NCBI GenBank assembly: GCA_963727455.1
Contig: CAVSGG010000012.1
Location: 88,609-152,608, forward strand
From: Candidatus Krumholzibacteriota bacterium
GTDB lineage: Bacteria > Krumholzibacteriota > Krumholzibacteriia > JAJRXK01
Reading direction: 5' to 3'
DNA: 64,000 nucleotides
In this document: one piece after another, positions 1 to 64,000 of the stretch
Numbering within the stretch: the stretch's first letter is position 1
How the letters are laid out: the number at the start of each line of letters is the position of its first letter
Notes under the pieces: model-generated
The model's database searches: none
What the model saw: the letters and a program-made list of their open reading frames with translations, nothing else
What the model was told of the DNA's origin: nothing
Program-made: the position numbers and the translations under genes

Positions 1-643
1 CCCCAGGCAGGTTGACGTTCGAGACGCCGACTGTCTGCGCGACTCGGCTCAGCGGAATGCCCAGCGCGGCGAGCCGCTCCTGGTCCACGTTGATCTGGAT
101 CTCGTCCTCGAGACCGCCCTTGACCGCCGCCGAGGCGACGCCAGGGATGGACTCCAGGTCCTGCTTGAGCTGCTTGTCGGCGAGCCGCCTCAGAGCGGCC
201 AGATCATCGCTGCCGGAGAGGGCCAGGCGCACGATCGGATCGAGCGAGGGATCGTAGCGGAGCACGATGGGGTCCTCGGCTTCCTCCGGGAGCACGATGC
301 GATCCAGTTTCTCGCGCACGTCCATGGACAGCATGTCCATATCCGTGTTCCAGTCGAAGTTCAGGGTGACTTCGCTCACCCCCGAGCGGCTGACGGAGTG
401 AATTTCGCGCAGACCGCGCAGGACCCCAACCGCCTCCTCCACGGGACGGGTCACCAGGGTCTCGACCTCTTCGGGAGCGGTATCGGGGAACTCCGTCTGC
501 ACGGTGAGGCTGGGATAGGAAATGTTGGGAAAGAGCTCCAATGCGAGCCGTTGGTAGCCGACGAGGCCGAAGGCGGTGATGGCCAAGGCCACCATCACCA
601 CGGTGACCCGCCGACGCACAGCCGTGGCGACGAGGGCGCGCAT
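1..643 (-). CDS. RND efflux permease, AcrB/AcrD/AcrF family (N-terminal part; runs off window)
   Basis: Manual translation from ATG 643: MRALVATAVRRRVTVVMVALAITAFGLVGYQRLALELFPNISYPSLTVQTEFPDTAPEEVETLVTRPVEEAV...NVNLPG. This is a typical AcrB-family N-terminus. The start overlaps the stop of the upstream adaptor gene (ATGA). Confidence 0.92.
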   Translation of the reverse strand, partial: MRALVATAVRRRVTVVMVALAITAFGLVGYQRLALELFPNISYPSLTVQTEFPDTAPEEVETLVTRPVEEAVGVLRGLREIHSVSRSGVSEVTLNFDWNTDMDMLSMDVREKLDRIVLPEEAEDPIVLRYDPSLDPIVRLALSGSDDLAALRRLADKQLKQDLESIPGVASAAVKGGLEDEIQINVDQERLAALGIPLSRVAQTVGVSNVNLPG

Positions 644-1818
644 CAGGAGGAGGACCGCTTCTGAGACCGGCCGCTCTCGTTTTGCGGCACAAGCGTGACC
701 CCGTCGTCCTCGATGATGTGCAGGGGCTGCGCCGGTTTCAGATTGCCCTGCCCCTTCACCACGACTTTCTCACCGTCCTGAACACCGCTGAGGATCTCGG
801 CCGAATCGTCGTCCTCGAACCCGACTTCTACCACTCGCCTCTCGGCCAAGGAATCCACCGCGACGTAGACCACGTCTTCGCCCTTCTCGTTCACTACTGC
901 GGCCCGCGCTACCAGCACGTTTCCCTCGCGCCGTTGCGTCTGGACTCTCACCTGGGCGAAATCACCGGGCCGCACCTGGCGGGGGAACTTGTCGATCTCG
1001 ATCGTCACTTTGATGGTACCGGTTGTGGCGTCGATGACCGGACTGATCAGGGTGATGTGCCCCTGTAGCTTCAGACCATCGCTGTCGAGGGTGAGTTCCA
1101 CCGGTTGCTGGACACTCAGGTTCCGAAACTCCCGCGCGGGCACGTGCAATTTGGCCAGCATGGGATGGAAGTCGGCGATGGTGAAGAGCGGGGTCCCCAC
1201 GTTCACCGTCTGTCCCAACTCGATGGAGCGCTGGATCACGTCGCCCGCGAAGGGTGCCCGGACCTTGGTGTAGGACAGATTCAGACGCGCGAGATCCTCC
1301 TGGGCCTTCGCGCTGGCGAGATCGCTCTTCGCCGTCTCGAATTCTTCGACCGAAACCAGATGCTGGTCGACCATATTCTTCAAACGGTCGAAGTTCGATT
1401 CCAGTTTAGCTCGATTCGCTTCCGCTTCGCGCAAGCGATACAGGTACTCGTTGTTGTCGATCTCCATCAACACCTGGTCGGCCTTTACCCTGTCGCCCTC
1501 CTCGCACTTCAGGGACTCCACCACGCCCTGCACCCTCGCGAGGATCTGAGCCTGTTTTTGCGCCTCGAGAGTGGCGGTGGCGGAATAGTAGCTGGCGATC
1601 GATCCGCGGTGGGCCGACTCGACCGCGACGTTCGCGGCCGGTAGGGTTGGAGCGCCGGCTCCCTTGGACTGGGGCGGAGTTTTTCCCTGCGGTGGTCCCT
1701 CAGAGTTCTTGGCACCCTGGCACGACAGGAGCACCGTCGCGGCGAGAGTGACGAGTCCGAGCATGAGCGTCCGTCGAGTCCGAAGAGACGCCGTAGAATG
1801 GTGCGAACGGGAAGGCAT
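643..1818 (-). CDS. RND efflux periplasmic adaptor (membrane fusion protein), lipoprotein
   Basis: Lipobox LLSC, biotinyl-like GVVESL..EEGDRVKADQ, coiled hairpin, VRAPFAG and ISPVIDATTGT; directly upstream of the RND permease. Confidence 0.92.
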   Translation of the reverse strand: MPSRSHHSTASLRTRRTLMLGLVTLAATVLLSCQGAKNSEGPPQGKTPPQSKGAGAPTLPAANVAVESAHRGSIASYYSATATLEAQKQAQILARVQGVVESLKCEEGDRVKADQVLMEIDNNEYLYRLREAEANRAKLESNFDRLKNMVDQHLVSVEEFETAKSDLASAKAQEDLARLNLSYTKVRAPFAGDVIQRSIELGQTVNVGTPLFTIADFHPMLAKLHVPAREFRNLSVQQPVELTLDSDGLKLQGHITLISPVIDATTGTIKVTIEIDKFPRQVRPGDFAQVRVQTQRREGNVLVARAAVVNEKGEDVVYVAVDSLAERRVVEVGFEDDDSAEILSGVQDGEKVVVKGQGNLKPAQPLHIIEDDGVTLVPQNESGRSQKRSSS

Positions 1819-2069
1819 TGAGTGTCCTCTTGAGGGGGGTCTGAGGGGTGGTAACTCGCCGAAGCATCGCTATCTCACCAGATTGTAGCCAAAACTAAGC
1901 ACGGCGGAGCAGCCTGCCACTCTACGTCGGTCCTTGGCGGAAGGTTGCTCCCCAATCCGGATCGGGACAGGTATAGTACGCTCATTGTCGCCAAGATGCG
2001 ATAGGGAGAAGGCCCACGGTCGTCTCGCGGCCGGGGACGGGGTCCCATCCACCCCAAGCGAGCGTGGCC

Positions 2070-3317
2070 ATGTTCGTCAAATTCTGCCTCTATTCGGTAT
2101 TCAAGAACCTGCGCTTCTTCGAGCCCTTCTTCGTGCTGTATCTTCTCGCTCCCATGGACCGGGGCGGGGCTCAGCTCAGCTACCTGGCGATCGGCACCCT
2201 GGTCGGCTACCAGAAGCTGCTCACGGGAATTCTCGAGATCCCCCTCGGCGTGGCCACCGATCGTTTCGGGCGGCGCAGCGCCCTGATTTTATGCTTCAGC
2301 CTCTACACTCTGGCCTTCCCCTGCTTCGCATTCGCGAGCCAGCTGCACGGCGGCGCCCTGCACGGCATGCTCTATCTTGCGCAGACTCTCTTCGGCATCG
2401 GTGAAGCCGTGCGCACCGGCAGTCACAAGGCCATCATGCTCGATTGGGTGACCCGCGAGGGAGAGATGAGCGAGGTCACGAGACTCATCGCTCGCACGCG
2501 ATTTTTCTCCAAGCTCTCCTCGGGTCTGGCAGCGCTCGTGGGTGGCTTGGTGGTCTGGCGCATGGCGTCCTTCACCCCCCTCTTTCTCGCGACCACCGTT
2601 CCCGCCTTTTGCGGGATTCTCCTCATGTTGAGTTATCCGAGCTGGCTCGAGGGAGAGCAGCGGCGAGACGGACAGCGCCGCGTTTCTCTGCGGCAGGGGC
2701 TGAGCCGTCTCTTGGCCCGCAAGGGCCTCTGGCCCGTCTTCGTCGCCTCCCTCCTCTTCGAGAGCCAAGTGAAGCTGGCGCAACATTATCTGCAGCCTTT
2801 CCTCGCGGCAGATCTGAAGGCGCGCGAACTCGCTCTGGTGGGAGGAATCGGAGCCGTGCTCGTGGGTGCCTTCTACCTGGTGCAAGGAGCGGTGGGAGCC
2901 GTCGCCGCGCGCCTCTCTGCCCACGCGGAGGAGACGCTTGGAGGAGTAACGAGCGGTCTGTCCGGCATCTACTTCAGCTTGCTTCTGGCCAGCGGATTCA
3001 TGGCGCTGTGCTTCAGCCTGGGCTGGCTCTCCTTGGGCTTGCTCGGCTTCTTCGTGGTGGCAGCTCTGCAGAATTTGCGTCGCCCCATTTTCGTCTCGGG
3101 ACTGAACCAGGTCATGGACCCCGCGCAACGAGCGACCACCCTTTCTCTGGAAAGCCAGGCGCGCTCGTGGTCCGTCGCCCTGCTCTCACCTCCGGTGGGC
3201 TATCTGGCCGACCGCATGGGGATCGCGGCCGCGTTCGCCGCCATCACCCTTCTTCTGGCCGTGGGCTTGCCGCTGCACTTGCGGCGCTTCAACCCGAAGC
3301 TGGACGCCACGAGTTGA
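2070..3317 (+). CDS. MFS transporter
   Basis: About 12 hydrophobic segments; MFS motif A LEIPLGVATDRFGRR and second-half GYLADRMG. Confidence 0.88.
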   Translation: MFVKFCLYSVFKNLRFFEPFFVLYLLAPMDRGGAQLSYLAIGTLVGYQKLLTGILEIPLGVATDRFGRRSALILCFSLYTLAFPCFAFASQLHGGALHGMLYLAQTLFGIGEAVRTGSHKAIMLDWVTREGEMSEVTRLIARTRFFSKLSSGLAALVGGLVVWRMASFTPLFLATTVPAFCGILLMLSYPSWLEGEQRRDGQRRVSLRQGLSRLLARKGLWPVFVASLLFESQVKLAQHYLQPFLAADLKARELALVGGIGAVLVGAFYLVQGAVGAVAARLSAHAEETLGGVTSGLSGIYFSLLLASGFMALCFSLGWLSLGLLGFFVVAALQNLRRPIFVSGLNQVMDPAQRATTLSLESQARSWSVALLSPPVGYLADRMGIAAAFAAITLLLAVGLPLHLRRFNPKLDATS

Positions 3318-3326
3318 GCTCTCCCT

Positions 3327-4205
3327 TTACTGAGACGCCGGGAGCTTGGGCAGGATGACTCCGTCACCACCATAGACGGCTTCGTCCTTGTCGCTGTAGG
3401 CCGATTCGATCCAGCTCGATCGTTTGGCGACCTCCTCCAGAATCGCCTTCACTTGCGTGGCCGCGAAAGCCGCCACCAACTCGTCGGGGATCCATCCTCC
3501 CACCGAGGTCGCGACGGTCCAGGCCAAAAGCGTTCGCTTGTCGTCGAGTTTGCAACAAACATAGGCCCCGTAGTTGGTCGGAACCCAGACTGCCTCCTGC
3601 ATCATCTTTTTCGTCACCTCGGGATGCTTGCCGGAGTCCACGAGTTCGGCCGCGATGCGTTTCTCGTTCGGCGCGATGTCCCAGGTCTGGGTCCAGATGT
3701 ATCCCTCCGAGGCCTTGGCCAACGCCAGCTCGTTGCGAGCCGTCACTACGGTCTGCCGATCCTTTACTGGCCAGGGGGCATGGATGTACACGTAGTCGGT
3801 GCTGCCCCCCTTCCCATCCTCCGCGTAACGCTGCAGGGTGTAGGTGTCGTTGTGCGCATAGTCCGGATCGATCCCCGCGAGCCACACCGAACGCATCGGC
3901 ATCGCCACGATCTTGTAACCGAACACCCGGTGGTTCACCTGGTCCCTGTCGCCCTGTCTCCCCTCCTTGCGCCGGATCACCACCACCTCCCCTGCCAGCA
4001 GCTGCTGCATCTGATCAGGACTCAAGCCCACCAGCGAGTCCTTGGCGTGCGAGCTGTAGAATTCGATGGCACCCGCCACGGTGCGCGCCAGCAGGGAATC
4101 CGCGCTGGCCGAGGTCTCGGCCGAAGAGGCCTCTGCCTTCGCGCGGGCACCAGGCAGCGCGGCGAGCGCGAGCAGGAGGATCGCAAACGGGCGAGAGAGG
4201 CGCAT
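3327..4205 (-). CDS. Secreted START/SRPBCC-like lipid-binding protein
   Basis: Signal peptide MRLSRPFAILLLALAALPGARA from ATG 4205; START-like motifs YIHAPWPVKDR and GGWIP. The ORF extension to 4685 is probably non-coding overlap. Confidence 0.55.
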   Translation of the reverse strand: MRLSRPFAILLLALAALPGARAKAEASSAETSASADSLLARTVAGAIEFYSSHAKDSLVGLSPDQMQQLLAGEVVVIRRKEGRQGDRDQVNHRVFGYKIVAMPMRSVWLAGIDPDYAHNDTYTLQRYAEDGKGGSTDYVYIHAPWPVKDRQTVVTARNELALAKASEGYIWTQTWDIAPNEKRIAAELVDSGKHPEVTKKMMQEAVWVPTNYGAYVCCKLDDKRTLLAWTVATSVGGWIPDELVAAFAATQVKAILEEVAKRSSWIESAYSDKDEAVYGGDGVILPKLPASQ

Positions 4206-4396
4206 GGTGCTCACTTGATCGGGTGCTCTTGGAAACGATACCCAGGCAGTGGGAAAAGAGTAGCCAGAAGGCACCAGGGCCGAAAGGGCGCCGCCTGCTC
4301 TTGATCCAAGCTGGCGCGAGGATCTAGCTTGGCGGCGTTCCTGTAGCGATCGCGACGCGATCTTTTGCCCGCCCTTCTTGGAAAGGACCTGCCGGC

Positions 4397-5599
4397 ATGA
4401 AGCTGGTCGAACACCTCGGCAAGCGCCTCCTTGCCCGATCTGGAATTTCGACGCCGAAGAGTGAGCTCGCGAGCTCTTCCGCCGACGCGCTGCGCGCTGC
4501 GGAGAAAGCTCGAGGGGCCCGTGGTCGTCAAGGCTCAGATCTTGGCTCCCGGCCGTGGGAAGCACGGCGGAATTCTCTTCGCTGAAAACGCCAAGGAGGC
4601 GGCCGAAGCGGCCGAGCTCCCTACTGAACAAGAACTTCGGTCCGGAGTTGTGCAGTAGCGTCCTGATCGAGGAACGCTTGAACATCGCCGAGGAACTCTA
4701 CCTGGCGTTCACGGTGGACGCTCCGAGTCGCCGACTGAATCTGATCCTCACCCGACACGGCGGCGGAGATGTCGAGAAGATCTTCCGCGAGCAACCGCAA
4801 GATGTGATCGTGGAGCCCATCGGCGCTTTCGAAACCTTCCATCCCTTCAAGGGAAGAGAGCTCGCGCTGAGAATGGGGCTGCGCGGCAAGGCGGTGTTGA
4901 AAGTCGGCGATGCCATCACCAAACTCGTCGCCTGCGGACGCGCGAACGATTGTCGTCTCGCCGAAATCAACCCGCTGGTTCTCACCGAGGACGGGCAGGT
5001 CGTCGCGGCCGACGCAGTGATGAACGTGGACGAGGACGCCCACTTTCGTCTGCGCTGGATGAACGAGTTCGGATTGTCCATGGAGGAGGAACGCCCCCGG
5101 CAAGCCACACCGCGCGAGCTCTTGGCGGCGGAGATCGACCGGGTGGATTACCGCGGTTCGGTCCATTATCAGGACATCAACGAGAACGGCGACGTGGGAA
5201 CGGTAACGGTGGGAAGCGGATTCTCCATCACCATGCTCGACGTCCTGGGCAATTACGGACTGAAGCCGGCCAACTTCTGCGACTGCTCGGGAAGCCCGCC
5301 CGCCGAAAAGGTCCGCAAGAGTTGCGAGATCGTTCTGAGCATCCCCAAGATCAAGGCCTTCCTGTTTCTGAGCGGGATCATGACCCAGGACCTCACCGTC
5401 ACCGCCCAGGGGATCATCGAAGCCTACCGGGAACTGTCGCCCACCATTCCCTTCATGGTGAAGTTGGCGGGCAATCGCGATCGCGAGGCCTACCAGATGA
5501 TGGTCGATGCCGGTCTGCCCCACGTGTACCAGACGGGAGGATCCGGTGGAGTCGATCGTCGAAGACTGCGTCCGTCTTCTGGAAGAGGGGAAGAGCTGA
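4397..5599 (+). CDS. Succinyl-CoA synthetase beta-like / citryl-CoA synthetase large subunit (frameshifted as assembled)
   Basis: MKLVEHLGKRLL, VVVKAQILAPGRGKHGGI (adjacent frame), EELYLAF, AEINPL and PANFCD. Frame changes near 4505, 4620 and 5535; likely true stop TGA at 5597-5599. Confidence 0.8.
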
Positions 5600-6513
5600 T
5601 GGCCATCCTCGTGAATCAAGACACGCGCTGCGTCATCCAGGGAGCCACCGGTCAGGGCGGCAAGCGCTTCATCCAACGCATGATCGACTTCGGCTCGCCA
5701 CCGGTGGCGGGCGTCACCCCGGGCAAGGGCGGGGAAGAAGTGGCGGGGGTGCCCGTCTTCGACACCGTCAAGGAAGCGGTGGCCGCAACTAGCTGTGACT
5801 TTTCCTCCATCAACGTGCCTCCCGCGCTGGTGAAGGACGCTGCCTTCGAGGCCTTCGACGCCGGCATCCGCAAGATCTTCATGTACGCCGAGCGAGTTCC
5901 CTTGCACGACGCGATGCAGATCATGGCCTACGGCGACGAAGTCGGCGCCACCATGGTCGGCCCCAACAGCCCCGGCATCGTCAGCCCGGGCAAGTACCGC
6001 CTGGGAGGACTCGGCGGTGACAGAGAGTACGTGGCCGAGATCTTCAAGAAAGGTGAAGTGGGGCTGTGCAGCCGCAGCGGAGGCATGACCTCGACTTTGG
6101 GCTACACCATCAGTCAGGGCGGCCTGGGCCTCACTACCGCGGTGGGCTTGGGCGGGGACGCGATCATCGGCTCGCCCTTCACCAAAGTGCTGCCGCTCTT
6201 CGAAGCCGATCCCGAGACCAAGGCCATCTGCATGTTCTGCGAGATTGGCGGTAGCATGGAAGAGGAAGCGGCCGAGCTCATCAGGAGCGGAGCCATCAAG
6301 AAGCCGATCGTCGCCTTCATCGCCGGCCGCGAGGCGCGCGCCGGCTTCCGTTTCGGACACGCCGGCGCGCTGGTGGAGCGTGGTCGCGGTACCTACGAGA
6401 GCAAGGTCGAAGCTCTGTCTTCGGCAAAGGTGGCCATCGCCAAGAATCTCAGAGACATTCCGGTTCTCTTGCGCGAAGCCCTGGGCATGCCCTCGGGCAA
6501 GGAGCAGTCATGA
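5599..6513 (+). CDS. Succinyl-CoA synthetase alpha-like / citryl-CoA synthetase small subunit
   Basis: MAILVNQDTRCVIQGATG, GVTPGKGG, GPNSPG, SRSGG and phospho-His motif FGHAGA; TGATG coupling to the beta gene. Confidence 0.88.
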   Translation: MAILVNQDTRCVIQGATGQGGKRFIQRMIDFGSPPVAGVTPGKGGEEVAGVPVFDTVKEAVAATSCDFSSINVPPALVKDAAFEAFDAGIRKIFMYAERVPLHDAMQIMAYGDEVGATMVGPNSPGIVSPGKYRLGGLGGDREYVAEIFKKGEVGLCSRSGGMTSTLGYTISQGGLGLTTAVGLGGDAIIGSPFTKVLPLFEADPETKAICMFCEIGGSMEEEAAELIRSGAIKKPIVAFIAGREARAGFRFGHAGALVERGRGTYESKVEALSSAKVAIAKNLRDIPVLLREALGMPSGKEQS

Positions 6514-7292
6514 CCGACTACAGCTGGAAGACGAGTCTGAGCAAAGTCCTGCCCAACCTCATCCGAGTGCGGGGTTACGACATCAACGAGCTCATGGAGA
6601 AGCTGAGCTTTCCCGGCGCGCTCTACCTCTTGTGGACGGGCAAGGTGCCGGAGAAACCAACCGAGAAACTCATCTCTGCCATCATGGTCTCGAGCATGGA
6701 TCACGGGGCTTCTCCCCCTTCGGTGAACGCGGCGCGAATCGTGGCCTCCACCGGAGGAACCCACAACGCGGCCATCGCGGCCGGCGTGCTGGCTCTGAAC
6801 AGGTACCACGGCGCCGCGGTCGAAGACTGTATGCAGATGCTCGTGGACTTTTGCCAAGAGAAAGAGGAGAACGGCCAGGAAAACGCGCAAGTCGCCCATG
6901 CCATCCTCGCCCGCCTGAAGGAACGTGGCGAACGCGCCTGGGGCATCGGGCACCGCCTGCACACCGCGGACCCACGGCGCGAGACTCTCTTTCGCCTGTG
7001 CCGCAAATGCGGAGTAGACGGCAAGTACATCGAGGCGGTCGAGGCCATCGCCGCCGCGGTGACCGAGAAGGCCGGCCGGCCCATGCCGGTGAACATCGAC
7101 GGCTGCGTCGCGGCCTGCCTGTGCGAGATCGGATTTCCCAAGACCATGGCAAATGCGCTGTTCATTCTCTCGCGTTCGGCCGGGATCGCGATTCAAGCGC
7201 GCGAAGAGATGGACACCCAAAAACCCATGCGCAAGATTCACCCTGCGGGTTTCATTTACGATGGACCGGAAGACCGCAAGCTCGAGCTGTAG
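6510..7292 (+). CDS. Citryl-CoA lyase (citrate-synthase-like)
   Basis: 260 aa; IRVRGY, DHG, HGAA, GIGHRLHT.DPR and PVNIDG motifs. Size and motifs fit stand-alone citryl-CoA lyases. Confidence 0.82.
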   Translation: MTDYSWKTSLSKVLPNLIRVRGYDINELMEKLSFPGALYLLWTGKVPEKPTEKLISAIMVSSMDHGASPPSVNAARIVASTGGTHNAAIAAGVLALNRYHGAAVEDCMQMLVDFCQEKEENGQENAQVAHAILARLKERGERAWGIGHRLHTADPRRETLFRLCRKCGVDGKYIEAVEAIAAAVTEKAGRPMPVNIDGCVAACLCEIGFPKTMANALFILSRSAGIAIQAREEMDTQKPMRKIHPAGFIYDGPEDRKLEL

Positions 7293-7341
7293 TAGACTGG
7301 GGCGGAGGTTTCCAGCTCCCCGAACCCCTTGGGTGAATCCG

Positions 7342-9199
7342 ATGCACATGCTCCAATCTGCCGGCCAATCGCCCAAGCGGCGCGCCGCCTTTTTTGTGCT
7401 CTTGCTCCTGCCCCTGCTCGCTCTTTGGCCCTGCTTCGCTCGCGCGAGTTCACAGCTGAAACAGATCCTGCCTCCGGCCCTCCCCTGGCACGGCAAGAGC
7501 GAGGAGCTCATCGCGTCCGAAGGACGACCCCTGGATCACCCCGGCCGAGGAAATGCACCTGCGCGACAGCCCCGACTACGATCTGACTCACGACTGGCTC
7601 ATGCAGCTGGTGGATGCGGCGCCGCAGCTGAAACTCGTCTCTCTAGGGAAGAGCTACGAGCAACGCGACATCTGGATGGTCATCGCGAGCAAGGAGGGTG
7701 TGTGCACGCCCGAAGCCCTCGAGGCCAACGGGCGCCCCACGCTCTTGGCGCAGGCCGGGATCCACAGCGGGGAGATCGATGGCAAGGATGCCGGGCTCAT
7801 GCTCTTGCGCGACATGACGGTGGATGCGCGCTGCCCCGAACTGCTCGATGGCGCCAACTTTCTCTTCATTCCCATCCTGAGCGTGGATGCCCACGAACGT
7901 CGTTCCACGACAAACCGCATCAACCAACGCGGACCGCGCACCCAGGGTTGGCGCAGCAATGCGCGCAACCTGAACCTCAATCGCGATTACACCAAGCTGG
8001 ATACCCCCGAGATCCGGGCGGTGGTGAAGGCTCTCAACCGTTGGCCGGTTGATCTCTACCTGGATATCCACGTCACCGACGGTGCCGACTACCAGTACGA
8101 CATCACCTACGGCTTCAACGGGAGTTTCGCCTGGTCTCCCTCCATCGGGGGCTGGCTCGAAAGTACCTTCCGCCCCGCTCTGGATCACGAGCTGAAAGCA
8201 ATGGGACACGTTCCCGGCGATTTGATCTTCGCGGCAAACGGCAAGGACATGCGTGGCGGGGTCTACTCCTTCACCGCGGGGCCACGCTTTTCCACCGGTT
8301 ACGGGGACGCACGCCACTTGCCGACGGTGCTGGTGGAAAACCACTCTCTGAAGGACTACCGCCGGCGCGTCTTGGGAACGCGGGTATTTCTGGAGGGGAC
8401 CCTGCGGCTTTTGGCCAAGGAAGGCGAGAGCCTGCGCGATTCGACGGCGCGCGATCGCATCCGTCGCCGCAAGGAGATCCCCAGCGAGTTCGAGGTGCCC
8501 GAGACGAAGCCCGAGCTCGTCGACTTTCTGGGGGTGAAGTCGCGCCGCGTGTTCTCAGAGATCTCGGGCGACAGCGTGGTGCAGTGGCTCGGCGAGCCCG
8601 AGACGATTCGCATCCCGCGCATCGTGGCCAACCAGCCCGCCGGTATGCTCACCCGTCCCAAGGCCTACTGGATCCCCGCCGCCTGGCCTGAGGTGATCGA
8701 ACGCCTGAAGCTGCACGGCATCAAAGTGGAAAAAGTCGGGGAGCCCGAGGGACAGTCGGCGCAACTCGAATTCTACCGGCTGCAGGATCCGAAGCTGGCC
8801 AAGGAGCCCTACGAGGGTCACGCGCGCGTCAGCGCCGAAATCGAACCCGTGCAGAGGAGCGTCAACTTCGCGATGGGCTCCGCCAGGGTTCCCACCGACC
8901 AGCCGCTGGGCGATCTGGCCATGCTGCTCTTGGAACCACAGAGCCCGGACTCCTTCTTCCAATGGGGCTTCTTTCTCTCGAGCCTGCAGCGCACCGAGTA
9001 TTTCGAGAGTTACGTGATGGAACCCATGGCGCGCGCAATGCTTGCAGAGAATGACAGTTTACGCGTTCAGTTCGAGCAAAAGTTGAAGAATGACGAGGAC
9101 TTCGCGAAGGACCCGAACGCGCGGCTGGAGTGGTTCTACGAGAAGACGCCCTACTTCGACAAGCGCTACCGCATCTATCCGGTGGGCATCGAGCGCTGA
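7342..9199 (+). CDS. M14 family zinc carboxypeptidase, secreted (one frameshift near 7520)
   Basis: GIHSGEIDGKD, NLNRD and LDIHVTDG motifs. The signal peptide and LPPALPW lie in the preceding frame. Confidence 0.85.
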
Positions 9200-9317
9200 C
9201 TGGCGCTCGATGCCTTCGTTCTGCTAGGATCGCCGAGGCCCTTCCCCATCGGCCGTGCCTTCCCCCCATGCCGCATCGTCGACCTGCCTGCCTCTCGCGT
9301 CCACTCGGAGGCTGCCC

Positions 9318-11733
9318 ATGGATCTTCAGCGTCGTCCCTACTCTTCTCGCACCTCTTTCGCACGCGATCTGCTGGTCATCAACGCGCTGATCTGGCTGCT
9401 CGCCCCACTTCCCGCGCGGGCGGGCGTCGAGCCCGTCCCTTTCCATGGCTGGCTCGTGGCGCCTTTGGGAAATGCTGTCCTGGGCGACACCTCTCTGCCG
9501 AACTATCTGGTCGTCAACAACATCGGGAGCAGCGGACAGGACGGCGTGCGCTTCGACCTAGGCGCCACCCGCGGACGCATCGGCCCCGTACGTTGGATGG
9601 CGCCCGAGAGTCTTTCCGGTCGAAAGTACCGGGTGGTATCCGAGGGAAGCGATGCGGCGGGAACTCTGTGGTGGGCCACGGATGCAGTGGACCGCGGTGG
9701 GGTGTTCGATTTCAGCATTGATCCCGGCAACCTGGTAGTCCAGGGAACCATGGTGGCGATCACCCTGACCAACGATGGCGATGTGGTCGCTACCCTCGAG
9801 CTGGACAACAGTACGAGTCCTCTCTTCAGCTCCAGCGCTCCTTTTGTCGGTGTGAGTGAAGGACTCGGCGAGATCGCGGCGGACTTCGAGGCAAGCGCCG
9901 CGGGCAAGGCCATCGTTCCGCCGATCCTGGACGACCGCAATTTCGAATTCGAACCCGGAAACCAGATTAGCATCGACGGCGTGGGAACTTTCCCCGCCGA
10001 CGGGGTGCACATCTCCCACCGGCTGCGCCATCGCGACCGGCTGGTGCTCCACTACCTGGATCTGCTCTTCACCGAGCCGGCGGGTTCGACCGGAACGCAG
10101 AGGCTGCGCGATCTGGCCATGGGACCCTTCTTCGGGACGACGCGCGGGCGAGGAGGAGTGCTGCTCGAGAGCGCTTCGGTGGGGTCTCAGGATCGCCTCA
10201 CAGTCAGCAACATCGGCAGCAGCGGTGAGGATGGAGTCGCCTGCGACTTCGAGGAGGATGAAGTGGGAATCGCCCTGTTGTGGGATCCCTCGACCCTCGC
10301 TCCTCTGAGCGAAGGGGCCAGGATCCTCATCGCGGCGGACGCGGCGCAGGGGACCGCGCCGGAGGATCCCGTCGTCTCGTGTTCCGCCCTCTACGAGAAT
10401 CGGCAGCTCTCGATCGTCCGCGATCCCGCCACCACCGGCTCACCGCTGGAGGTGGCCTTCTACCTGGATGACGTCATGGTGAGCGCAGCTTCCGACCCCA
10501 GCGCCGCGCTGCAGGTGAGCGCGAGCCAATGGCCCAGCAGCGCCGGAGTCGAGAACGGCGATGCCCCGGGCGAATCCATCGTCTCCTGGGGCTTTGACCA
10601 GCCGGTCTCCATGCAAGCGGGGACCGACTCTCCCGTCTTGGCCGACCAGGTGCGCCTGCTCGTACCCAGTCTGGTTGCGCCGACCAAATCGACCCGGCGT
10701 GTCGTCCTCACTCCCCCGAGCAGCGCGAGCCCGTACGACTGGACAGTTCTGGGACGCCGAAACACGATCCACCCGCCGGATCCCATCACGCCCTACGCCG
10801 CACTGCGTGGCCTTCACGCCGCGGGGATCGTGCACCGGGACATCGCCGCTCGCGTCGCCAACATAGGGAGTAGCGGTGAGGACGGCGTCAGGGTGGAATT
10901 CGAGCCCGCATCCAACTTGGGACTCAAGTGGCACTCGTCGTGGACCGGCGCCGGGTCTCCCGGCGAGCGCATCATGATGCCGACCTACGGCACCACGAAC
11001 AGCGACCCCGATCGGCCGATCATCGTCGGCCAGCTTTGGAACGAGAGCACGGGCAGTGAGGTGCAGGTGGGAGGAGATCTGAGCCCGCTGGGCGCCGGTG
11101 GACTGGTCTTCGAGCTCTATGACGATGGCGTATTGGTGAACAGCATCACCGCGCTGAACGATGCACCGGCGTTGAGCCTGCCCTCACCGCCCGACAGGGA
11201 TGAGCGTGCGGGCTGGCGCAAACGGCCCGGTATTCTACCTGCAGCTCGTCGCAAACACCCAGGTCTCGACCCTCAGCTCACCGACCAAGACGACGAGCCA
11301 GGCCGATTTCATCGTGGCAAAACCCAGCGAGTCACCAGCTGTGGTTCCCACCGAACTGGTCGCGCTCTCTCTTCGTGCGAGCTCTGTCGCCTGGGTCGTG
11401 ATCGACGATACCAGCCCCCACTACGCGGTCGACGCGCCGCCGGCGCGGGCGGCTGCCGCTCTGACTCTGTATCCCAACGTGCCCAATCCCTTCAATCCAC
11501 GCACCAGCATCGCCTTCGATCTGGACCGCTCCGGTCCCGTGAGTCTGCGCATCTACGATGTGCGGGGACAACTGGTGGACGTGCTTCAGGACGGCTATCT
11601 GAGAGCAGGTCACTACGTGAAGATCTGGGAGGGCTTGGACGCCCGAGGCAAGGACGTGGCATCAGGGATCTACTATTTGCAGCTGGATACAGATGGCAGA
11701 CGCAGGACGAGCAAGATGAGTCTGGTGCGCTAG
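9318..11733 (+). CDS. Secreted protein with three NIGSSG(E/Q)DGV repeats and a C-terminal FlgD-Ig/T9SS-like sorting domain (frameshift near 11190)
   Basis: Signal-peptide-like N-terminus; repeats at 9519, 10209 and 10860. The C-terminal LYPNVPNPFNPRTSIAF..IYDVRGQLV..W.G.D..G..VASGIY..KMSLVR lies in ORF 11200-11733. Confidence 0.75.
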
Positions 11734-12494
11734 GCGTTTTCTTCATCGAGCAGGACGCGTGCGACCTCCTCGGCCACGATGCGGGCCAGGCGCTGAGTAT
11801 CGTCAGCCCATTTCCCCCGCGGCACGACACGAGCGCCGCGCGCTGCGGGATCAGGGCCACCTCCACTACTGGCCACGAGCGCGCTCACCTCGTCACGGCT
11901 CAACGCGCGGGCGCCGCCGGCCAATTCGGCTAGAAGGGTGATCTGCGCCAGGTGCTCCACCGTCTCCAGGGTCTGAAACGCGGTCATGGGATCGGGCCCG
12001 CAGGCCACCACCCCGTGGTTGGGCATGAGCACCGCGTCGTGACGGGTGATGTGCTCACAAACCGCTCCAGCCACCTCATCCGTCCCCGGGGTCGCGTAGC
12101 GGCTCAGCGGAACCTTCCCCAGACCGAGCACCACCTCGGGCAGAAGACAGTCCTCAAGACCGCGCCCGGCCGTGGCCAGCGCGGTAGCCCAGCTGGGGTG
12201 CCCGTGCACCACCGCGCCCACCTCGCCCCGCGCACGGAAGATGGCCAGGTGCATCTGAATCTCGGTCGAGGGCTTGCCCTGGGCAGCGCGACCATCCATC
12301 CCCACCTCGACCAGATCCTCCGGCTTCAAGAATCCCTTGGCCGCTCCGGAGCGGGTCGCCAAGACCGTCTTCTCGTCGAGGCGCGCCGATAGGTTGCCCT
12401 CGCAGGCCACGATGAGCCGCTGCTGGTACATCAGCGCGCCCACGCGGATGAGTTCGCGGGTAGCATCTTCGCGGGTAAGTCTGAGCTTTGTCAC
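11730..12494 (-). CDS. Class II aldolase/adducin family protein
   Basis: EGNLSAR, PSTEIQMH, VVHGHP and LMPNHG zinc-binding motifs; GTG start at 12494 is approximate. Confidence 0.88.
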   Translation of the reverse strand: MTKLRLTREDATRELIRVGALMYQQRLIVACEGNLSARLDEKTVLATRSGAAKGFLKPEDLVEVGMDGRAAQGKPSTEIQMHLAIFRARGEVGAVVHGHPSWATALATAGRGLEDCLLPEVVLGLGKVPLSRYATPGTDEVAGAVCEHITRHDAVLMPNHGVVACGPDPMTAFQTLETVEHLAQITLLAELAGGARALSRDEVSALVASSGGGPDPAARGARVVPRGKWADDTQRLARIVAEEVARVLLDEENA

Positions 12495-12534
12495 GGCAAC
12501 TCCCAGTTCTCCGATACCGCGCACTCGAAGCGCC

Positions 12535-13029
12535 TCAGAGCTTCGCCAGCTCGGCCAGCGCCTCCACCCCATTGCGCTTCAAGTAGGCCACGATGCCGCC
12601 CTCATCACGCAGCTTGAGCATCAGAGGCGAAAGTTCGACGGGAATCTTTGTGCCCTGCGTCTCGTTCACCAGGCACTTCGCCTCGATGTCCAACTCCAGC
12701 TCGTCCTTCTCCTTGATTCCATCGGTATCCGCGATCAACAGGAGCAGACCCTGGTTCATGCAGTTGCGGTAGAAAATGCGCGCGAAGCTCTTGGCAATGA
12801 TGGCTTCGATTCCGGTGTGGGCGAGCGAAGTGACCGCGGTCTCGCGACTACTGCCACAGCCGAAGTTGCGACCGGCCACCACGAAGTCCCCCTTCTTCAC
12901 ATTGGGCGCGAACTCGGGCCGGTACTCGATGAAGCAGATCTTGGCCAGCTCCTCGGGGTCGGTGGTTTGGTTGTAGCGACCGGGGGTGATGAGGTCGGTG
13001 TTGATGTTGTCGCCGAAGAGCCAGTTCAT
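12535..13029 (-). CDS. leuD: 3-isopropylmalate dehydratase/homoaconitase small subunit (LeuD/HacB type)
   Basis: NINTDLITPGRY, GRNFGCGSSRE and SFARIFYRN motifs. Confidence 0.85.
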   Translation of the reverse strand: MNWLFGDNINTDLITPGRYNQTTDPEELAKICFIEYRPEFAPNVKKGDFVVAGRNFGCGSSRETAVTSLAHTGIEAIIAKSFARIFYRNCMNQGLLLLIADTDGIKEKDELELDIEAKCLVNETQGTKIPVELSPLMLKLRDEGGIVAYLKRNGVEALAELAKL

Positions 13030-13030
13030 C

Positions 13031-14293
13031 TCAACCTCGCACCGTCTGGGGGAGATACTGCCGCGGATCGCTGATCACGCCGGTCAGCGCGGTGGCGGCC
13101 GCGGTGGCGGGGCTCGCCAGATAGATCTGGGCGGTGGGGCTTCCCATGCGGCCCTTGAAATTGCGGTTCGAGGTGGAGACGCACACCTCGTCATCGTCCA
13201 GAACTCCTCCCTGCCGTCCCAGGCAGGCCCCGCAGCCGGGGTTGGTAATGGCGGCGCCCATGTTCAGGAAGAACTCCACGAGCCCCTCCTTCATCGCCTG
13301 CAAATACACGCTGCGGCTGGCCGGGGTGATCACCACGCGCGTATTGGGATCGAGCTCACGGCCCTCCCAGATCGACTTCACGATGCGCAGATCCTCGATG
13401 CGGCAATTGGTACACGAACCGATGAAGACCTGATCCACGGGACGCCCTGCCACTTCCTCCACCTTGGCCTCCTGATCGATGTCGTGAGGACAGGCCACGG
13501 TGGGCACCAGCTCTTCGACATCGATCTCGATCGTCTCGCAATATTGCGCATCCGGGTCGCTGCCGTTGGACGCCCAGTCCCCTTCGCGACCCTGCCCTTT
13601 CAAGTACTCACGAGTGCGTTCGTCACTGGGCACGATCGCGGTCTTGGCGCCCAGCTCGGCGCACATGTTGGTCAAAGTCAGACGGTCGGGGACCGGCCAG
13701 TTCCGAACCCTCGATCCCCCGAACTCGATGATCTTGTAGGTGCAGTGCTCGGTGCCGAGTTTCCCCGCGATATGCAGGATGACGTCCTTGGCGAAGACCC
13801 CGTGCGGAAGCTCGCCCTCGATGAGGATTCGAATGACCTCCGGCACGCGAAACCACAGCTTGCCGCTGGCCAACGCCACCGCAGCGTCGGTGCTTCCTAC
13901 GCCGATGGTGAGGGCCCCGAGTCCTCCGCCGGTAGGGGTGTGACTGTCGGCGCCCAAGACCAGCATGGAGGGATGAATGTAATCTTCCGCCAGGAGCTGG
14001 TGGCACACCCCGTCGGTGCGAATTTTGATTCCCTGCTCCTTGGCGAAAGCTCGCACCTTCTTGTGGAGATGGGCCATGGCGGTGCTGGGCGCGGGATAGG
14101 CGTGGTCGAAGGGAATCACGATCCGCTGCGGATCGAAGACCTTGTCCGCAATTTCGTAGAAGGGATCCACCGCCCAAGCGCCGGTGGTATCGTGCGCCAT
14201 CACCAAGTCGAGATCGCAGATCACCGTGTCGCCGGGATGGACCTCGCGTCCGCAGTGCGCGGAGAAAATCTTCTCCGGAAGATTCTGTCCCAT
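13031..14293 (-). CDS. leuC: 3-isopropylmalate dehydratase/homoaconitase large subunit (LeuC/HacA type)
   Basis: DSHT, GSCTN, GCGACLG and STSNRNFKGRMG aconitase-family motifs; 420 aa short type. Confidence 0.87.
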   Translation of the reverse strand: MGQNLPEKIFSAHCGREVHPGDTVICDLDLVMAHDTTGAWAVDPFYEIADKVFDPQRIVIPFDHAYPAPSTAMAHLHKKVRAFAKEQGIKIRTDGVCHQLLAEDYIHPSMLVLGADSHTPTGGGLGALTIGVGSTDAAVALASGKLWFRVPEVIRILIEGELPHGVFAKDVILHIAGKLGTEHCTYKIIEFGGSRVRNWPVPDRLTLTNMCAELGAKTAIVPSDERTREYLKGQGREGDWASNGSDPDAQYCETIEIDVEELVPTVACPHDIDQEAKVEEVAGRPVDQVFIGSCTNCRIEDLRIVKSIWEGRELDPNTRVVITPASRSVYLQAMKEGLVEFFLNMGAAITNPGCGACLGRQGGVLDDDEVCVSTSNRNFKGRMGSPTAQIYLASPATAAATALTGVISDPRQYLPQTVRG

Positions 14294-14302
14294 GGATCTC
14301 CC

Positions 14303-14524
14303 TCAGCCGCCCGCCACCGGGCGTACGAGTTCGAGCCGGTCGCCTTCGCGCAAGACCGTGGTTGCGAAGGAATCCCGGCCGCGTGGCTCACCATTCCACT
14401 CGACGACCAAGTAGCGCTCGTCGAGTTCCAGTCTCTCGATCAAATCCCTGAGGGTGGATCCTGCGGGGACACTCGACTCCTTGCCGTTGACCCTCAGCGA
14501 AATCACCCTCTCATCCGACGCCAT
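14303..14524 (-). CDS. thiS: Sulfur carrier protein ThiS
   Basis: 73 aa; VNG..VVEWNG..LREGDRLELVRPVAGG, ending in GG. Confidence 0.9.
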   Translation of the reverse strand: MASDERVISLRVNGKESSVPAGSTLRDLIERLELDERYLVVEWNGEPRGRDSFATTVLREGDRLELVRPVAGG

Positions 14525-15638
14525 GCAGTGTCGCCTCCCAGTCCTTCCACACCGGCTGCAGCCCGAGTTCGCTCAAGCGCCTCGCCACCTCGGCCGGAGT
14601 ACGTTGATCCGCAACCTCGAACTGTTCCGCCTGGTCGTTGGGATCCTCATAGCCTCCGGGTTCGGTACGGCTGCCCGCCGAGATCTGGGTGATCCCCAGT
14701 CGCACCAGACCGTCGCGAAACGCGGCGCTCTCCCGGGTGGAGAGGACCAGGCCGAGGTCCGGCAGACAGATTCTCAAAGCGCACACGAGCTGCGCGAGTT
14801 CCGCGTCCTTGACCCGCACCGGGGCGTCGATGGCTTGCAGGGCGCTCTGCAGGCGCGGGACCGATACCGAGATGCGGCTGCGCCAGCAGTGTTTCTGCAG
14901 CCACTGCGCGTGAAGGAAGGTCGCCAGCGAATCCGCGCGCCAATCGCTCAAGCCCAAGAGACTGCCGATTCCGATCTGCTTCATTCCTGCCCGCGCCGCG
15001 CGCTCGGGAGTTTCCAGCCGCCAGTCGAAGTTCTTTTTCCTGCCCGCCGAGATGATAGCGCGCGTAGGCCTCGCGGTCGTAGGTCTCCTGGTACACCGAG
15101 AGTGCGTCGACCCCGCGCCGACCAGCTCGCGGTAGCCCTTCTCGTATTGTGGCGCGACTTCGATGGCCACCGATGCGAAGCGCGGACGTAGGCGCTGCAC
15201 GATATCCTTCAAATAGCCCGTGGAGACGATGCGCGGATGCTCGCCGCTGACCAGGAGAATGTGACGGAATCCCTGTTTGCGCAGGATCTCCGCCTCCCGC
15301 AGCGCCTGCTCTGCTTTCAGGGTCACCCGTTCGATTTGGTGCTCACGACTGAAGCCGCAGTAGGTGCAGGTATCGATGCACTCGTTGGAGACGTAGAGCG
15401 GAGCGTAGAGCTGCACGATGCGCCCGAAACGCTGCACCGTGATCCTGCGGGCGAGTTGGGCCAGATCCTCCAGCCGCCTTTGGGCCGCGGGAGAAAGCAG
15501 GCGCGCGAATCGCTCCAAGACTGCCGCCCGAAGCGATTCAACGCCTGCTCGACTTGCACGTCGGTGGTGGCCAGCGAGAGTTCGCGCCAGGCGGAGAAGT
15601 CGGTCGCGTCGAAGAGTTCCTGAAAGCGTGTCGCTCAT
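14511..15638 (-). CDS. thiH: 2-iminoacetate synthase ThiH, radical SAM (compensating frameshifts near 15040-15110)
   Basis: [20 protein letters not shown] (CxxxCxxC), [22 protein letters not shown] and PVWKDW. YQETY lies in the alternative frame. Confidence 0.88.
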
Positions 15639-16418
15639 CCCTCACTCGCCTCGAGGAAGCCGGTCAGAGGGCTGGAAGCTTCCGCCGTCATTCTCTGCGG
15701 TGGCAGACCCGCCTCGTAGGCCACACGTCCGGCATGCACCGCGTCCTTGAAGGCCGCGGCCATCGCGGCCGGATCGCGCGCCACTGCGATGGCGGTATTC
15801 ACCAGCACCGCGTCCGCGCCCATTTCCATGGCACGAGCGGCGTGACTGGGAGCGCCGATGCCCGCATCGATCACCACCGGCACCGTGGCCTGTTCGATGA
15901 TGATGGAGAGACTGGCTTCGGTGCGCAGACCCTGGTTGCTACCGATCGGACTCCCCAAGGGCATCACCGTGGCCGCGCCGGCTTCCTCCAGGCGCTTGGC
16001 CAGCACCGGATCGGCCGGCATGTAAGGCAGCACGGTGAAGCCGTCGGCCACGAGCAACTCGCAGGCCTTGAGGGTCTCCACCGGGTCGGGCAAGAGATAG
16101 CGCAGGTCGGGCGTCACCTCGAGTTTCACCCAGGAAGGCATGCCGCTGGCGCGCGCCAGACGCGCAAGACGCACCGCTTCCTCGGCGTCCTGCGCGCCGC
16201 TGGTGTTGGGAAGCAGCAGAACCGCTTTGGGGTCGAGGAAGTCCAGGATCTCGTCGCCCTTCGCGCTGGGGATCCACGCGGCGCAGAGCGACCGTCACGA
16301 TCTCCGTCCCGCTCGCGCGAATCGCGTCGCGCATGGAGGCGCCCGAAGGGAACTTGCCGGTACCCAGGATCAGACGGCTCGTGAAGGTTCGATCGGCAAT
16401 GGAAAGCGGTGTACTCAT
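15635..16418 (-). CDS. thiG: Thiazole synthase ThiG (frameshifts near 16230-16270)
   Basis: N-terminus [17 protein letters not shown]; C-terminal part [28 protein letters not shown] and ASSPL. Confidence 0.92.
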
Positions 16419-16651
16419 GATGTTCGTCCCGCGGCTGGATGTCTCTCAGAGGGGCAATCTAGCAGAGCCTGGGGCCAAGTCAACGTGTCCCGCATCCCGG
16501 ACGGCCTTCCGGACCGGAACACTCACTGTTCGAGCAAGCGACCCTGTCCCACTGCACATACCCTTCTTCTAAGTTCCGTAAATACAGACTATTTTGAGCT
16601 TCCTATCAAGTTCTTTCGCAGCTTGGCGAGCTGCGTGCAGCAGGCTGCGGC

Positions 16652-17728
16652 ATGCGCGGTCTTCTCGGCATACTGCTTTTGTCCACCCTGCTTGCGAGCT
16701 GTCGCTTCGCGCCCACCGCGGCCGTCGCGCCGCCGCCAGCTCACCCCCTGCCCGGCTCCTTGCGTCCGGAGTATCTTCTTCCCCGCGACACCCTCAGCCT
16801 GGCCATCTCCGTCGTCGATCCCGATCCCACCCTTCTCGGCTTGCGCGTGCGTTGGGGAGAGCAGATCAACACCCTCAACGGGAGCGGGCCCTTCGAACTC
16901 GCGCTGCCGCGCCTCGCGCGTTCCCCGGCCGACCTGCGGATCGAGACCCTGCCGAGCGACGCAGAACTTCACCTCCATCTTCCTGCCTCTCTGCACGGAC
17001 CGCCAGCGCTTTGAACTCAGTATCCTGCCGCTTTCGCTTTCGGAAAACAATGTCTACGCGCGCGACCTCGACCTGCTCACCGAGTTCGTGCGCCCCTTCG
17101 ACGGCGGAGTCATCCGCCGTTGGCCCTTGGAGACTCTTGAGAATTTCCGAGCCCGCACGCCAGGCCCGATGTCGACTATCTGGGAACTCTGCGCAACGCG
17201 GTCGCGATCTGGAACCGGCTCCTGGGAGTCGAGCGTTTCGTTCTGGTGCCTCAGGGCGCCGAGGCGGAGGTAGAGTGCGAGGTTTCGAAGGAGAGCAGCC
17301 TGGGTTACACGCGCCTCGTCTCGCGCGATGAGGAGCGGCGTCCTCTGCACATGCTCGTGCACCTGAGTCCTCACTTCGCCAGCGGAGCCGAGCGTTACGT
17401 CCAGAGGGTCTGGCTGCACGAGCTGGGACATGTGCAGGGACTCTGGGGACACTCGGAGGATCCCACGCACGTCCTCTACGCGCACTTCATCGCGGTGGAC
17501 GAGCCGGCGCCACAGGAACTCAAGATGGCGCGCTGGCTGTGGTCGATTCCCCAGGCCTCGCACCTCGGCTGGTACGTGCAGTCCGATTCCAATCAGGCCG
17601 AGCGCCGGATCGTGAGCTCGAGAGCTGAGGCCGTGTTCAGTCCACTCTCAAATTCCACGGCAGACGAAACTGTGGAGTGCCGTCCATGGCCGCCAGACTC
17701 GCCTGTTCCGCGATCAGCAGACCGTTGA
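16652..17728 (+). CDS. Lipoprotein with matrixin-like zinc metalloprotease domain (frameshifted; 3' end uncertain)
   Basis: Lipobox LLASC; HELGHVQGLWGHS zinc motif in ORF 17246-17728; pieces lie in different frames. Confidence 0.55.
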
Positions 17729-19489
17729 CCAAGGCATCGAGCGAATCGGAGACGTGGGGCATGCGCACCGCGCTGCTCCACAAGAGGCCACGCAGGAGAC
17801 GATCGAAAGTGCTCATCTCGCGACGGTAGCGAACGAGAGCTCACCCTGTCATCCTGCAGGAATTCGCGCCAAGCTCTTGGCGACTTCCACCGCCTCCTTC
17901 AGGCCGCCCAACTCATCCACCAACCCGAGCTTCTCAGCGTCCCTGCCACTCCATACCCTTCCGCGTGCGATGGAGTCCGCTTGCGCGAAACTCAGGCCAC
18001 GGCCTTCGGCCACCTTGTCGACGAAGCGCTCGTAGAAGCGCCTGAGTTGCGCGCGGATTTCCACTCGCTGTTCCTCGGAGAAGGGCCTCAGGTCGGTGAA
18101 GAGATCGGCATTGTCTCCGCGCGCGATCACCTCATGGTTGATTCCCACCTTCTGGTACAGCCCGGTCAGATCCGCTTTGCCCACGAAGACTCCGATGCTT
18201 CCGGTGAGGGTGAGCGGTTCGGCCACGATGGCGTCGGCGGACATCGAAATGTAGTAACCGCCGCTGGCCGCGAGATCGCCCATGCAGACCACCAGCGGTT
18301 TCTTGGCGCGCACACGCTCCAGCTCCCGCCAGATGAGATCGCTGGCCAGGGTCGAACCTCCGGGGGAATCGACGCGCAGCACCACCGCCTTGACACTGTC
18401 GTCTTCCCGCGCCCGACGCAGACGCTGGATCGAGGGTGTCGCTGCCCAAGAGTCCCGAGCCGGGCTTCGCGTGGCCGGGGACGATGTCGCCCGTGGCGTA
18501 GATCAAGGCCACGCGCCGGCGGCGATCCTGGCGCGGGGCATGGTAGGGCGCGTCCAGATAGTCCAGCGCATCGATGGTGACGAGGTCCTCCGCGCCGCTG
18601 CCCAGCTGCGCATCGAGATCGACCGAATCCACCAGCCGGTCCACCAAGCCCTCCTCCATCGCGCTGCGGGCATCGAAGTAGCCGCGATCGACGAGGTCCT
18701 CCATGTGACGCTCGGAGAAACCGCGCGCGCGCGCCATGGCCTTGATCCAGGTGTCGAAGACCGCGTCCACGTAGACTTCGACCTGTTGGCGCGCGGGATC
18801 GCTCGGTCCCTGGCGGGTCCAGGTTTCCGGAGCAGACTTGTACGCTCCAATCGCCACGAAATCAGCCTGTACTCCAACTTTGTTGAGAAGTCCCTTGAAG
18901 TAGGTCATCTTGGCCTGAAGGCCCAGGATGAGTAGATTGCCCTCCGGTGCCAGAGCGATCGAATCGGCGGCGGTGGCCAAAAAATACGCGCGCGTGCTGG
19001 CCACGCTCAAATAGGCCCAGACCGGTTTGTGCGCCTCGTGGACGCGCTCGAGCAGGGTCCGAAGCTCCTGGGCCTGTGCCCATCCGCCGGAGTACAGGTC
19101 GGGCTTCAGGATCACTCCCTTGATCCGCGGGTCCTCGCAGGCGCGGTTCAGAGCGCGCACGAAGTCCTCGTGACTGGGCTCCTCGGGGCGCAGCAGCGAG
19201 CGCAGCCCTCCGTCCTCGCGAGCCTGCTTCGGGATACTCCGCGCCAAAGGAGAGCTCGAGCCAGCTGCCGTCCTCCACGCTGGGGCGCCCCCCCATCAGA
19301 AGGAAGCGAACTCCCAGGTAGCCCAGCCCCAGCAGAACGAAGGAGGATCAGGGGACCAATCCACCAGCGGGAACGCCGGCGCGAGGGCCTCCGCGGCCGG
19401 CGCGGCGCCCTTCGCTCGGAGCGGGAGTCGAGGGACGAAGGGCTGAAATTGCTCCTTCCGCCGGGAGGCGGAGGCGGGGCTTGAGTCAT
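17637..19489 (-). CDS. sppA: Signal peptide peptidase SppA, 67K type (multiple frameshifts)
   Basis: DPRIKGV, GAYKSAPE, LRVDSPGGS, AASGGYY, TGSIGV, GRVWSG and GLVDELGG. The C-terminus ...QFRLPWNLRVD* ends at 17637 in another frame. Confidence 0.88.
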
Positions 19490-19634
19490 GGGAGTTCTCC
19501 TGCGGTAATCGGATCCGCTGAGAAGTATGGAGCAAGAGCCGACGATCCGCAGCCAGCAATCGACGAGCCAGTTGTCTGCTTGTCGACGATGGTGCAGCCG
19601 TGCTTAGTTCTTTGGCAGCCAAGAGGAGGAGAAT

Positions 19635-20060
19635 GTGGCTCATCATCAAACTCGGTTCCGGGTTCCTTTCGCGGATGTCGATCACGCGGGCATTGTCTAC
19701 TATCCGCGCCTCTTTCACTACTTCCATCTCGCCTATGAGAGTTGGTTCCACGACGCCCTTCAACGTCCCTTTTCGGAACTTTTCTCCTCGGAAGGAATCA
19801 GCACGCCCGTAGTCAGGGCTGAAGGAAATTTCTTGGCCCCGCTCCGCCATGGTGACGAAGTGACGGTGGAGACCTGGATTGGCGCGCTCGGGCAGAAATC
19901 GTGGACCTTCAGCTTTCTGCTCAACGCCAGAGGGGGGCTCTGCGCGAAGGGGTCGGTAGTCCATGCCTTCGTTCGCGTCCCCGAAATGAAATCCATCGAG
20001 ATTCCCTCAGGCTGGCGAGAAACCGCCCAGAAGTGGCTCGAGGAAACGAGCGCACCCTGA
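19635..20060 (+). CDS. Acyl-CoA thioesterase (4-hydroxybenzoyl-CoA thioesterase/YbgC family)
   Basis: VPFADVDHAGIVYYPR motif, FLAPLRHGD; hot-dog fold size. Confidence 0.88.
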   Translation: MAHHQTRFRVPFADVDHAGIVYYPRLFHYFHLAYESWFHDALQRPFSELFSSEGISTPVVRAEGNFLAPLRHGDEVTVETWIGALGQKSWTFSFLLNARGGLCAKGSVVHAFVRVPEMKSIEIPSGWRETAQKWLEETSAP

Positions 20061-20184
20061 CCGGACGCCTCCAATTGCGCATGAGCGCCTTGGTCTCAGC
20101 ATTCTCTTACGTGGAGAGTGCACGGAGGCTATAGTGGACGTCGTCTTCGATTGTTTCAGGATCCTTTCAGCGGGGGGTCATTTC

Positions 20185-21708
20185 ATGAGGTGCTGGCGAC
20201 GCTCGGCCACACTCAATCTGATCCCGGGCGTTCTCTTGCTCACGGCTCTCATGAGCTGCGCCACGAGTTCCCAAACTGTAAGCACGGCGCCGGCGGTTTC
20301 TCCTGCGCCCGTGGAAACCAAGAGCCTCCCTCCACAAGCGCAAGCTACAAACAGCGCCAACTTCGCTGGCATCTGGCAGGGCACCTTAGAGTTTTCCGGC
20401 GCAAAACTCCGGGTGGTCTTCAAGATCATGCGACAAGAGGACGGAACTCTGAGTGCAGTGATGGACAGTCCCGATCAAGGCGCAACCGGGATTCCCGTCG
20501 AGAGCGTCACTGTCCGAGATCACAGCGTGCGCATCGAGGTGAAGGTTGCTCAGGGTATTTTCGAGGGCGCGATTGCAAAGGACTCTTCCACGATCGATGG
20601 AAGCTGGAAACAAAGTGGGCTACAGCTTCCCCTCCTGCTCGAACGCATCCAGAAAGAAATTACTATTGAGCGCCCTCAGGATCCAAAGAAACCCTATCCC
20701 TATCGGGAGGAAGAGGTCAGCTATCGCAACACGAGCGCGGGGGTCACTTTGGCGGGAACCCTGACCTTACCGGCGAGCGGATCTCCCTTTCCCGCCGTGC
20801 TCCTGATCTCAGGCTCGGGTCCGGAGGATCGTAATGAGACCGTATTCGGACATCATCCTTTCTGGGTACTGGCAGATTATCTGACCCGCCGCGGAATCGC
20901 CGTTCTCAGAGTCGATGATCGTGGCGTGGGTGGATCGACGGGAAGTAGTTCGCGATCGACTACCGAGGACTTCGCCGAGGATGTTCTCGCCGGAGTGAAT
21001 TTTCTGTTGAACCGTCACGAAATCGATTCCAGGCATATTGGGCTCATCGGCCACAGTGAGGGAGGCATGATCGCGCCGATGGCAGCCGTGCGCTCCAGTG
21101 ATGTGGACTTCATCGTCCTCTTGGCCGCCCCGGGCTTGCCAGGTGACGAAATTCTGTACCTCCAAGCAGCAGCCATCGCGCGGGCCGATGGTGCCAGCGA
21201 TGAGGCGATCGCGAAGAACAGAGCGAATCAGGAGCGAATTTTTGCGGTGCTGAAATCCGAAGCCGACAGTACGACTGCGGCCGACGAGCTTCATACGATT
21301 CTAGAGGAATCCGTTGACTCATCGAGGGCGGATGACAAGAAGAGCACGGACGACTCCGAGACCGCGATCAAGATGCAGATCGAGCAAGTACTAACTCCGT
21401 GGTTCCGTTTCTTCTTGCGCTACGACCCGCTGCCGACGTTGGAGAAAGTTACCTGTCCCGTACTCGCCCTCAACGGTGAAAAGGACCTTCAAGTGCTACC
21501 CGAGGAGAACCTGTCCGCCGTCCGCAGCGCCCTGAAGGCCGGCGCAAACCCACACTTCTCAGTGAAGGAGCTTCCTGGCTTGAATCATCTTTTCCAGACC
21601 GCCGGCACCGGCGCCATTACCGAATACGCCACCATCGAAGAGACGATCGCGCCAAGCGCGCTGCGTGAAATCGGTGATTGGATCCAGGAAGAGGTTCAAC
21701 GAAACTGA
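20185..21708 (+). CDS. Alpha/beta hydrolase lipoprotein
   Basis: Lipobox ALMSC; LAGTLTLP, SGSGP.DR, GHSEGG nucleophile, NGEKDLQV and LNHLFQ. Confidence 0.88.
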   Translation: MRCWRRSATLNLIPGVLLLTALMSCATSSQTVSTAPAVSPAPVETKSLPPQAQATNSANFAGIWQGTLEFSGAKLRVVFKIMRQEDGTLSAVMDSPDQGATGIPVESVTVRDHSVRIEVKVAQGIFEGAIAKDSSTIDGSWKQSGLQLPLLLERIQKEITIERPQDPKKPYPYREEEVSYRNTSAGVTLAGTLTLPASGSPFPAVLLISGSGPEDRNETVFGHHPFWVLADYLTRRGIAVLRVDDRGVGGSTGSSSRSTTEDFAEDVLAGVNFLLNRHEIDSRHIGLIGHSEGGMIAPMAAVRSSDVDFIVLLAAPGLPGDEILYLQAAAIARADGASDEAIAKNRANQERIFAVLKSEADSTTAADELHTILEESVDSSRADDKKSTDDSETAIKMQIEQVLTPWFRFFLRYDPLPTLEKVTCPVLALNGEKDLQVLPEENLSAVRSALKAGANPHFSVKELPGLNHLFQTAGTGAITEYATIEETIAPSALREIGDWIQEEVQRN

Positions 21709-21827
21709 CGAAACTCTCGGCGCGATCGAGGGAGCGCCTCCTGGCTCATGAGCTCGATCTCATCGGTTTCGGCGCGGTGATCACGTGATGATGCTTCAGG
21801 TCACTCGTCATGCGATGGCAATGGCCT

Positions 21828-22601
21828 TCAGTCAATCTTGAAGGTGACGGGAATGATGACCCAGACTTCGACGGGTCGATGCTGGAGAAGAGCCGGCCGA
21901 AAGATGGCCGTCTTGGCGCACGCGACGGCGGCATCGTTGAGCATGGCTTGGCCCTCCAGAATAACGCAGTCTTTGACTTTGCCGTCCGTTCCGACGAGGG
22001 CGCGAACCTGCACTGTCCCTTCGACGCCGGCCTCGCGCGCAACATCTGGATAGACCGGGGGATCGATACTGATTCTGACGGGCTCCTCCTCCACCGCGAC
22101 GAATTCATCGGGCTTTGGCTCGACTTTGACATCCAAATCGACGACAAAGGGGTCCCCCGCCTCGATGCCTAGGTCTTCCATGGTGATAGGAGCTAGAAAC
22201 TCCGACATCTCGGCGGTGGTGGCGATCGTCGTACTTTGTGCCATTTCGTCGGGAACCGGTTCCGGGACGCCGATCGAAGGGGGTTTCACCGCCTTCGCAA
22301 CTGCTTCAGCCACATTGACCTGGGGAGCCTTCGGGGTGGAGAGGGAAGGCGGAACGCCCAATTCCGTATAGCGTACGATGTGCACTTCTCGTTCGACCGG
22401 AGCCTTGTTGCTCTCCAAATGGCGGACGACGTACCAGCCTGCGAAGAGGAGGATTCCCAGCAGAATCGCCGAGGCATTTCCCCAACACAGCCATCGCCCA
22501 AACTCCCGTCTGAGAGGATGAGCCTCGCCCGTCAGAGGAAGGCGAGGTGCTTCATCGAGGGAAAAAGCCCAAGGGATGTGCATCGAGTTCCGGGAACTCA
22601 T
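21828..22601 (-). CDS. tonB: Energy transducer TonB
   Basis: N-terminal TM, Pro-rich linker, C-terminal PVYPDVAREAGVEGTV..FRPA..PV.V..IPVTF. Confidence 0.88.
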   Translation of the reverse strand: MSSRNSMHIPWAFSLDEAPRLPLTGEAHPLRREFGRWLCWGNASAILLGILLFAGWYVVRHLESNKAPVEREVHIVRYTELGVPPSLSTPKAPQVNVAEAVAKAVKPPSIGVPEPVPDEMAQSTTIATTAEMSEFLAPITMEDLGIEAGDPFVVDLDVKVEPKPDEFVAVEEEPVRISIDPPVYPDVAREAGVEGTVQVRALVGTDGKVKDCVILEGQAMLNDAAVACAKTAIFRPALLQHRPVEVWVIIPVTFKID

Positions 22602-23098
22602 TTGTCCCCCTCCAAGATCTCCGCATCGTGCTCACTCATGGGAACCAGGCTGAATCGCTCCATGTGGGCATCGTCCAGAGTATCCATCATATCTACCATG
22701 CTCTCATAACGCGCGGCGCGGTTGATCTTCACCAGGACAATGAGAGCTGGATTGTCCGTTAGGCTCCTTCTGAACAGAGGGTCGAGGTCTTCCCAGGAAA
22801 CCGAACTGAGCTCGCTGGCTCCTACCTTGTAGAAGAGAGACTCATCGGCGTTGACATAGAGGGTCATGACGTTCGACTCGGGTACCATGACCGTGGCTCC
22901 GGACTCCGGCAGGTTGACTTCCATGGCCAGAGGCCGGCGAAAAACCGTGGTAACCATGAAGAAGATCAAGAGTAAGAACGCGATATCGACCATTGGCGTC
23001 ATATCGATCCTGATTCCGACCCTCTTCTTCTTGCGGCCCAATCCGGAATCTTCCGGGGAATTCGCTCGTTGGCGATCTGCTACCTGGATCTCTGCCAT
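22598..23098 (-). CDS. exbD: Biopolymer transport protein ExbD
   Basis: IDMTPMVDIAFLLLIFFMVTT motif. Confidence 0.9.
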   Translation of the reverse strand: MAEIQVADRQRANSPEDSGLGRKKKRVGIRIDMTPMVDIAFLLLIFFMVTTVFRRPLAMEVNLPESGATVMVPESNVMTLYVNADESLFYKVGASELSSVSWEDLDPLFRRSLTDNPALIVLVKINRAARYESMVDMMDTLDDAHMERFSLVPMSEHDAEILEGDK

Positions 23099-23107
23099 CG
23101 AGACTCC

Positions 23108-23545
23108 CTATTTCTCCTGATCGGGCGAATCTTGATCGCGCTTCAGATCGGTCATCAGATTGAAGCGAAGGGTCTTCGACTCGGCCAACGCATCCATGAG
23201 GTCGGCGATGGGTCCGAAGGCGGCATCGCGATCTCCTTTGAGAATCACGACCGCAGTGGGATTCCGACTGCGCCATGCCATGATGGCACTCTGGAGATCG
23301 TCGGGAGCAACTTCTTGGGTGTCCGCGGCATTCTCACTCGAAATATAGAAACCACCCTCCTGCGTGACGGTCAGGATGATCGTATCGGTTTCGGGAACCA
23401 GGAGCTTGGAAGTCGAAGCGGGCAAGCGAACCGCGATCTGCTCAGGGGGCTTGAATTGCGTGGTGGACATGAAGAAAATCAGAAGCAGGAACGCTACGTC
23501 CACCATGGGAGTCATGTCGATTCGTACTGGAATGCGTCGCGCCAC
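23108..23545 (-). CDS. exbD: Biopolymer transport protein ExbD
   Basis: IDMTPMVDVAFLLLIFFMSTT and LKGD motifs. Confidence 0.9.
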   Translation of the reverse strand: MARRIPVRIDMTPMVDVAFLLLIFFMSTTQFKPPEQIAVRLPASTSKLLVPETDTIILTVTQEGGFYISSENAADTQEVAPDDLQSAIMAWRSRNPTAVVILKGDRDAAFGPIADLMDALAESKTLRFNLMTDLKRDQDSPDQEK

Positions 23546-23548
23546 GAC

Positions 23549-24265
23549 CTAGGATTCCTCCCTCAGCTCCAGCAACTGGAGGACCTCGTAGGAAGTTTCC
23601 TCCATGGTGTTGTTGAAATCATCCACTCGGGTAGTGAAGTAATTGAAGAGGACCGTCCCGATGATGGCGGTGACCAAACCCAGAGCTGTATTCACGAGAG
23701 CTTCGGAGATTCCCAAGGCAAGCTGCGTGGCATCGGGAGCGCCTGCGTGGGACATGGCCTGGAAGGCACGGATCATCCCGATCGTGGTTCCCAAGAGACC
23801 CAAGAGTGTTGCGATGGACGCTATAGTGGAGAGTGCAGTCAGGTTTCGTTCGAGATGAGGGCTCTCCAACGCGTTTGCCTCGCGAATGGCACGCCGAGTC
23901 TCGATCAGAGTTTCCTTGGGCTTGTTTCCACTACCAGCTGACCTCTGGTATCGATCCAGCCCCGCGCCTACGACGTTGGCCAGGCTTCCCCCTTGCTTCT
24001 TACAGGCCTCAATGGCGTCCCCGACCTTCCCCGAATGCACGGATTCCTTGAGATTGCGAATGAAATCCTGAACTCCTCCCCTGCCACCGGCTCGCCACAG
24101 AACGATGAACCGCTCCACCGCGAAGGTCAGCACCAGGAATAGGCAGGATAGGCCCAGGATGAGAAGTGGGCCGCCCTGTTTGATGTAGGCGGGAGTATTG
24201 GTCCAAATGTACCAAGACACCACGAGGGAGACGATGAAGATGGGTACGAGTACGTAGTTCTTCAT
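23549..24265 (-). CDS. exbB: MotA/TolQ/ExbB proton channel
   Basis: TIASIATLLGLLGTTIGMIRAF and GISEALVNTALG; ATG 24265. Confidence 0.9.
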   Translation of the reverse strand: MKNYVLVPIFIVSLVVSWYIWTNTPAYIKQGGPLLILGLSCLFLVLTFAVERFIVLWRAGGRGGVQDFIRNLKESVHSGKVGDAIEACKKQGGSLANVVGAGLDRYQRSAGSGNKPKETLIETRRAIREANALESPHLERNLTALSTIASIATLLGLLGTTIGMIRAFQAMSHAGAPDATQLALGISEALVNTALGLVTAIIGTVLFNYFTTRVDDFNNTMEETSYEVLQLLELREES

Positions 24266-24390
24266 TCCAGGTATCTTGCCTTTCGTTGACGGCGCCCGCT
24301 TTCGAGTCTGGTGCCGGTTCCTGACGATCCCGTGGTGCCGATCGCTCTCCTGAGCTGGAGTCGGCCACCCTTCCCCCTTAGAACCGAGAA

Positions 24391-24404
24391 TGTAACCGTA
24401 TTCT
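24391..24404. promoter_or_regulatory. Possible LacI-family operator upstream of exbB
   Basis: TGTAACCGTATTCT shares one strong half-site with the operators at 33898 and 40388; a minus-strand TTGACG lies at 24410-24415. Confidence 0.35.
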
Positions 24405-24461
24405 TTCTGCGTCAACCCCGTCTCGCCCGGGAACGACAGGATAGTCCTGAAGTGAATGGGC

Positions 24462-26333
24462 TCAGTTCTTCTTGGGGTGCGCTTCGGTCAACAGTTCCAT
24501 TCCCTTGAGCATCGTGGCGTTCCGCGGGTCCAACTTCCGTGCCTTCTCGAAGGCCGCTTCCGCCGCATCCCAGTGCTGGGCACTGAGATGGGCGTTGCCG
24601 AGGCCGGCCCAGCCATCCGCGTTCTTGGGGTCGGCCCGGGTAGCGCTCTCGTAAGTGGCGATGGCACCTTCGATGTCCTTCGCGCGGATCTGGCAATATC
24701 CCAGACCGCGTAGGGCCTTCGGATTCTTCGGTTCATCCTGAAGCACCTGCCTGAACTCCACCTGTGCCGCCCCCAGAGAATCGCTGGCGGCAAGGGCCTG
24801 AGCGAGCAACAAACGCCCGACGGTGATGCTGCCGTTCAAGGCGAGAGCTCTCCGGATGGGTGGAATGGCGGCCTGGAGTTGCTTCGCCTGAAAGTAGGCG
24901 ATCCCCAGATTCAGGTGATAGATCGGCTGCTTGGGCTGGCTCTCGATCGCGGCCTCGAATTGGGTGATCGCATCTTGTGGTTTGTGAGTTTTGAGAGCAA
25001 GCACTCCCAACTGGAAGTGGGCATCCGCCCGTTGGGGCTCCGCGGTCAAGACGGATTCCAATGTGTTCCTCGCTTCCGCGAACCGTCCCATCTGCAGCTG
25101 ATAGGTGCCCAGAGCAACCAGAACGGTCGCATCTGGCTTCGAAGTTCTGCTCATCTCCGGCCACAGTTTCGCCGCCCGCGCTCTCGTGTCGGGATCCCGA
25201 CTCTGGATCCCCGATTTGAAGAAAGCGTATTTGGCCTTCTGGTCCTGAGGATCCAGTTTCAAAGCGGTCTTGGCCGCCTCTGCGGCCTGGTCGAAACGAG
25301 CCGTCAGATAGCAAGCCTCCGAGAGAGTCAAGAGTGCCTCCCGGTCGTCGTGTTCCAGCATCACATACCTGAGATAAGTCTTGGCGGCGTTGTCGTATTG
25401 TTTCGCGGAAAAGAACAACCCGGCCAGGTCTTTCAGGGCAGGAGCGTAAGTAGAATCGACTTGAACGGCCTCGAGGTAGCTGTTTCGCGCATCGGCGTAC
25501 CGTCCCACACTTTGGTAGAGATCACCCAGTGTGTAGAGCATCGGCGCAGTCTTGTGAGCCCCCGGACTCTTAAGAACCCTTTCGAAAGCCGAAATCGCGA
25601 GCGTGGGTGCTTCCCTCTTCTGGTATATCTCACCCACCAATACCCCGTACTCTGGATCAGCGGGATTCAGGTGGAACGCGGCAAGGGCCTCTTTCTCCGC
25701 CGAGTCCAGATCCTTCTTCGCCATCGAGTAGAGGGCCATCCCAAAGTGGTACTTGTCCTCGCCTTCCTGAACACCCTTGAGCGCCGCGCCCTTTTTCAGC
25801 TCTTTCAGCGCCTTGTCCCATTCCTTGCGTTCGAGATGGAGGCGCGCCAGGCAGTACTGCGCGTCCCAGAGATCGGCTTTCGATTTCAGGGCCGTCTTCA
25901 GTTCGTTCTCTGCTTCCGCGTCTCGACCAAAACGCAGAAGCAGCAGGGCAAGGGCCGCCCGCGCCTCGGGGTAGTCCCCGTGTTCATCGATCTGATGCGC
26001 CTCCAAGGCCATCCGCAGCTCAGGCTCGGCATCCTTGTAGCGCCCCTGCCAAACTGCGATCTTCGCCAAGCCGTAGTGAGCCCGATCGGGGTGATATTCG
26101 GCCTTCAACGCGGCTTCGAAGTACTCCTTGGCCTTCTGGAGTTCACCCTGTTGAAGGGCCTTGCCGCCCAAACGCACCGGGTCCTCATCGAGAGTGTAGT
26201 TGCGCTTCTGAGCGGCCACGTTGGTGGGTAGAATCCAACACAGGATTGCCAGGATCAGAATCGCATGGAGGGGGTTCTTCACTTGGAGGAGAACCCTTGA
26301 TACGGGAAAAACATTTCGCGTCGACACCTGCAT
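24462..26333 (-). CDS. Secreted tetratricopeptide repeat protein
   Basis: Signal peptide ..ILAILCWILPTNVAA followed by many TPR units; start approximate. Confidence 0.85.
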   Translation of the reverse strand: MQVSTRNVFPVSRVLLQVKNPLHAILILAILCWILPTNVAAQKRNYTLDEDPVRLGGKALQQGELQKAKEYFEAALKAEYHPDRAHYGLAKIAVWQGRYKDAEPELRMALEAHQIDEHGDYPEARAALALLLLRFGRDAEAENELKTALKSKADLWDAQYCLARLHLERKEWDKALKELKKGAALKGVQEGEDKYHFGMALYSMAKKDLDSAEKEALAAFHLNPADPEYGVLVGEIYQKREAPTLAISAFERVLKSPGAHKTAPMLYTLGDLYQSVGRYADARNSYLEAVQVDSTYAPALKDLAGLFFSAKQYDNAAKTYLRYVMLEHDDREALLTLSEACYLTARFDQAAEAAKTALKLDPQDQKAKYAFFKSGIQSRDPDTRARAAKLWPEMSRTSKPDATVLVALGTYQLQMGRFAEARNTLESVLTAEPQRADAHFQLGVLALKTHKPQDAITQFEAAIESQPKQPIYHLNLGIAYFQAKQLQAAIPPIRRALALNGSITVGRLLLAQALAASDSLGAAQVEFRQVLQDEPKNPKALRGLGYCQIRAKDIEGAIATYESATRADPKNADGWAGLGNAHLSAQHWDAAEAAFEKARKLDPRNATMLKGMELLTEAHPKKN

Positions 26334-26370
26334 GGCCTTCCTGTCCGTTGGTTCACAATGGCCCTTTCCA

Positions 26371-27345
26371 TCACTTTTCGCCGATAGACTTCTTGGAAAG
26401 ATGGACCTCACGCAGTACGCGGCGTTGAGGTAGAAACCCCGCCCTCTCGATAACACGTTGCCCCGAGTCGCTGCTGAGATAGGTGAGAAATTTCCTCGCC
26501 TGAGCATTGCCCCCCCCGCAGATACTGGCGTACAAGTGATGATAGAATGGATATCGTCCCTCCGCGATCTCTTCGCGTAGTGGCCTTCGGTCCGGCCCCT
26601 CTGCGTCGACACGCAGGGCGATGCTCTCGACCCCATCAGGTAGGTCTGCAAGGGGTGTGCTGAGCGTGCTCACTACGCCCACCGCCTCCGAGTCATTGAG
26701 GATTGCCTGGATCACCTGCGCTTCATTGGCGAGGTATACCACTTTCTCCTCAACTTCGGGGACCTTGCGGTCCGCCCAGAGTTGATCCATGAACGCAAAC
26801 CAGAGCCCCGAATTAGGGTCGGGCGCGTAGATGCTCTGGAAGGATCCGGGATCACTTTTAGCGCGAAGAAGTGCTTGGAGTTCCTGCGGTCGAATGTATG
26901 TACGGAGGGATTTGGTGTTCCTCAGCAAGGCGATTCCGCCCAGCGCTATGGTCTGGTAGTAAACACTGTCCCCGGTCGCGGCGCGGAAGATCTCCTGCTC
27001 GCGAGGAAGAGGGGAACGGATGAGGAATGCGACATCGCATTCTCCACGGAGAAGATCTTCCAACGCTTGCGCGGTCCCTCCGTCTCGAAATTCCAGATTG
27101 GTTTGAGGATAATCTCGACGATAGACCATCGTAACTCGCTGAATCAGTTCGGGTGCCAATTCAGTGCCCGACAGTACCAGATCGTTATCTACGGGCCCGA
27201 AAAGGTGGCTTTTCCAAACATCCAAATGACGAGTTCCCTTCACGAGGAACAGAACAGCGATCACGAGCACATAGATCGCGTAGCGGATGAGTCGAAATCG
27301 TTTCATGAGTCCGGGAGATAGCATAGGGGGGTTGGGTTCTCCCAT
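26371..27345 (-). CDS. PstS-like substrate-binding protein (TonB-cluster associated)
   Basis: N-terminal TM, GGTAQALEDLL, IALGGIA, PNSG and GRYPFYHHLY..FLTYLSSDSGQ..GF: PBP2/PstS-like pattern. Start approximate. Confidence 0.65.
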   Translation of the reverse strand: MGEPNPPMLSPGLMKRFRLIRYAIYVLVIAVLFLVKGTRHLDVWKSHLFGPVDNDLVLSGTELAPELIQRVTMVYRRDYPQTNLEFRDGGTAQALEDLLRGECDVAFLIRSPLPREQEIFRAATGDSVYYQTIALGGIALLRNTKSLRTYIRPQELQALLRAKSDPGSFQSIYAPDPNSGLWFAFMDQLWADRKVPEVEEKVVYLANEAQVIQAILNDSEAVGVVSTLSTPLADLPDGVESIALRVDAEGPDRRPLREEIAEGRYPFYHHLYASICGGGNAQARKFLTYLSSDSGQRVIERAGFLPQRRVLREVHLSKKSIGEK

Positions 27346-27448
27346 CAAGCTTGCCTCGCGGGTGCGGCGCGAGAGGTATACACCGCGACAAGAAACCTCT
27401 ACCCTTCCCATAGTCACGAATCCGATTCTCGCGGAGAAGGAGCCCGCT

Positions 27449-28939
27449 ATGTCGTCCGGGAAATCGCAGCGCAAGCCAGCGTTCTGGGCAGCGATGGCCC
27501 TCTTGGCACTGCTCCTCGGATCCATCCTCAGTGCCTGCTCGAGAGAAAACGGAAAGAGTGCATCCTTTGCAAATGAGGCCGCCCCGAAGGGTGAGACCGC
27601 CATTTCCACCGAGAGCGCCGCATTTCTGGATTCTCTGGAGGAGCGGACCTTCCGCTATTTCTGGGAACTCAGCGACTCCAGAACCGGACTGACTCCGGAT
27701 CGCTCGCCGACGCGCTCCTTTGCCAGCGTGGCCGCCACCGGCTTCGCGTTGACCGCCTATCCAATCGGGGTCTATCGAGGATACGTGTCACGCGAAGACG
27801 CCGCGCGGAGAGTCCTGAAAACCCTCAGCTTTTTTTGGCAATCCCCTCAAGATTCATCGAGTTCCAGTACGGGCACCCATGGTTTCTACTACCACTTCCT
27901 GAATGCCGGCACCGGTACTCGTTTCGAGACCGTGGAGCTCTCGACGATAGATACTGCCATTCTCGTTGCCGGTGCCCTGACCTGCCAGGCCTACTTCGAC
28001 GAAAACAGGGCAGTGGAGGACAGTATTCGAACCCTCGCCACTCGGCTCTATGAACGCGTGGATTGGCAGTGGGCTTCCATTCGTCCTCCCACCATCGGGC
28101 ACGGATGGACGCCTGAGAACGGGTTCCTTCCCTATGACTGGCGTGGCTACAACGAAGCTATGCTGCTCTATATCCTTGCGTTGGGCTCCCCAACCCACCC
28201 CGTCTCGCCTCAGGCCTGGTCGGCCTGGACATCCGGCTATCGCTGGGGAGAATTCCAAGGTGAGGAATATATCGGATTTGCTCCACTCTTTGGACATCAG
28301 TACACCCAGTGTTGGGTTGATCTCAGAGTCATCCAGGACGAGTACACGAATGCGCGGGGAATCGACTATTTCGAAAATTCGCGACGAGCCACCCTTGCTC
28401 AGCAGAAGTACGGTATCGAGAATCCAGCAGCTTGGGACGGGTACGGCGCCCACCGCTGGGGCTGGACAGCGTGCGACGGTCCGCTGGAATTCAAGGGGTA
28501 TGCGGCCGGACGGGAGAGGCAATTCCACACCTACTGGGCGCGCGGTGCCTCATTCACGAAGATTCTCGACGACGGCACGATCTGTCCCGCGGCTGCCGCG
28601 GCCTCCATTGCCTTCGCGCCGGAGATCGTCATCCCCACTCTGTTGGATATGAGAAACGCCCACGGTGGAGCCTTGTTCTCGGAGTACGGGTTTCTGGATG
28701 CATTCAATCCGAGTTTCCGCTTCGAGACCACAGTTCAGCACGGGCGAGTCGATTCACGATATGGTTGGATCGACGTCGACTACCTGGGCATCGATCAAGG
28801 ACCAATCTTGATCATGGTGGAAAACTATCGCAGCGGCATGATCTGGCGCCTGATGCGCAACAACCCCCACCTGATTCGCGGTCTGCGAGTGGCGGGATTT
28901 CACGGGGGTTGGTTGGAAGAGCAGGCTCGCGATCGGTGA
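27449..28939 (+). CDS. GH144-like (glucoamylase/DUF3131 family) probable endo-beta-1,2-glucanase, lipoprotein
   Basis: AAGGAG RBS; lipobox LSAC; TFRYFW, SVAATGF, GFYYHF, ELSTIDTA, W.GYNEAM..YILA, PLFGHQY, YGFLDAFN and LGIDQGP. Confidence 0.85.
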   Translation: MSSGKSQRKPAFWAAMALLALLLGSILSACSRENGKSASFANEAAPKGETAISTESAAFLDSLEERTFRYFWELSDSRTGLTPDRSPTRSFASVAATGFALTAYPIGVYRGYVSREDAARRVLKTLSFFWQSPQDSSSSSTGTHGFYYHFLNAGTGTRFETVELSTIDTAILVAGALTCQAYFDENRAVEDSIRTLATRLYERVDWQWASIRPPTIGHGWTPENGFLPYDWRGYNEAMLLYILALGSPTHPVSPQAWSAWTSGYRWGEFQGEEYIGFAPLFGHQYTQCWVDLRVIQDEYTNARGIDYFENSRRATLAQQKYGIENPAAWDGYGAHRWGWTACDGPLEFKGYAAGRERQFHTYWARGASFTKILDDGTICPAAAAASIAFAPEIVIPTLLDMRNAHGGALFSEYGFLDAFNPSFRFETTVQHGRVDSRYGWIDVDYLGIDQGPILIMVENYRSGMIWRLMRNNPHLIRGLRVAGFHGGWLEEQARDR

Positions 28940-28986
28940 CCAATCCACGATCCGTGTTTCCTGAATGGGCCGCGAAATCAGAAATT

Positions 28987-30342
28987 TCACGTCCCCCTGG
29001 AGCAGAGAATCTGATCGCGGTAGAACAAAGCACTCGACTTGAGCGTACGCCGTTGGCTCTGAAAATCGACATGGACGAGCCCGAATCGCTTCGAGTAGCC
29101 CTCTGTCCACTCGAAGTTGTCCAGTAGCGACCAGACAAAATATCCCCGGAGATCGACGCCACGCTCCATCGCGATTCTGGCGGCACGAATGTGGTCGCGC
29201 AGATACTCGACTCGCCGAGGGTCGGCAAGGGTATCAGAGCTAACCGAGCTAGGCTCCTCGAAAGCGGCGCCGTTCTCGGTGATGTAGAGGGGCAGTTCGG
29301 TGTATTCGTTCTTCACCCTTTGCAGGGTACGCGTGAGCGATACGGGATGGATCTCCCAGCCTAGAGCCGTGGAGCTCTCTGGCTCAGGCGCGACCGCCGA
29401 GTACCCGAACGGGTAGGCCTCGGGGTCATGCCGCACGATGCCCCTCGTGTAGTAGTTCACCCCCAAGAAATCGATCGGGGCGGAAATGAGATCAAAATCT
29501 CGCTCTGGAAACTCGGGCCAAGCACTCCTGTAGAGAGAAGACATCTCCTCGGGGTATCGGCCTTTGAACAGTGGATCGAGGAACTGACGGTTCATATAAG
29601 CGTCGGAGAGTCGCGTGGCCCGCACATCTTCCCTCTTGTCGGACGCGGGATCTTTGGGCTCCAAATTCAACACGAGACCGATGCTGCCGTTGGCTTCAGC
29701 TCGGAAACTCTGAACCGCGGCTCCGTGAGCGCGAAGCAGATTATGGGAGACGTAGGGGGCTTCGAGGGTACTACGATGTCCAGGTGCATGCGTGCCGTGG
29801 AGGTATCCCGCGTCACTGACCACCCAGGGCTCGTTGATCGTTGCCCATCGGGTGACACGGTCCGCCAGGCTGAGGTAGAGAACCCTGGCGTAATCGGCGA
29901 ACCATTCGGCAACATCGCGGTTCAACCAACCACCCTTATCATCCAAAGCCCCGGGAAGATCCCAGTGATACAGCGTCACGAAAGGCTCTATGTCGTACTC
30001 CAGAAGCGCATCCACTAGACGATCGTAGAAGCCGATGCCTGCGTGGTTGATCGGAACGTGGCCGTCCGGAAGCACACGCGACCATGAGACACTGAAGCGG
30101 TAGGCGCTTAGACCCAACTCTCGCATGAGTGCGAGGTCTTCACCGTGACGCGCGTAGTGATCGCAAGCAAGATCGCCAGTTTGATCGCCCTTGATCCTGT
30201 CCGGGCAGTGAGAGAATCGATCCCAGATGCTGGACCCTGCTCCGTCGGCGAGTGGCGAACCCTCTATCTGATAGGCGGAGGTGGCACACCCCCAAAGGAA
30301 CTGCGACGGAAACTCAGACTTGTCTCGAATCGAGCTGCTCAC
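28987..30342 (-). CDS. GH1 beta-glucosidase
   Basis: FLWGCATSAYQIEG, TINEP acid/base, ITENG nucleophile and SLLDNFEW. Confidence 0.95.
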   Translation of the reverse strand: MSSSIRDKSEFPSQFLWGCATSAYQIEGSPLADGAGSSIWDRFSHCPDRIKGDQTGDLACDHYARHGEDLALMRELGLSAYRFSVSWSRVLPDGHVPINHAGIGFYDRLVDALLEYDIEPFVTLYHWDLPGALDDKGGWLNRDVAEWFADYARVLYLSLADRVTRWATINEPWVVSDAGYLHGTHAPGHRSTLEAPYVSHNLLRAHGAAVQSFRAEANGSIGLVLNLEPKDPASDKREDVRATRLSDAYMNRQFLDPLFKGRYPEEMSSLYRSAWPEFPERDFDLISAPIDFLGVNYYTRGIVRHDPEAYPFGYSAVAPEPESSTALGWEIHPVSLTRTLQRVKNEYTELPLYITENGAAFEEPSSVSSDTLADPRRVEYLRDHIRAARIAMERGVDLRGYFVWSLLDNFEWTEGYSKRFGLVHVDFQSQRRTLKSSALFYRDQILCSRGT

Positions 30343-33300
30343 GCCGATTCCCCCAATCCCGCGGACGAGGTCCGAAAGCTGGCAGGCCCCATCTTGACAC
30401 GCACCGAATGCCGTCTGCGGTCGCTCAGCAGGGAGATCTGGCAGGACTCTACCGATTGGTAGATGAGGGCCTCATCCATCCAGACCTCGCGGAGAATTTC
30501 CGCCACACCCGCAGGATTCTCCACTTCGATCGAGTAACTCGTGGCAGCTCCCAAAGGACGGTACTCGACGCTGAATCCCGGCCAGTCGTCGGGAATGCAG
30601 GGTTCCAGGTGCAGAGTATCGCCTCCGATGATTCGCAGTCCCAAGAGCGACTCCAGCGTCACCCGCGACATCCAACCCGACGAACCCGTGTACCAGCTCC
30701 ACCCTCCCCTACCAACATGAGGCGAGGTGCCGTAGATGTCGGCGGCCACGACATAGGGCTCCAGGCGGTACAAGTCAACCTGCTCGGAGGTGAGCGCGTG
30801 CTGGATTGGATTGAGGAGATCGAGAAGACGAGCGACACGGTCTCGTTTCTTGAGACGTGCCATGGCACTCACCAACCAGAGAGCTGCATGGGTGTACTGT
30901 CCCCCGTTCTCGCGAACTCCAGGGACATAGCCCTTGATGTACCCAGGATCATGCGGAGTCTCGGCGAAGGGCGGAGTCAACAGCCGGATTAATCCATCTT
31001 CCTCGGATACGAGCATCGCATCCGCCGCTTGGAGAGCTTGCTCCGCCCGCTCGGGTGGAGCCACCCCAGAGAGAACTGACCACGCTTGCGCCAGACCATC
31101 GATCCGGCATTCTTCGCTCTCTGCCGACCCCAGCGGAGTGCCATCGTCGTAGAATCCACGGCGATACCATTCTCCATCCCAACCCCCCTCGTTGAGGGCT
31201 CCCAGTAGTTGATCCCGGTGCCGGCGATACTCGCGTACGCGGGTCGTGTCCCCTCTCTGCTCACAGTAGCGAAGGAACTGACCAAGAGTGAGGTAGAGGA
31301 AGAACCCCATCCAGGTACTTTCACCTCGCCCAAGCCGGCCCACGCGGTTCATTCCATCGTTCCAATCCCCCGTCCCGAACAGAGGAAGTCCGTGTGAACC
31401 GGTTGCCAGGGATCGATCCAGTGCACGACAACAGTGTTCGTACAGATCCGCGCTGCTGTCCGAGGGCTGGGAACTGATGTAAATCTCATCCTCTCCCTCC
31501 GATACGGCGGGGCCGCTAAGAAAGGGGATATCCTCGGCCAGGATTCCCGCGTCGCCAGTGGTTTCGACATAGTGCGCGGTCAGGTGAGGGAGCCAGATCA
31601 GATCGTCTACAAAATGGGTACGGATGCCTCGATTGTGAGGCGGATGCCACCAATGCAGCACATCTCCCTCGAGAAACTGGTGGGCCGCGTGCAGCAGAAT
31701 TTGCGCCCTCGAGACTTCCGGCGCGACATGCGTCAGTGACGAGGCGTCCTGCAGCTGGTCTCGGAAACCGAACGCACCTCCCGATTGATAGAGCGCGGAA
31801 CGAGCCCACAGTCTGCAGCTCAGAGTCTGGTAGGGAAGCCAACCGTTGATCATGAGGTCGAGTTCGGGTGAGGGAGTGGAGATACGGACCGTTGAGAGTT
31901 GCTGTTTCCAGAACGATCGAACCTCCTCTTGTGCAGCGTCCACTTCATTCAATGTGGAATACCGATCACTCAGATCATAGAGTTCCTTCTTGCCTGCGCC
32001 TCCGCCCAGAATGAAAACTACTGTGGCACTTGCCCCCTTCTCGAGCTCGAGGGAGACCTGCTGTGCAAAGCAGGCCTGATCACCCTTCCCATTCTCAGGC
32101 TCCAGCGTTAGTGGAGGTTCGGGGCAAGAAACGGAGCCGGGTGTCGCGCCCTCCGCCAGGAGTGCCTGACGGTTCCCGGTGGCACTGATCTTCACATCGG
32201 GAGAATCCACGACGAGATCAGCGAAGGCATAGAACGGGAGCTCGTCTGCATCGCAGGCGCCTCGAGCAAAGAGTCGACCCGCAACACCACTGGTTTCGAC
32301 CGATACATGACGACCTTGTCCAGCAAGCGTATCACCCATGACGAGCTGGCAGTATCCGAGCAGGGAGAGATGCCTCGTGCGTTCAGCCCCATTACTCACC
32401 CGGATTCGCACAAAGCGCACTGGATCCTTCCTGGCCACGAACGCAGTCGTCTCGTACTGCATCCCATCGTGTCGCACGCGGCAGAGGGTGTAGCCGAATC
32501 CGTGGCGCACCTCGTAAGAAGCTGGAAACGGCACGGGACCGGGAAATGGCGATCCATACGATCCGTCGTCCTCGTCCCGAACATAGAAGGCTTCGCTGTG
32601 GGGATCTACGACCGGGTCGTTCCGCCAAGGGGTTAGCCTTCGAAGACGGCTGTTGCCTGCCCAGGTATATCCCGCTCCAGATTCGCTGACTAGTGAACCA
32701 AAGTTCTCGTTCGACAGGATGTTGATCCAAGGCTGAGGTGGATGCAGCAGACCCTCCCCGTTCCGCCATGGGAGTCGAATCACATATTCGCTTCCATTCT
32801 CGCTGAATCCACCGTAACCGTTGAAGAAGAGGAGGGACTCTTCATTTTCGCTGTTGTCTTTCGCATCTGGCTGATGGGTTCCCACGGAGGATGCCAGGTG
32901 GCCCTTTCCTGAACTCAACTCCCCAGATGGCGCACTGATGTCGATCAGGATCTCTCTCACCACCGGCTCGGAGCGCGCTTGCTTGAAGATCGCCTCGCGG
33001 ATTTGGGTCGAGGCAAGGGTATCCCGGAGAATCAGCGCGTCCTCCCTCTTCGACGCGGCGCCCAGCATCAGACAGATCTCAATACTCTCTCCCGCTCTCA
33101 ACTTGAACCGCGTTCGCAGAGCTACGATGGGATCGAGAACATTGCCCGTGCTCGCCGACAGAACCTCGGATTCTCGAAGGGCGGAGGCTTCAGCCGGGTA
33201 ACGACGGCGCCCCAAGAAGCGCGCGCGATCCGATTCATATTCGTGTACCACGCTGCCGAAAAGTGAGTGTATCAAATACGGATAATTCTCATTGGGTGAC

Positions 33301-33827
33301 CGCGGGCGACGACGAACGAGCAGCGCTGCTTGTTCAGATACGAACTCGGTCTGGAGAAAAAGCTTCGAGAACGTCGGGTGAGATTCATGGTTCGCGGGAG
33401 ACTGGAGCACAACTTCGTCATAGGAGGTCAATTCCAACGATCTGGTTTGAGCACTGTTGTTCGTAATGCAAAGATTTCGAAGTTCGGCGTCGTACTTCGG
33501 AACAACACAGAGCTCCATGCGAGAGTGGATTGCACTGTCAATACGCGAAATCGCGAACAGCTTCGAACTTCTCTCGATCTCGTACTTGGAAGGGAAAGCG
33601 GGCACTGGCTCGAGCCCGGCAGACCAGACCCGATGCTGGTCGAGATCTCGCAGATACAGGAAAAGTCCCTTGGGATAGACTTCCGTCCCGCTTGAACTTC
33701 CGCTGAGACACAGATCCCCCAAGGACGAGCAGCCCGCGCCGCGAAAGTCGATCTCGACTCGATATCGCCCGTTGCTCAAGCGGGAGACCGTTGGACCTCT
33801 CGAGAATCCAGGGAAACGGAAAGCCAT
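30339..33827 (-). CDS. GH94 glycoside phosphorylase resembling the stand-alone C-terminal region of cyclic beta-1,2-glucan synthase
   Basis: Two GH94 beta-sandwich domains; YQSGGAFGFRDQLQD, GDWNDGMN, PGVRENGGQYTHAA and GRGGWSWYTGS. ATG 33827 has a GGGAG RBS. Confidence 0.88.
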   Translation of the reverse strand: MAFRFPGFSRGPTVSRLSNGRYRVEIDFRGAGCSSLGDLCLSGSSSGTEVYPKGLFLYLRDLDQHRVWSAGLEPVPAFPSKYEIERSSKLFAISRIDSAIHSRMELCVVPKYDAELRNLCITNNSAQTRSLELTSYDEVVLQSPANHESHPTFSKLFLQTEFVSEQAALLVRRRPRSPNENYPYLIHSLFGSVVHEYESDRARFLGRRRYPAEASALRESEVLSASTGNVLDPIVALRTRFKLRAGESIEICLMLGAASKREDALILRDTLASTQIREAIFKQARSEPVVREILIDISAPSGELSSGKGHLASSVGTHQPDAKDNSENEESLLFFNGYGGFSENGSEYVIRLPWRNGEGLLHPPQPWINILSNENFGSLVSESGAGYTWAGNSRLRRLTPWRNDPVVDPHSEAFYVRDEDDGSYGSPFPGPVPFPASYEVRHGFGYTLCRVRHDGMQYETTAFVARKDPVRFVRIRVSNGAERTRHLSLLGYCQLVMGDTLAGQGRHVSVETSGVAGRLFARGACDADELPFYAFADLVVDSPDVKISATGNRQALLAEGATPGSVSCPEPPLTLEPENGKGDQACFAQQVSLELEKGASATVVFILGGGAGKKELYDLSDRYSTLNEVDAAQEEVRSFWKQQLSTVRISTPSPELDLMINGWLPYQTLSCRLWARSALYQSGGAFGFRDQLQDASSLTHVAPEVSRAQILLHAAHQFLEGDVLHWWHPPHNRGIRTHFVDDLIWLPHLTAHYVETTGDAGILAEDIPFLSGPAVSEGEDEIYISSQPSDSSADLYEHCCRALDRSLATGSHGLPLFGTGDWNDGMNRVGRLGRGESTWMGFFLYLTLGQFLRYCEQRGDTTRVREYRRHRDQLLGALNEGGWDGEWYRRGFYDDGTPLGSAESEECRIDGLAQAWSVLSGVAPPERAEQALQAADAMLVSEEDGLIRLLTPPFAETPHDPGYIKGYVPGVRENGGQYTHAALWLVSAMARLKKRDRVARLLDLLNPIQHALTSEQVDLYRLEPYVVAADIYGTSPHVGRGGWSWYTGSSGWMSRVTLESLLGLRIIGGDTLHLEPCIPDDWPGFSVEYRPLGAATSYSIEVENPAGVAEILREVWMDEALIYQSVESCQISLLSDRRRHSVRVKMGPASFRTSSAGLGESA

Positions 33828-33877
33828 CCAGTTCTCCCGCCATGATTCGATCCAGGGACACCGAGCTCGCCGTCGTC

Positions 33878-33911
33878 TTGACAAGCAACTGCAGTAGTGT
33901 AACTGTTTACA
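33878..33911 (+). promoter_or_regulatory. -35 box plus LacI-family operator between the divergent GH94 and ABC operons
   Basis: TTGACA at 33878-33883, then pseudo-palindrome TGTAACTGTTTACA at 33898-33911. Confidence 0.65.
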
Positions 33912-33994
33912 CGCGCCTCTGGCAGTCATTAGTTCTGTCGGCCATCGTCGGTATTGCCCTCGGTTGAGCCGTTCTAGTAGCTGTCATCCTCGCT

Positions 33995-35371
33995 TTGGGC
34001 CCGCAGGGCTCGGTGATTTTCTTGCCTGAATTGCCCTCAACCGGGTACAGGAAGATCGGCTCGCTCTGCCGATTCCTCTCCCTGGGGCTGTCCGTCATAG
34101 TACTGTATCTGGCACTCGGGTGCGGCAGCTCCGAGTCGCTGCCCACGACCAAGCTCCGCTTCTGGGTGATGGGGCGTGAGGGCGAACTGGTCGAGGAATT
34201 GGTCGCAATCTTCGAGAAGGAAAACCCGGGGATCGAGGTGGAAGTTCAACAGATTCCGTGGTCTGCAGCGCATGAGAAACTTCTCACCGCCTATGTAGGC
34301 CGTTCGACCCCTGATCTGGCGCAGCTCGGAAATACGTGGATTGCCGAGTTCGCCGCCCTGGGCGCTTTGGAAGAATTGGACTCGCAGATCGCCACGACGC
34401 CCGGGATCGCTCCCCAGGACTACTTCGAAGGCATCTGGCGCACGAACGTCATCGATGGAGTGACATGGGGAGTTCCATGGTACGTGGATACCAGGCTTAT
34501 TTTCTACCGAAAGGACGTCCTGGCACAGGCTGGTTTTGATTCCATGCCAGGTGATTGGGCCGGATGGATCAAGGCGATGGAAGCGGTCAACCGCTCAGTG
34601 GGACCTGATCGCTACCCGATCTTCCTCCCGCTGAACGAGTGGACACAGCCCGTGATCTTCGGTCTGCAAGAGGGCTCACCGCTCTTGGTCGATGACTTCA
34701 CCCGGGGAGCTTTTTCCGCCCCGCGTTTCCGCGATGCCTTCCACTTCTACTACGATATTTTCGAAAGAGGGCTCGCCCCACCAGTCGGTAACAATGAGAT
34801 CGCGAATCTCTACCAGGAATTCGCGAAGGGTCTCTTCGCCATGTACATCACTGGACCTTGGAATCTAGTCGAGTTCCAACGTCGATTACCCGAGGAGCTG
34901 CTTGACGCCTGGGGTACAGCCCCCCTACCAGGTCCAGGACCCGGTCGGCCAGGAGTTTCTTTGGCCGGCGGTTCTAGTCTCGTTCTCTTCAAGAGATCTG
35001 GTCATGGCGATGCCTCGTGGAGGCTCGTGGAATTCCTCTCGAGGGCCGAAAACCAGCTGCGCTTCTATGAGCTCACCGGTGATCTTCCGGCGAAACTGGA
35101 TGCATGGACTGACGGCGGCCTGGCCGAAGGACAGAGAACCAGAGCCTTTTGGGTCCAACTCCATAGAGTTGTCCCCCTGCCGGCGGTGCCCGAATGGGAG
35201 CTGATTGCGGCTCGGGTACAGGAATACAGCGAGGAAGCGATCCGCGGAGTGACCGCACGGGATTCGGCACTGACGGAACTCGACCGAGAGGTGGATCGTA
35301 TCCTGCAGAAGCGACGATGGTTGCGAAAGCGACGAGTCCCATCTTCTCCCCATGTACTCCAGGAGAGATGA
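33995..35371 (+). CDS. Sugar ABC transporter substrate-binding lipoprotein
   Basis: Lipobox ALGC; QQIPW..AHEKLLTA, PD.AQLGNTW, PWYVDTR and GPWN (CUT1 family). Start uncertain. Confidence 0.9.
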   Translation: MGPQGSVIFLPELPSTGYRKIGSLCRFLSLGLSVIVLYLALGCGSSESLPTTKLRFWVMGREGELVEELVAIFEKENPGIEVEVQQIPWSAAHEKLLTAYVGRSTPDLAQLGNTWIAEFAALGALEELDSQIATTPGIAPQDYFEGIWRTNVIDGVTWGVPWYVDTRLIFYRKDVLAQAGFDSMPGDWAGWIKAMEAVNRSVGPDRYPIFLPLNEWTQPVIFGLQEGSPLLVDDFTRGAFSAPRFRDAFHFYYDIFERGLAPPVGNNEIANLYQEFAKGLFAMYITGPWNLVEFQRRLPEELLDAWGTAPLPGPGPGRPGVSLAGGSSLVLFKRSGHGDASWRLVEFLSRAENQLRFYELTGDLPAKLDAWTDGGLAEGQRTRAFWVQLHRVVPLPAVPEWELIAARVQEYSEEAIRGVTARDSALTELDREVDRILQKRRWLRKRRVPSSPHVLQER

Positions 35372-36261
35372 TGGCGGGCTACCTCCAGAAACAGCAGTCT
35401 CGTTCCGCCTGGCTCTTCCTCGCACCGGCCATTTTGCTAATCAGTGCCTTTTTCGTGTTGCCGGTGGCTTTCGGTCTCTTACTGAGCCTCACCGATTTCG
35501 ACATCTACGCGCTGGCTTCCATCGCTAATGCGAGATTCGTTGGCCTGCAGAACTACATCGAGATGCTGCAGAATCATGACTTCTGGCAGGCACTGCGAAA
35601 TACCCTCTACTTCGTCGTGGTGGGGGGACCATTGGCGGTCTCAGTGTCGCTTGCTGCGGCGCTGATGTTGCATTCAAAACTGGTGCGCGTGAGATGGTTG
35701 TTTCGGACGATCTACTTCGCTCCGGTGGTGACCTCCCTGGTCGCAGTCTCCATCATCTGGAGATACCTCTATCATCCGCACTATGGGCTTCTTAACCAGG
35801 CTCTGCAGTGGCTGGGAATTGGAGCCATCGACTGGCTGGGCGATCCCCACTGGGCAATGCCTGCCATCATCCTCTTGGCAGTATGGAAGAACTTCGGCTA
35901 CAACATGCTCATCTTCCTGGCCGGGTTGCAGACCATCCCCGAAGATCTCTATGAAGCGGCCTCCATCGATGGGGCCGGTCCCTGGTGGTGCTTTCGTTAC
36001 GTGACTTTGCCCAGTCTGCGGCCGACCCTCCTCTTCGTCGGGGTGACGACGATGATCGGCTTTTTCCAACTCTTCGCTGAACCCTATGTCATGACCCAGG
36101 GTGGCCCATTGGGTGCGACTCGGAGCGTCGTTCTTTTGATGTATGAAGAGGGATTCCGTTGGTGGCGTATGGGTATCTCCTCCACCATCGCGGTTCTCCT
36201 CCTCATCGTCACGCTCTTGGCCACCTTGATTCATCTCAGGCTGCAGAGGGCGCGACCGTGA
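35368..36261 (+). CDS. Sugar ABC transporter permease (MalF-like)
   Basis: FVGLQNY and LAGLQTIPEDLYEAASIDGA EAA loop; start overlaps the SBP stop. Confidence 0.92.
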   Translation: MMAGYLQKQQSRSAWLFLAPAILLISAFFVLPVAFGLLLSLTDFDIYALASIANARFVGLQNYIEMLQNHDFWQALRNTLYFVVVGGPLAVSVSLAAALMLHSKLVRVRWLFRTIYFAPVVTSLVAVSIIWRYLYHPHYGLLNQALQWLGIGAIDWLGDPHWAMPAIILLAVWKNFGYNMLIFLAGLQTIPEDLYEAASIDGAGPWWCFRYVTLPSLRPTLLFVGVTTMIGFFQLFAEPYVMTQGGPLGATRSVVLLMYEEGFRWWRMGISSTIAVLLLIVTLLATLIHLRLQRARP

Positions 36262-37082
36262 TACCGAGACGCTTCCACTCCCTCGTGATCAACTCGAGCC
36301 TTGTTCTGGGTGCGGCAGTCACGATGACACCTCTGCTGTGGATGCTGTCCGCTTCACTCATGTCGCCCGGTGAAGCCAATAGCATCCCTCCGCACTTCCT
36401 GCCCGTGACTCCCACTCTAGAGAACTACCATGTGCTCTTCACACGTTTGAACATCACCCGCAGCCTTCTCAACAGCACTTTTATCACAACGATGGCCACG
36501 GTGATCTCGCTGCTCATAAATTCAATGGCCGGGTACGCCTTTGCCAAACTGAGCTTCAGAGGCCGTGATCCGCTCTTCCGCTCCCTCATTTCCGCCCTGG
36601 TGATCCCGGCGCAAGTCGGCATGTTGCCGCTCTTCCTCGCGCTGCGGGAGATGGGGCTCGTCAACACCTACATGGGCGTTCTCATCCCCTACATGGCGAA
36701 CATCTTCGGAATTTTCCTCATACGGCAGTACATGTTGAGTGTCCCCGATGAGCTGCTCGATGCAGCTCGCATCGATGGCGCAGGGGAAATCAGGATTTTC
36801 TGGACGATCGTAGTGCCGATCATTCGACCCGTCATTGTAACCCTCGCCACTTTCACTTTTCTCAACACCTGGAACGACTTCATGTGGCCGCTCATCGTAC
36901 TCAGTGACAACTCGAAGTTCACGCTGCCCGTGGCGTTGGCCAGTCTCGCTGGTGAGCACGTTCAAGACACCGAATTGATGATGGCGGGCTCGGTCGTTGC
37001 CATTCTCCCCGCTCTCATCATCTTCCTTCTCTTTCAGCGAACCTATGTGCGGAGCATTCTCTCGGGCAGTCTGAAGGGTTGA
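36258..37082 (+). CDS. Sugar ABC transporter permease (MalG-like)
   Basis: AGYAFAK, PDELLDAARIDGA and WNDFMWP; GTGA overlap. Confidence 0.92.
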   Translation: MIPRRFHSLVINSSLVLGAAVTMTPLLWMLSASLMSPGEANSIPPHFLPVTPTLENYHVLFTRLNITRSLLNSTFITTMATVISLLINSMAGYAFAKLSFRGRDPLFRSLISALVIPAQVGMLPLFLALREMGLVNTYMGVLIPYMANIFGIFLIRQYMLSVPDELLDAARIDGAGEIRIFWTIVVPIIRPVIVTLATFTFLNTWNDFMWPLIVLSDNSKFTLPVALASLAGEHVQDTELMMAGSVVAILPALIIFLLFQRTYVRSILSGSLKG

Positions 37083-37085
37083 GGA

Positions 37086-40000
37086 ATGAGGCACTTGATC
37101 ATCGGATGCATGATGAGCCTTCCCCTCGCGCTGGGCGTGGGTACTGCCCATGGCGTGCTCCTGGATGATTTCGAGTCCCTTGATTCCTGGAGCGCACATC
37201 CCGCGGACGGCGTTCAGCTCGAGCTCGTCTCAGACGAGGGAATGATCGGTAAGGCGATGCGCCTCGATTTCCATTTCAACGGTGGGGGCTATGCAATCGC
37301 CAGGCGTGAGCTCGACCTCCCCTTGAGTGGTAACTACGAATTCCGTTTCTGGATGAAGGGAGAAGCTCCTAGCAACAACCTCGAGTTCAAGTTGATCGAT
37401 GCAAGTAATGAGAATGTTTGGTGGAAGGTACGCCGGGACATGGTGTTCTCTAAAGAGTGGAAGCAAGTCAGAATCAAGAAACGACAGATCAGTTTCGCCT
37501 GGGGGCCTCGCGGAAGCGGAGATCTCGACCATGCCGCTGCGTTGGAGTTCGCCATCAGCGCTGGTTCCGGCGGCGAGGGACGGATCTGGATCGACCAACT
37601 CGAGCTCGTACCTCTTCCCCCCGAGAATTCCCCGCCCGCGGATCCTATCGTCACCTCATCTTCATCACGGCGGGGACACGAGGCCTTTCTGTCCGTGGAT
37701 GGTGATCGCGATTCCTACTGGTCTCCACGCAAAGAAGATCTCTCACCTTGGCTTTTGGTCGACTTCTCCCGAACCAGAGAATTCAGCGCCCTGATCCTGG
37801 ACTGGAAGCTACGATCCGGGGCGAGTGAGTATCGGGTAGAAGCGTCACTTGATTCCCTGAACTTCAGCGAGCTGCGGGTGGTCGTTGACGGCGCCGGTCA
37901 CAGAGACCTCCTGTATCTACCCGAATCCGAAGCCCGCTACCTCCGCTTCCGATTCGAAGAGGGCAACGCCCCGACAGAGATGCAGCTTGCGGAGCTGAGG
38001 ATCCAGGCGGTGGATTGGGCCCAATCGCGGGAGCAATTCTTCGAGCACATTGCGTCCGGGAGTTCCCGCGGCCTTTATCCCCGTGGATTCTGCGGTGAGC
38101 AGAGCTACTGGACCTTGGTTGGCCTGGACGGTGGCGCGGATGAAGGCTTGTTGAGCGAGGATGGAGCCTTGGAGTTTCGGCAAGGGTCGTTTTCGGTAGA
38201 GGCATTCCTGTTCTTCGGTGGTCGACTGATCAGCTGGGCCGACGTAGAGACCGAACAGAGTCTGGCGGAGGAGGGTGTCCCCATCCCATCGGTAAGTTGG
38301 ACCGTGGGAGATCTGAGTCTGCGCACCCAGGCTTTCGCGGTGGGCCGTCCTGATTCATCCGCTCTCTTGGCGCGGTACAGCGTATACAATCGGGGCGACA
38401 AAGATCGCGTTCTGACCCTCTATCTCACGATTCGACCCTTCCAGGTAGATCCTCCCTCGCAGACCCTCAATCGGGCTGGCGGAACGGCGACCATCGTTTC
38501 CCTGGAACAACGTTTGCCCACCGTCTTCGTCAATGAGCGGGATCGGGTGATCTCTCTCACTCCCGGCTGCGCGTTTGGATGTCTTGGATTCGATGCCGGT
38601 GATATCGTCGTCGATTTCCTTCGACACGGATCGCTACCAAGCGCGCAACGGGTGGAAGACTCCTTCCAAGCTGCATCAGGAGCTCTCTCCTACGCCCTTG
38701 AAGTTCCCGCGGGTAGGTCGGTGCAAGTACAGATTCTGATTCCACAGTCCCCTTCCTACAAGGCTCCGAGTCTGGAGAGCGATGACGCTTCGTTGGCCAG
38801 GTCTGAATCGAACTGGACCTCAACCCAATTCGAGGCCTCGCTTGCCAGCTGGCGAAAAGCCACGCGAACCGTGAGGGTAGATTTGCCCGAATCCGCCAAA
38901 TCGATCCAGCAGAGCCTCTACGCCCAACTTGCGTACATACTGGTGAACCGTGACGGCCCCGCCATTCAACCGGGTTCGCGTTCGTACGCCCGATCCTGGA
39001 TCCGGGACGGTACGCTCACCTCTAGCTCATTGCTTCGCCTCGGCCGAGCCGATGTCGTGCGCACATATCTTCGATGGTATGCGAAATTCCAGTACGAGAA
39101 CGGCAAGGTGCCGTGCGCTGTTGATCATCGCGGCGCCGATCCGGTTCCAGAACACGACAGCAACGGTGAGTTCATCCATCTAGTCGCGGAGTACTATCGT
39201 CATACACAGGACCTGGATCTCGCCCGCGAAATGTGGCCTCGGGTCCGCTCCGCCGTCGCCTATTTGGACTCCCTGCGCCAAGAAAACCTCGGCCCACAAT
39301 CCACCACCGAAGCCGACAAGGCCATGAGGGGCATCCTCCCCCCATCCATCAGTCACGAAGGCTATTCGGCAAAGCCCATGCACTCCTACTGGGATGATTT
39401 CTTCGCCTACCTGGGATTCAAAGACGCAGTCTATCTGGCGGGTGAGCTTCAGGAGAGAGAGGTCCAGACGCGCTATCAAACCATCCTGAGAGCATTTTCC
39501 AAAGATCTGGCCAGTAGCGTACGGGCTACGATTCAGGCGCACTCGATCGATTACATTCCGGGCTGCGCTGATCTTGGCGATTTCGATGCAACCTCTACCG
39601 CGATCGCCTTTGCGCCTACCGGTGCCGCCGACCTTCTTCCCGCAAACGAGCTGAAGAGGACCTTTCAACGTTACTACGACTTCTTCCAAGCCCGGCGAGA
39701 ATCAGCCGACTGGATAGCGTTCACGCCCTATGAGATTCGAAACGTCGGTGCTTTCGTGCGCCTGGGCTGGAGGAATCGCGCGCAAGAACTGCTCGAGTTT
39801 TTCCTGGCGCAGCAGAAGCCCCCCGGATGGCACCAGTGGCCCGAAGTGGTATTCCGCGAGGATCGTCAGCCTCATTTCATCGGAGATCTTCCCCACACCT
39901 GGGTTGGCTCGGATTACATCCGTTCGATCCTGGATCTCTTTGCGTACGAGGATGACCGCACAAAGACCCTGGTCGTGGGAGCAGGCATTCCCCGGGCCTG

Positions 40001-40268
40001 GTTGGAAGAGGAACCAGGGGTGAGCGTACAGGGTCTCTCCACTGGTTACGGCATTCTCGATCTGCGCATGCATCTCGCACCCCAGGGCCTTACGGTGCGG
40101 CTCAGCGGCCTCGACCGAATCCCACCGGGTGGGATCATCGTCCGCCCTCCGCTCTCTCAGCCCCCAAGGCACCCCCAGCTGAGCGGAAGCACCGAGTGGC
40201 ATCCTGAATCCCAGGGACCCGGAGTGGTCATCCACGAACTCCCGGCCACCTTGATCTGGAAACGCTGA
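37086..40268 (+). CDS. Secreted discoidin (F5/8 type C) domain protein with C-terminal six-hairpin glycosidase-like domain
   Basis: Signal peptide, CBM-like N-domain, VDGDRDSYW..WLLVDF discoidin; C-terminal QPGSRSYARSWIRDG, EHDSNG, HSYWDDF, WPEV and GDLPHTWV. Confidence 0.72.
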   Translation: MRHLIIGCMMSLPLALGVGTAHGVLLDDFESLDSWSAHPADGVQLELVSDEGMIGKAMRLDFHFNGGGYAIARRELDLPLSGNYEFRFWMKGEAPSNNLEFKLIDASNENVWWKVRRDMVFSKEWKQVRIKKRQISFAWGPRGSGDLDHAAALEFAISAGSGGEGRIWIDQLELVPLPPENSPPADPIVTSSSSRRGHEAFLSVDGDRDSYWSPRKEDLSPWLLVDFSRTREFSALILDWKLRSGASEYRVEASLDSLNFSELRVVVDGAGHRDLLYLPESEARYLRFRFEEGNAPTEMQLAELRIQAVDWAQSREQFFEHIASGSSRGLYPRGFCGEQSYWTLVGLDGGADEGLLSEDGALEFRQGSFSVEAFLFFGGRLISWADVETEQSLAEEGVPIPSVSWTVGDLSLRTQAFAVGRPDSSALLARYSVYNRGDKDRVLTLYLTIRPFQVDPPSQTLNRAGGTATIVSLEQRLPTVFVNERDRVISLTPGCAFGCLGFDAGDIVVDFLRHGSLPSAQRVEDSFQAASGALSYALEVPAGRSVQVQILIPQSPSYKAPSLESDDASLARSESNWTSTQFEASLASWRKATRTVRVDLPESAKSIQQSLYAQLAYILVNRDGPAIQPGSRSYARSWIRDGTLTSSSLLRLGRADVVRTYLRWYAKFQYENGKVPCAVDHRGADPVPEHDSNGEFIHLVAEYYRHTQDLDLAREMWPRVRSAVAYLDSLRQENLGPQSTTEADKAMRGILPPSISHEGYSAKPMHSYWDDFFAYLGFKDAVYLAGELQEREVQTRYQTILRAFSKDLASSVRATIQAHSIDYIPGCADLGDFDATSTAIAFAPTGAADLLPANELKRTFQRYYDFFQARRESADWIAFTPYEIRNVGAFVRLGWRNRAQELLEFFLAQQKPPGWHQWPEVVFREDRQPHFIGDLPHTWVGSDYIRSILDLFAYEDDRTKTLVVGAGIPRAWLEEEPGVSVQGLSTGYGILDLRMHLAPQGLTVRLSGLDRIPPGGIIVRPPLSQPPRHPQLSGSTEWHPESQGPGVVIHELPATLIWKR

Positions 40269-40366
40269 AACGGCCGGGCCCCAGCCTGATTTCAGGTCCG
40301 GACGGTGGGTATCATGGCTTCTCGAGCTACTTCAGGTCCGCGCTGGCCCCTGACCCTGCAAGGCCC

Positions 40367-40401
40367 TTGACAGGCGCTACCCTGGCGTGCAACCGTTTAC
40401 A
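40367..40401 (+). promoter_or_regulatory. -35 box plus LacI-family operator upstream of the LacI gene
   Basis: TTGACA at 40367-40372, then TGCAACCGTTTACA at 40388-40401 (12/14 identical to the 33898 site). Confidence 0.65.
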
Positions 40402-40494
40402 TGGCTCGATAAGGGCGTTTGAGTCGAGGACTGCCTTCGAAGTCACGCCGGCCCAGAGCAGTCCGCTTGACCGAGCGCCAAAGGACTCGTCACC

Positions 40495-41562
40495 ATGTCT
40501 ACCATCCGCGATGTGGCTCGAATCGCTGGGGTATCGATCGCGACGGTTTCACGAGTTCTGAACGGCAGTAACCGGGTGAGTGAAGAGACATGCCGTAGGG
40601 TCTGGGCCGCTGCCACCCAACTCGACTATTGGCCCAATGCTGCCGCACGCGCCCTGACCACTCGCAAAGCCCACACCATCGGAATTCTGCTCCCCGACCT
40701 CTACGGAGAGTTCTATTCGGAGTTGATCCGAGGCGTCGACCAGACGGCGCGGAAGCAGGGCTACCAGATTCTCCTGTCGAGTTCGCACGGAGAGCCTGAG
40801 ACGATACTCGGTTCTGCCCGATCCATGCTGGGGCGGGTAGAGGGCCTCATCATCATGGCGCCCCACCGCGATTCTCCGGATGCGCTGCTGCAGATCTCCA
40901 AGAGGTTTCCCACCGTGCTCTTGAATCCAGGCGTGGATGTGCCGGGTTGCAGTTCGGTAGCGGTTCCCAATTTCGATAGTGCGCAAGCCCTGATTCGGCA
41001 TCTACTACGCCTCGGGCATCAGTCCATCGCCATCATCAAAGGACCCTCGGGCAACGTTGATGCTGAAGAGCGTCTGCGCGGATACCTGAAAGCCGTGGTC
41101 GACCAGGGAATCGAACCCGAAGAGAGAATCGAACTCCAAGGTGATTTCACGGAGGTTTCCGGATTCCAAGCCGCCACCCACTTGCTGCGAATGGACAAAC
41201 TGCCCGACTCCATCTTCGCCACCAACGACTCCATGGCAGTCGGCGCGCTGAGCGCGCTGGGTGCTGCCGGTGTCGAGATTCCGGAGGATGTTGCGATCGT
41301 CGGCTTCGACGATATTTCCATCGCTCAGTTCGTCACTCCCGCCCTCACAACTGTCCAGACCGATGCCTTCGGAATGGGAGAGCGGGCGGTCGACCTCCTC
41401 ATTGCTTCAATCCAAGACCCTACGCAAACCGGTGTGGTCAACGAAGTCCTACCTGCCCCCCTGGTGATCCGCAAATCCTGTGGTGCCAACGCAGAGTGGG
41501 AACAAGCTAGTCTGCGCCTAGGAGACTCAGAAACGAGATTTGCGGCGGGACGAACTCCATGA
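40495..41562 (+). CDS. LacI family transcriptional regulator
   Basis: TIRDVARIAGVSIATVSRVLN HTH, Y.PNAAARAL hinge and IPEDVAIVGFDD. Confidence 0.95.
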   Translation: MSTIRDVARIAGVSIATVSRVLNGSNRVSEETCRRVWAAATQLDYWPNAAARALTTRKAHTIGILLPDLYGEFYSELIRGVDQTARKQGYQILLSSSHGEPETILGSARSMLGRVEGLIIMAPHRDSPDALLQISKRFPTVLLNPGVDVPGCSSVAVPNFDSAQALIRHLLRLGHQSIAIIKGPSGNVDAEERLRGYLKAVVDQGIEPEERIELQGDFTEVSGFQAATHLLRMDKLPDSIFATNDSMAVGALSALGAAGVEIPEDVAIVGFDDISIAQFVTPALTTVQTDAFGMGERAVDLLIASIQDPTQTGVVNEVLPAPLVIRKSCGANAEWEQASLRLGDSETRFAAGRTP

Positions 41563-41591
41563 ATCGCCAGCTCTACCGGGAGGCCCCAGTC

Positions 41592-43493
41592 ATGAAACGA
41601 ACAATTCTTCTACCCTTGTTGGTCCTGAGCCTAGCCCTCGTTCTCCCCGCACACGCAGAGACCCCCCGGCAGGATGCAATCTGGGCGAGGACCACGACAG
41701 ACCCGATCACCTTGGACGGTGTCTTGGACGAACCCGCCTGGGCGAGTGCGGAGACCATGACTCTGCAGTGGGCGCAGGACGCCGGTATCCCAGGGAGCGG
41801 TTGGAAAGTGGAAAGTGGTCACCTCACCAGTACTGACCCCACGAACGCCACCCTCAAGTTCCTGATCAAAGACAACCAGCTTTATCTGGGGGCGTTCATC
41901 CCCGACAAGTCCATCGGGGGATCTGCGGAGTTCAACCGCTTCGACGGGCTCCTGATGTCGCTCAAAGATCACTCGTATCTCACCGCGGCCCCAAAACCAA
42001 CCGCCGAGTACTTCTACTCTTGGTGGCACCCTGATAATCCACTGGAACCGGACCCGCAGCCCGCCGGACAGGCCCCGGGCTTCGTGGGAAGCTGGGCGGA
42101 ATATCCCCCCGGAACCCCTCGCACTCCGGCCCAGATCGACGCCTGGGACGCGGCGACCGTCGTCGATGGTCTCAGCAATGACGACTCCACTCCTGACCAG
42201 AGCTACACGATCGAGATGCGCTTCAATCTCACCCCCATGGGGTATGACGTCACGCAGCCCACCGGCGACATTCTCGAATGGGGTATCTCCATCTACGACT
42301 GCGATTATTTCTGGCCGATCAGCTCCGCGCTCTTCACGGTGAACCGTGTGTGGTGGCAGTCACCGTGGGGCAACGCGACTTGGTACAACGAGGTTCGTAT
42401 CTATGGCCGGCCCGATGTCACGACCAGCTCGGGACCCGTCCCGCCCATCGATTCTGAATTTGTGATCAACGAGATTCCTTCGGCATCGCCGGTCATCGAT
42501 GGAGTGCTTGATGAACCCGAGTGGAACGACGCCAAGGTCCTGAATATTGACCTGCGCTATGGGGACCAGACTTTGCGCGAATCCTACCCAGGCGTCGCTG
42601 CCGCCCGTGCCGGTCAATTCCAGCCGACGGTAAATGGCGGCACCGCCTTCGTCTTGGATCCCGGCGACGCGACAGTGAAGATGTTTTTCAAGGGCAACGA
42701 ACTCTACCTGGGCTTCGACGTGAACGATCAGGTGGTGCAATACCACCCCGACTTCGATCGTTGGGATGGTTTCCTCGTCACGATCAACGACCGAGGCACA
42801 CGCGGACCGGATAATCAGCTCCTGGGTCGACGCCTCTCCTTTCAGGTCAACGAAGATGGGACAGCCCTGGCGCAGGATTATCTCAACACCCTTGTGCTTC
42901 AGGGAGACGCCCAGGTCCAGCTCTCGCTGAAGGGAAGCACTTCGGTCGATACCTTGGGCACGAGCGCGGATGTCGGTTACACGGCCGAAATGTCGATTGA
43001 TCTGACCGCGCTGGGCTACCCGGCGGGTCTGGGGGATCAGACGCTGTTCCTCGGTCTCAACTTGCTGGACGGAGACTCGTTCATTCCCATCACCGACAGC
43101 TACGGAACCCGAACCTGGTGGTTCCGCGAGTATGAAAACGAATGCTGCGCGGCATGGGTTCACATGGCGAAGGATGCGGTTACCGCGACAGGGCCCGCAG
43201 TGAACCCCTCGCAGGCCTACTACATCATCAAGAACTTCCCCAATCCCTCGCTGAAGACGACCATTCAATACTCACTCGCTCTGCCGAGTGACGTGACCTT
43301 CGAAGTCTACGACGTGCGGGGCCGACTCGTAGAGAAGCGCCACGTTGGGGTTCAGGGCGGTGGTGCCAACGAGCTGCTCTTTGACGGTAGCGACCAGAGT
43401 GCCGGACTTTACCTCTATCGCCTCAGAGTGGCCGATCCCAACTCCGGATCGATGCGAGCCGATTTACAGGGGAAATTGCTGCTGACAAAGTAG
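41592..43493 (+). CDS. Secreted protein with two CBM9/DOMON-like domains and a C-terminal sorting domain
   Basis: GGGAGG RBS and signal peptide; duplicated I.LDGVLDEP.W..A ... LYLG ... YT.EM units; C-terminal NFPNP..TTIQYSL..VYDVRGRLV..SAGLYLYRL. Confidence 0.68.
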   Translation: MKRTILLPLLVLSLALVLPAHAETPRQDAIWARTTTDPITLDGVLDEPAWASAETMTLQWAQDAGIPGSGWKVESGHLTSTDPTNATLKFLIKDNQLYLGAFIPDKSIGGSAEFNRFDGLLMSLKDHSYLTAAPKPTAEYFYSWWHPDNPLEPDPQPAGQAPGFVGSWAEYPPGTPRTPAQIDAWDAATVVDGLSNDDSTPDQSYTIEMRFNLTPMGYDVTQPTGDILEWGISIYDCDYFWPISSALFTVNRVWWQSPWGNATWYNEVRIYGRPDVTTSSGPVPPIDSEFVINEIPSASPVIDGVLDEPEWNDAKVLNIDLRYGDQTLRESYPGVAAARAGQFQPTVNGGTAFVLDPGDATVKMFFKGNELYLGFDVNDQVVQYHPDFDRWDGFLVTINDRGTRGPDNQLLGRRLSFQVNEDGTALAQDYLNTLVLQGDAQVQLSLKGSTSVDTLGTSADVGYTAEMSIDLTALGYPAGLGDQTLFLGLNLLDGDSFIPITDSYGTRTWWFREYENECCAAWVHMAKDAVTATGPAVNPSQAYYIIKNFPNPSLKTTIQYSLALPSDVTFEVYDVRGRLVEKRHVGVQGGGANELLFDGSDQSAGLYLYRLRVADPNSGSMRADLQGKLLLTK

Positions 43494-43599
43494 CCGCGCT
43501 GTGAGCGGGCTAACACCTCGACCGGTCTTTTGAGTCGAGTGTCCAGGAAGGAGGTGCGAGATCTTAGGGCAAGCAACGCTGGTCAGAATCCGTAGCGCG

Positions 43600-46230
43600 G
43601 TGACGGGACTCCTTTTGCTCTGTTGTTCCCTTTTTCCGCAATGGGCTACGGCAGGAACCACCGGTACTGTGACCGGAACCGTCCACGACGAGGCTGGGGA
43701 ACCCATCGCCGCGGCAACCATTCGCGTGGAGGCCCAGCGCTATGGAGCGTACTCGGATATGAAAGGCGGGTTCTCCATCCTCAACGTGGCTCCGGGTACC
43801 TATGTCATCAGCGTGACTCGAATGGGATACGCCCCCGTCCGCGTCGAGAATGTGCGGGTGACGGCTGATGAGACCACCAAGCTCGACGTGAAGATGACTG
43901 AAGCCGCCCTCGAGACCGATGAGGTTGTCGTCAGAGCCGAACGTCCAGCAGTAGACCTGAATGTCACCAGCAGCAAGGTAACGGTCAGCAGAGAGGAGAT
44001 CAAAGACCTCCCGGTGCAGGAACTCGAGGACATCGTGGATCTTCAGGCGGGGGTAGTGGACGGTCACTTCCGCGGGGGAAGGTTGGGGGAAGTCCAGTAT
44101 CAGGTAGACGGCGCCAGTGTGAACAACGCATTCGACAATACGCCGAGTGTGAAGGTCGACCGCTCCCTATTGCAGGAAGTGCAAGTCCTCAGCGGCACCT
44201 TTGACGCAGAATACGGGCAGGCGATGAGCGGAGTCGTCAACGCCGTTCTAAGGGATGGGACCGAAGATTTCAGAGTGAATGGAGAGGCATTCCTGGGAAG
44301 TCACTTCTACCCGGGTAACTCCAGCCGCATCGCCAACGACACGATTCGGCCCACCGGCATTCAGAACTTTCAGCTTGGTCTCAGTGGTCCTTTAGGCCTC
44401 CCAAATACAGTCTTCCTACTCAGTGGACGGCGTTACGTTTTCGACGACTGGATCTACGGAACTCGGATCTTCGAGCCAACCGACAAAGCTGACTTCGAAA
44501 AGAAAATATATTCACCGACCGGCGACGGGACAAAAGTGCCTCTGGGGTACAGTCGTGAATGGTCTGGGGTTTTCAAACTGACCAATACTTCGATCAAGAA
44601 CGCCAAGATCAACTATCAGGCGCTTTTCAATCATGTGGATAGCCGACGTATGAACTATGCGTTCCGGTACAACCCCGATGGCCTATCCACCCAGGAGAAC
44701 TTCTCCATTTCCCATGGGCTCGACTGGACCCATTCTCTCGGCGAGAAGAGCTATCTCAAACTCATCGCTAGGCAGAACTACTCAAAATACACCGACTACG
44801 TCTACCCCGATGTCTACGACGCCAGATACGACTCGTCCGGAGCTCCGATCCAGGAGCCCAATTTCGAGCCGGGGGCCGTGATCCAGGGGGTGGAATTCAC
44901 GAGATTCAAGCAGGAGACCAATACTCTCCTGGTGAAAGGATCTGTGCTGAGCCAGCTCTCACCGACGCAGCAGATAAAGATCGGAGGAGAGTTCCAGCTT
45001 CCCAAAGTCTCATTCGGAACGCCCGGCTATCTGGTTTTTGCGCAGGGAGGAGGCGGAGAAGCACTCGATCGCCACGTCGATGAACCGCCCGACTACCCCG
45101 GAGTGCGAAGCTACTTTCCCATCGTGGCCTCGGCGTTCGCCCAAGAGGCCACCGAATGGACGAGCGTCAAGATCCGAGCCGGGTTCCGTTTGGACTATTT
45201 CAATGCCCGATCGACGGTTCCCAGTGATCTCGCCAATCCTGCCAACAGCATTGTCGGGGCTCCCACATCCATGAATGTGTCGACCACGACCAAGGTTTAT
45301 GCCTCACCGCGGCTTGGAGTGGCCTATCCTATCGAAGACCAGGCCGCCATTCATTTCGCGTGGGGGCATTTCCGTCAATATCCGCCCATCGGAGAGATCT
45401 TCAACAATTCGGACTACTCCGCGCTCTACAATCTCCAGGCGGGTGATCCCAACATTCGAACGATGGGGAATCCTGATGTCAGGCCGGAGCAGACCGTTCA
45501 GTACGAGATCGGATACAAGCAAACGCTCGGCCAGGACATGGGGATCGATCTGACGGCCTTTTACAAGGACATCCGATCGCTCATCGGTGTGGAGTTCATC
45601 GAGACCTACAACAGTGCGCTCTACGCACGACTTACCAATGTCGATTTCGGAAATGTTCTGGGTTTCACGATCGCGTTCGACCATCGCCAGCTGGGGCCCT
45701 TGCGTCTTTCCATGGACTACACCTGGCAGCAGGCGCTCGGCAACGCAAGCAACCCCCTGGAGACCGTAGCCCGCGCGGAAGCCAAAGAAGATCCACGGCC
45801 TCGCCTGGTGCCCTTCGCATGGGATCAACGGCACACCTTCAATCTGACGGCGGCCATTTCCAAACCAAATGACTACTCACTGAGCACGGTGATCAAGGTA
45901 GTCAGCGGGCAACCCTATACGCCGCTGCTCGACTCTGGATTCGGCAATGGTCTCGAGACGAATTCGGACAACAAACCAAGTGCACTACTGATCGACCTGC
46001 GCGCGGAAAAGAGCCTGGGATTCAGCGGAGTACGTCCGTCCATTTTTCTGCGCGTGTTCAATCTCTTCGATACGAGGTATTTCAACGGAGCCGTCTTCAA
46101 CAGTACTGGCAGTCCCTACTATTCGCGGTTTCCGGGGTCTGCAGATCAGATCGCGCTCGCCGATCCGTCACGGTTCTATACACCGCGCAGGATCGAGCTG
46201 GGCATTCGTTTCGAGACGGGGGCTTGGTGA
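43600..46230 (+). CDS. TonB-dependent receptor
   Basis: GTTGTVTGTV carboxypeptidase-regulatory-like domain, plug HFRGGR..EVQY.VDG..FDAEYGQAMSGVVN, SPRLGVAYPI, GNPDVRPEQTVQYE and WDQRHT. Confidence 0.9.
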   Translation: MTGLLLLCCSLFPQWATAGTTGTVTGTVHDEAGEPIAAATIRVEAQRYGAYSDMKGGFSILNVAPGTYVISVTRMGYAPVRVENVRVTADETTKLDVKMTEAALETDEVVVRAERPAVDLNVTSSKVTVSREEIKDLPVQELEDIVDLQAGVVDGHFRGGRLGEVQYQVDGASVNNAFDNTPSVKVDRSLLQEVQVLSGTFDAEYGQAMSGVVNAVLRDGTEDFRVNGEAFLGSHFYPGNSSRIANDTIRPTGIQNFQLGLSGPLGLPNTVFLLSGRRYVFDDWIYGTRIFEPTDKADFEKKIYSPTGDGTKVPLGYSREWSGVFKLTNTSIKNAKINYQALFNHVDSRRMNYAFRYNPDGLSTQENFSISHGLDWTHSLGEKSYLKLIARQNYSKYTDYVYPDVYDARYDSSGAPIQEPNFEPGAVIQGVEFTRFKQETNTLLVKGSVLSQLSPTQQIKIGGEFQLPKVSFGTPGYLVFAQGGGGEALDRHVDEPPDYPGVRSYFPIVASAFAQEATEWTSVKIRAGFRLDYFNARSTVPSDLANPANSIVGAPTSMNVSTTTKVYASPRLGVAYPIEDQAAIHFAWGHFRQYPPIGEIFNNSDYSALYNLQAGDPNIRTMGNPDVRPEQTVQYEIGYKQTLGQDMGIDLTAFYKDIRSLIGVEFIETYNSALYARLTNVDFGNVLGFTIAFDHRQLGPLRLSMDYTWQQALGNASNPLETVARAEAKEDPRPRLVPFAWDQRHTFNLTAAISKPNDYSLSTVIKVVSGQPYTPLLDSGFGNGLETNSDNKPSALLIDLRAEKSLGFSGVRPSIFLRVFNLFDTRYFNGAVFNSTGSPYYSRFPGSADQIALADPSRFYTPRRIELGIRFETGAW

Positions 46231-49200
46231 TGAGTCAGCGACGTGGAATCGATGATCGGCAATCGAGTGGTCCTGGCCGGCCGACTCTGGTCGCCGGACT
46301 GATGCTGATCTGTGCGGTCCTTTTCAGTGCTTATGCAGCGGCTGACGTTCCAACGCCAGTTCCATTCGCTGAGAGAGGCACCAAGGACGCCGAACGATCG
46401 GGTCTTCACGATGCCAGCAATATCCGTACGATATTTTGGAATTACGGAATGGTGGGAGACTACCCAATCGATCCCGTGAACGTGGACTTGAGCGTATTCC
46501 ATTCTGCCGAAGCTCCCAAAGGGTCTGGAATGAACTACAGCGATGGAATCACTCCCTTCGTTCTCGCCAAGATCACGCAGACCGATGGAAGCGAAGCGTA
46601 CGTCATGGAGACAGGGTACCGTGAGAGGCAGGGAAATAGCCCGTATTTCAACCGGGTCATGCGCTTCGAGCCCCGTCCCGGCTACTTGCAGCTCGAATCC
46701 AACCGAAATGTCGGACGATCCCCGGCCATCAGTAATGACCCACGAACCTGGCCTGATGTTTGGCCCGACCGTATCAACGATCCTGACGATCCGGGATGGT
46801 CCGGTTCCTGGAACGGCTACTTCGGGAAGCAAATCGTCGCGGATCAAGAGTCCTACTTCGTGCTCGACGACCAGTACTACGACGCATGGGATTTTTATCC
46901 GGACAGCCGGGATTCGACGCGCAAGGGACTCGGACTGCGAATCGAAGTACATGGATTCCAATGGGCGAATCCGCAGGCACGCAACGTGATCTTCTGGGTC
47001 TATGACATCACCAACGAGGGAACCACCGACTATGACGACAACATCATCTTCGGCTTGTACATGGATTCGGGTGTGGGAGGTTCAGCCCTATCTTGCGACG
47101 GTATCTTCGAATCCGACGATGACAACGCTTTTTTTGACCGGACCTTCGACAAGGATGTTCTCAACCTCGTCTACACTTGGGATCGTTATGGCCACGGAAG
47201 GGATCTGAACTCGTCGTGCGCCAAGACCGGCTACCTGGGGTACGCATATCTGGAGACGCCTGGGGAATCAACCGACGGAATCGACAACGATGAAGACGGA
47301 ATCACGGACGAAGCCCGTGATTCAGGGCCGGGCGAATTGTTGCAGGGAAAGGCAGCCATCGACGCCTATTTGGCTTCACACTACGATCTGGACCGTTTCG
47401 TCGCCACTTATGGGCCGCTCGAGGACTTGCCCGCGTATCGACTCGAACACTGGTGGACCGGCGACGAGGACATGGACTGGACGGTCGAGTTGCAAGATGT
47501 CGGAGTCGATGGCATTCCCGACAGCGGAGACACCGGTGAAGGGGATGGCATACCAACTTCTGGCGAGCCCAACTTCGACGCGCTAGATCTCAACGAGTCG
47601 GATCAGATTGGTCTCACCGGATTCAAGATCAACCGGATTCGGCCCGGACAGGGCAATCCGGATCAGACGGTCGATGACATTCTGTTTTTCACGACGCCGG
47701 CGAATTGGCCCCAACGCCTCTACGAACAATTCAGTGACCCCGACCCTTCCGTACGCTTCGGTGATCCGATTGGCTCGAACTACAACATCGGCTTCCTCTT
47801 CGCCTCGGGTCCGTTCAAGCTCAAGGCCGGCAAGACGGAGCGATTTAGCTTGGCCTTGGCCTATGGAGCCAACCTGGAAGAACTGCGCGGGACTGTGAAA
47901 ACGGTTCAGCAGATTTACGACGCTAACTACCGCTTCGCAGTTCCTCCTCCCCTACCCACTCTCACCGCAGAGGCTGGAGATGGCTATGTGCGCCTTTCCT
48001 GGAACAACAAGGCAGAGGGCGCTGCGGATCCCGTTACAGGAGAGTTCGACTTCGAGGGGTATCGCATCTACCGCTCGACCGACTTGAACTTCCTTGATCC
48101 CAAAGTCATCACCAATGCTACTGGCACCGATTTCGTAGGAAACGGTCGACCGGAGAAGATCTTCGACCTCAAAAATGGACGCAGAGGGTATTCGACACAG
48201 ATCGTGGACGGAGTCGCCTACTATCTGGGAGATGATACTGGCCTGCAACACACATGGACCGATACGACAGTCACGAATGGACAGGAATACTTCTACGCAA
48301 TCGCTTCCTTTGATCACGGCTCGGATAAGCTCGATTTCTACCCGTCTGAGAGTCCGATACTCGGAACGCGCACGCGGCGCGGTGAGTACATTCTCGCTGA
48401 TAACGTCATCCGCATACGCCCCAATCCCAAATCCGCCGGCTACGAGCCTGCCGAGACCACGGGGATCGAGCACTCCCAGGGCATCGGCGTAGCCGAGGTC
48501 AGAGTCGAAGTCGTCAATTCGAACCTCGTCCCGAACGACAATATCTACAGGATCAGTTTTGCCACACCGTCTGTGGACAGTCTACGAGCAACCTCCTATG
48601 CGCTGATCGATAGCACTGGTCACGAAATCCTGTTCGAGGGGGGTGTCGACCTTTCTGGAGAGGGCTCCGGTCCCGTGGCCCAGGGTTTACTCCCAGTGAT
48701 CAGTACTCTCTCCACGGTCGAGATCGATAGCGCGCGCACCGGATTTACCGACGGCTCTGACACAGATGCGCGGCCGATGACGAGCTATCAGATCGCGGCC
48801 CCGATCAATCTGAAGCGACCGGGCTTCCCCGATGATATCGTCGTGAGATTTTCCGACAGCGTCATTGACACCTCATTGGCGCTCTTCCCCTTCGCCCCAC
48901 GCCCCGCGAACTTCAAGGTTTTCGCGCGTGGGCCGGATGGCGAGCGGGAGATGGACTTCCGGTTCCGCGACCTGGATCTGGATGGAACGCTCTCTCAACC
49001 CAACGAGGTGATCGACGTCATCACCTATGTGGGTAGCGCGCCCACCCCAACCTGGAGATTGGAGTTGCCCACCGACGCGACCGCGCCAGTACGACCACCT
49101 GGAGACGGGGATGTTTTCGAGCTGGTCCTCGATCGCCCCTTGGCAGCGGACGACGTCTTCGTGTTCACCACCAAGGGCAAGGTCGTGGATCTCAATTCGG

Positions 49201-49526
49201 AAAAAGCAAAGGCTGAGTTTCAACCCTACGTCGTGCCGAATCCGTACATAGGCTCTGCCAGTTTCGAACCTGGGCGCTTCAACGTATCGGGCAGAGGCGA
49301 ACGTAGGATCGAATTCAGGGGAGTACCCATTAACTGCACCATCAGGATTTTTACGGTGAGGGGGGAACTCGTGCAAACACTCCACCATGATGGTTCAGAT
49401 GCAGGTTATGTAGCCTGGAATCTCCGGACAAAGGACAACCTGGACGTTGCGCCTGGCCTCTACGTCTATCACGTGGACGGTGGAAATCTCGGCTCGAATA
49501 TCGGCAAATTTGCCATCATCAAATGA
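46230..49526 (+). CDS. Large secreted acidic protein with Ca-binding-like motifs, an FN3-like domain and a CTD-like C-terminus
   Basis: Signal peptide; DGIDNDEDGITDE and DVGVDG..GEGDG motifs; PPPLP.L.A.AGDG.V.L.W; C-terminal YVVPNPY..CTIRIFT..GELV..WNL.TKDNLDVAPG.Y.YHV..KFAIIK. Confidence 0.7.
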   Translation: MSQRRGIDDRQSSGPGRPTLVAGLMLICAVLFSAYAAADVPTPVPFAERGTKDAERSGLHDASNIRTIFWNYGMVGDYPIDPVNVDLSVFHSAEAPKGSGMNYSDGITPFVLAKITQTDGSEAYVMETGYRERQGNSPYFNRVMRFEPRPGYLQLESNRNVGRSPAISNDPRTWPDVWPDRINDPDDPGWSGSWNGYFGKQIVADQESYFVLDDQYYDAWDFYPDSRDSTRKGLGLRIEVHGFQWANPQARNVIFWVYDITNEGTTDYDDNIIFGLYMDSGVGGSALSCDGIFESDDDNAFFDRTFDKDVLNLVYTWDRYGHGRDLNSSCAKTGYLGYAYLETPGESTDGIDNDEDGITDEARDSGPGELLQGKAAIDAYLASHYDLDRFVATYGPLEDLPAYRLEHWWTGDEDMDWTVELQDVGVDGIPDSGDTGEGDGIPTSGEPNFDALDLNESDQIGLTGFKINRIRPGQGNPDQTVDDILFFTTPANWPQRLYEQFSDPDPSVRFGDPIGSNYNIGFLFASGPFKLKAGKTERFSLALAYGANLEELRGTVKTVQQIYDANYRFAVPPPLPTLTAEAGDGYVRLSWNNKAEGAADPVTGEFDFEGYRIYRSTDLNFLDPKVITNATGTDFVGNGRPEKIFDLKNGRRGYSTQIVDGVAYYLGDDTGLQHTWTDTTVTNGQEYFYAIASFDHGSDKLDFYPSESPILGTRTRRGEYILADNVIRIRPNPKSAGYEPAETTGIEHSQGIGVAEVRVEVVNSNLVPNDNIYRISFATPSVDSLRATSYALIDSTGHEILFEGGVDLSGEGSGPVAQGLLPVISTLSTVEIDSARTGFTDGSDTDARPMTSYQIAAPINLKRPGFPDDIVVRFSDSVIDTSLALFPFAPRPANFKVFARGPDGEREMDFRFRDLDLDGTLSQPNEVIDVITYVGSAPTPTWRLELPTDATAPVRPPGDGDVFELVLDRPLAADDVFVFTTKGKVVDLNSEKAKAEFQPYVVPNPYIGSASFEPGRFNVSGRGERRIEFRGVPINCTIRIFTVRGELVQTLHHDGSDAGYVAWNLRTKDNLDVAPGLYVYHVDGGNLGSNIGKFAIIK

Positions 49527-49539
49527 TGAAGAGGATCTG

Positions 49540-50562
49540 ATGAAGAGGGCAGATCGTTTGTTGGTGATTCTGGTGTTGGCGATCTCGCTTGGCGGGGTAC
49601 GCTCTGTACACGCACAGTCCAAGACAGGGACTTCAATTGGTCAGTTCATGAACATCGAGCCCGGAGCGCGGCTCGCCGCGATGGGAAACGCCGGTGCTGC
49701 GGTATCTGGCGGCATCCAATCGGCGTATTTCAATCCTGGCGCTATCGGTGAGATCTCCGAATCGGTGGTCCATTTCACACACAGCGAGTGGTTTGCCGAT
49801 ATCAATTATAATTACGCAGCAGTCGCGTTCCCTGTCTCAGGATTTGGAACACTCTTCGGCAGTGTCACATCGCTGAACTCGGGGGACATCGCTGTTCGCA
49901 CGGTGGACAAGCCCCTGGGAACGGGCGAGCGCTACTCGGTCGGAGATACCGGCCTGACCATTGGCTTTGGCAAGCAGGTTACCCAGAGGTTCGTCGTAGG
50001 GCTCCAAGTGAATTACGTGACGGAGCGCATTTGGAATAGCTCGGTGACAGTGCTGACATTCGGACTGGGAACGGTGTATCGGCTTACAGACGACGATCTG
50101 CGTATTGGCTTTGCTCTCACCAACTTTGGGACGAAGGGCTCGTTTTCGGGAAGGGATCTGAGTATCCAGTACGATGCCAATCCGAACACGAACGGCGACA
50201 ACGGCACGCTTCCCGCATCGCAGTGGACGGGAAGCTTCCCGGTCCCAGTGCTCTTCCGTGTTGGCATGAGTCAACCGCTGAAGCTCAGCGAGGCCACCCT
50301 CATGACCCTGAGTTTCGATGCGCTCCACCCCAGCGACAACACGGAAACGATCAACCTGGGGCTAGAGCTGGCGTGGATGCAGCGATTGGCCCTGAGGGCC
50401 GGCTATCAAACCCTCTTCCAAGAGGACACCTACCTGGGACTCACACTGGGCTTCGGTCTGATAGGTTCACTTGGCGACGCTGGGTTTCACTTGGACTATG
50501 CGTGGGCTGATCACGAGTTCCTCGGGGGCACGCATCGGGTGAGTATGGGAGTTAACTTCTAG
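49540..50562 (+). CDS. PorV/PorQ-like outer membrane beta-barrel
   Basis: QFMNIEPGARLAAMGNA..YFNPG N-terminal signature, amphipathic strands, DYAW..THRVS and terminal F. Confidence 0.78.
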   Translation: MKRADRLLVILVLAISLGGVRSVHAQSKTGTSIGQFMNIEPGARLAAMGNAGAAVSGGIQSAYFNPGAIGEISESVVHFTHSEWFADINYNYAAVAFPVSGFGTLFGSVTSLNSGDIAVRTVDKPLGTGERYSVGDTGLTIGFGKQVTQRFVVGLQVNYVTERIWNSSVTVLTFGLGTVYRLTDDDLRIGFALTNFGTKGSFSGRDLSIQYDANPNTNGDNGTLPASQWTGSFPVPVLFRVGMSQPLKLSEATLMTLSFDALHPSDNTETINLGLELAWMQRLALRAGYQTLFQEDTYLGLTLGFGLIGSLGDAGFHLDYAWADHEFLGGTHRVSMGVNF

Positions 50563-50582
50563 TGGGCATCGAGAGGATTATC

Positions 50583-52208
50583 ATGAATGGAACACCCAAG
50601 ACGTTGCAGTCCACCCTCGCATCATTACGATTTGGAGCCCTGCTCTCTCTCGTGATCCTGGTGGTTCTCGCAAGCAGCTCTTCAGCCTTGGCTCTGACTA
50701 CGGAACAGCTTCTGGATCAAGTGCAGCACGCGACCTTCGACTATTTCTGGAACGAGGCCAACCCCAGCAACGGTCTGGTGAAGGATCGCTCTACCAGTGG
50801 GTCGCCGGCCAGTATCGCTTCCGTAGGTTTTGGTCTCACTGCGATTACGATCGGCATCGACCATGGGTGGGTGAGCCGTGCGGACGGCCGTGATCGAGTA
50901 TTGACCACGCTCCAGACCTTCTGGAATGGTCCGCAGGGCACGGCGAGTTCAGGAATGATGGGATACAAGGGCCTCTTCTATCACTTCCTGGACATGAATA
51001 CCGGAGCGCGTGTTTGGAACTGTGAACTCTCGACCATCGACACCGCTCTCTTGATGGCGGGGGTGCTGGACGCCAAACAGTATTTCGATACGACCGAAGC
51101 ACTCGATATACAGATTCGGGATCTTGCGGACTCGCTCTACCAGAGAGTCGATTGGGAGTTCATGCGTGCCAACGGTGTGGGTATCCGCATGGGCTGGAAT
51201 CCCGAGGGAGGGTTTTCGTCCTTCGGCACCTGGGTTGGTTATAACGAGGCCATGATCCTCTACATCCTCGCCCTGGGCTCCCCCACCCATCCCGTTCTTT
51301 CCAACACCTGGTTCACCTGGACCAGCGGATACAATTGGTCGACCCAATACGGGTACGAATACCTTGTCTTTCCGCCTCTCTTCGGGCACCAGTACTCGCA
51401 CTGCTGGATCGATTTTCGGGGGATCCAAGACGTATACATGCAGAGCAAAGGGAGTACCTACTTCGAAAATTCCCGCAAAGCCACCCTCGCAGCCCACGCC
51501 TACTGCGTCGACAACCCTCTAGGCTGGCTTGGCTACGGGGATCTCTTGTGGGGCTTGACTGCATCGGACGATCCTGGTGGATATCTGGCCCACGGTGCTC
51601 CCCCCGCTCAGAACGACAACGGCACGATCTCTCCGACCGCCGCGGCTTCCTCCATCGCGTTCGCACCAGAGATCGTGATTCCCACGCTCCATTATATGTA
51701 TGACAACCTGTATGCGGACCTTTGGTCGGTGTATGGCTTCAAGGATGCCTTCAATCTCACCCAAGGATGGTGGGCCACCGACTATCTAGGAATCGACGAG
51801 GGTCCCATCGTGATCATGATCGAGAACTACCTGAACGGTTCAGTGTGGTCTCGATTCATGCAGAATGCCGACGTGCAACGTGGTCTCGAAACCGCAACAT
51901 TTACTCAAGCCACTGCGGCTCCCGAAGCAACCAGGTTGGGAGTGAGTGCTATCGTCTTGAATCAAAATGTTCCAAACCCCTTTGCGGGGCCCTCCATGAT
52001 TTCGTACAGCTTGCCCCAGGCCGGGCGGGTGACCCTTTCGCTTTATGATGTGAAAGGGCGTCGAGTGCGAAACATGGTGAATCGAGTTCAATCCGCCGGG
52101 AATCATCAGATTCGCATGGATCTGCACGATCTTCCGGGTGGTGTGTATTTCTACACGCTGGAGTCCAATGGCGAGCGTGTAGGAAGGCGGTGTGTCTTGA
52201 TGAGGTAG
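50583..52208 (+). CDS. Second GH144-like glucanase with C-terminal T9SS/FlgD-like sorting domain
   Basis: TFDYFWNE, SIASVGF, GLFYHF, ELSTIDTA, GYNEAM, PLFGHQY and LGIDEGP; C-terminal LNQNVPNPF..YDVKGRRV..PGGVYFY. Confidence 0.85.
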   Translation: MNGTPKTLQSTLASLRFGALLSLVILVVLASSSSALALTTEQLLDQVQHATFDYFWNEANPSNGLVKDRSTSGSPASIASVGFGLTAITIGIDHGWVSRADGRDRVLTTLQTFWNGPQGTASSGMMGYKGLFYHFLDMNTGARVWNCELSTIDTALLMAGVLDAKQYFDTTEALDIQIRDLADSLYQRVDWEFMRANGVGIRMGWNPEGGFSSFGTWVGYNEAMILYILALGSPTHPVLSNTWFTWTSGYNWSTQYGYEYLVFPPLFGHQYSHCWIDFRGIQDVYMQSKGSTYFENSRKATLAAHAYCVDNPLGWLGYGDLLWGLTASDDPGGYLAHGAPPAQNDNGTISPTAAASSIAFAPEIVIPTLHYMYDNLYADLWSVYGFKDAFNLTQGWWATDYLGIDEGPIVIMIENYLNGSVWSRFMQNADVQRGLETATFTQATAAPEATRLGVSAIVLNQNVPNPFAGPSMISYSLPQAGRVTLSLYDVKGRRVRNMVNRVQSAGNHQIRMDLHDLPGGVYFYTLESNGERVGRRCVLMR

Positions 52209-52319
52209 AGCAGGATCTAATTATGGTATACTTCGACTATGTATGTGCGGGCTCACACGCCGCCGGGTCCTAAGCCGCATAGTCGATCTGAATCGCAACT
52301 CTTTAGGAGGACAGCTAGA

Positions 52320-53138
52320 ATGAGATATAACGGATATGGGAAGTGGAAGCAGTGTCTCATGATCGTGGTGCTCTCGCTCATCGTTCTCGCAACGGTGGCC
52401 GAGGCCGCGACCCCCAACCCTACGAGCGCAGTCTTGAAGACACGCATCTTCAACGATTGCCCCACCTCAATCTTAACCACTAGCAACGCGTACCCTGCGT
52501 CGATCGTGATCGATGACCAAGATCTCGAATGTGGCGGGTTTGCCAACCTGCACAACTGGAGGTTCTCAGAGGACGGTAGCAGTGCGGTCAACTTCGACAA
52601 CAATGCTGCTTTCGCTTTCGGTGCGGACCTGCTGATCACGGGAACTGGTGGTGAGGCAGGTCTTTCGGTAGCGCCCTGGTGGTCTCAAGATATTGATGGC
52701 CGCTTCAACGTACGGTCTACAGATGGGGAAATCGCCTGCTTTGGTGGACGACTTCCTTTCTATTCGTTCACGGCCAGCCAAGGTATATCCTACACGGCGG
52801 GCGACGTGATCCATCTGGGTATCATGTACCAGCCGCACGCCAACACCATGGAGGAACCTGCAGAGATCACCTACCTCGTCAACTACAATGGGATGTCGTA
52901 CAGCAGCGGACCCATCGCCTTCGACGAGGGCAATACTGCCGAGGATCCCCCGTACGGCCTCTGGGGCATGCTCAATGATGCCCAGGTCGGCGGCTACTGC
53001 CAGATGTTTCTGCAGGCCGGGAATGCCAATGCAGGTGTCCACGTGGAATGGACCAACATTACTTACGAGCCCATGGAGATTGTCGCCGCGGAACAGTCCT
53101 CTTGGGGCAAGGTCAAATCGCTTTACAAGGGGCATTAG
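52320..53138 (+). CDS. Secreted hypothetical protein with SWGKVKSLY tail
   Basis: AGGAGG RBS, signal peptide, acidic beta-rich body and C-terminal VAAEQSSWGKVKSLYK. Confidence 0.7.
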   Translation: MRYNGYGKWKQCLMIVVLSLIVLATVAEAATPNPTSAVLKTRIFNDCPTSILTTSNAYPASIVIDDQDLECGGFANLHNWRFSEDGSSAVNFDNNAAFAFGADLLITGTGGEAGLSVAPWWSQDIDGRFNVRSTDGEIACFGGRLPFYSFTASQGISYTAGDVIHLGIMYQPHANTMEEPAEITYLVNYNGMSYSSGPIAFDEGNTAEDPPYGLWGMLNDAQVGGYCQMFLQAGNANAGVHVEWTNITYEPMEIVAAEQSSWGKVKSLYKGH

Positions 53139-53188
53139 TCGCATCGAAACAACTCTCCGCCTCATTTAGGAATGAGTTGGATGACAAC

Positions 53189-53218
53189 GAGCCCCGGGGG
53201 AACCCCTCGGGGCTCTTT
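53189..53218 (+). terminator. Rho-independent terminator
   Basis: GAGCCCCGGGGG-AA-CCCCTCGGGGCTC hairpin followed by TTT, after the last island gene. Confidence 0.7.
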
Positions 53219-53306
53219 CGTCGCAGTTCCCGGGATCAAGTCGTTCGAGGTGCCGCCAAGCTGGCGAGAAGCCTCTGGCGAGTGGCTCAGAGAGAACGAG
53301 TGGCTC
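53217..53306 (+). pseudogene. Orphan duplicate of the thioesterase 3' end
   Basis: Translates FVAVPGIKSFEVPPSWREASGEWL, versus FVRVPEMKSIEIPSGWRETAQKWL at 19968-20039. Confidence 0.7.
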
Positions 53307-53882
53307 CTAAGCGGGGATCCCCAGTTCCCGATGGAGATAGGCTCGAGCCTTGACCCAGTCGCGGCGCACCGTGCGATCGGTGATTCCCAAGGCAGCCGCT
53401 GTCTCGGTCTCACTCATCCCCGCGAAGAACCGGCACTCCACCACGCGGGTCAGCCTCTGATTCATCTCCGTCAGTCTGCTCAGCGCGCGGTCGAGGTCCA
53501 GCAGCAGATCGGCCTGTTGATCGACCTGTAGGCTCTCGAGCTGCAGATCGACCCGCTGCCAATTCCCGCCCCGTTTCTGTGACGCGTGCCGGCGGGCGTG
53601 ATCCACCACGATTTGGCGCATGGCCGTCGCGGCCACCGCATAGAAGTGGCAGCGATCGTTCCACTCGGGCAGTTGGGCCGCCGCCAGCTTGAGGAAGGCC
53701 TCGTGGACCAAGGCGGTCGTGTTCAGGGTGCGGTCTTTTCTCTGACCGCTGAGTTGACGCCGCGCAATCGACCGCAGTTCCTGATAGACGTGCGGGATGA
53801 GCTCGTCCAGAGCCCCCTCCTCACCCTTGCGCACTCTTCCCAGGAGCCGGGTGAGATCCTCTTTGCCGCCTGCTTCACTCAT
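53307..53882 (-). CDS. ECF-type sigma factor (kinase-associated, TIGR02999/ECF43-like)
   Basis: VYQELRSIARRQL, TLNTTALVHEAFLKL, AMRQIVVDHAR..KRGG, VVECRFFAG and TVRRDW. Confidence 0.9.
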   Translation of the reverse strand: MSEAGGKEDLTRLLGRVRKGEEGALDELIPHVYQELRSIARRQLSGQRKDRTLNTTALVHEAFLKLAAAQLPEWNDRCHFYAVAATAMRQIVVDHARRHASQKRGGNWQRVDLQLESLQVDQQADLLLDLDRALSRLTEMNQRLTRVVECRFFAGMSETETAAALGITDRTVRRDWVKARAYLHRELGIPA

Positions 53883-56658
53883 CGCCGTTGTCTTTCGTTA
53901 CTTCGCTCAACTCGAAGCTTTTCGCCCGTTCCGGCTTTCCCCACTTGCGGTAGAGTTCTGCCATCGCCTCCCTGGATTCAAGGGTGTACTCGTCCTCGGC
54001 CCCCCGGGATTCCAAGAGCGCCTCGTAGCCCTCCTGCAGCAGAGCCTCGGCCTCCTCGAACTCCCCTATCGCACACAGACATCGACCCAGAAGGGTTCGC
54101 GTGGCCGCGATCTCCCAGTGGCCAGGCGCCAGGGATGCTTTCTGGATCGAAAGGGCCCTCTGCAAAAGCGGCACTGCATCATCCAGTTTTCCCGAATCAA
54201 AGAGCACCCGAGCCCGGCCAGACAGCACGACAGCGAGCTGCACGCTCTCCCCACCGACTACTTTCTCGGCGATGGCGAGCGCGTCTTTCGAGAGGCTGTC
54301 CACATCCGCCAACGAAGCTGTGCGCATCCGCGCCGTCACCAGGCTATTCTCGCTCAGAGCCACGTCGATGTGCTTGTCGCCGTAGATCTCGCGCCGGATG
54401 GAGAGTGCCCGCTCCAACAGCGTGGCCGCCTCTTCGTATTCGCCCCGGCTCAAGAGCAGTGATCCCAAGTTGTGAAGATTGGTCGCAACCGTACGATGCT
54501 TCGCTCCGTGCAGACGCGTGTTCAAGGCGAGAACCTCGCGATAGATGGGCTCCGCTTCGTCGAGACGGCCCTGCACGCGATAGAGAGTGGCGAGGTTGTT
54601 CAAATTCATGGCGACGTCGGGATGATCTTCCCCCAAGAGCTTGGTACGAATGGCGAGGGCTTCGCGAAACCGCCGTTCCGACTCCTCGTACTCTCCCTTC
54701 TGGCCCAACAGTACCCCCAAATTATCCAGAGAGATCGCGTATTCGGGGTGCTGCGTCCCCAGGACCTTCTTGCGAATCGCCAGGACCCGTCGATAGATCG
54801 GCTCCGCTTCCTCGAAGTTACCCTTCCATTTGAGAGTCAATCCCAAATTGGCCAGGCTGGCCGCGTATTCCGCGGTCTCGATTCCGGACACTCTCTCCTT
54901 GGCCTTCAGGGCTTCCCGTAGAAGCGACTCGGCCTCATCATAGCGTCCGCGGTAGGACAGGGTCATGCCGAGATCGTTCAGGGCCTCGCCGAGGCCGGCT
55001 GCATCATCGGGATGCCGGCGATAGAGCGCGACGGATTTCCGCAACACCTCCTCGGCGCGATCGAGATCGTCGAGCTCCTGCAGAACGAATCCGTAGCGAT
55101 CCAGACTCTGGGCCAGCTCGATGGCCTCTGGACCGCGCGCCTTCTCCCAGAGTGTCGCTGCCTGGGCAAAATGATCGCGCGCGGAATCGTACTCTCCCAA
55201 TTGCTGGTAAAGCCCGGCCACTACCCCGTGCATCTCTGCGGCAATTTCGGGCTGCCCGCCGAGCTCATCCTGGATTCGTTGCGCCCCGCGGTCCAACATC
55301 TGCCGCGCCGTCAACTCCTCGCCCGCCGCCGTCGTTGGATCGTTCGCCTCGAAAAGAGAAACGATAAAGCTCTCCACCTGTGTGGTCTTGCGACCCTGGG
55401 CTACCGCGCGATCCCTCTGGACCGCGAGACGTTTGGTGTAGAAGCCGGTCAACGCCACCAGCAAGAAAAGAGTAACGGAGGCGAACACCACGCTCTTGCG
55501 ATGTCGCTGGCTTGCCTTGCGTAAACGATAGCCGAAGGTAGCGGCCTGCGCGGATACCGGAAGCCCCCGCAGATGATTCTCGATGTCCTCCGCCATCTTC
55601 TGCGCCGAGGAGTAGCGCCTCTGCGGGTCTTTTTGCAGCGCCTTGAGCACGATCTTGTCCAGATCACCGCGCAGCTTACGCGCAAGTTCGCTACCCACGC
55701 ACCGGCTGGGGAGAAGCGGATCGTCCTCCAAGACGCGCCGCGCGAGTTCGTGGAGTGGACCGTCGCTCGCGAAAGGACGCTTCTTGGTCAGGAGCAAATA
55801 GAGAAGTACGCCCAGACCCCAAACGTCGGTGGCAGTGGTAATCGCACTGCCGTCGATTTGTTCGGGCGCGGCGCACGAAGGGGTGACCGGCGCAATACCC
55901 ACCTGAGTGAGTTCCTGCGAGCGCTCGTCTTCATTCACGATGCGGGCCACCCCGAAATCGAGGAGTTTGATGCGCCCGTCGGCGGTGACCAGGATGTTCG
56001 AAGGTTTCAGGTCGCGGTGAACCACGAGGTTGCGGTGGGCGGCCTGAACTACCTCCGCGACTTTCACGAAGAGTCGCAAACGCTCCCTCAAGTCCGCGCT
56101 CGAATCTTCGCAGGCTTGATCGATGGGCTTCCCTTCGACGTACTCCATGACCAGGTAGGGCAAGCCGTCTTCGCTCAAACCGCCATCGATCAGCCGTGCT
56201 ACCGAAGGGTGTTCGAAACGAGCCAAGATCTGACGCTCGGCCTTGAAGCGTTCCATCAGCTGTGGCGTCGCCATTTCCCAACGCAGCAGTTTCAGGGCAA
56301 CTCTTTGGGTGAAGTTGGCGTCGCTCCGCTCTGCCAAGAAAACGAGACCCATGCCACCGCTGCCAATCGGAGACAAAATACGCCAGGAACCGACGCGCTT
56401 GCCCAAAAAGGGGCCGGCCGCGGGTGACGCGTCCTTGCTCCACACTCCCAATTTTCCCGCGAGCTCGCCCAGTTCATGATCCAGGGGACCGGGGCTAGCC
56501 GCGGCAGCGAGAAGAGCATCGAGCTCGCGGCGCAGGGCCCGATCCCCGCAGCAGGCTTCCTTCAGGTACTCTTCGCGAGCGGCGGGCTCGAGTTCGAGCG
56601 CGGCATCGAAAATGGCCTCGATGCGAGACCAGAGGGTCCTATCGAATTCTCCGTGCAT
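53875..56658 (-). CDS. Membrane Ser/Thr protein kinase with C-terminal TPR array
   Basis: IGSGGMG, VALK, HRDLKPSN, LLDFG, APEQ and DVWGLG; one TM segment; kinesin-light-chain-like TPRs; overlaps the sigma start. Confidence 0.93.
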   Translation of the reverse strand: MHGEFDRTLWSRIEAIFDAALELEPAAREEYLKEACCGDRALRRELDALLAAAASPGPLDHELGELAGKLGVWSKDASPAAGPFLGKRVGSWRILSPIGSGGMGLVFLAERSDANFTQRVALKLLRWEMATPQLMERFKAERQILARFEHPSVARLIDGGLSEDGLPYLVMEYVEGKPIDQACEDSSADLRERLRLFVKVAEVVQAAHRNLVVHRDLKPSNILVTADGRIKLLDFGVARIVNEDERSQELTQVGIAPVTPSCAAPEQIDGSAITTATDVWGLGVLLYLLLTKKRPFASDGPLHELARRVLEDDPLLPSRCVGSELARKLRGDLDKIVLKALQKDPQRRYSSAQKMAEDIENHLRGLPVSAQAATFGYRLRKASQRHRKSVVFASVTLFLLVALTGFYTKRLAVQRDRAVAQGRKTTQVESFIVSLFEANDPTTAAGEELTARQMLDRGAQRIQDELGGQPEIAAEMHGVVAGLYQQLGEYDSARDHFAQAATLWEKARGPEAIELAQSLDRYGFVLQELDDLDRAEEVLRKSVALYRRHPDDAAGLGEALNDLGMTLSYRGRYDEAESLLREALKAKERVSGIETAEYAASLANLGLTLKWKGNFEEAEPIYRRVLAIRKKVLGTQHPEYAISLDNLGVLLGQKGEYEESERRFREALAIRTKLLGEDHPDVAMNLNNLATLYRVQGRLDEAEPIYREVLALNTRLHGAKHRTVATNLHNLGSLLLSRGEYEEAATLLERALSIRREIYGDKHIDVALSENSLVTARMRTASLADVDSLSKDALAIAEKVVGGESVQLAVVLSGRARVLFDSGKLDDAVPLLQRALSIQKASLAPGHWEIAATRTLLGRCLCAIGEFEEAEALLQEGYEALLESRGAEDEYTLESREAMAELYRKWGKPERAKSFELSEVTKDNGDE

Positions 56659-56965
56659 GAATTCAGTATAGGGGAGAATGCGGGTTTAGTCCCTCGCCAC
56701 CCGCTCCGGGGACGTGTGCGGCCCTTGGTCGTCGCGAACCGCGCGCGCCGGGTTCTCCCTCCCTTGACCCCGATCTCACCCTCTGCTTTACTGAAACAAG
56801 GCGGCGATCCGCGCCCAACCCCTGAGGCTCTCCCCCAGCGAGGGCCCATGCGGGGCAAAGGGGGGCATACTCCCGGATTCGACATCGACGAGACCTTCGA
56901 CCGCCTCGCCGTGGGTTTCGCTGCTGGGGAGCGTGTACCTCACGGCGGTGATGAAGGAGTTCGTG

Positions 56966-57637
56966 ATGCCCAGGAACAAGGACCTCAAACGCCTCGTGCG
57001 CTCCCGCCAGAAGAGAACGGGCGAGAGCTATACCAACGCGCGCCGGCAGATTCTCCAAAAGCGCCCGCTTGCTCCGCCTGACTATCCAGCCGTAGCCGGG
57101 ATGAGTGACGAAGCTGTCGCACGCAGCACTCACCGCGCTTGGAAGGATTGGGTGGCGTTTCTGGACCAACGCGGCGCCCACACCTGGTCGCACCGCGAGA
57201 TCGCGCGCTATCTGCAGCAGGATATCCACCTGACGCCCTGGTGGTCGCAGACCGTCACCGTAGGCTACGAACGCATCAAGGGGCTGCGAGCCAAGAACCA
57301 GCGTCACGGTGGCAGCTTCGAGATCAACAAGAGCAAAACCCTGCCGTTCTCGATCGAGACTCTGTACGGGGCTTTCCAGGCTGCCAGGCGGCGGCACTGG
57401 CTCGGGGACTTCGAGCTCGAGCTTCGCAAGAGCAAACGCCTGCAATCGATGCTGGCGCGTTGCCCCGACGGCACTCCCCTACAGATTCATTTCGTCGACA
57501 AGGGGCCCAACAAGAGCCAGGTCCAGTTACAGCACGGCGGGCTCGTCTCCAAGAAGAAAGCGGAGGAGATGCGCGCCTTCTGGACCGAACGGCTGACTGT
57601 GCTGGCGCGATGGCTGCGCGCGAAAGACGCGAATTGA
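56966..57637 (+). CDS. Hypothetical protein with basic N-terminal helical domain and SRPBCC-like C-terminus
   Basis: AAGGAG RBS; MPRNKDLKRLVRSRQKRTGESYTNAR, WWSQTVTVGYER and LQHGGL..EEMRAFW. Confidence 0.7.
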   Translation: MPRNKDLKRLVRSRQKRTGESYTNARRQILQKRPLAPPDYPAVAGMSDEAVARSTHRAWKDWVAFLDQRGAHTWSHREIARYLQQDIHLTPWWSQTVTVGYERIKGLRAKNQRHGGSFEINKSKTLPFSIETLYGAFQAARRRHWLGDFELELRKSKRLQSMLARCPDGTPLQIHFVDKGPNKSQVQLQHGGLVSKKKAEEMRAFWTERLTVLARWLRAKDAN

Positions 57638-57665
57638 CGGAACTCGCCGTTTGGGGCAAAGAGAA

Positions 57666-57693
57666 GGCCCCCAGTTCCAAAGAACTGGGGGCC
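57666..57693 (-). terminator. rRNA operon terminator (possibly bidirectional)
   Basis: GGCCCCCAGTT-C-CAAA-GAACTGGGGGCC hairpin; followed by TTCTCTTT on the minus strand. Confidence 0.8.
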
Positions 57694-57703
57694 AACTCAG
57701 TAA

Positions 57704-57821
57704 TGCCGGCAACGTCCTACTCTCCCACGAGGTCTCCCGCGCAGTACCATCGGCGCAGAGGTGCTTGACTACCGTGTTCGGAATGGGAACGGGTATTTCC
57801 ACCTCGCCATGGTCACCGGCA
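57704..57821 (-). rRNA. rrf: 5S rRNA
   Basis: Reverse complement has CCCGTTCCCATTCCGAACACGG, GATGGTACTG and GGGAGAGTAGG; ends approximate. Confidence 0.95.
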
Positions 57822-57937
57822 AGTCGATGCTCGGAGCTTGCTCCGAGTCTCTTCAAAACTCTGACAACCGCAATCGGGTAAGCAAAGGCACTTTTCAGAG
57901 CCTTGCACACTTCCTTCTCCGAAAGGAGAAGCAAGGA

Positions 57938-60940
<3,003 letters not shown>

Positions 60941-61025
60941 CAAAAAAGCTCCTAAAGGTGCCTTCTATCGCTTACCCGATATACGGTTGTCAAAGAACAT
61001 CCCTGGCAAAGCCAGGATTCGAAAC

Positions 61026-61101
61026 TGGTGGAGATAACCGGGATCGAACCGGTGACCTCCGGCTTGCAAAGCCGGCGCTCTCCCAACTGAGCTATATCCC
61101 C
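61026..61101 (-). tRNA. tRNA-Ala(TGC)
   Basis: GGGGATATAGCTCAGTTGGGAGAGCGCCGGCTTTGCAAGCCGG...TTCGA...CCACCA; 76 nt with encoded CCA. Confidence 0.96.
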
Positions 61102-61117
61102 GAACCCAGAAAAAAGA

Positions 61118-61194
<77 letters not shown>

Positions 61195-61322
61195 CGTGGC
61201 CAGAGCCCATGCCCGGCTCCTAGACGATCGAATAGCGCGCGAGCCCATCTTGAATGACTTTGGATTGTGTCTACCAGGTCCGTCAGTCGACTTCCGAAGA
61301 AATCGGCCCGACGGCCTTGGCT

Positions 61323-62885
<1,563 letters not shown>

Positions 62886-63085
62886 AAAAAACGGAGCCGG
62901 GACAAAAGTCCCGGTTCATTCTCAACAAGTTGGTCCCCGAACCTAAGGGTAGAACCCAGGGTTCAAGAACCCACTCTCCAAAATCAGACGGGTCTCGCGC
63001 GCTATTCGATTATCAAAGAACCGGGCATTTGGAATTGGCCCTACCGCTAGAAGCGGCATCGACTGCTTTTTCAGCAGGGCTGCTA

Positions 63086-63114
63086 ATACTAGGGATGTGA
63101 TCAGAGGGCGTCAA
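63086..63114 (-). promoter_or_regulatory. rRNA promoter P2 (sigma70-type)
   Basis: TTGACG-17 nt-TAGTAT on the minus strand; boxA-like GTTCTTTGA follows near 63013-63021. Confidence 0.75.
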
Positions 63115-63189
63115 GCAAAAGGAGTTAGAGCATCCCTGACCAACGCCTCGCAAGGAAGCGTCTTCGCTCCCTATGAGCAGCGGAGGCGC

Positions 63190-63218
63190 AATATAGTGAG
63201 GGTGTGAGGGTGCGTCAA
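63190..63218 (-). promoter_or_regulatory. rRNA promoter P1 (sigma70-type)
   Basis: TTGACG-17 nt-TATATT on the minus strand, followed by a GC-rich discriminator. Confidence 0.75.
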
Positions 63219-63294
63219 GGGCTTTCGCGGAGAAAAGCCGAAGAACTTCGCCGTGGGCAAGGGAGCGGGCATCCTCTTGCCAGACAAGCAATTG

Positions 63295-64000
63295 CTACTG
63301 GAACTCCACATCCACGAAGACCCGCTTGCCCACCTTCAGGCGGTAGCGACGCCCCACCCCCGCCGGCAGCTCCATCTGTGGACTGTCCGCCCGCTGTCCA
63401 TCCACGGAGACCCCACCCTGCTCGATGAGGCGGCGCGCCTCACCACGGCTCTTCACCAGGCTCAGATCGCTTAGGAGCTTGACGAGCCAGTAGTCCTTGT
63501 CCTGGGCAGGCAGGCGCCGGCACTCGACCTCTTCGGGCTCCCCTTTGTCCACGAAGATGCGGTCGAAGGCGGTCTCCGCCTCGTGCGCAGCGTTCTCGCT
63601 GTGGTACTGGCCGATGATGTTGCGCGCCAAGCTCCGCTTGAGTTTGGCGGGATGACTCTTGGGGTCCGCGAGCCGCTTGCGCACCTCGTCCATCGCGTCC
63701 GCGTCGAGATCGCTCACGAGTTCATACCAGCTGAGCATGAGATGGTCGGGGATGGACATGACCTTGCCGAACATCTCCTCGGGCGCATCGGTGATGCCGA
63801 TCGAGTTGCCCAAGCTCTTGGACATCTTCTCCACCCCATCGGTGCCCGGCAGTAGCGGCATTGTCAGAACGGTTTGCGGTCGTTGCCCGTAATGCGACTG
63901 CAGGTCCCTCCCCACGAGCAGGTTGAACTTCTGATCGGTGCCGCCCACTTCGACGTCGGACTTCAGAGCGACGGAGTCGTAGCCCTGAAAGAGAGGATAG
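63295..64000 (-). CDS. tyrS: Tyrosine--tRNA ligase (C-terminal part; start outside window)
   Basis: [23 protein letters not shown] and C-terminal S4 domain ([18 protein letters not shown]). Confidence 0.95.

Follow-up and report, generated by a model that had tools for sequence, protein, structure and literature searches.

How do short stretches that read like pieces of eukaryotic tyrosine kinases and of VgrG come to lie in an apparently secreted repeat protein of an uncultured Krumholzibacteriota bacterium from a wetland, encoded at positions 9318-11733 of the window (the whole 64,000-nucleotide stretch of DNA analysed)? The original prediction had named three such motifs, and all are present in the translation of 9318-11198: IGPVRWMAPESLSGRKY at aa 88-104, LRGLHAAGIVHRDIAAR at aa 496-512 and SDPDRPIIVGQLWN at aa 562-575, the coordinates given being right except that the first runs one base too long. 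They are referred to below as the P+1/APE-like word (GPVRWMAPES; P+1 word for short), the HRD word and the VgrG-like word (DPDRPIIVG). The features of the locus are:

9318..11733, forward strand: whole gene, an 804-aa NIGSSGxDGV-repeat protein, predicted to be surface-located (ORFs and translations; intact form P0003)
9318..9422, forward strand: signal-peptide-like N-terminal region, a hydrophobic stretch ending PARA/G (sequence read by eye)
9483..10172, forward strand: repeat unit 1, about aa 56-285, with NIGSSGQDGV at 9519-9548 (translation, alignments)
9573..9641, forward strand: tyrosine-kinase P+1/APE-like word GRIGPVRWMAPESLSGRKYRVVS, aa 86-108 (Pfam, HMM, hhalign, relatives)
10173..10823, forward strand: repeat unit 2, about aa 286-502, with NIGSSGEDGV at 10209-10238 (translation, alignments)
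10803..10856, forward strand: kinase catalytic-loop-like word LRGLHAAGIVHRDIAARV, aa 496-513, directly upstream of the third NIGSSG (6.9-7.1 bits with the tyrosine-kinase segment model)
10824..11463, forward strand: repeat unit 3, about aa 503-715, spanning the frameshift, with NIGSSGEDGV at 10860-10889 (translations, alignments)
11001..11042, forward strand: VgrG-like word SDPDRPIIVGQLWN, aa 562-575 (tblastn, PDB match, strand in the model)
11186..11199, forward strand: point at which one inserted base changes the reading frame in the window (ORF frames; P0003; contigs of all four of four runs one base shorter at 11189)
11482..11718, forward strand: C-terminal type IX secretion sorting domain, FlgD Ig-like/Por_Secre_tail (profile scores)

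The gene covers 2416 bases and falls into two frames in the window, split by one extra base, with the ORFs and translations placing the switch near 11189-11199; this frameshift is absent from the original prediction. The database protein P0003 (804 aa) reads through the site uninterrupted as ...PSPPTGMSV... and, since the contigs of four public runs lack the extra base, the frameshift is probably an assembly error.

The three units of about 220 aa, each opening with NIGSSG(E/Q)DGV, that had been described for this protein are real repeats, with the motif at aa 68, 298 and 515 of the 9318-11198 translation, but are strongly diverged: local alignment z-scores over 200 shuffles are 10.8 for units 2 and 3, 5.3 for units 1 and 3 and 4.4 for units 1 and 2, the last owed mainly to the motif itself. 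No Pfam or NCBIfam model matches the repeat unit. We define the family by a repeated L.VSNIGSSGxDGV at the head of units of about 200 aa together with significant similarity to members, which the present protein displays; 132 representatives were recovered at E<=1e-3, the motif occurs in 129 of 137 stored proteins, and 624 units were collected. Within the phylum the gene is patchily distributed, in 8 of 201 genomes. Its neighbourhood, an M14 peptidase upstream and a class II aldolase downstream, is kept only in the closest relative (L001) and is different in L002, L004 and L005, and thus gives no functional clue. The literature searched held no paper naming NIGSSG and none linking WMAPES with bacteria.

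The view of the protein as a secreted surface scaffold agrees with its sequence features. The C-terminal sorting domain scores 30.5 bits with TIGR04183 (cut-off 23) and 30.4 bits with FlgD_ig (cut-off 27), Por_Secre_tail falling under its cut-off of 27 at 24.8 bits, while the same genome encodes the type IX secretion (T9SS) machinery, namely PorU, the sortase, at 449.3 bits against a cut-off of 420, and SprA, at a summed 555.3 bits against one of 200. The protein is hence best described as a predicted type IX secretion cargo of the cell surface. Matches in the ESM Atlas were to sorting-domain clusters only (scores 0.84-0.85). The predicted structure is all-beta (pLDDT 73.3), with a helix at aa 13-28 in the signal-peptide-like region, and tandem beta-sandwich lectins rank best among its confident Foldseek matches (probability 0.98-0.99), at TM-scores of 0.12-0.14 by query length and 7-8% identity; neither a kinase nor a VgrG is among the 50 matches listed for this model. 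A lectin-like, all-beta fold is thus predicted from the best confident structural matches, and we infer for the protein a most likely role in adhesion or binding. In the model the words are predicted as beta strands, and the P+1 word drops to pLDDT <50 at aa 84-88 and 96-98 and is possibly exposed.

The protein is not a kinase, and its kinase-like stretches are non-catalytic. A regular-expression scan of the family found no Gly-rich loop, VAIK lysine or DFG in P0003, and the kinase domain model (PF07714) stays under its gathering cut-off (15.1-15.8 vs 23.1 bits); with the all-beta model, these results bear out the original prediction that no kinase fold is possible. The HRD word lies 415 aa downstream of the APE-like word, the reverse of the kinase order. 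Across the family, an hhalign comparison of 465 general units, all without these words, with kinases gave nothing (probability 0.06%), leaving family-wide kinase homology unsupported.

The original prediction also held that three such matches were unlikely to arise by chance. This stands for the P+1 word, which is far beyond chance, whereas the HRD word is weak alone and the VgrG-like word does not rise above controls. The Pfam PK_Tyr_Ser-Thr match on the P+1 word covers profile positions 163-185 (23 of 258), and GPVRWMAPES scores 18.6-18.8 bits with a model of natural tyrosine-kinase segments against a shuffled maximum of 4.9. Among the 16,014 six-frame ORFs of its own genome, the high scorers are 16 true kinases and the present ORF, no more, and the runner-up among P+1-only matches reaches 5.7 bits. 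An hhalign comparison of 11 relatives with 17 natural kinase segments gives a probability of 95.4 and an E of 2e-8 over 46 gapless columns, and the natural segment model finds 19 family domains at >=8 bits vs 0 in 20 shuffled replicates. The likeness runs for 10-17 residues and takes in the Y at +7, counted from APE. Cutting the protein into 38 tiles of 45 aa brought no gain with Pfam over the whole protein, only the P+1 and sorting-domain tiles being matched.

The P+1 word is kept in 9 of the 11 aligned full-length relatives (8 being 27-29% identical or closer), and no other block of unit 1 is conserved as well there. Its codons vary freely at synonymous sites among relatives, with Ser encoded by both AGY and TCG; selection acts here on the peptide, not on the DNA. 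The relatives P0027 and P0036 are without the kinase-like word, yet W93 and P96 are invariant in them too. Unit 2 carries a partial skeleton, W(DPSTL)APLSEG, as its counterpart of the word. GPVRWMAPESI follows NIGSSG in the 800-aa group and lies elsewhere in P0070. Thus, the proposal of modules captured at variable positions suits the family as a whole and not the present protein, whose P+1 word is fixed in those nine relatives. When the aa 70-115 region was compared with a large protein database, close family members alone were returned (4 matches, 44 candidates) and no kinases. A metagenome scan with the word hit at least 118 loci, a figure that carries no information on how frequent the word is in bacteria; among the matches listed almost every one resembles a piece of a eukaryote-type kinase, no member of the family occurs, and three segments combine LH..G[IV][IV]HRD[IL]A[AC]RN with GP[VI][RK]WMAPE. 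A pattern search of viral contigs gave 21 matches and no relative.

The HRD word, LHAAGIVHRDIAAR, is weak by itself, with 6.9-7.1 bits against the tyrosine-kinase segment model, the HRD region of which scores 8.9 and 6.3 bits on two other ORFs of the same 16,014. We roughly put the probability that it joins the P+1 word in one 800-aa protein by chance at about 1e-3. The alignment of relatives restricts it to the close clade, and the population variants within it are both synonymous. Longer versions occur in other family members: in P0070, aa 251-280 match the catalytic loop together with the stretch just upstream, which we take to be helix alphaE, at 17.3 bits with the tyrosine-kinase segment model and 19.8 bits with Pfam, and 49 of the 50 PDB matches listed for this region are tyrosine kinases. 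GIEHEDIG, a partial skeleton of the HRD word, is present in P0070 and P0049. A search of 201 genomes of the phylum revealed no true HRDxAARN kinase, the single match lying in a frame that looks non-coding (Arg/Asp-rich).

As for the VgrG-like word, 8 of 12 plasmid tblastn matches fall within tssI/VgrG genes, pointing to a specifically VgrG-like character of the DPDRP word; each has an E of 4-8, so that none is significant. There is a single PDB match (E 0.84), and the word scores -2.4 bits with a model built from three VgrG sequences. Phage_base_V has no match in P0003 at E<=10 and none in the tiles at E<=0.5, and a VgrG gene was not found in the organism's own genome. Homology to VgrG was further examined by aligning the 11-sequence family alignment to three VgrGs of relatives with hhalign, and was set aside at a probability of 0.06. 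In the unit alignment SDPDRPIIVGQLWN stands opposite ...APEDPVVSCSALYEN of unit 2 (skeleton PEDPVV..LYEN), the one-residue register of the common pattern being our reading, and the region is modelled as a strand at 568-577. In this protein the word most likely arose by chance, through elaboration of a strand intrinsic to the unit. Weaker intrinsic skeletons (W...AP, H.DI and P.DPVV...LY.N) occupy the site of each of the three words in paralogous units.

Foreign-looking fragments recur elsewhere in the family, as indicated by Pfam scans of 135 members at cut-offs between E<=10 and E<=0.01. P0062 carries a Bac_DNA_binding match of 24.2 bits, over its 22.4 cut-off, P0070 a Phage_base_V match of 20.2 bits, and P0049 and P0083 Phage_GPD matches of 18.4 and 18.0 bits, respectively. 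Sub-threshold matches in P0012, P0013, P0016, P0021, P0030 and P0037 fall, by our reading, on the family's own repeated motif words and were not counted as foreign. Between P0049 and P0070 words are swapped in place without large indels, KLYVGGLSFDT of the latter lying at the exact site of the NIGSSG motif of the former. Likenesses to an RRM (KLFVGGLSW.T), at this NIGSSG site, and to the N-terminus of HU (MNKADLIE) were set aside; Pfam reports neither. The occurrence of kinase-, VgrG- and HU-like fragments at differing positions across the family fits the reuse of short modules.

We lean, at somewhat short of an even chance, towards an old reuse of short foreign segments that selection has retained in a scaffold at the cell surface. 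The words, some 15-30 aa long, would derive by old in-frame reuse from pieces of a kinase gene of the tyrosine-kinase or TKL type; duplication and recombination would then have spread them among units and family members, and purifying selection at the protein level would have kept them as part of the beta-scaffold or as a binding loop. Fragments of VgrG/baseplate-hub and HU proteins are present in an equivalent way in other members. Several observations speak against this. The search for motif DNA elsewhere in the genome, which the original prediction had proposed, gave neither a DNA nor a protein match to the words, i.e. no donor there, and the 201 genomes of the phylum likewise offered no true HRDxAARN kinase. 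Each word stands at the site of a partial skeleton in paralogous units, making step-wise change in place possible. Furthermore, a fragment outside its fold has no obvious reason to hold kinase residues, yet the word is nearly invariant. The in-place replacement of words between P0049 and P0070, the lack of kinase similarity in the profile of the general units and the low confidence of the model precisely at the P+1 word count against it as well.

Among the rival explanations, an assembly chimera or sequencing artefact is vanishingly improbable. Compared with other assemblies, the window does show indel errors, one at 11189 and others at 11803-11850; against this, contigs of four runs, drawn from four studies, span the gene, including all three word regions, with 0-4 differences in long pieces and no joints, which contradicts a chimeric origin of the motif-bearing stretches, and homologues from JGI, NCBI, ENA and Logan assemblies have the same words. 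A more serious, if on balance rather unlikely, rival is that the intrinsic skeletons (H.DI before the repeat, W..AP after it and P.DP[VI][VI]...L[WY].N further on) in some lineages drifted, or were selected for reasons to do with the scaffold, into motif look-alikes with no foreign DNA involved. The presence of these skeletons in paralogous units and distant relatives, the invariance of W93 and P96 even in P0027 and P0036, the exact replacement of NIGSSG by KLYVGGLSFDT between P0049 and P0070, the standing of the HRD and DPDRP words of the present protein within or near background and the lack of a donor in its own genome or, for HRDxAARN, in the 201 phylum genomes all accord with such convergence. 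It is harder to reconcile with a P+1 word whose likeness to kinases spans 10-17 residues and takes in the Y at +7, at a score far above all controls, and with the 30-residue match of P0070 that takes in the stretch upstream of the catalytic loop; drift is also unlikely to have given a single family two different words from kinases, four from VgrG and an HU arm that exceeds its threshold.

Functional mimicry, in which surface peptides would copy the kinase activation segment and other abundant proteins and be bound by, e.g., a factor of a protist grazer or competitor, with selection keeping the likeness, has a slim prospect. Strict conservation of the word at the amino-acid level vs an overall identity of about 28%, its low-confidence and possibly exposed stretch in the model, the predicted export (sorting domain, PorU, SprA) and the occurrence of the variants PIKW, PVRW, QIKW, HRDLAAR and HRDIATR in natural kinases too would suit it. 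However, the catalytic-loop and activation-segment stretches of native kinase folds are largely buried or structural and are no recognition surfaces, the words are beta strands in the predicted model, there is no known partner, the gene is patchy, and the carriers live freely in wetland, soil or sediment, with nothing that points to a host. Slimmer still is deep descent of the NIGSSG unit start from a kinase HRD...DFG...APE fragment that refolded to beta and decayed in most units: hhalign pairs VSNIG with VSDFG, the G-to-P spacing is 26 in both alignments by our count, and an HRD-like word just upstream of NIGSSG in P0003, P0049 and P0070 makes the order colinear with that of kinases, but the profile of the general units gives the negligible kinase probability noted above, the consensus of the general units lacks a conserved W, and the unit after the HRD word in P0049 and P0070 bears a VgrG-like and not a P+1 word.

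A more specific version of segment reuse, which we hold to be doubtful, is that this widespread bacterial family acquired, from a eukaryote-type kinase (TKL/TK), the region between catalytic loop and activation segment, both included, which has long been under strong selection in an all-beta context, either as a fold-switched building block of the unit or as a displayed mimic of the activation segment, with VgrG and HU fragments used likewise in other members. If so, the family would be a natural collector of conserved peptide words. If the words descend from kinase genes, they would be a natural example, of rare clarity, of short segments being reused in another fold, in which a 10-17-residue kinase core motif is nearly invariant in a beta-sandwich surface protein; this would bear on the building of new proteins from old pieces and on conservation for reasons besides the native fold. 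Should convergence be their source, we are dealing simply with another uncharacterised adhesin of the T9SS. Annotators are warned not to read kinase, VgrG or HU functions into fragmentary matches in such proteins.

Set beside known systems, the protein shares with T9SS type A cargo (e.g. surface adhesins of the FCB group) a sorting domain above cut-off, an N-terminal signal-like sequence, a large all-beta multi-domain body and the company of PorU and SprA in the genome, and differs in a NIGSSGxDGV repeat unit without a Pfam or NCBIfam model. Tandem-repeat galectins and the laminin G/neurexin LNS domains, beta-sandwich lectin-like proteins, are the best of the confident matches to the model (Foldseek probability 0.98-0.99), but at low global TM-scores of 0.12-0.14 and sequence identities of 7-8%. 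Eukaryotic tyrosine/TKL kinases (PF07714) are matched locally in the catalytic-loop and P+1/APE regions, including the Y seven residues after APE; unlike them, it has no Gly-loop, VAIK or DFG, its words stand in reversed order at a distance of about 415 aa, HRDxAARN is without its Asn, the model is all-beta and the score is below the cut-off. To the VgrG/gp5 OB-fold (PF04717, PF05954) it shows an 18-residue likeness with the ..GDPD.PIIVG..N.. strand, with stronger fragments in P0049, P0070, P0083 and P0116, whereas it has neither a domain-level match nor a VgrG in its own genome. The nearest parallel in kind may be the bridging themes, short segments reused between unrelated folds (Mol Biol Evol 2021, PMC8136508; Protein Sci 2022, PMC9387206): as outlined in these sources, they too involve a short, clear sequence similarity inside a wholly different architecture, whereas here fragments of three or four unrelated abundant families gather in one secreted repeat family, one of them nearly invariant.

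The gene at 9318-11733 (+) encodes a predicted surface repeat protein, exported through type IX secretion (T9SS), of a new, uncharacterised family, the NIGSSGxDGV-repeat family. The observation behind the original prediction holds: the heads of the three ~220-aa units (NIGSSGQDGV at aa 68; NIGSSGEDGV at aa 298 and aa 515) and the three words resembling kinase or VgrG motifs are all found in the translation.

Kinase-like and VgrG-like words in the translated protein (gene on the + strand)
aa 88-104, unit 1: P+1/APE-like word, IGPVRWMAPESLSGRKY
aa 496-512, before the third NIGSSG: catalytic-loop-like (HRD) word, LRGLHAAGIVHRDIAAR
aa 562-575, unit 3: VgrG-like word, SDPDRPIIVGQLWN

In the window a long frame extends from 9255/9318 to 11933; beyond ~11195 it is arginine-rich nonsense, and the repeat carries on in a second frame (11200-11733) with a recognisable domain at its end. 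The database protein listed as the window's own (P0003, 804 aa) is unbroken across the frameshift (...LPSPPTGMSVRAG...) and differs from the window in one residue near the C-terminus (R in P0003, Q in the window). The window is identical to the genome contig, and the extra base is thus a property of this assembly: one base is missing at 11189, relative to the window, in the contigs of all four wetland-metagenome runs (four studies). Since these contigs lack the extra base, the gene is intact in the population, and, judging by the contigs of the four runs, the shift of frame most likely reflects an error of assembly. A cluster of further single-base indels (two insertions, two or three deletions) sets the window apart from contigs out of three or four public runs at 11803-11850, in the 3' part of a minus-strand class II aldolase gene; this assembly seems prone to such errors.

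Local alignments of the units against each other give z-scores, relative to shuffles, of 10.8 (units 2-3), 5.3 (units 1-3) and 4.4 (units 1-2), pointing to true, but old, repeats; the unit matched no family in Pfam or NCBIfam. The N-terminus is signal-peptide-like by eye, and the C-terminus is a T9SS sorting domain (FlgD_ig, 30.4 bits, cut-off 27; TIGR04183, 30.5 bits, cut-off 23). The PorU sortase is encoded in the same genome (449 bits against a cut-off of 420), as is SprA (555 bits summed against a cut-off of 200). A further ~44 open frames, spread over many contigs, match the PorU model only at positions close to the C-terminal end, a pattern suggestive of sorting domains like this one; the repertoire of exported T9SS cargo in this organism seems to be large. 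An AlphaFold2 model built with 11 aligned full-length relatives (mean pLDDT 73.3, pTM 0.54) is all-beta, the exceptions being the signal helix and a few turns of three residues. The structures that Foldseek matches to it with confidence are lectin-like proteins with tandem beta-sandwiches, e.g. galectin-8 and a nematode galectin (probability 0.98-0.99, global TM-scores low), followed at lower probability by laminin G, neurexin LNS, PorZ and an S-layer protein; no kinase or VgrG is among the 50 matches listed. In line with the earlier claim that no kinase fold is possible, the protein is not a kinase, the all-beta model being joined by a Pfam kinase score below cut-off; nor is it a VgrG.

The strongest of the three words is the P+1/APE-like one. 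Positions 163-185 of Pfam PK_Tyr_Ser-Thr align to aa 86-108 (15.8 bits, E 0.009, cut-off 23.1), and a model built from 17 natural kinase segments out of metagenomes scores the word at 18.8 bits. In the family sample 19 domains reach at least 8 bits against this model, versus none in 20 window-shuffled replicates (maximum 4.9). Across the 16,014 six-frame ORFs (3.5 million residues) of its own genome, high scores go only to genuine Hanks-type kinases, 16 in number, and to this ORF, which with the P+1 region alone scores 18.6 bits versus 5.7 for the next. When the 11 relatives are compared, profile against profile, with the kinase segments, the probability is 95.4% (E 2e-8) over 46 ungapped columns. 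The word is conserved in nine of these relatives, five of them just 27-29% identical overall to the window's protein, and the two most distant retain W, P and E(S) around an insertion. In seven DNA copies synonymous positions vary freely, serine codons alternating between AGY and TCG, while the peptide stays; it is thus the peptide that is constrained and not the DNA. Of 201 sampled genomes of the phylum, 8 contain the exact pattern, as do 5 of 80 genera (reversed-pattern control, 0), and the gene is patchy in the phylum. The earlier suspicion that such matches exceed chance is thus borne out for this word: it lies beyond any chance model applied and is under protein-level selection.

The HRD word scores ~7 bits against the kinase model and is by itself unremarkable, because elsewhere in the genome two ORFs score 8.9 and 6.3 bits for the catalytic-loop region; the chance of its turning up in the same 800-aa protein is, as a rough estimate, ~1e-3. 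It is confined, as HRDLAAR or HRDIATR, to a close clade (P0003, P0004, P0005, P0006/P0138), the 27-29% identical relatives having unrelated sequence at its position, and both population variants within it are synonymous. It gains weight only through family context: the core LH.EG[IV][IV]HRDIA.R also occurs at other places in the family members P0049, P0070, P0095 and L026. In P0070 a 30-residue kinase match (17.3 bits locally, 19.8 bits in Pfam) covers the catalytic loop and the stretch immediately upstream, which in kinases is helix alphaE; Trk or ALK tyrosine kinases make up 49 of the 50 PDB matches listed for this segment.

For the VgrG-like word, the earlier claim of a match beyond chance did not stand. 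Against a model of three related-genome VgrGs it scores -2.4 bits (shuffled maximum 2.9), Pfam gives no match, hhalign for VgrG likeness nothing significant, and the PDB a single match at E 0.84. Searching plasmids by tblastn with 43 aa around the word returns 12 records, all at E 4-8; eight lie in tssI/VgrG-annotated genes, and the resemblance is therefore specific. Phage_base_V has no match in the own genome and is present in 4 of 41 relatives. In the internal unit alignment the word is paired with ...APEDPVVSCSALYEN of unit 2; in our reading, a one-residue register shift brings out a pattern common to both, P.(D/R)P[VI][VI]...L[YW].N, and the word has therefore probably been elaborated from a strand intrinsic to the unit.

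Similar fragments recur in the wider family. A Pfam scan of 135 members with mixed cut-offs (E<=10 for 8 proteins, E<=1 for 14, E<=0.01 for 113) finds, besides genuine accessory domains, several short matches to unrelated abundant families, and related-genome VgrGs carry near-identical strings, e.g. GRIKVSYPWL and LPEIDDEVLVGY.

Foreign-looking fragments in family proteins (P) and DNA loci (L)
PK_Tyr_Ser-Thr fragment: P0003, P0004, P0005, P0015, P0070 (Pfam)
Phage_base_V fragment: P0070 (Pfam, 20.2 bits)
Phage_GPD fragment: P0049 (18.4 bits), P0083 (18.0 bits) (Pfam)
Bac_DNA_binding fragment, HU arm: P0062 (Pfam, 24.2 bits, above the 22.4 cut-off)
P[ED][VI].DEV[LV]V.F: P0049, P0070, P0085, P0116 (pattern/HMM searches)
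GRIKVKLPW: P0070 (pattern/HMM searches)
QYRE[ST]DW: P0024, P0083, L058 (pattern/HMM searches)
HU-arm word: L032, Verrucomicrobiales locus (pattern/HMM searches)

Many other sub-threshold Pfam matches, which in our reading fall on the family's own repeated motif words, were set aside. One further recurring word, GH[VI]T[VIL][LM]K (17 matches in 13 stored proteins, 13 in loci), is often preceded by CP.CPP or placed at the extreme C-terminus.

The closest genomic relatives are Krumholzibacteriota MAGs, and the wider family extends to MAGs labelled Planctomycetota, Verrucomicrobiota, Bacteroidota, Eisenbacteria, Zixibacteria and others; the source genome has a single family gene. C-terminal ends vary between T9SS tails, dockerins, PEP-CTERM and a tail-fibre chaperone domain. 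The last is Peptidase_S74 (P0085, P0091, P0097; 42-65 bits), which serves phage tail spikes and fibres as an intramolecular chaperone, and it connects the repeat with tail-fibre-like proteins; a search of viral contigs found no relative. P0062 and P0125 combine the repeats with an N-terminal plastocyanin/azurin-like copper-binding domain. The unit core DFSPLGAS.YTVQAYL.G.LVAQ.TNQNG (P0037 aa 307-339, P0016, P0030) aligns to positions 68-100 of Pfam DUF7522 (30.8 bits in P0037, cut-off 27), a possible link for the unit. The gene neighbourhood is shared with the closest relative alone: upstream, a set of ATP-citrate-lyase or citryl-CoA type by appearance (CoA ligase, citrate-binding and citrate synthase domains; 4555-6510, and 1709-3945 in that relative's locus, L001) is followed in the same order by an M14 carboxypeptidase-like gene (7553-9196). 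G+C falls from 0.63-0.66 (bases 1-20000) to 0.55-0.60 (20001-54000), which could mark an island, a join or a change in the set of genes.

As to the origin of the words, we lean, somewhat short of even confidence, to an old reuse of short foreign segments that were then kept in the scaffold. The metagenomic kinase segments L095, L107 and L133 carry LH..[GN]I[IV]HRD.A.RN together with GP[VI][RK]WMAPE, the same variant pair as the family, which is only a hint that one kind of kinase may have been the source. Several observations count against simple capture and favour a distinctly less probable reading, in which the words converged from an intrinsic skeleton. In the alignment of P0049 with P0070 words are replaced in place without large indels, an RRM-like string lying exactly opposite the partner's NIGSSG motif, and partial skeletons occur at the same places in paralogous units. 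The proposed search for the motifs elsewhere in the genome, run at the DNA and protein levels, found no donor. A scan for HRDxAARN in 201 genomes of the phylum gave one match, in an apparently non-coding, Arg/Asp-rich frame, and a profile built from 465 non-redundant units without the words has no kinase similarity; both likewise speak against simple capture.

Functional mimicry we consider improbable, and the idea that the unit itself descends from a piece of a kinase somewhat more so; an assembly artefact is contradicted by the evidence and has next to no probability. A literature search found no paper with 'NIGSSG', nor with 'WMAPES' and 'bacteria'; the closest concept is the work on segments reused between folds.
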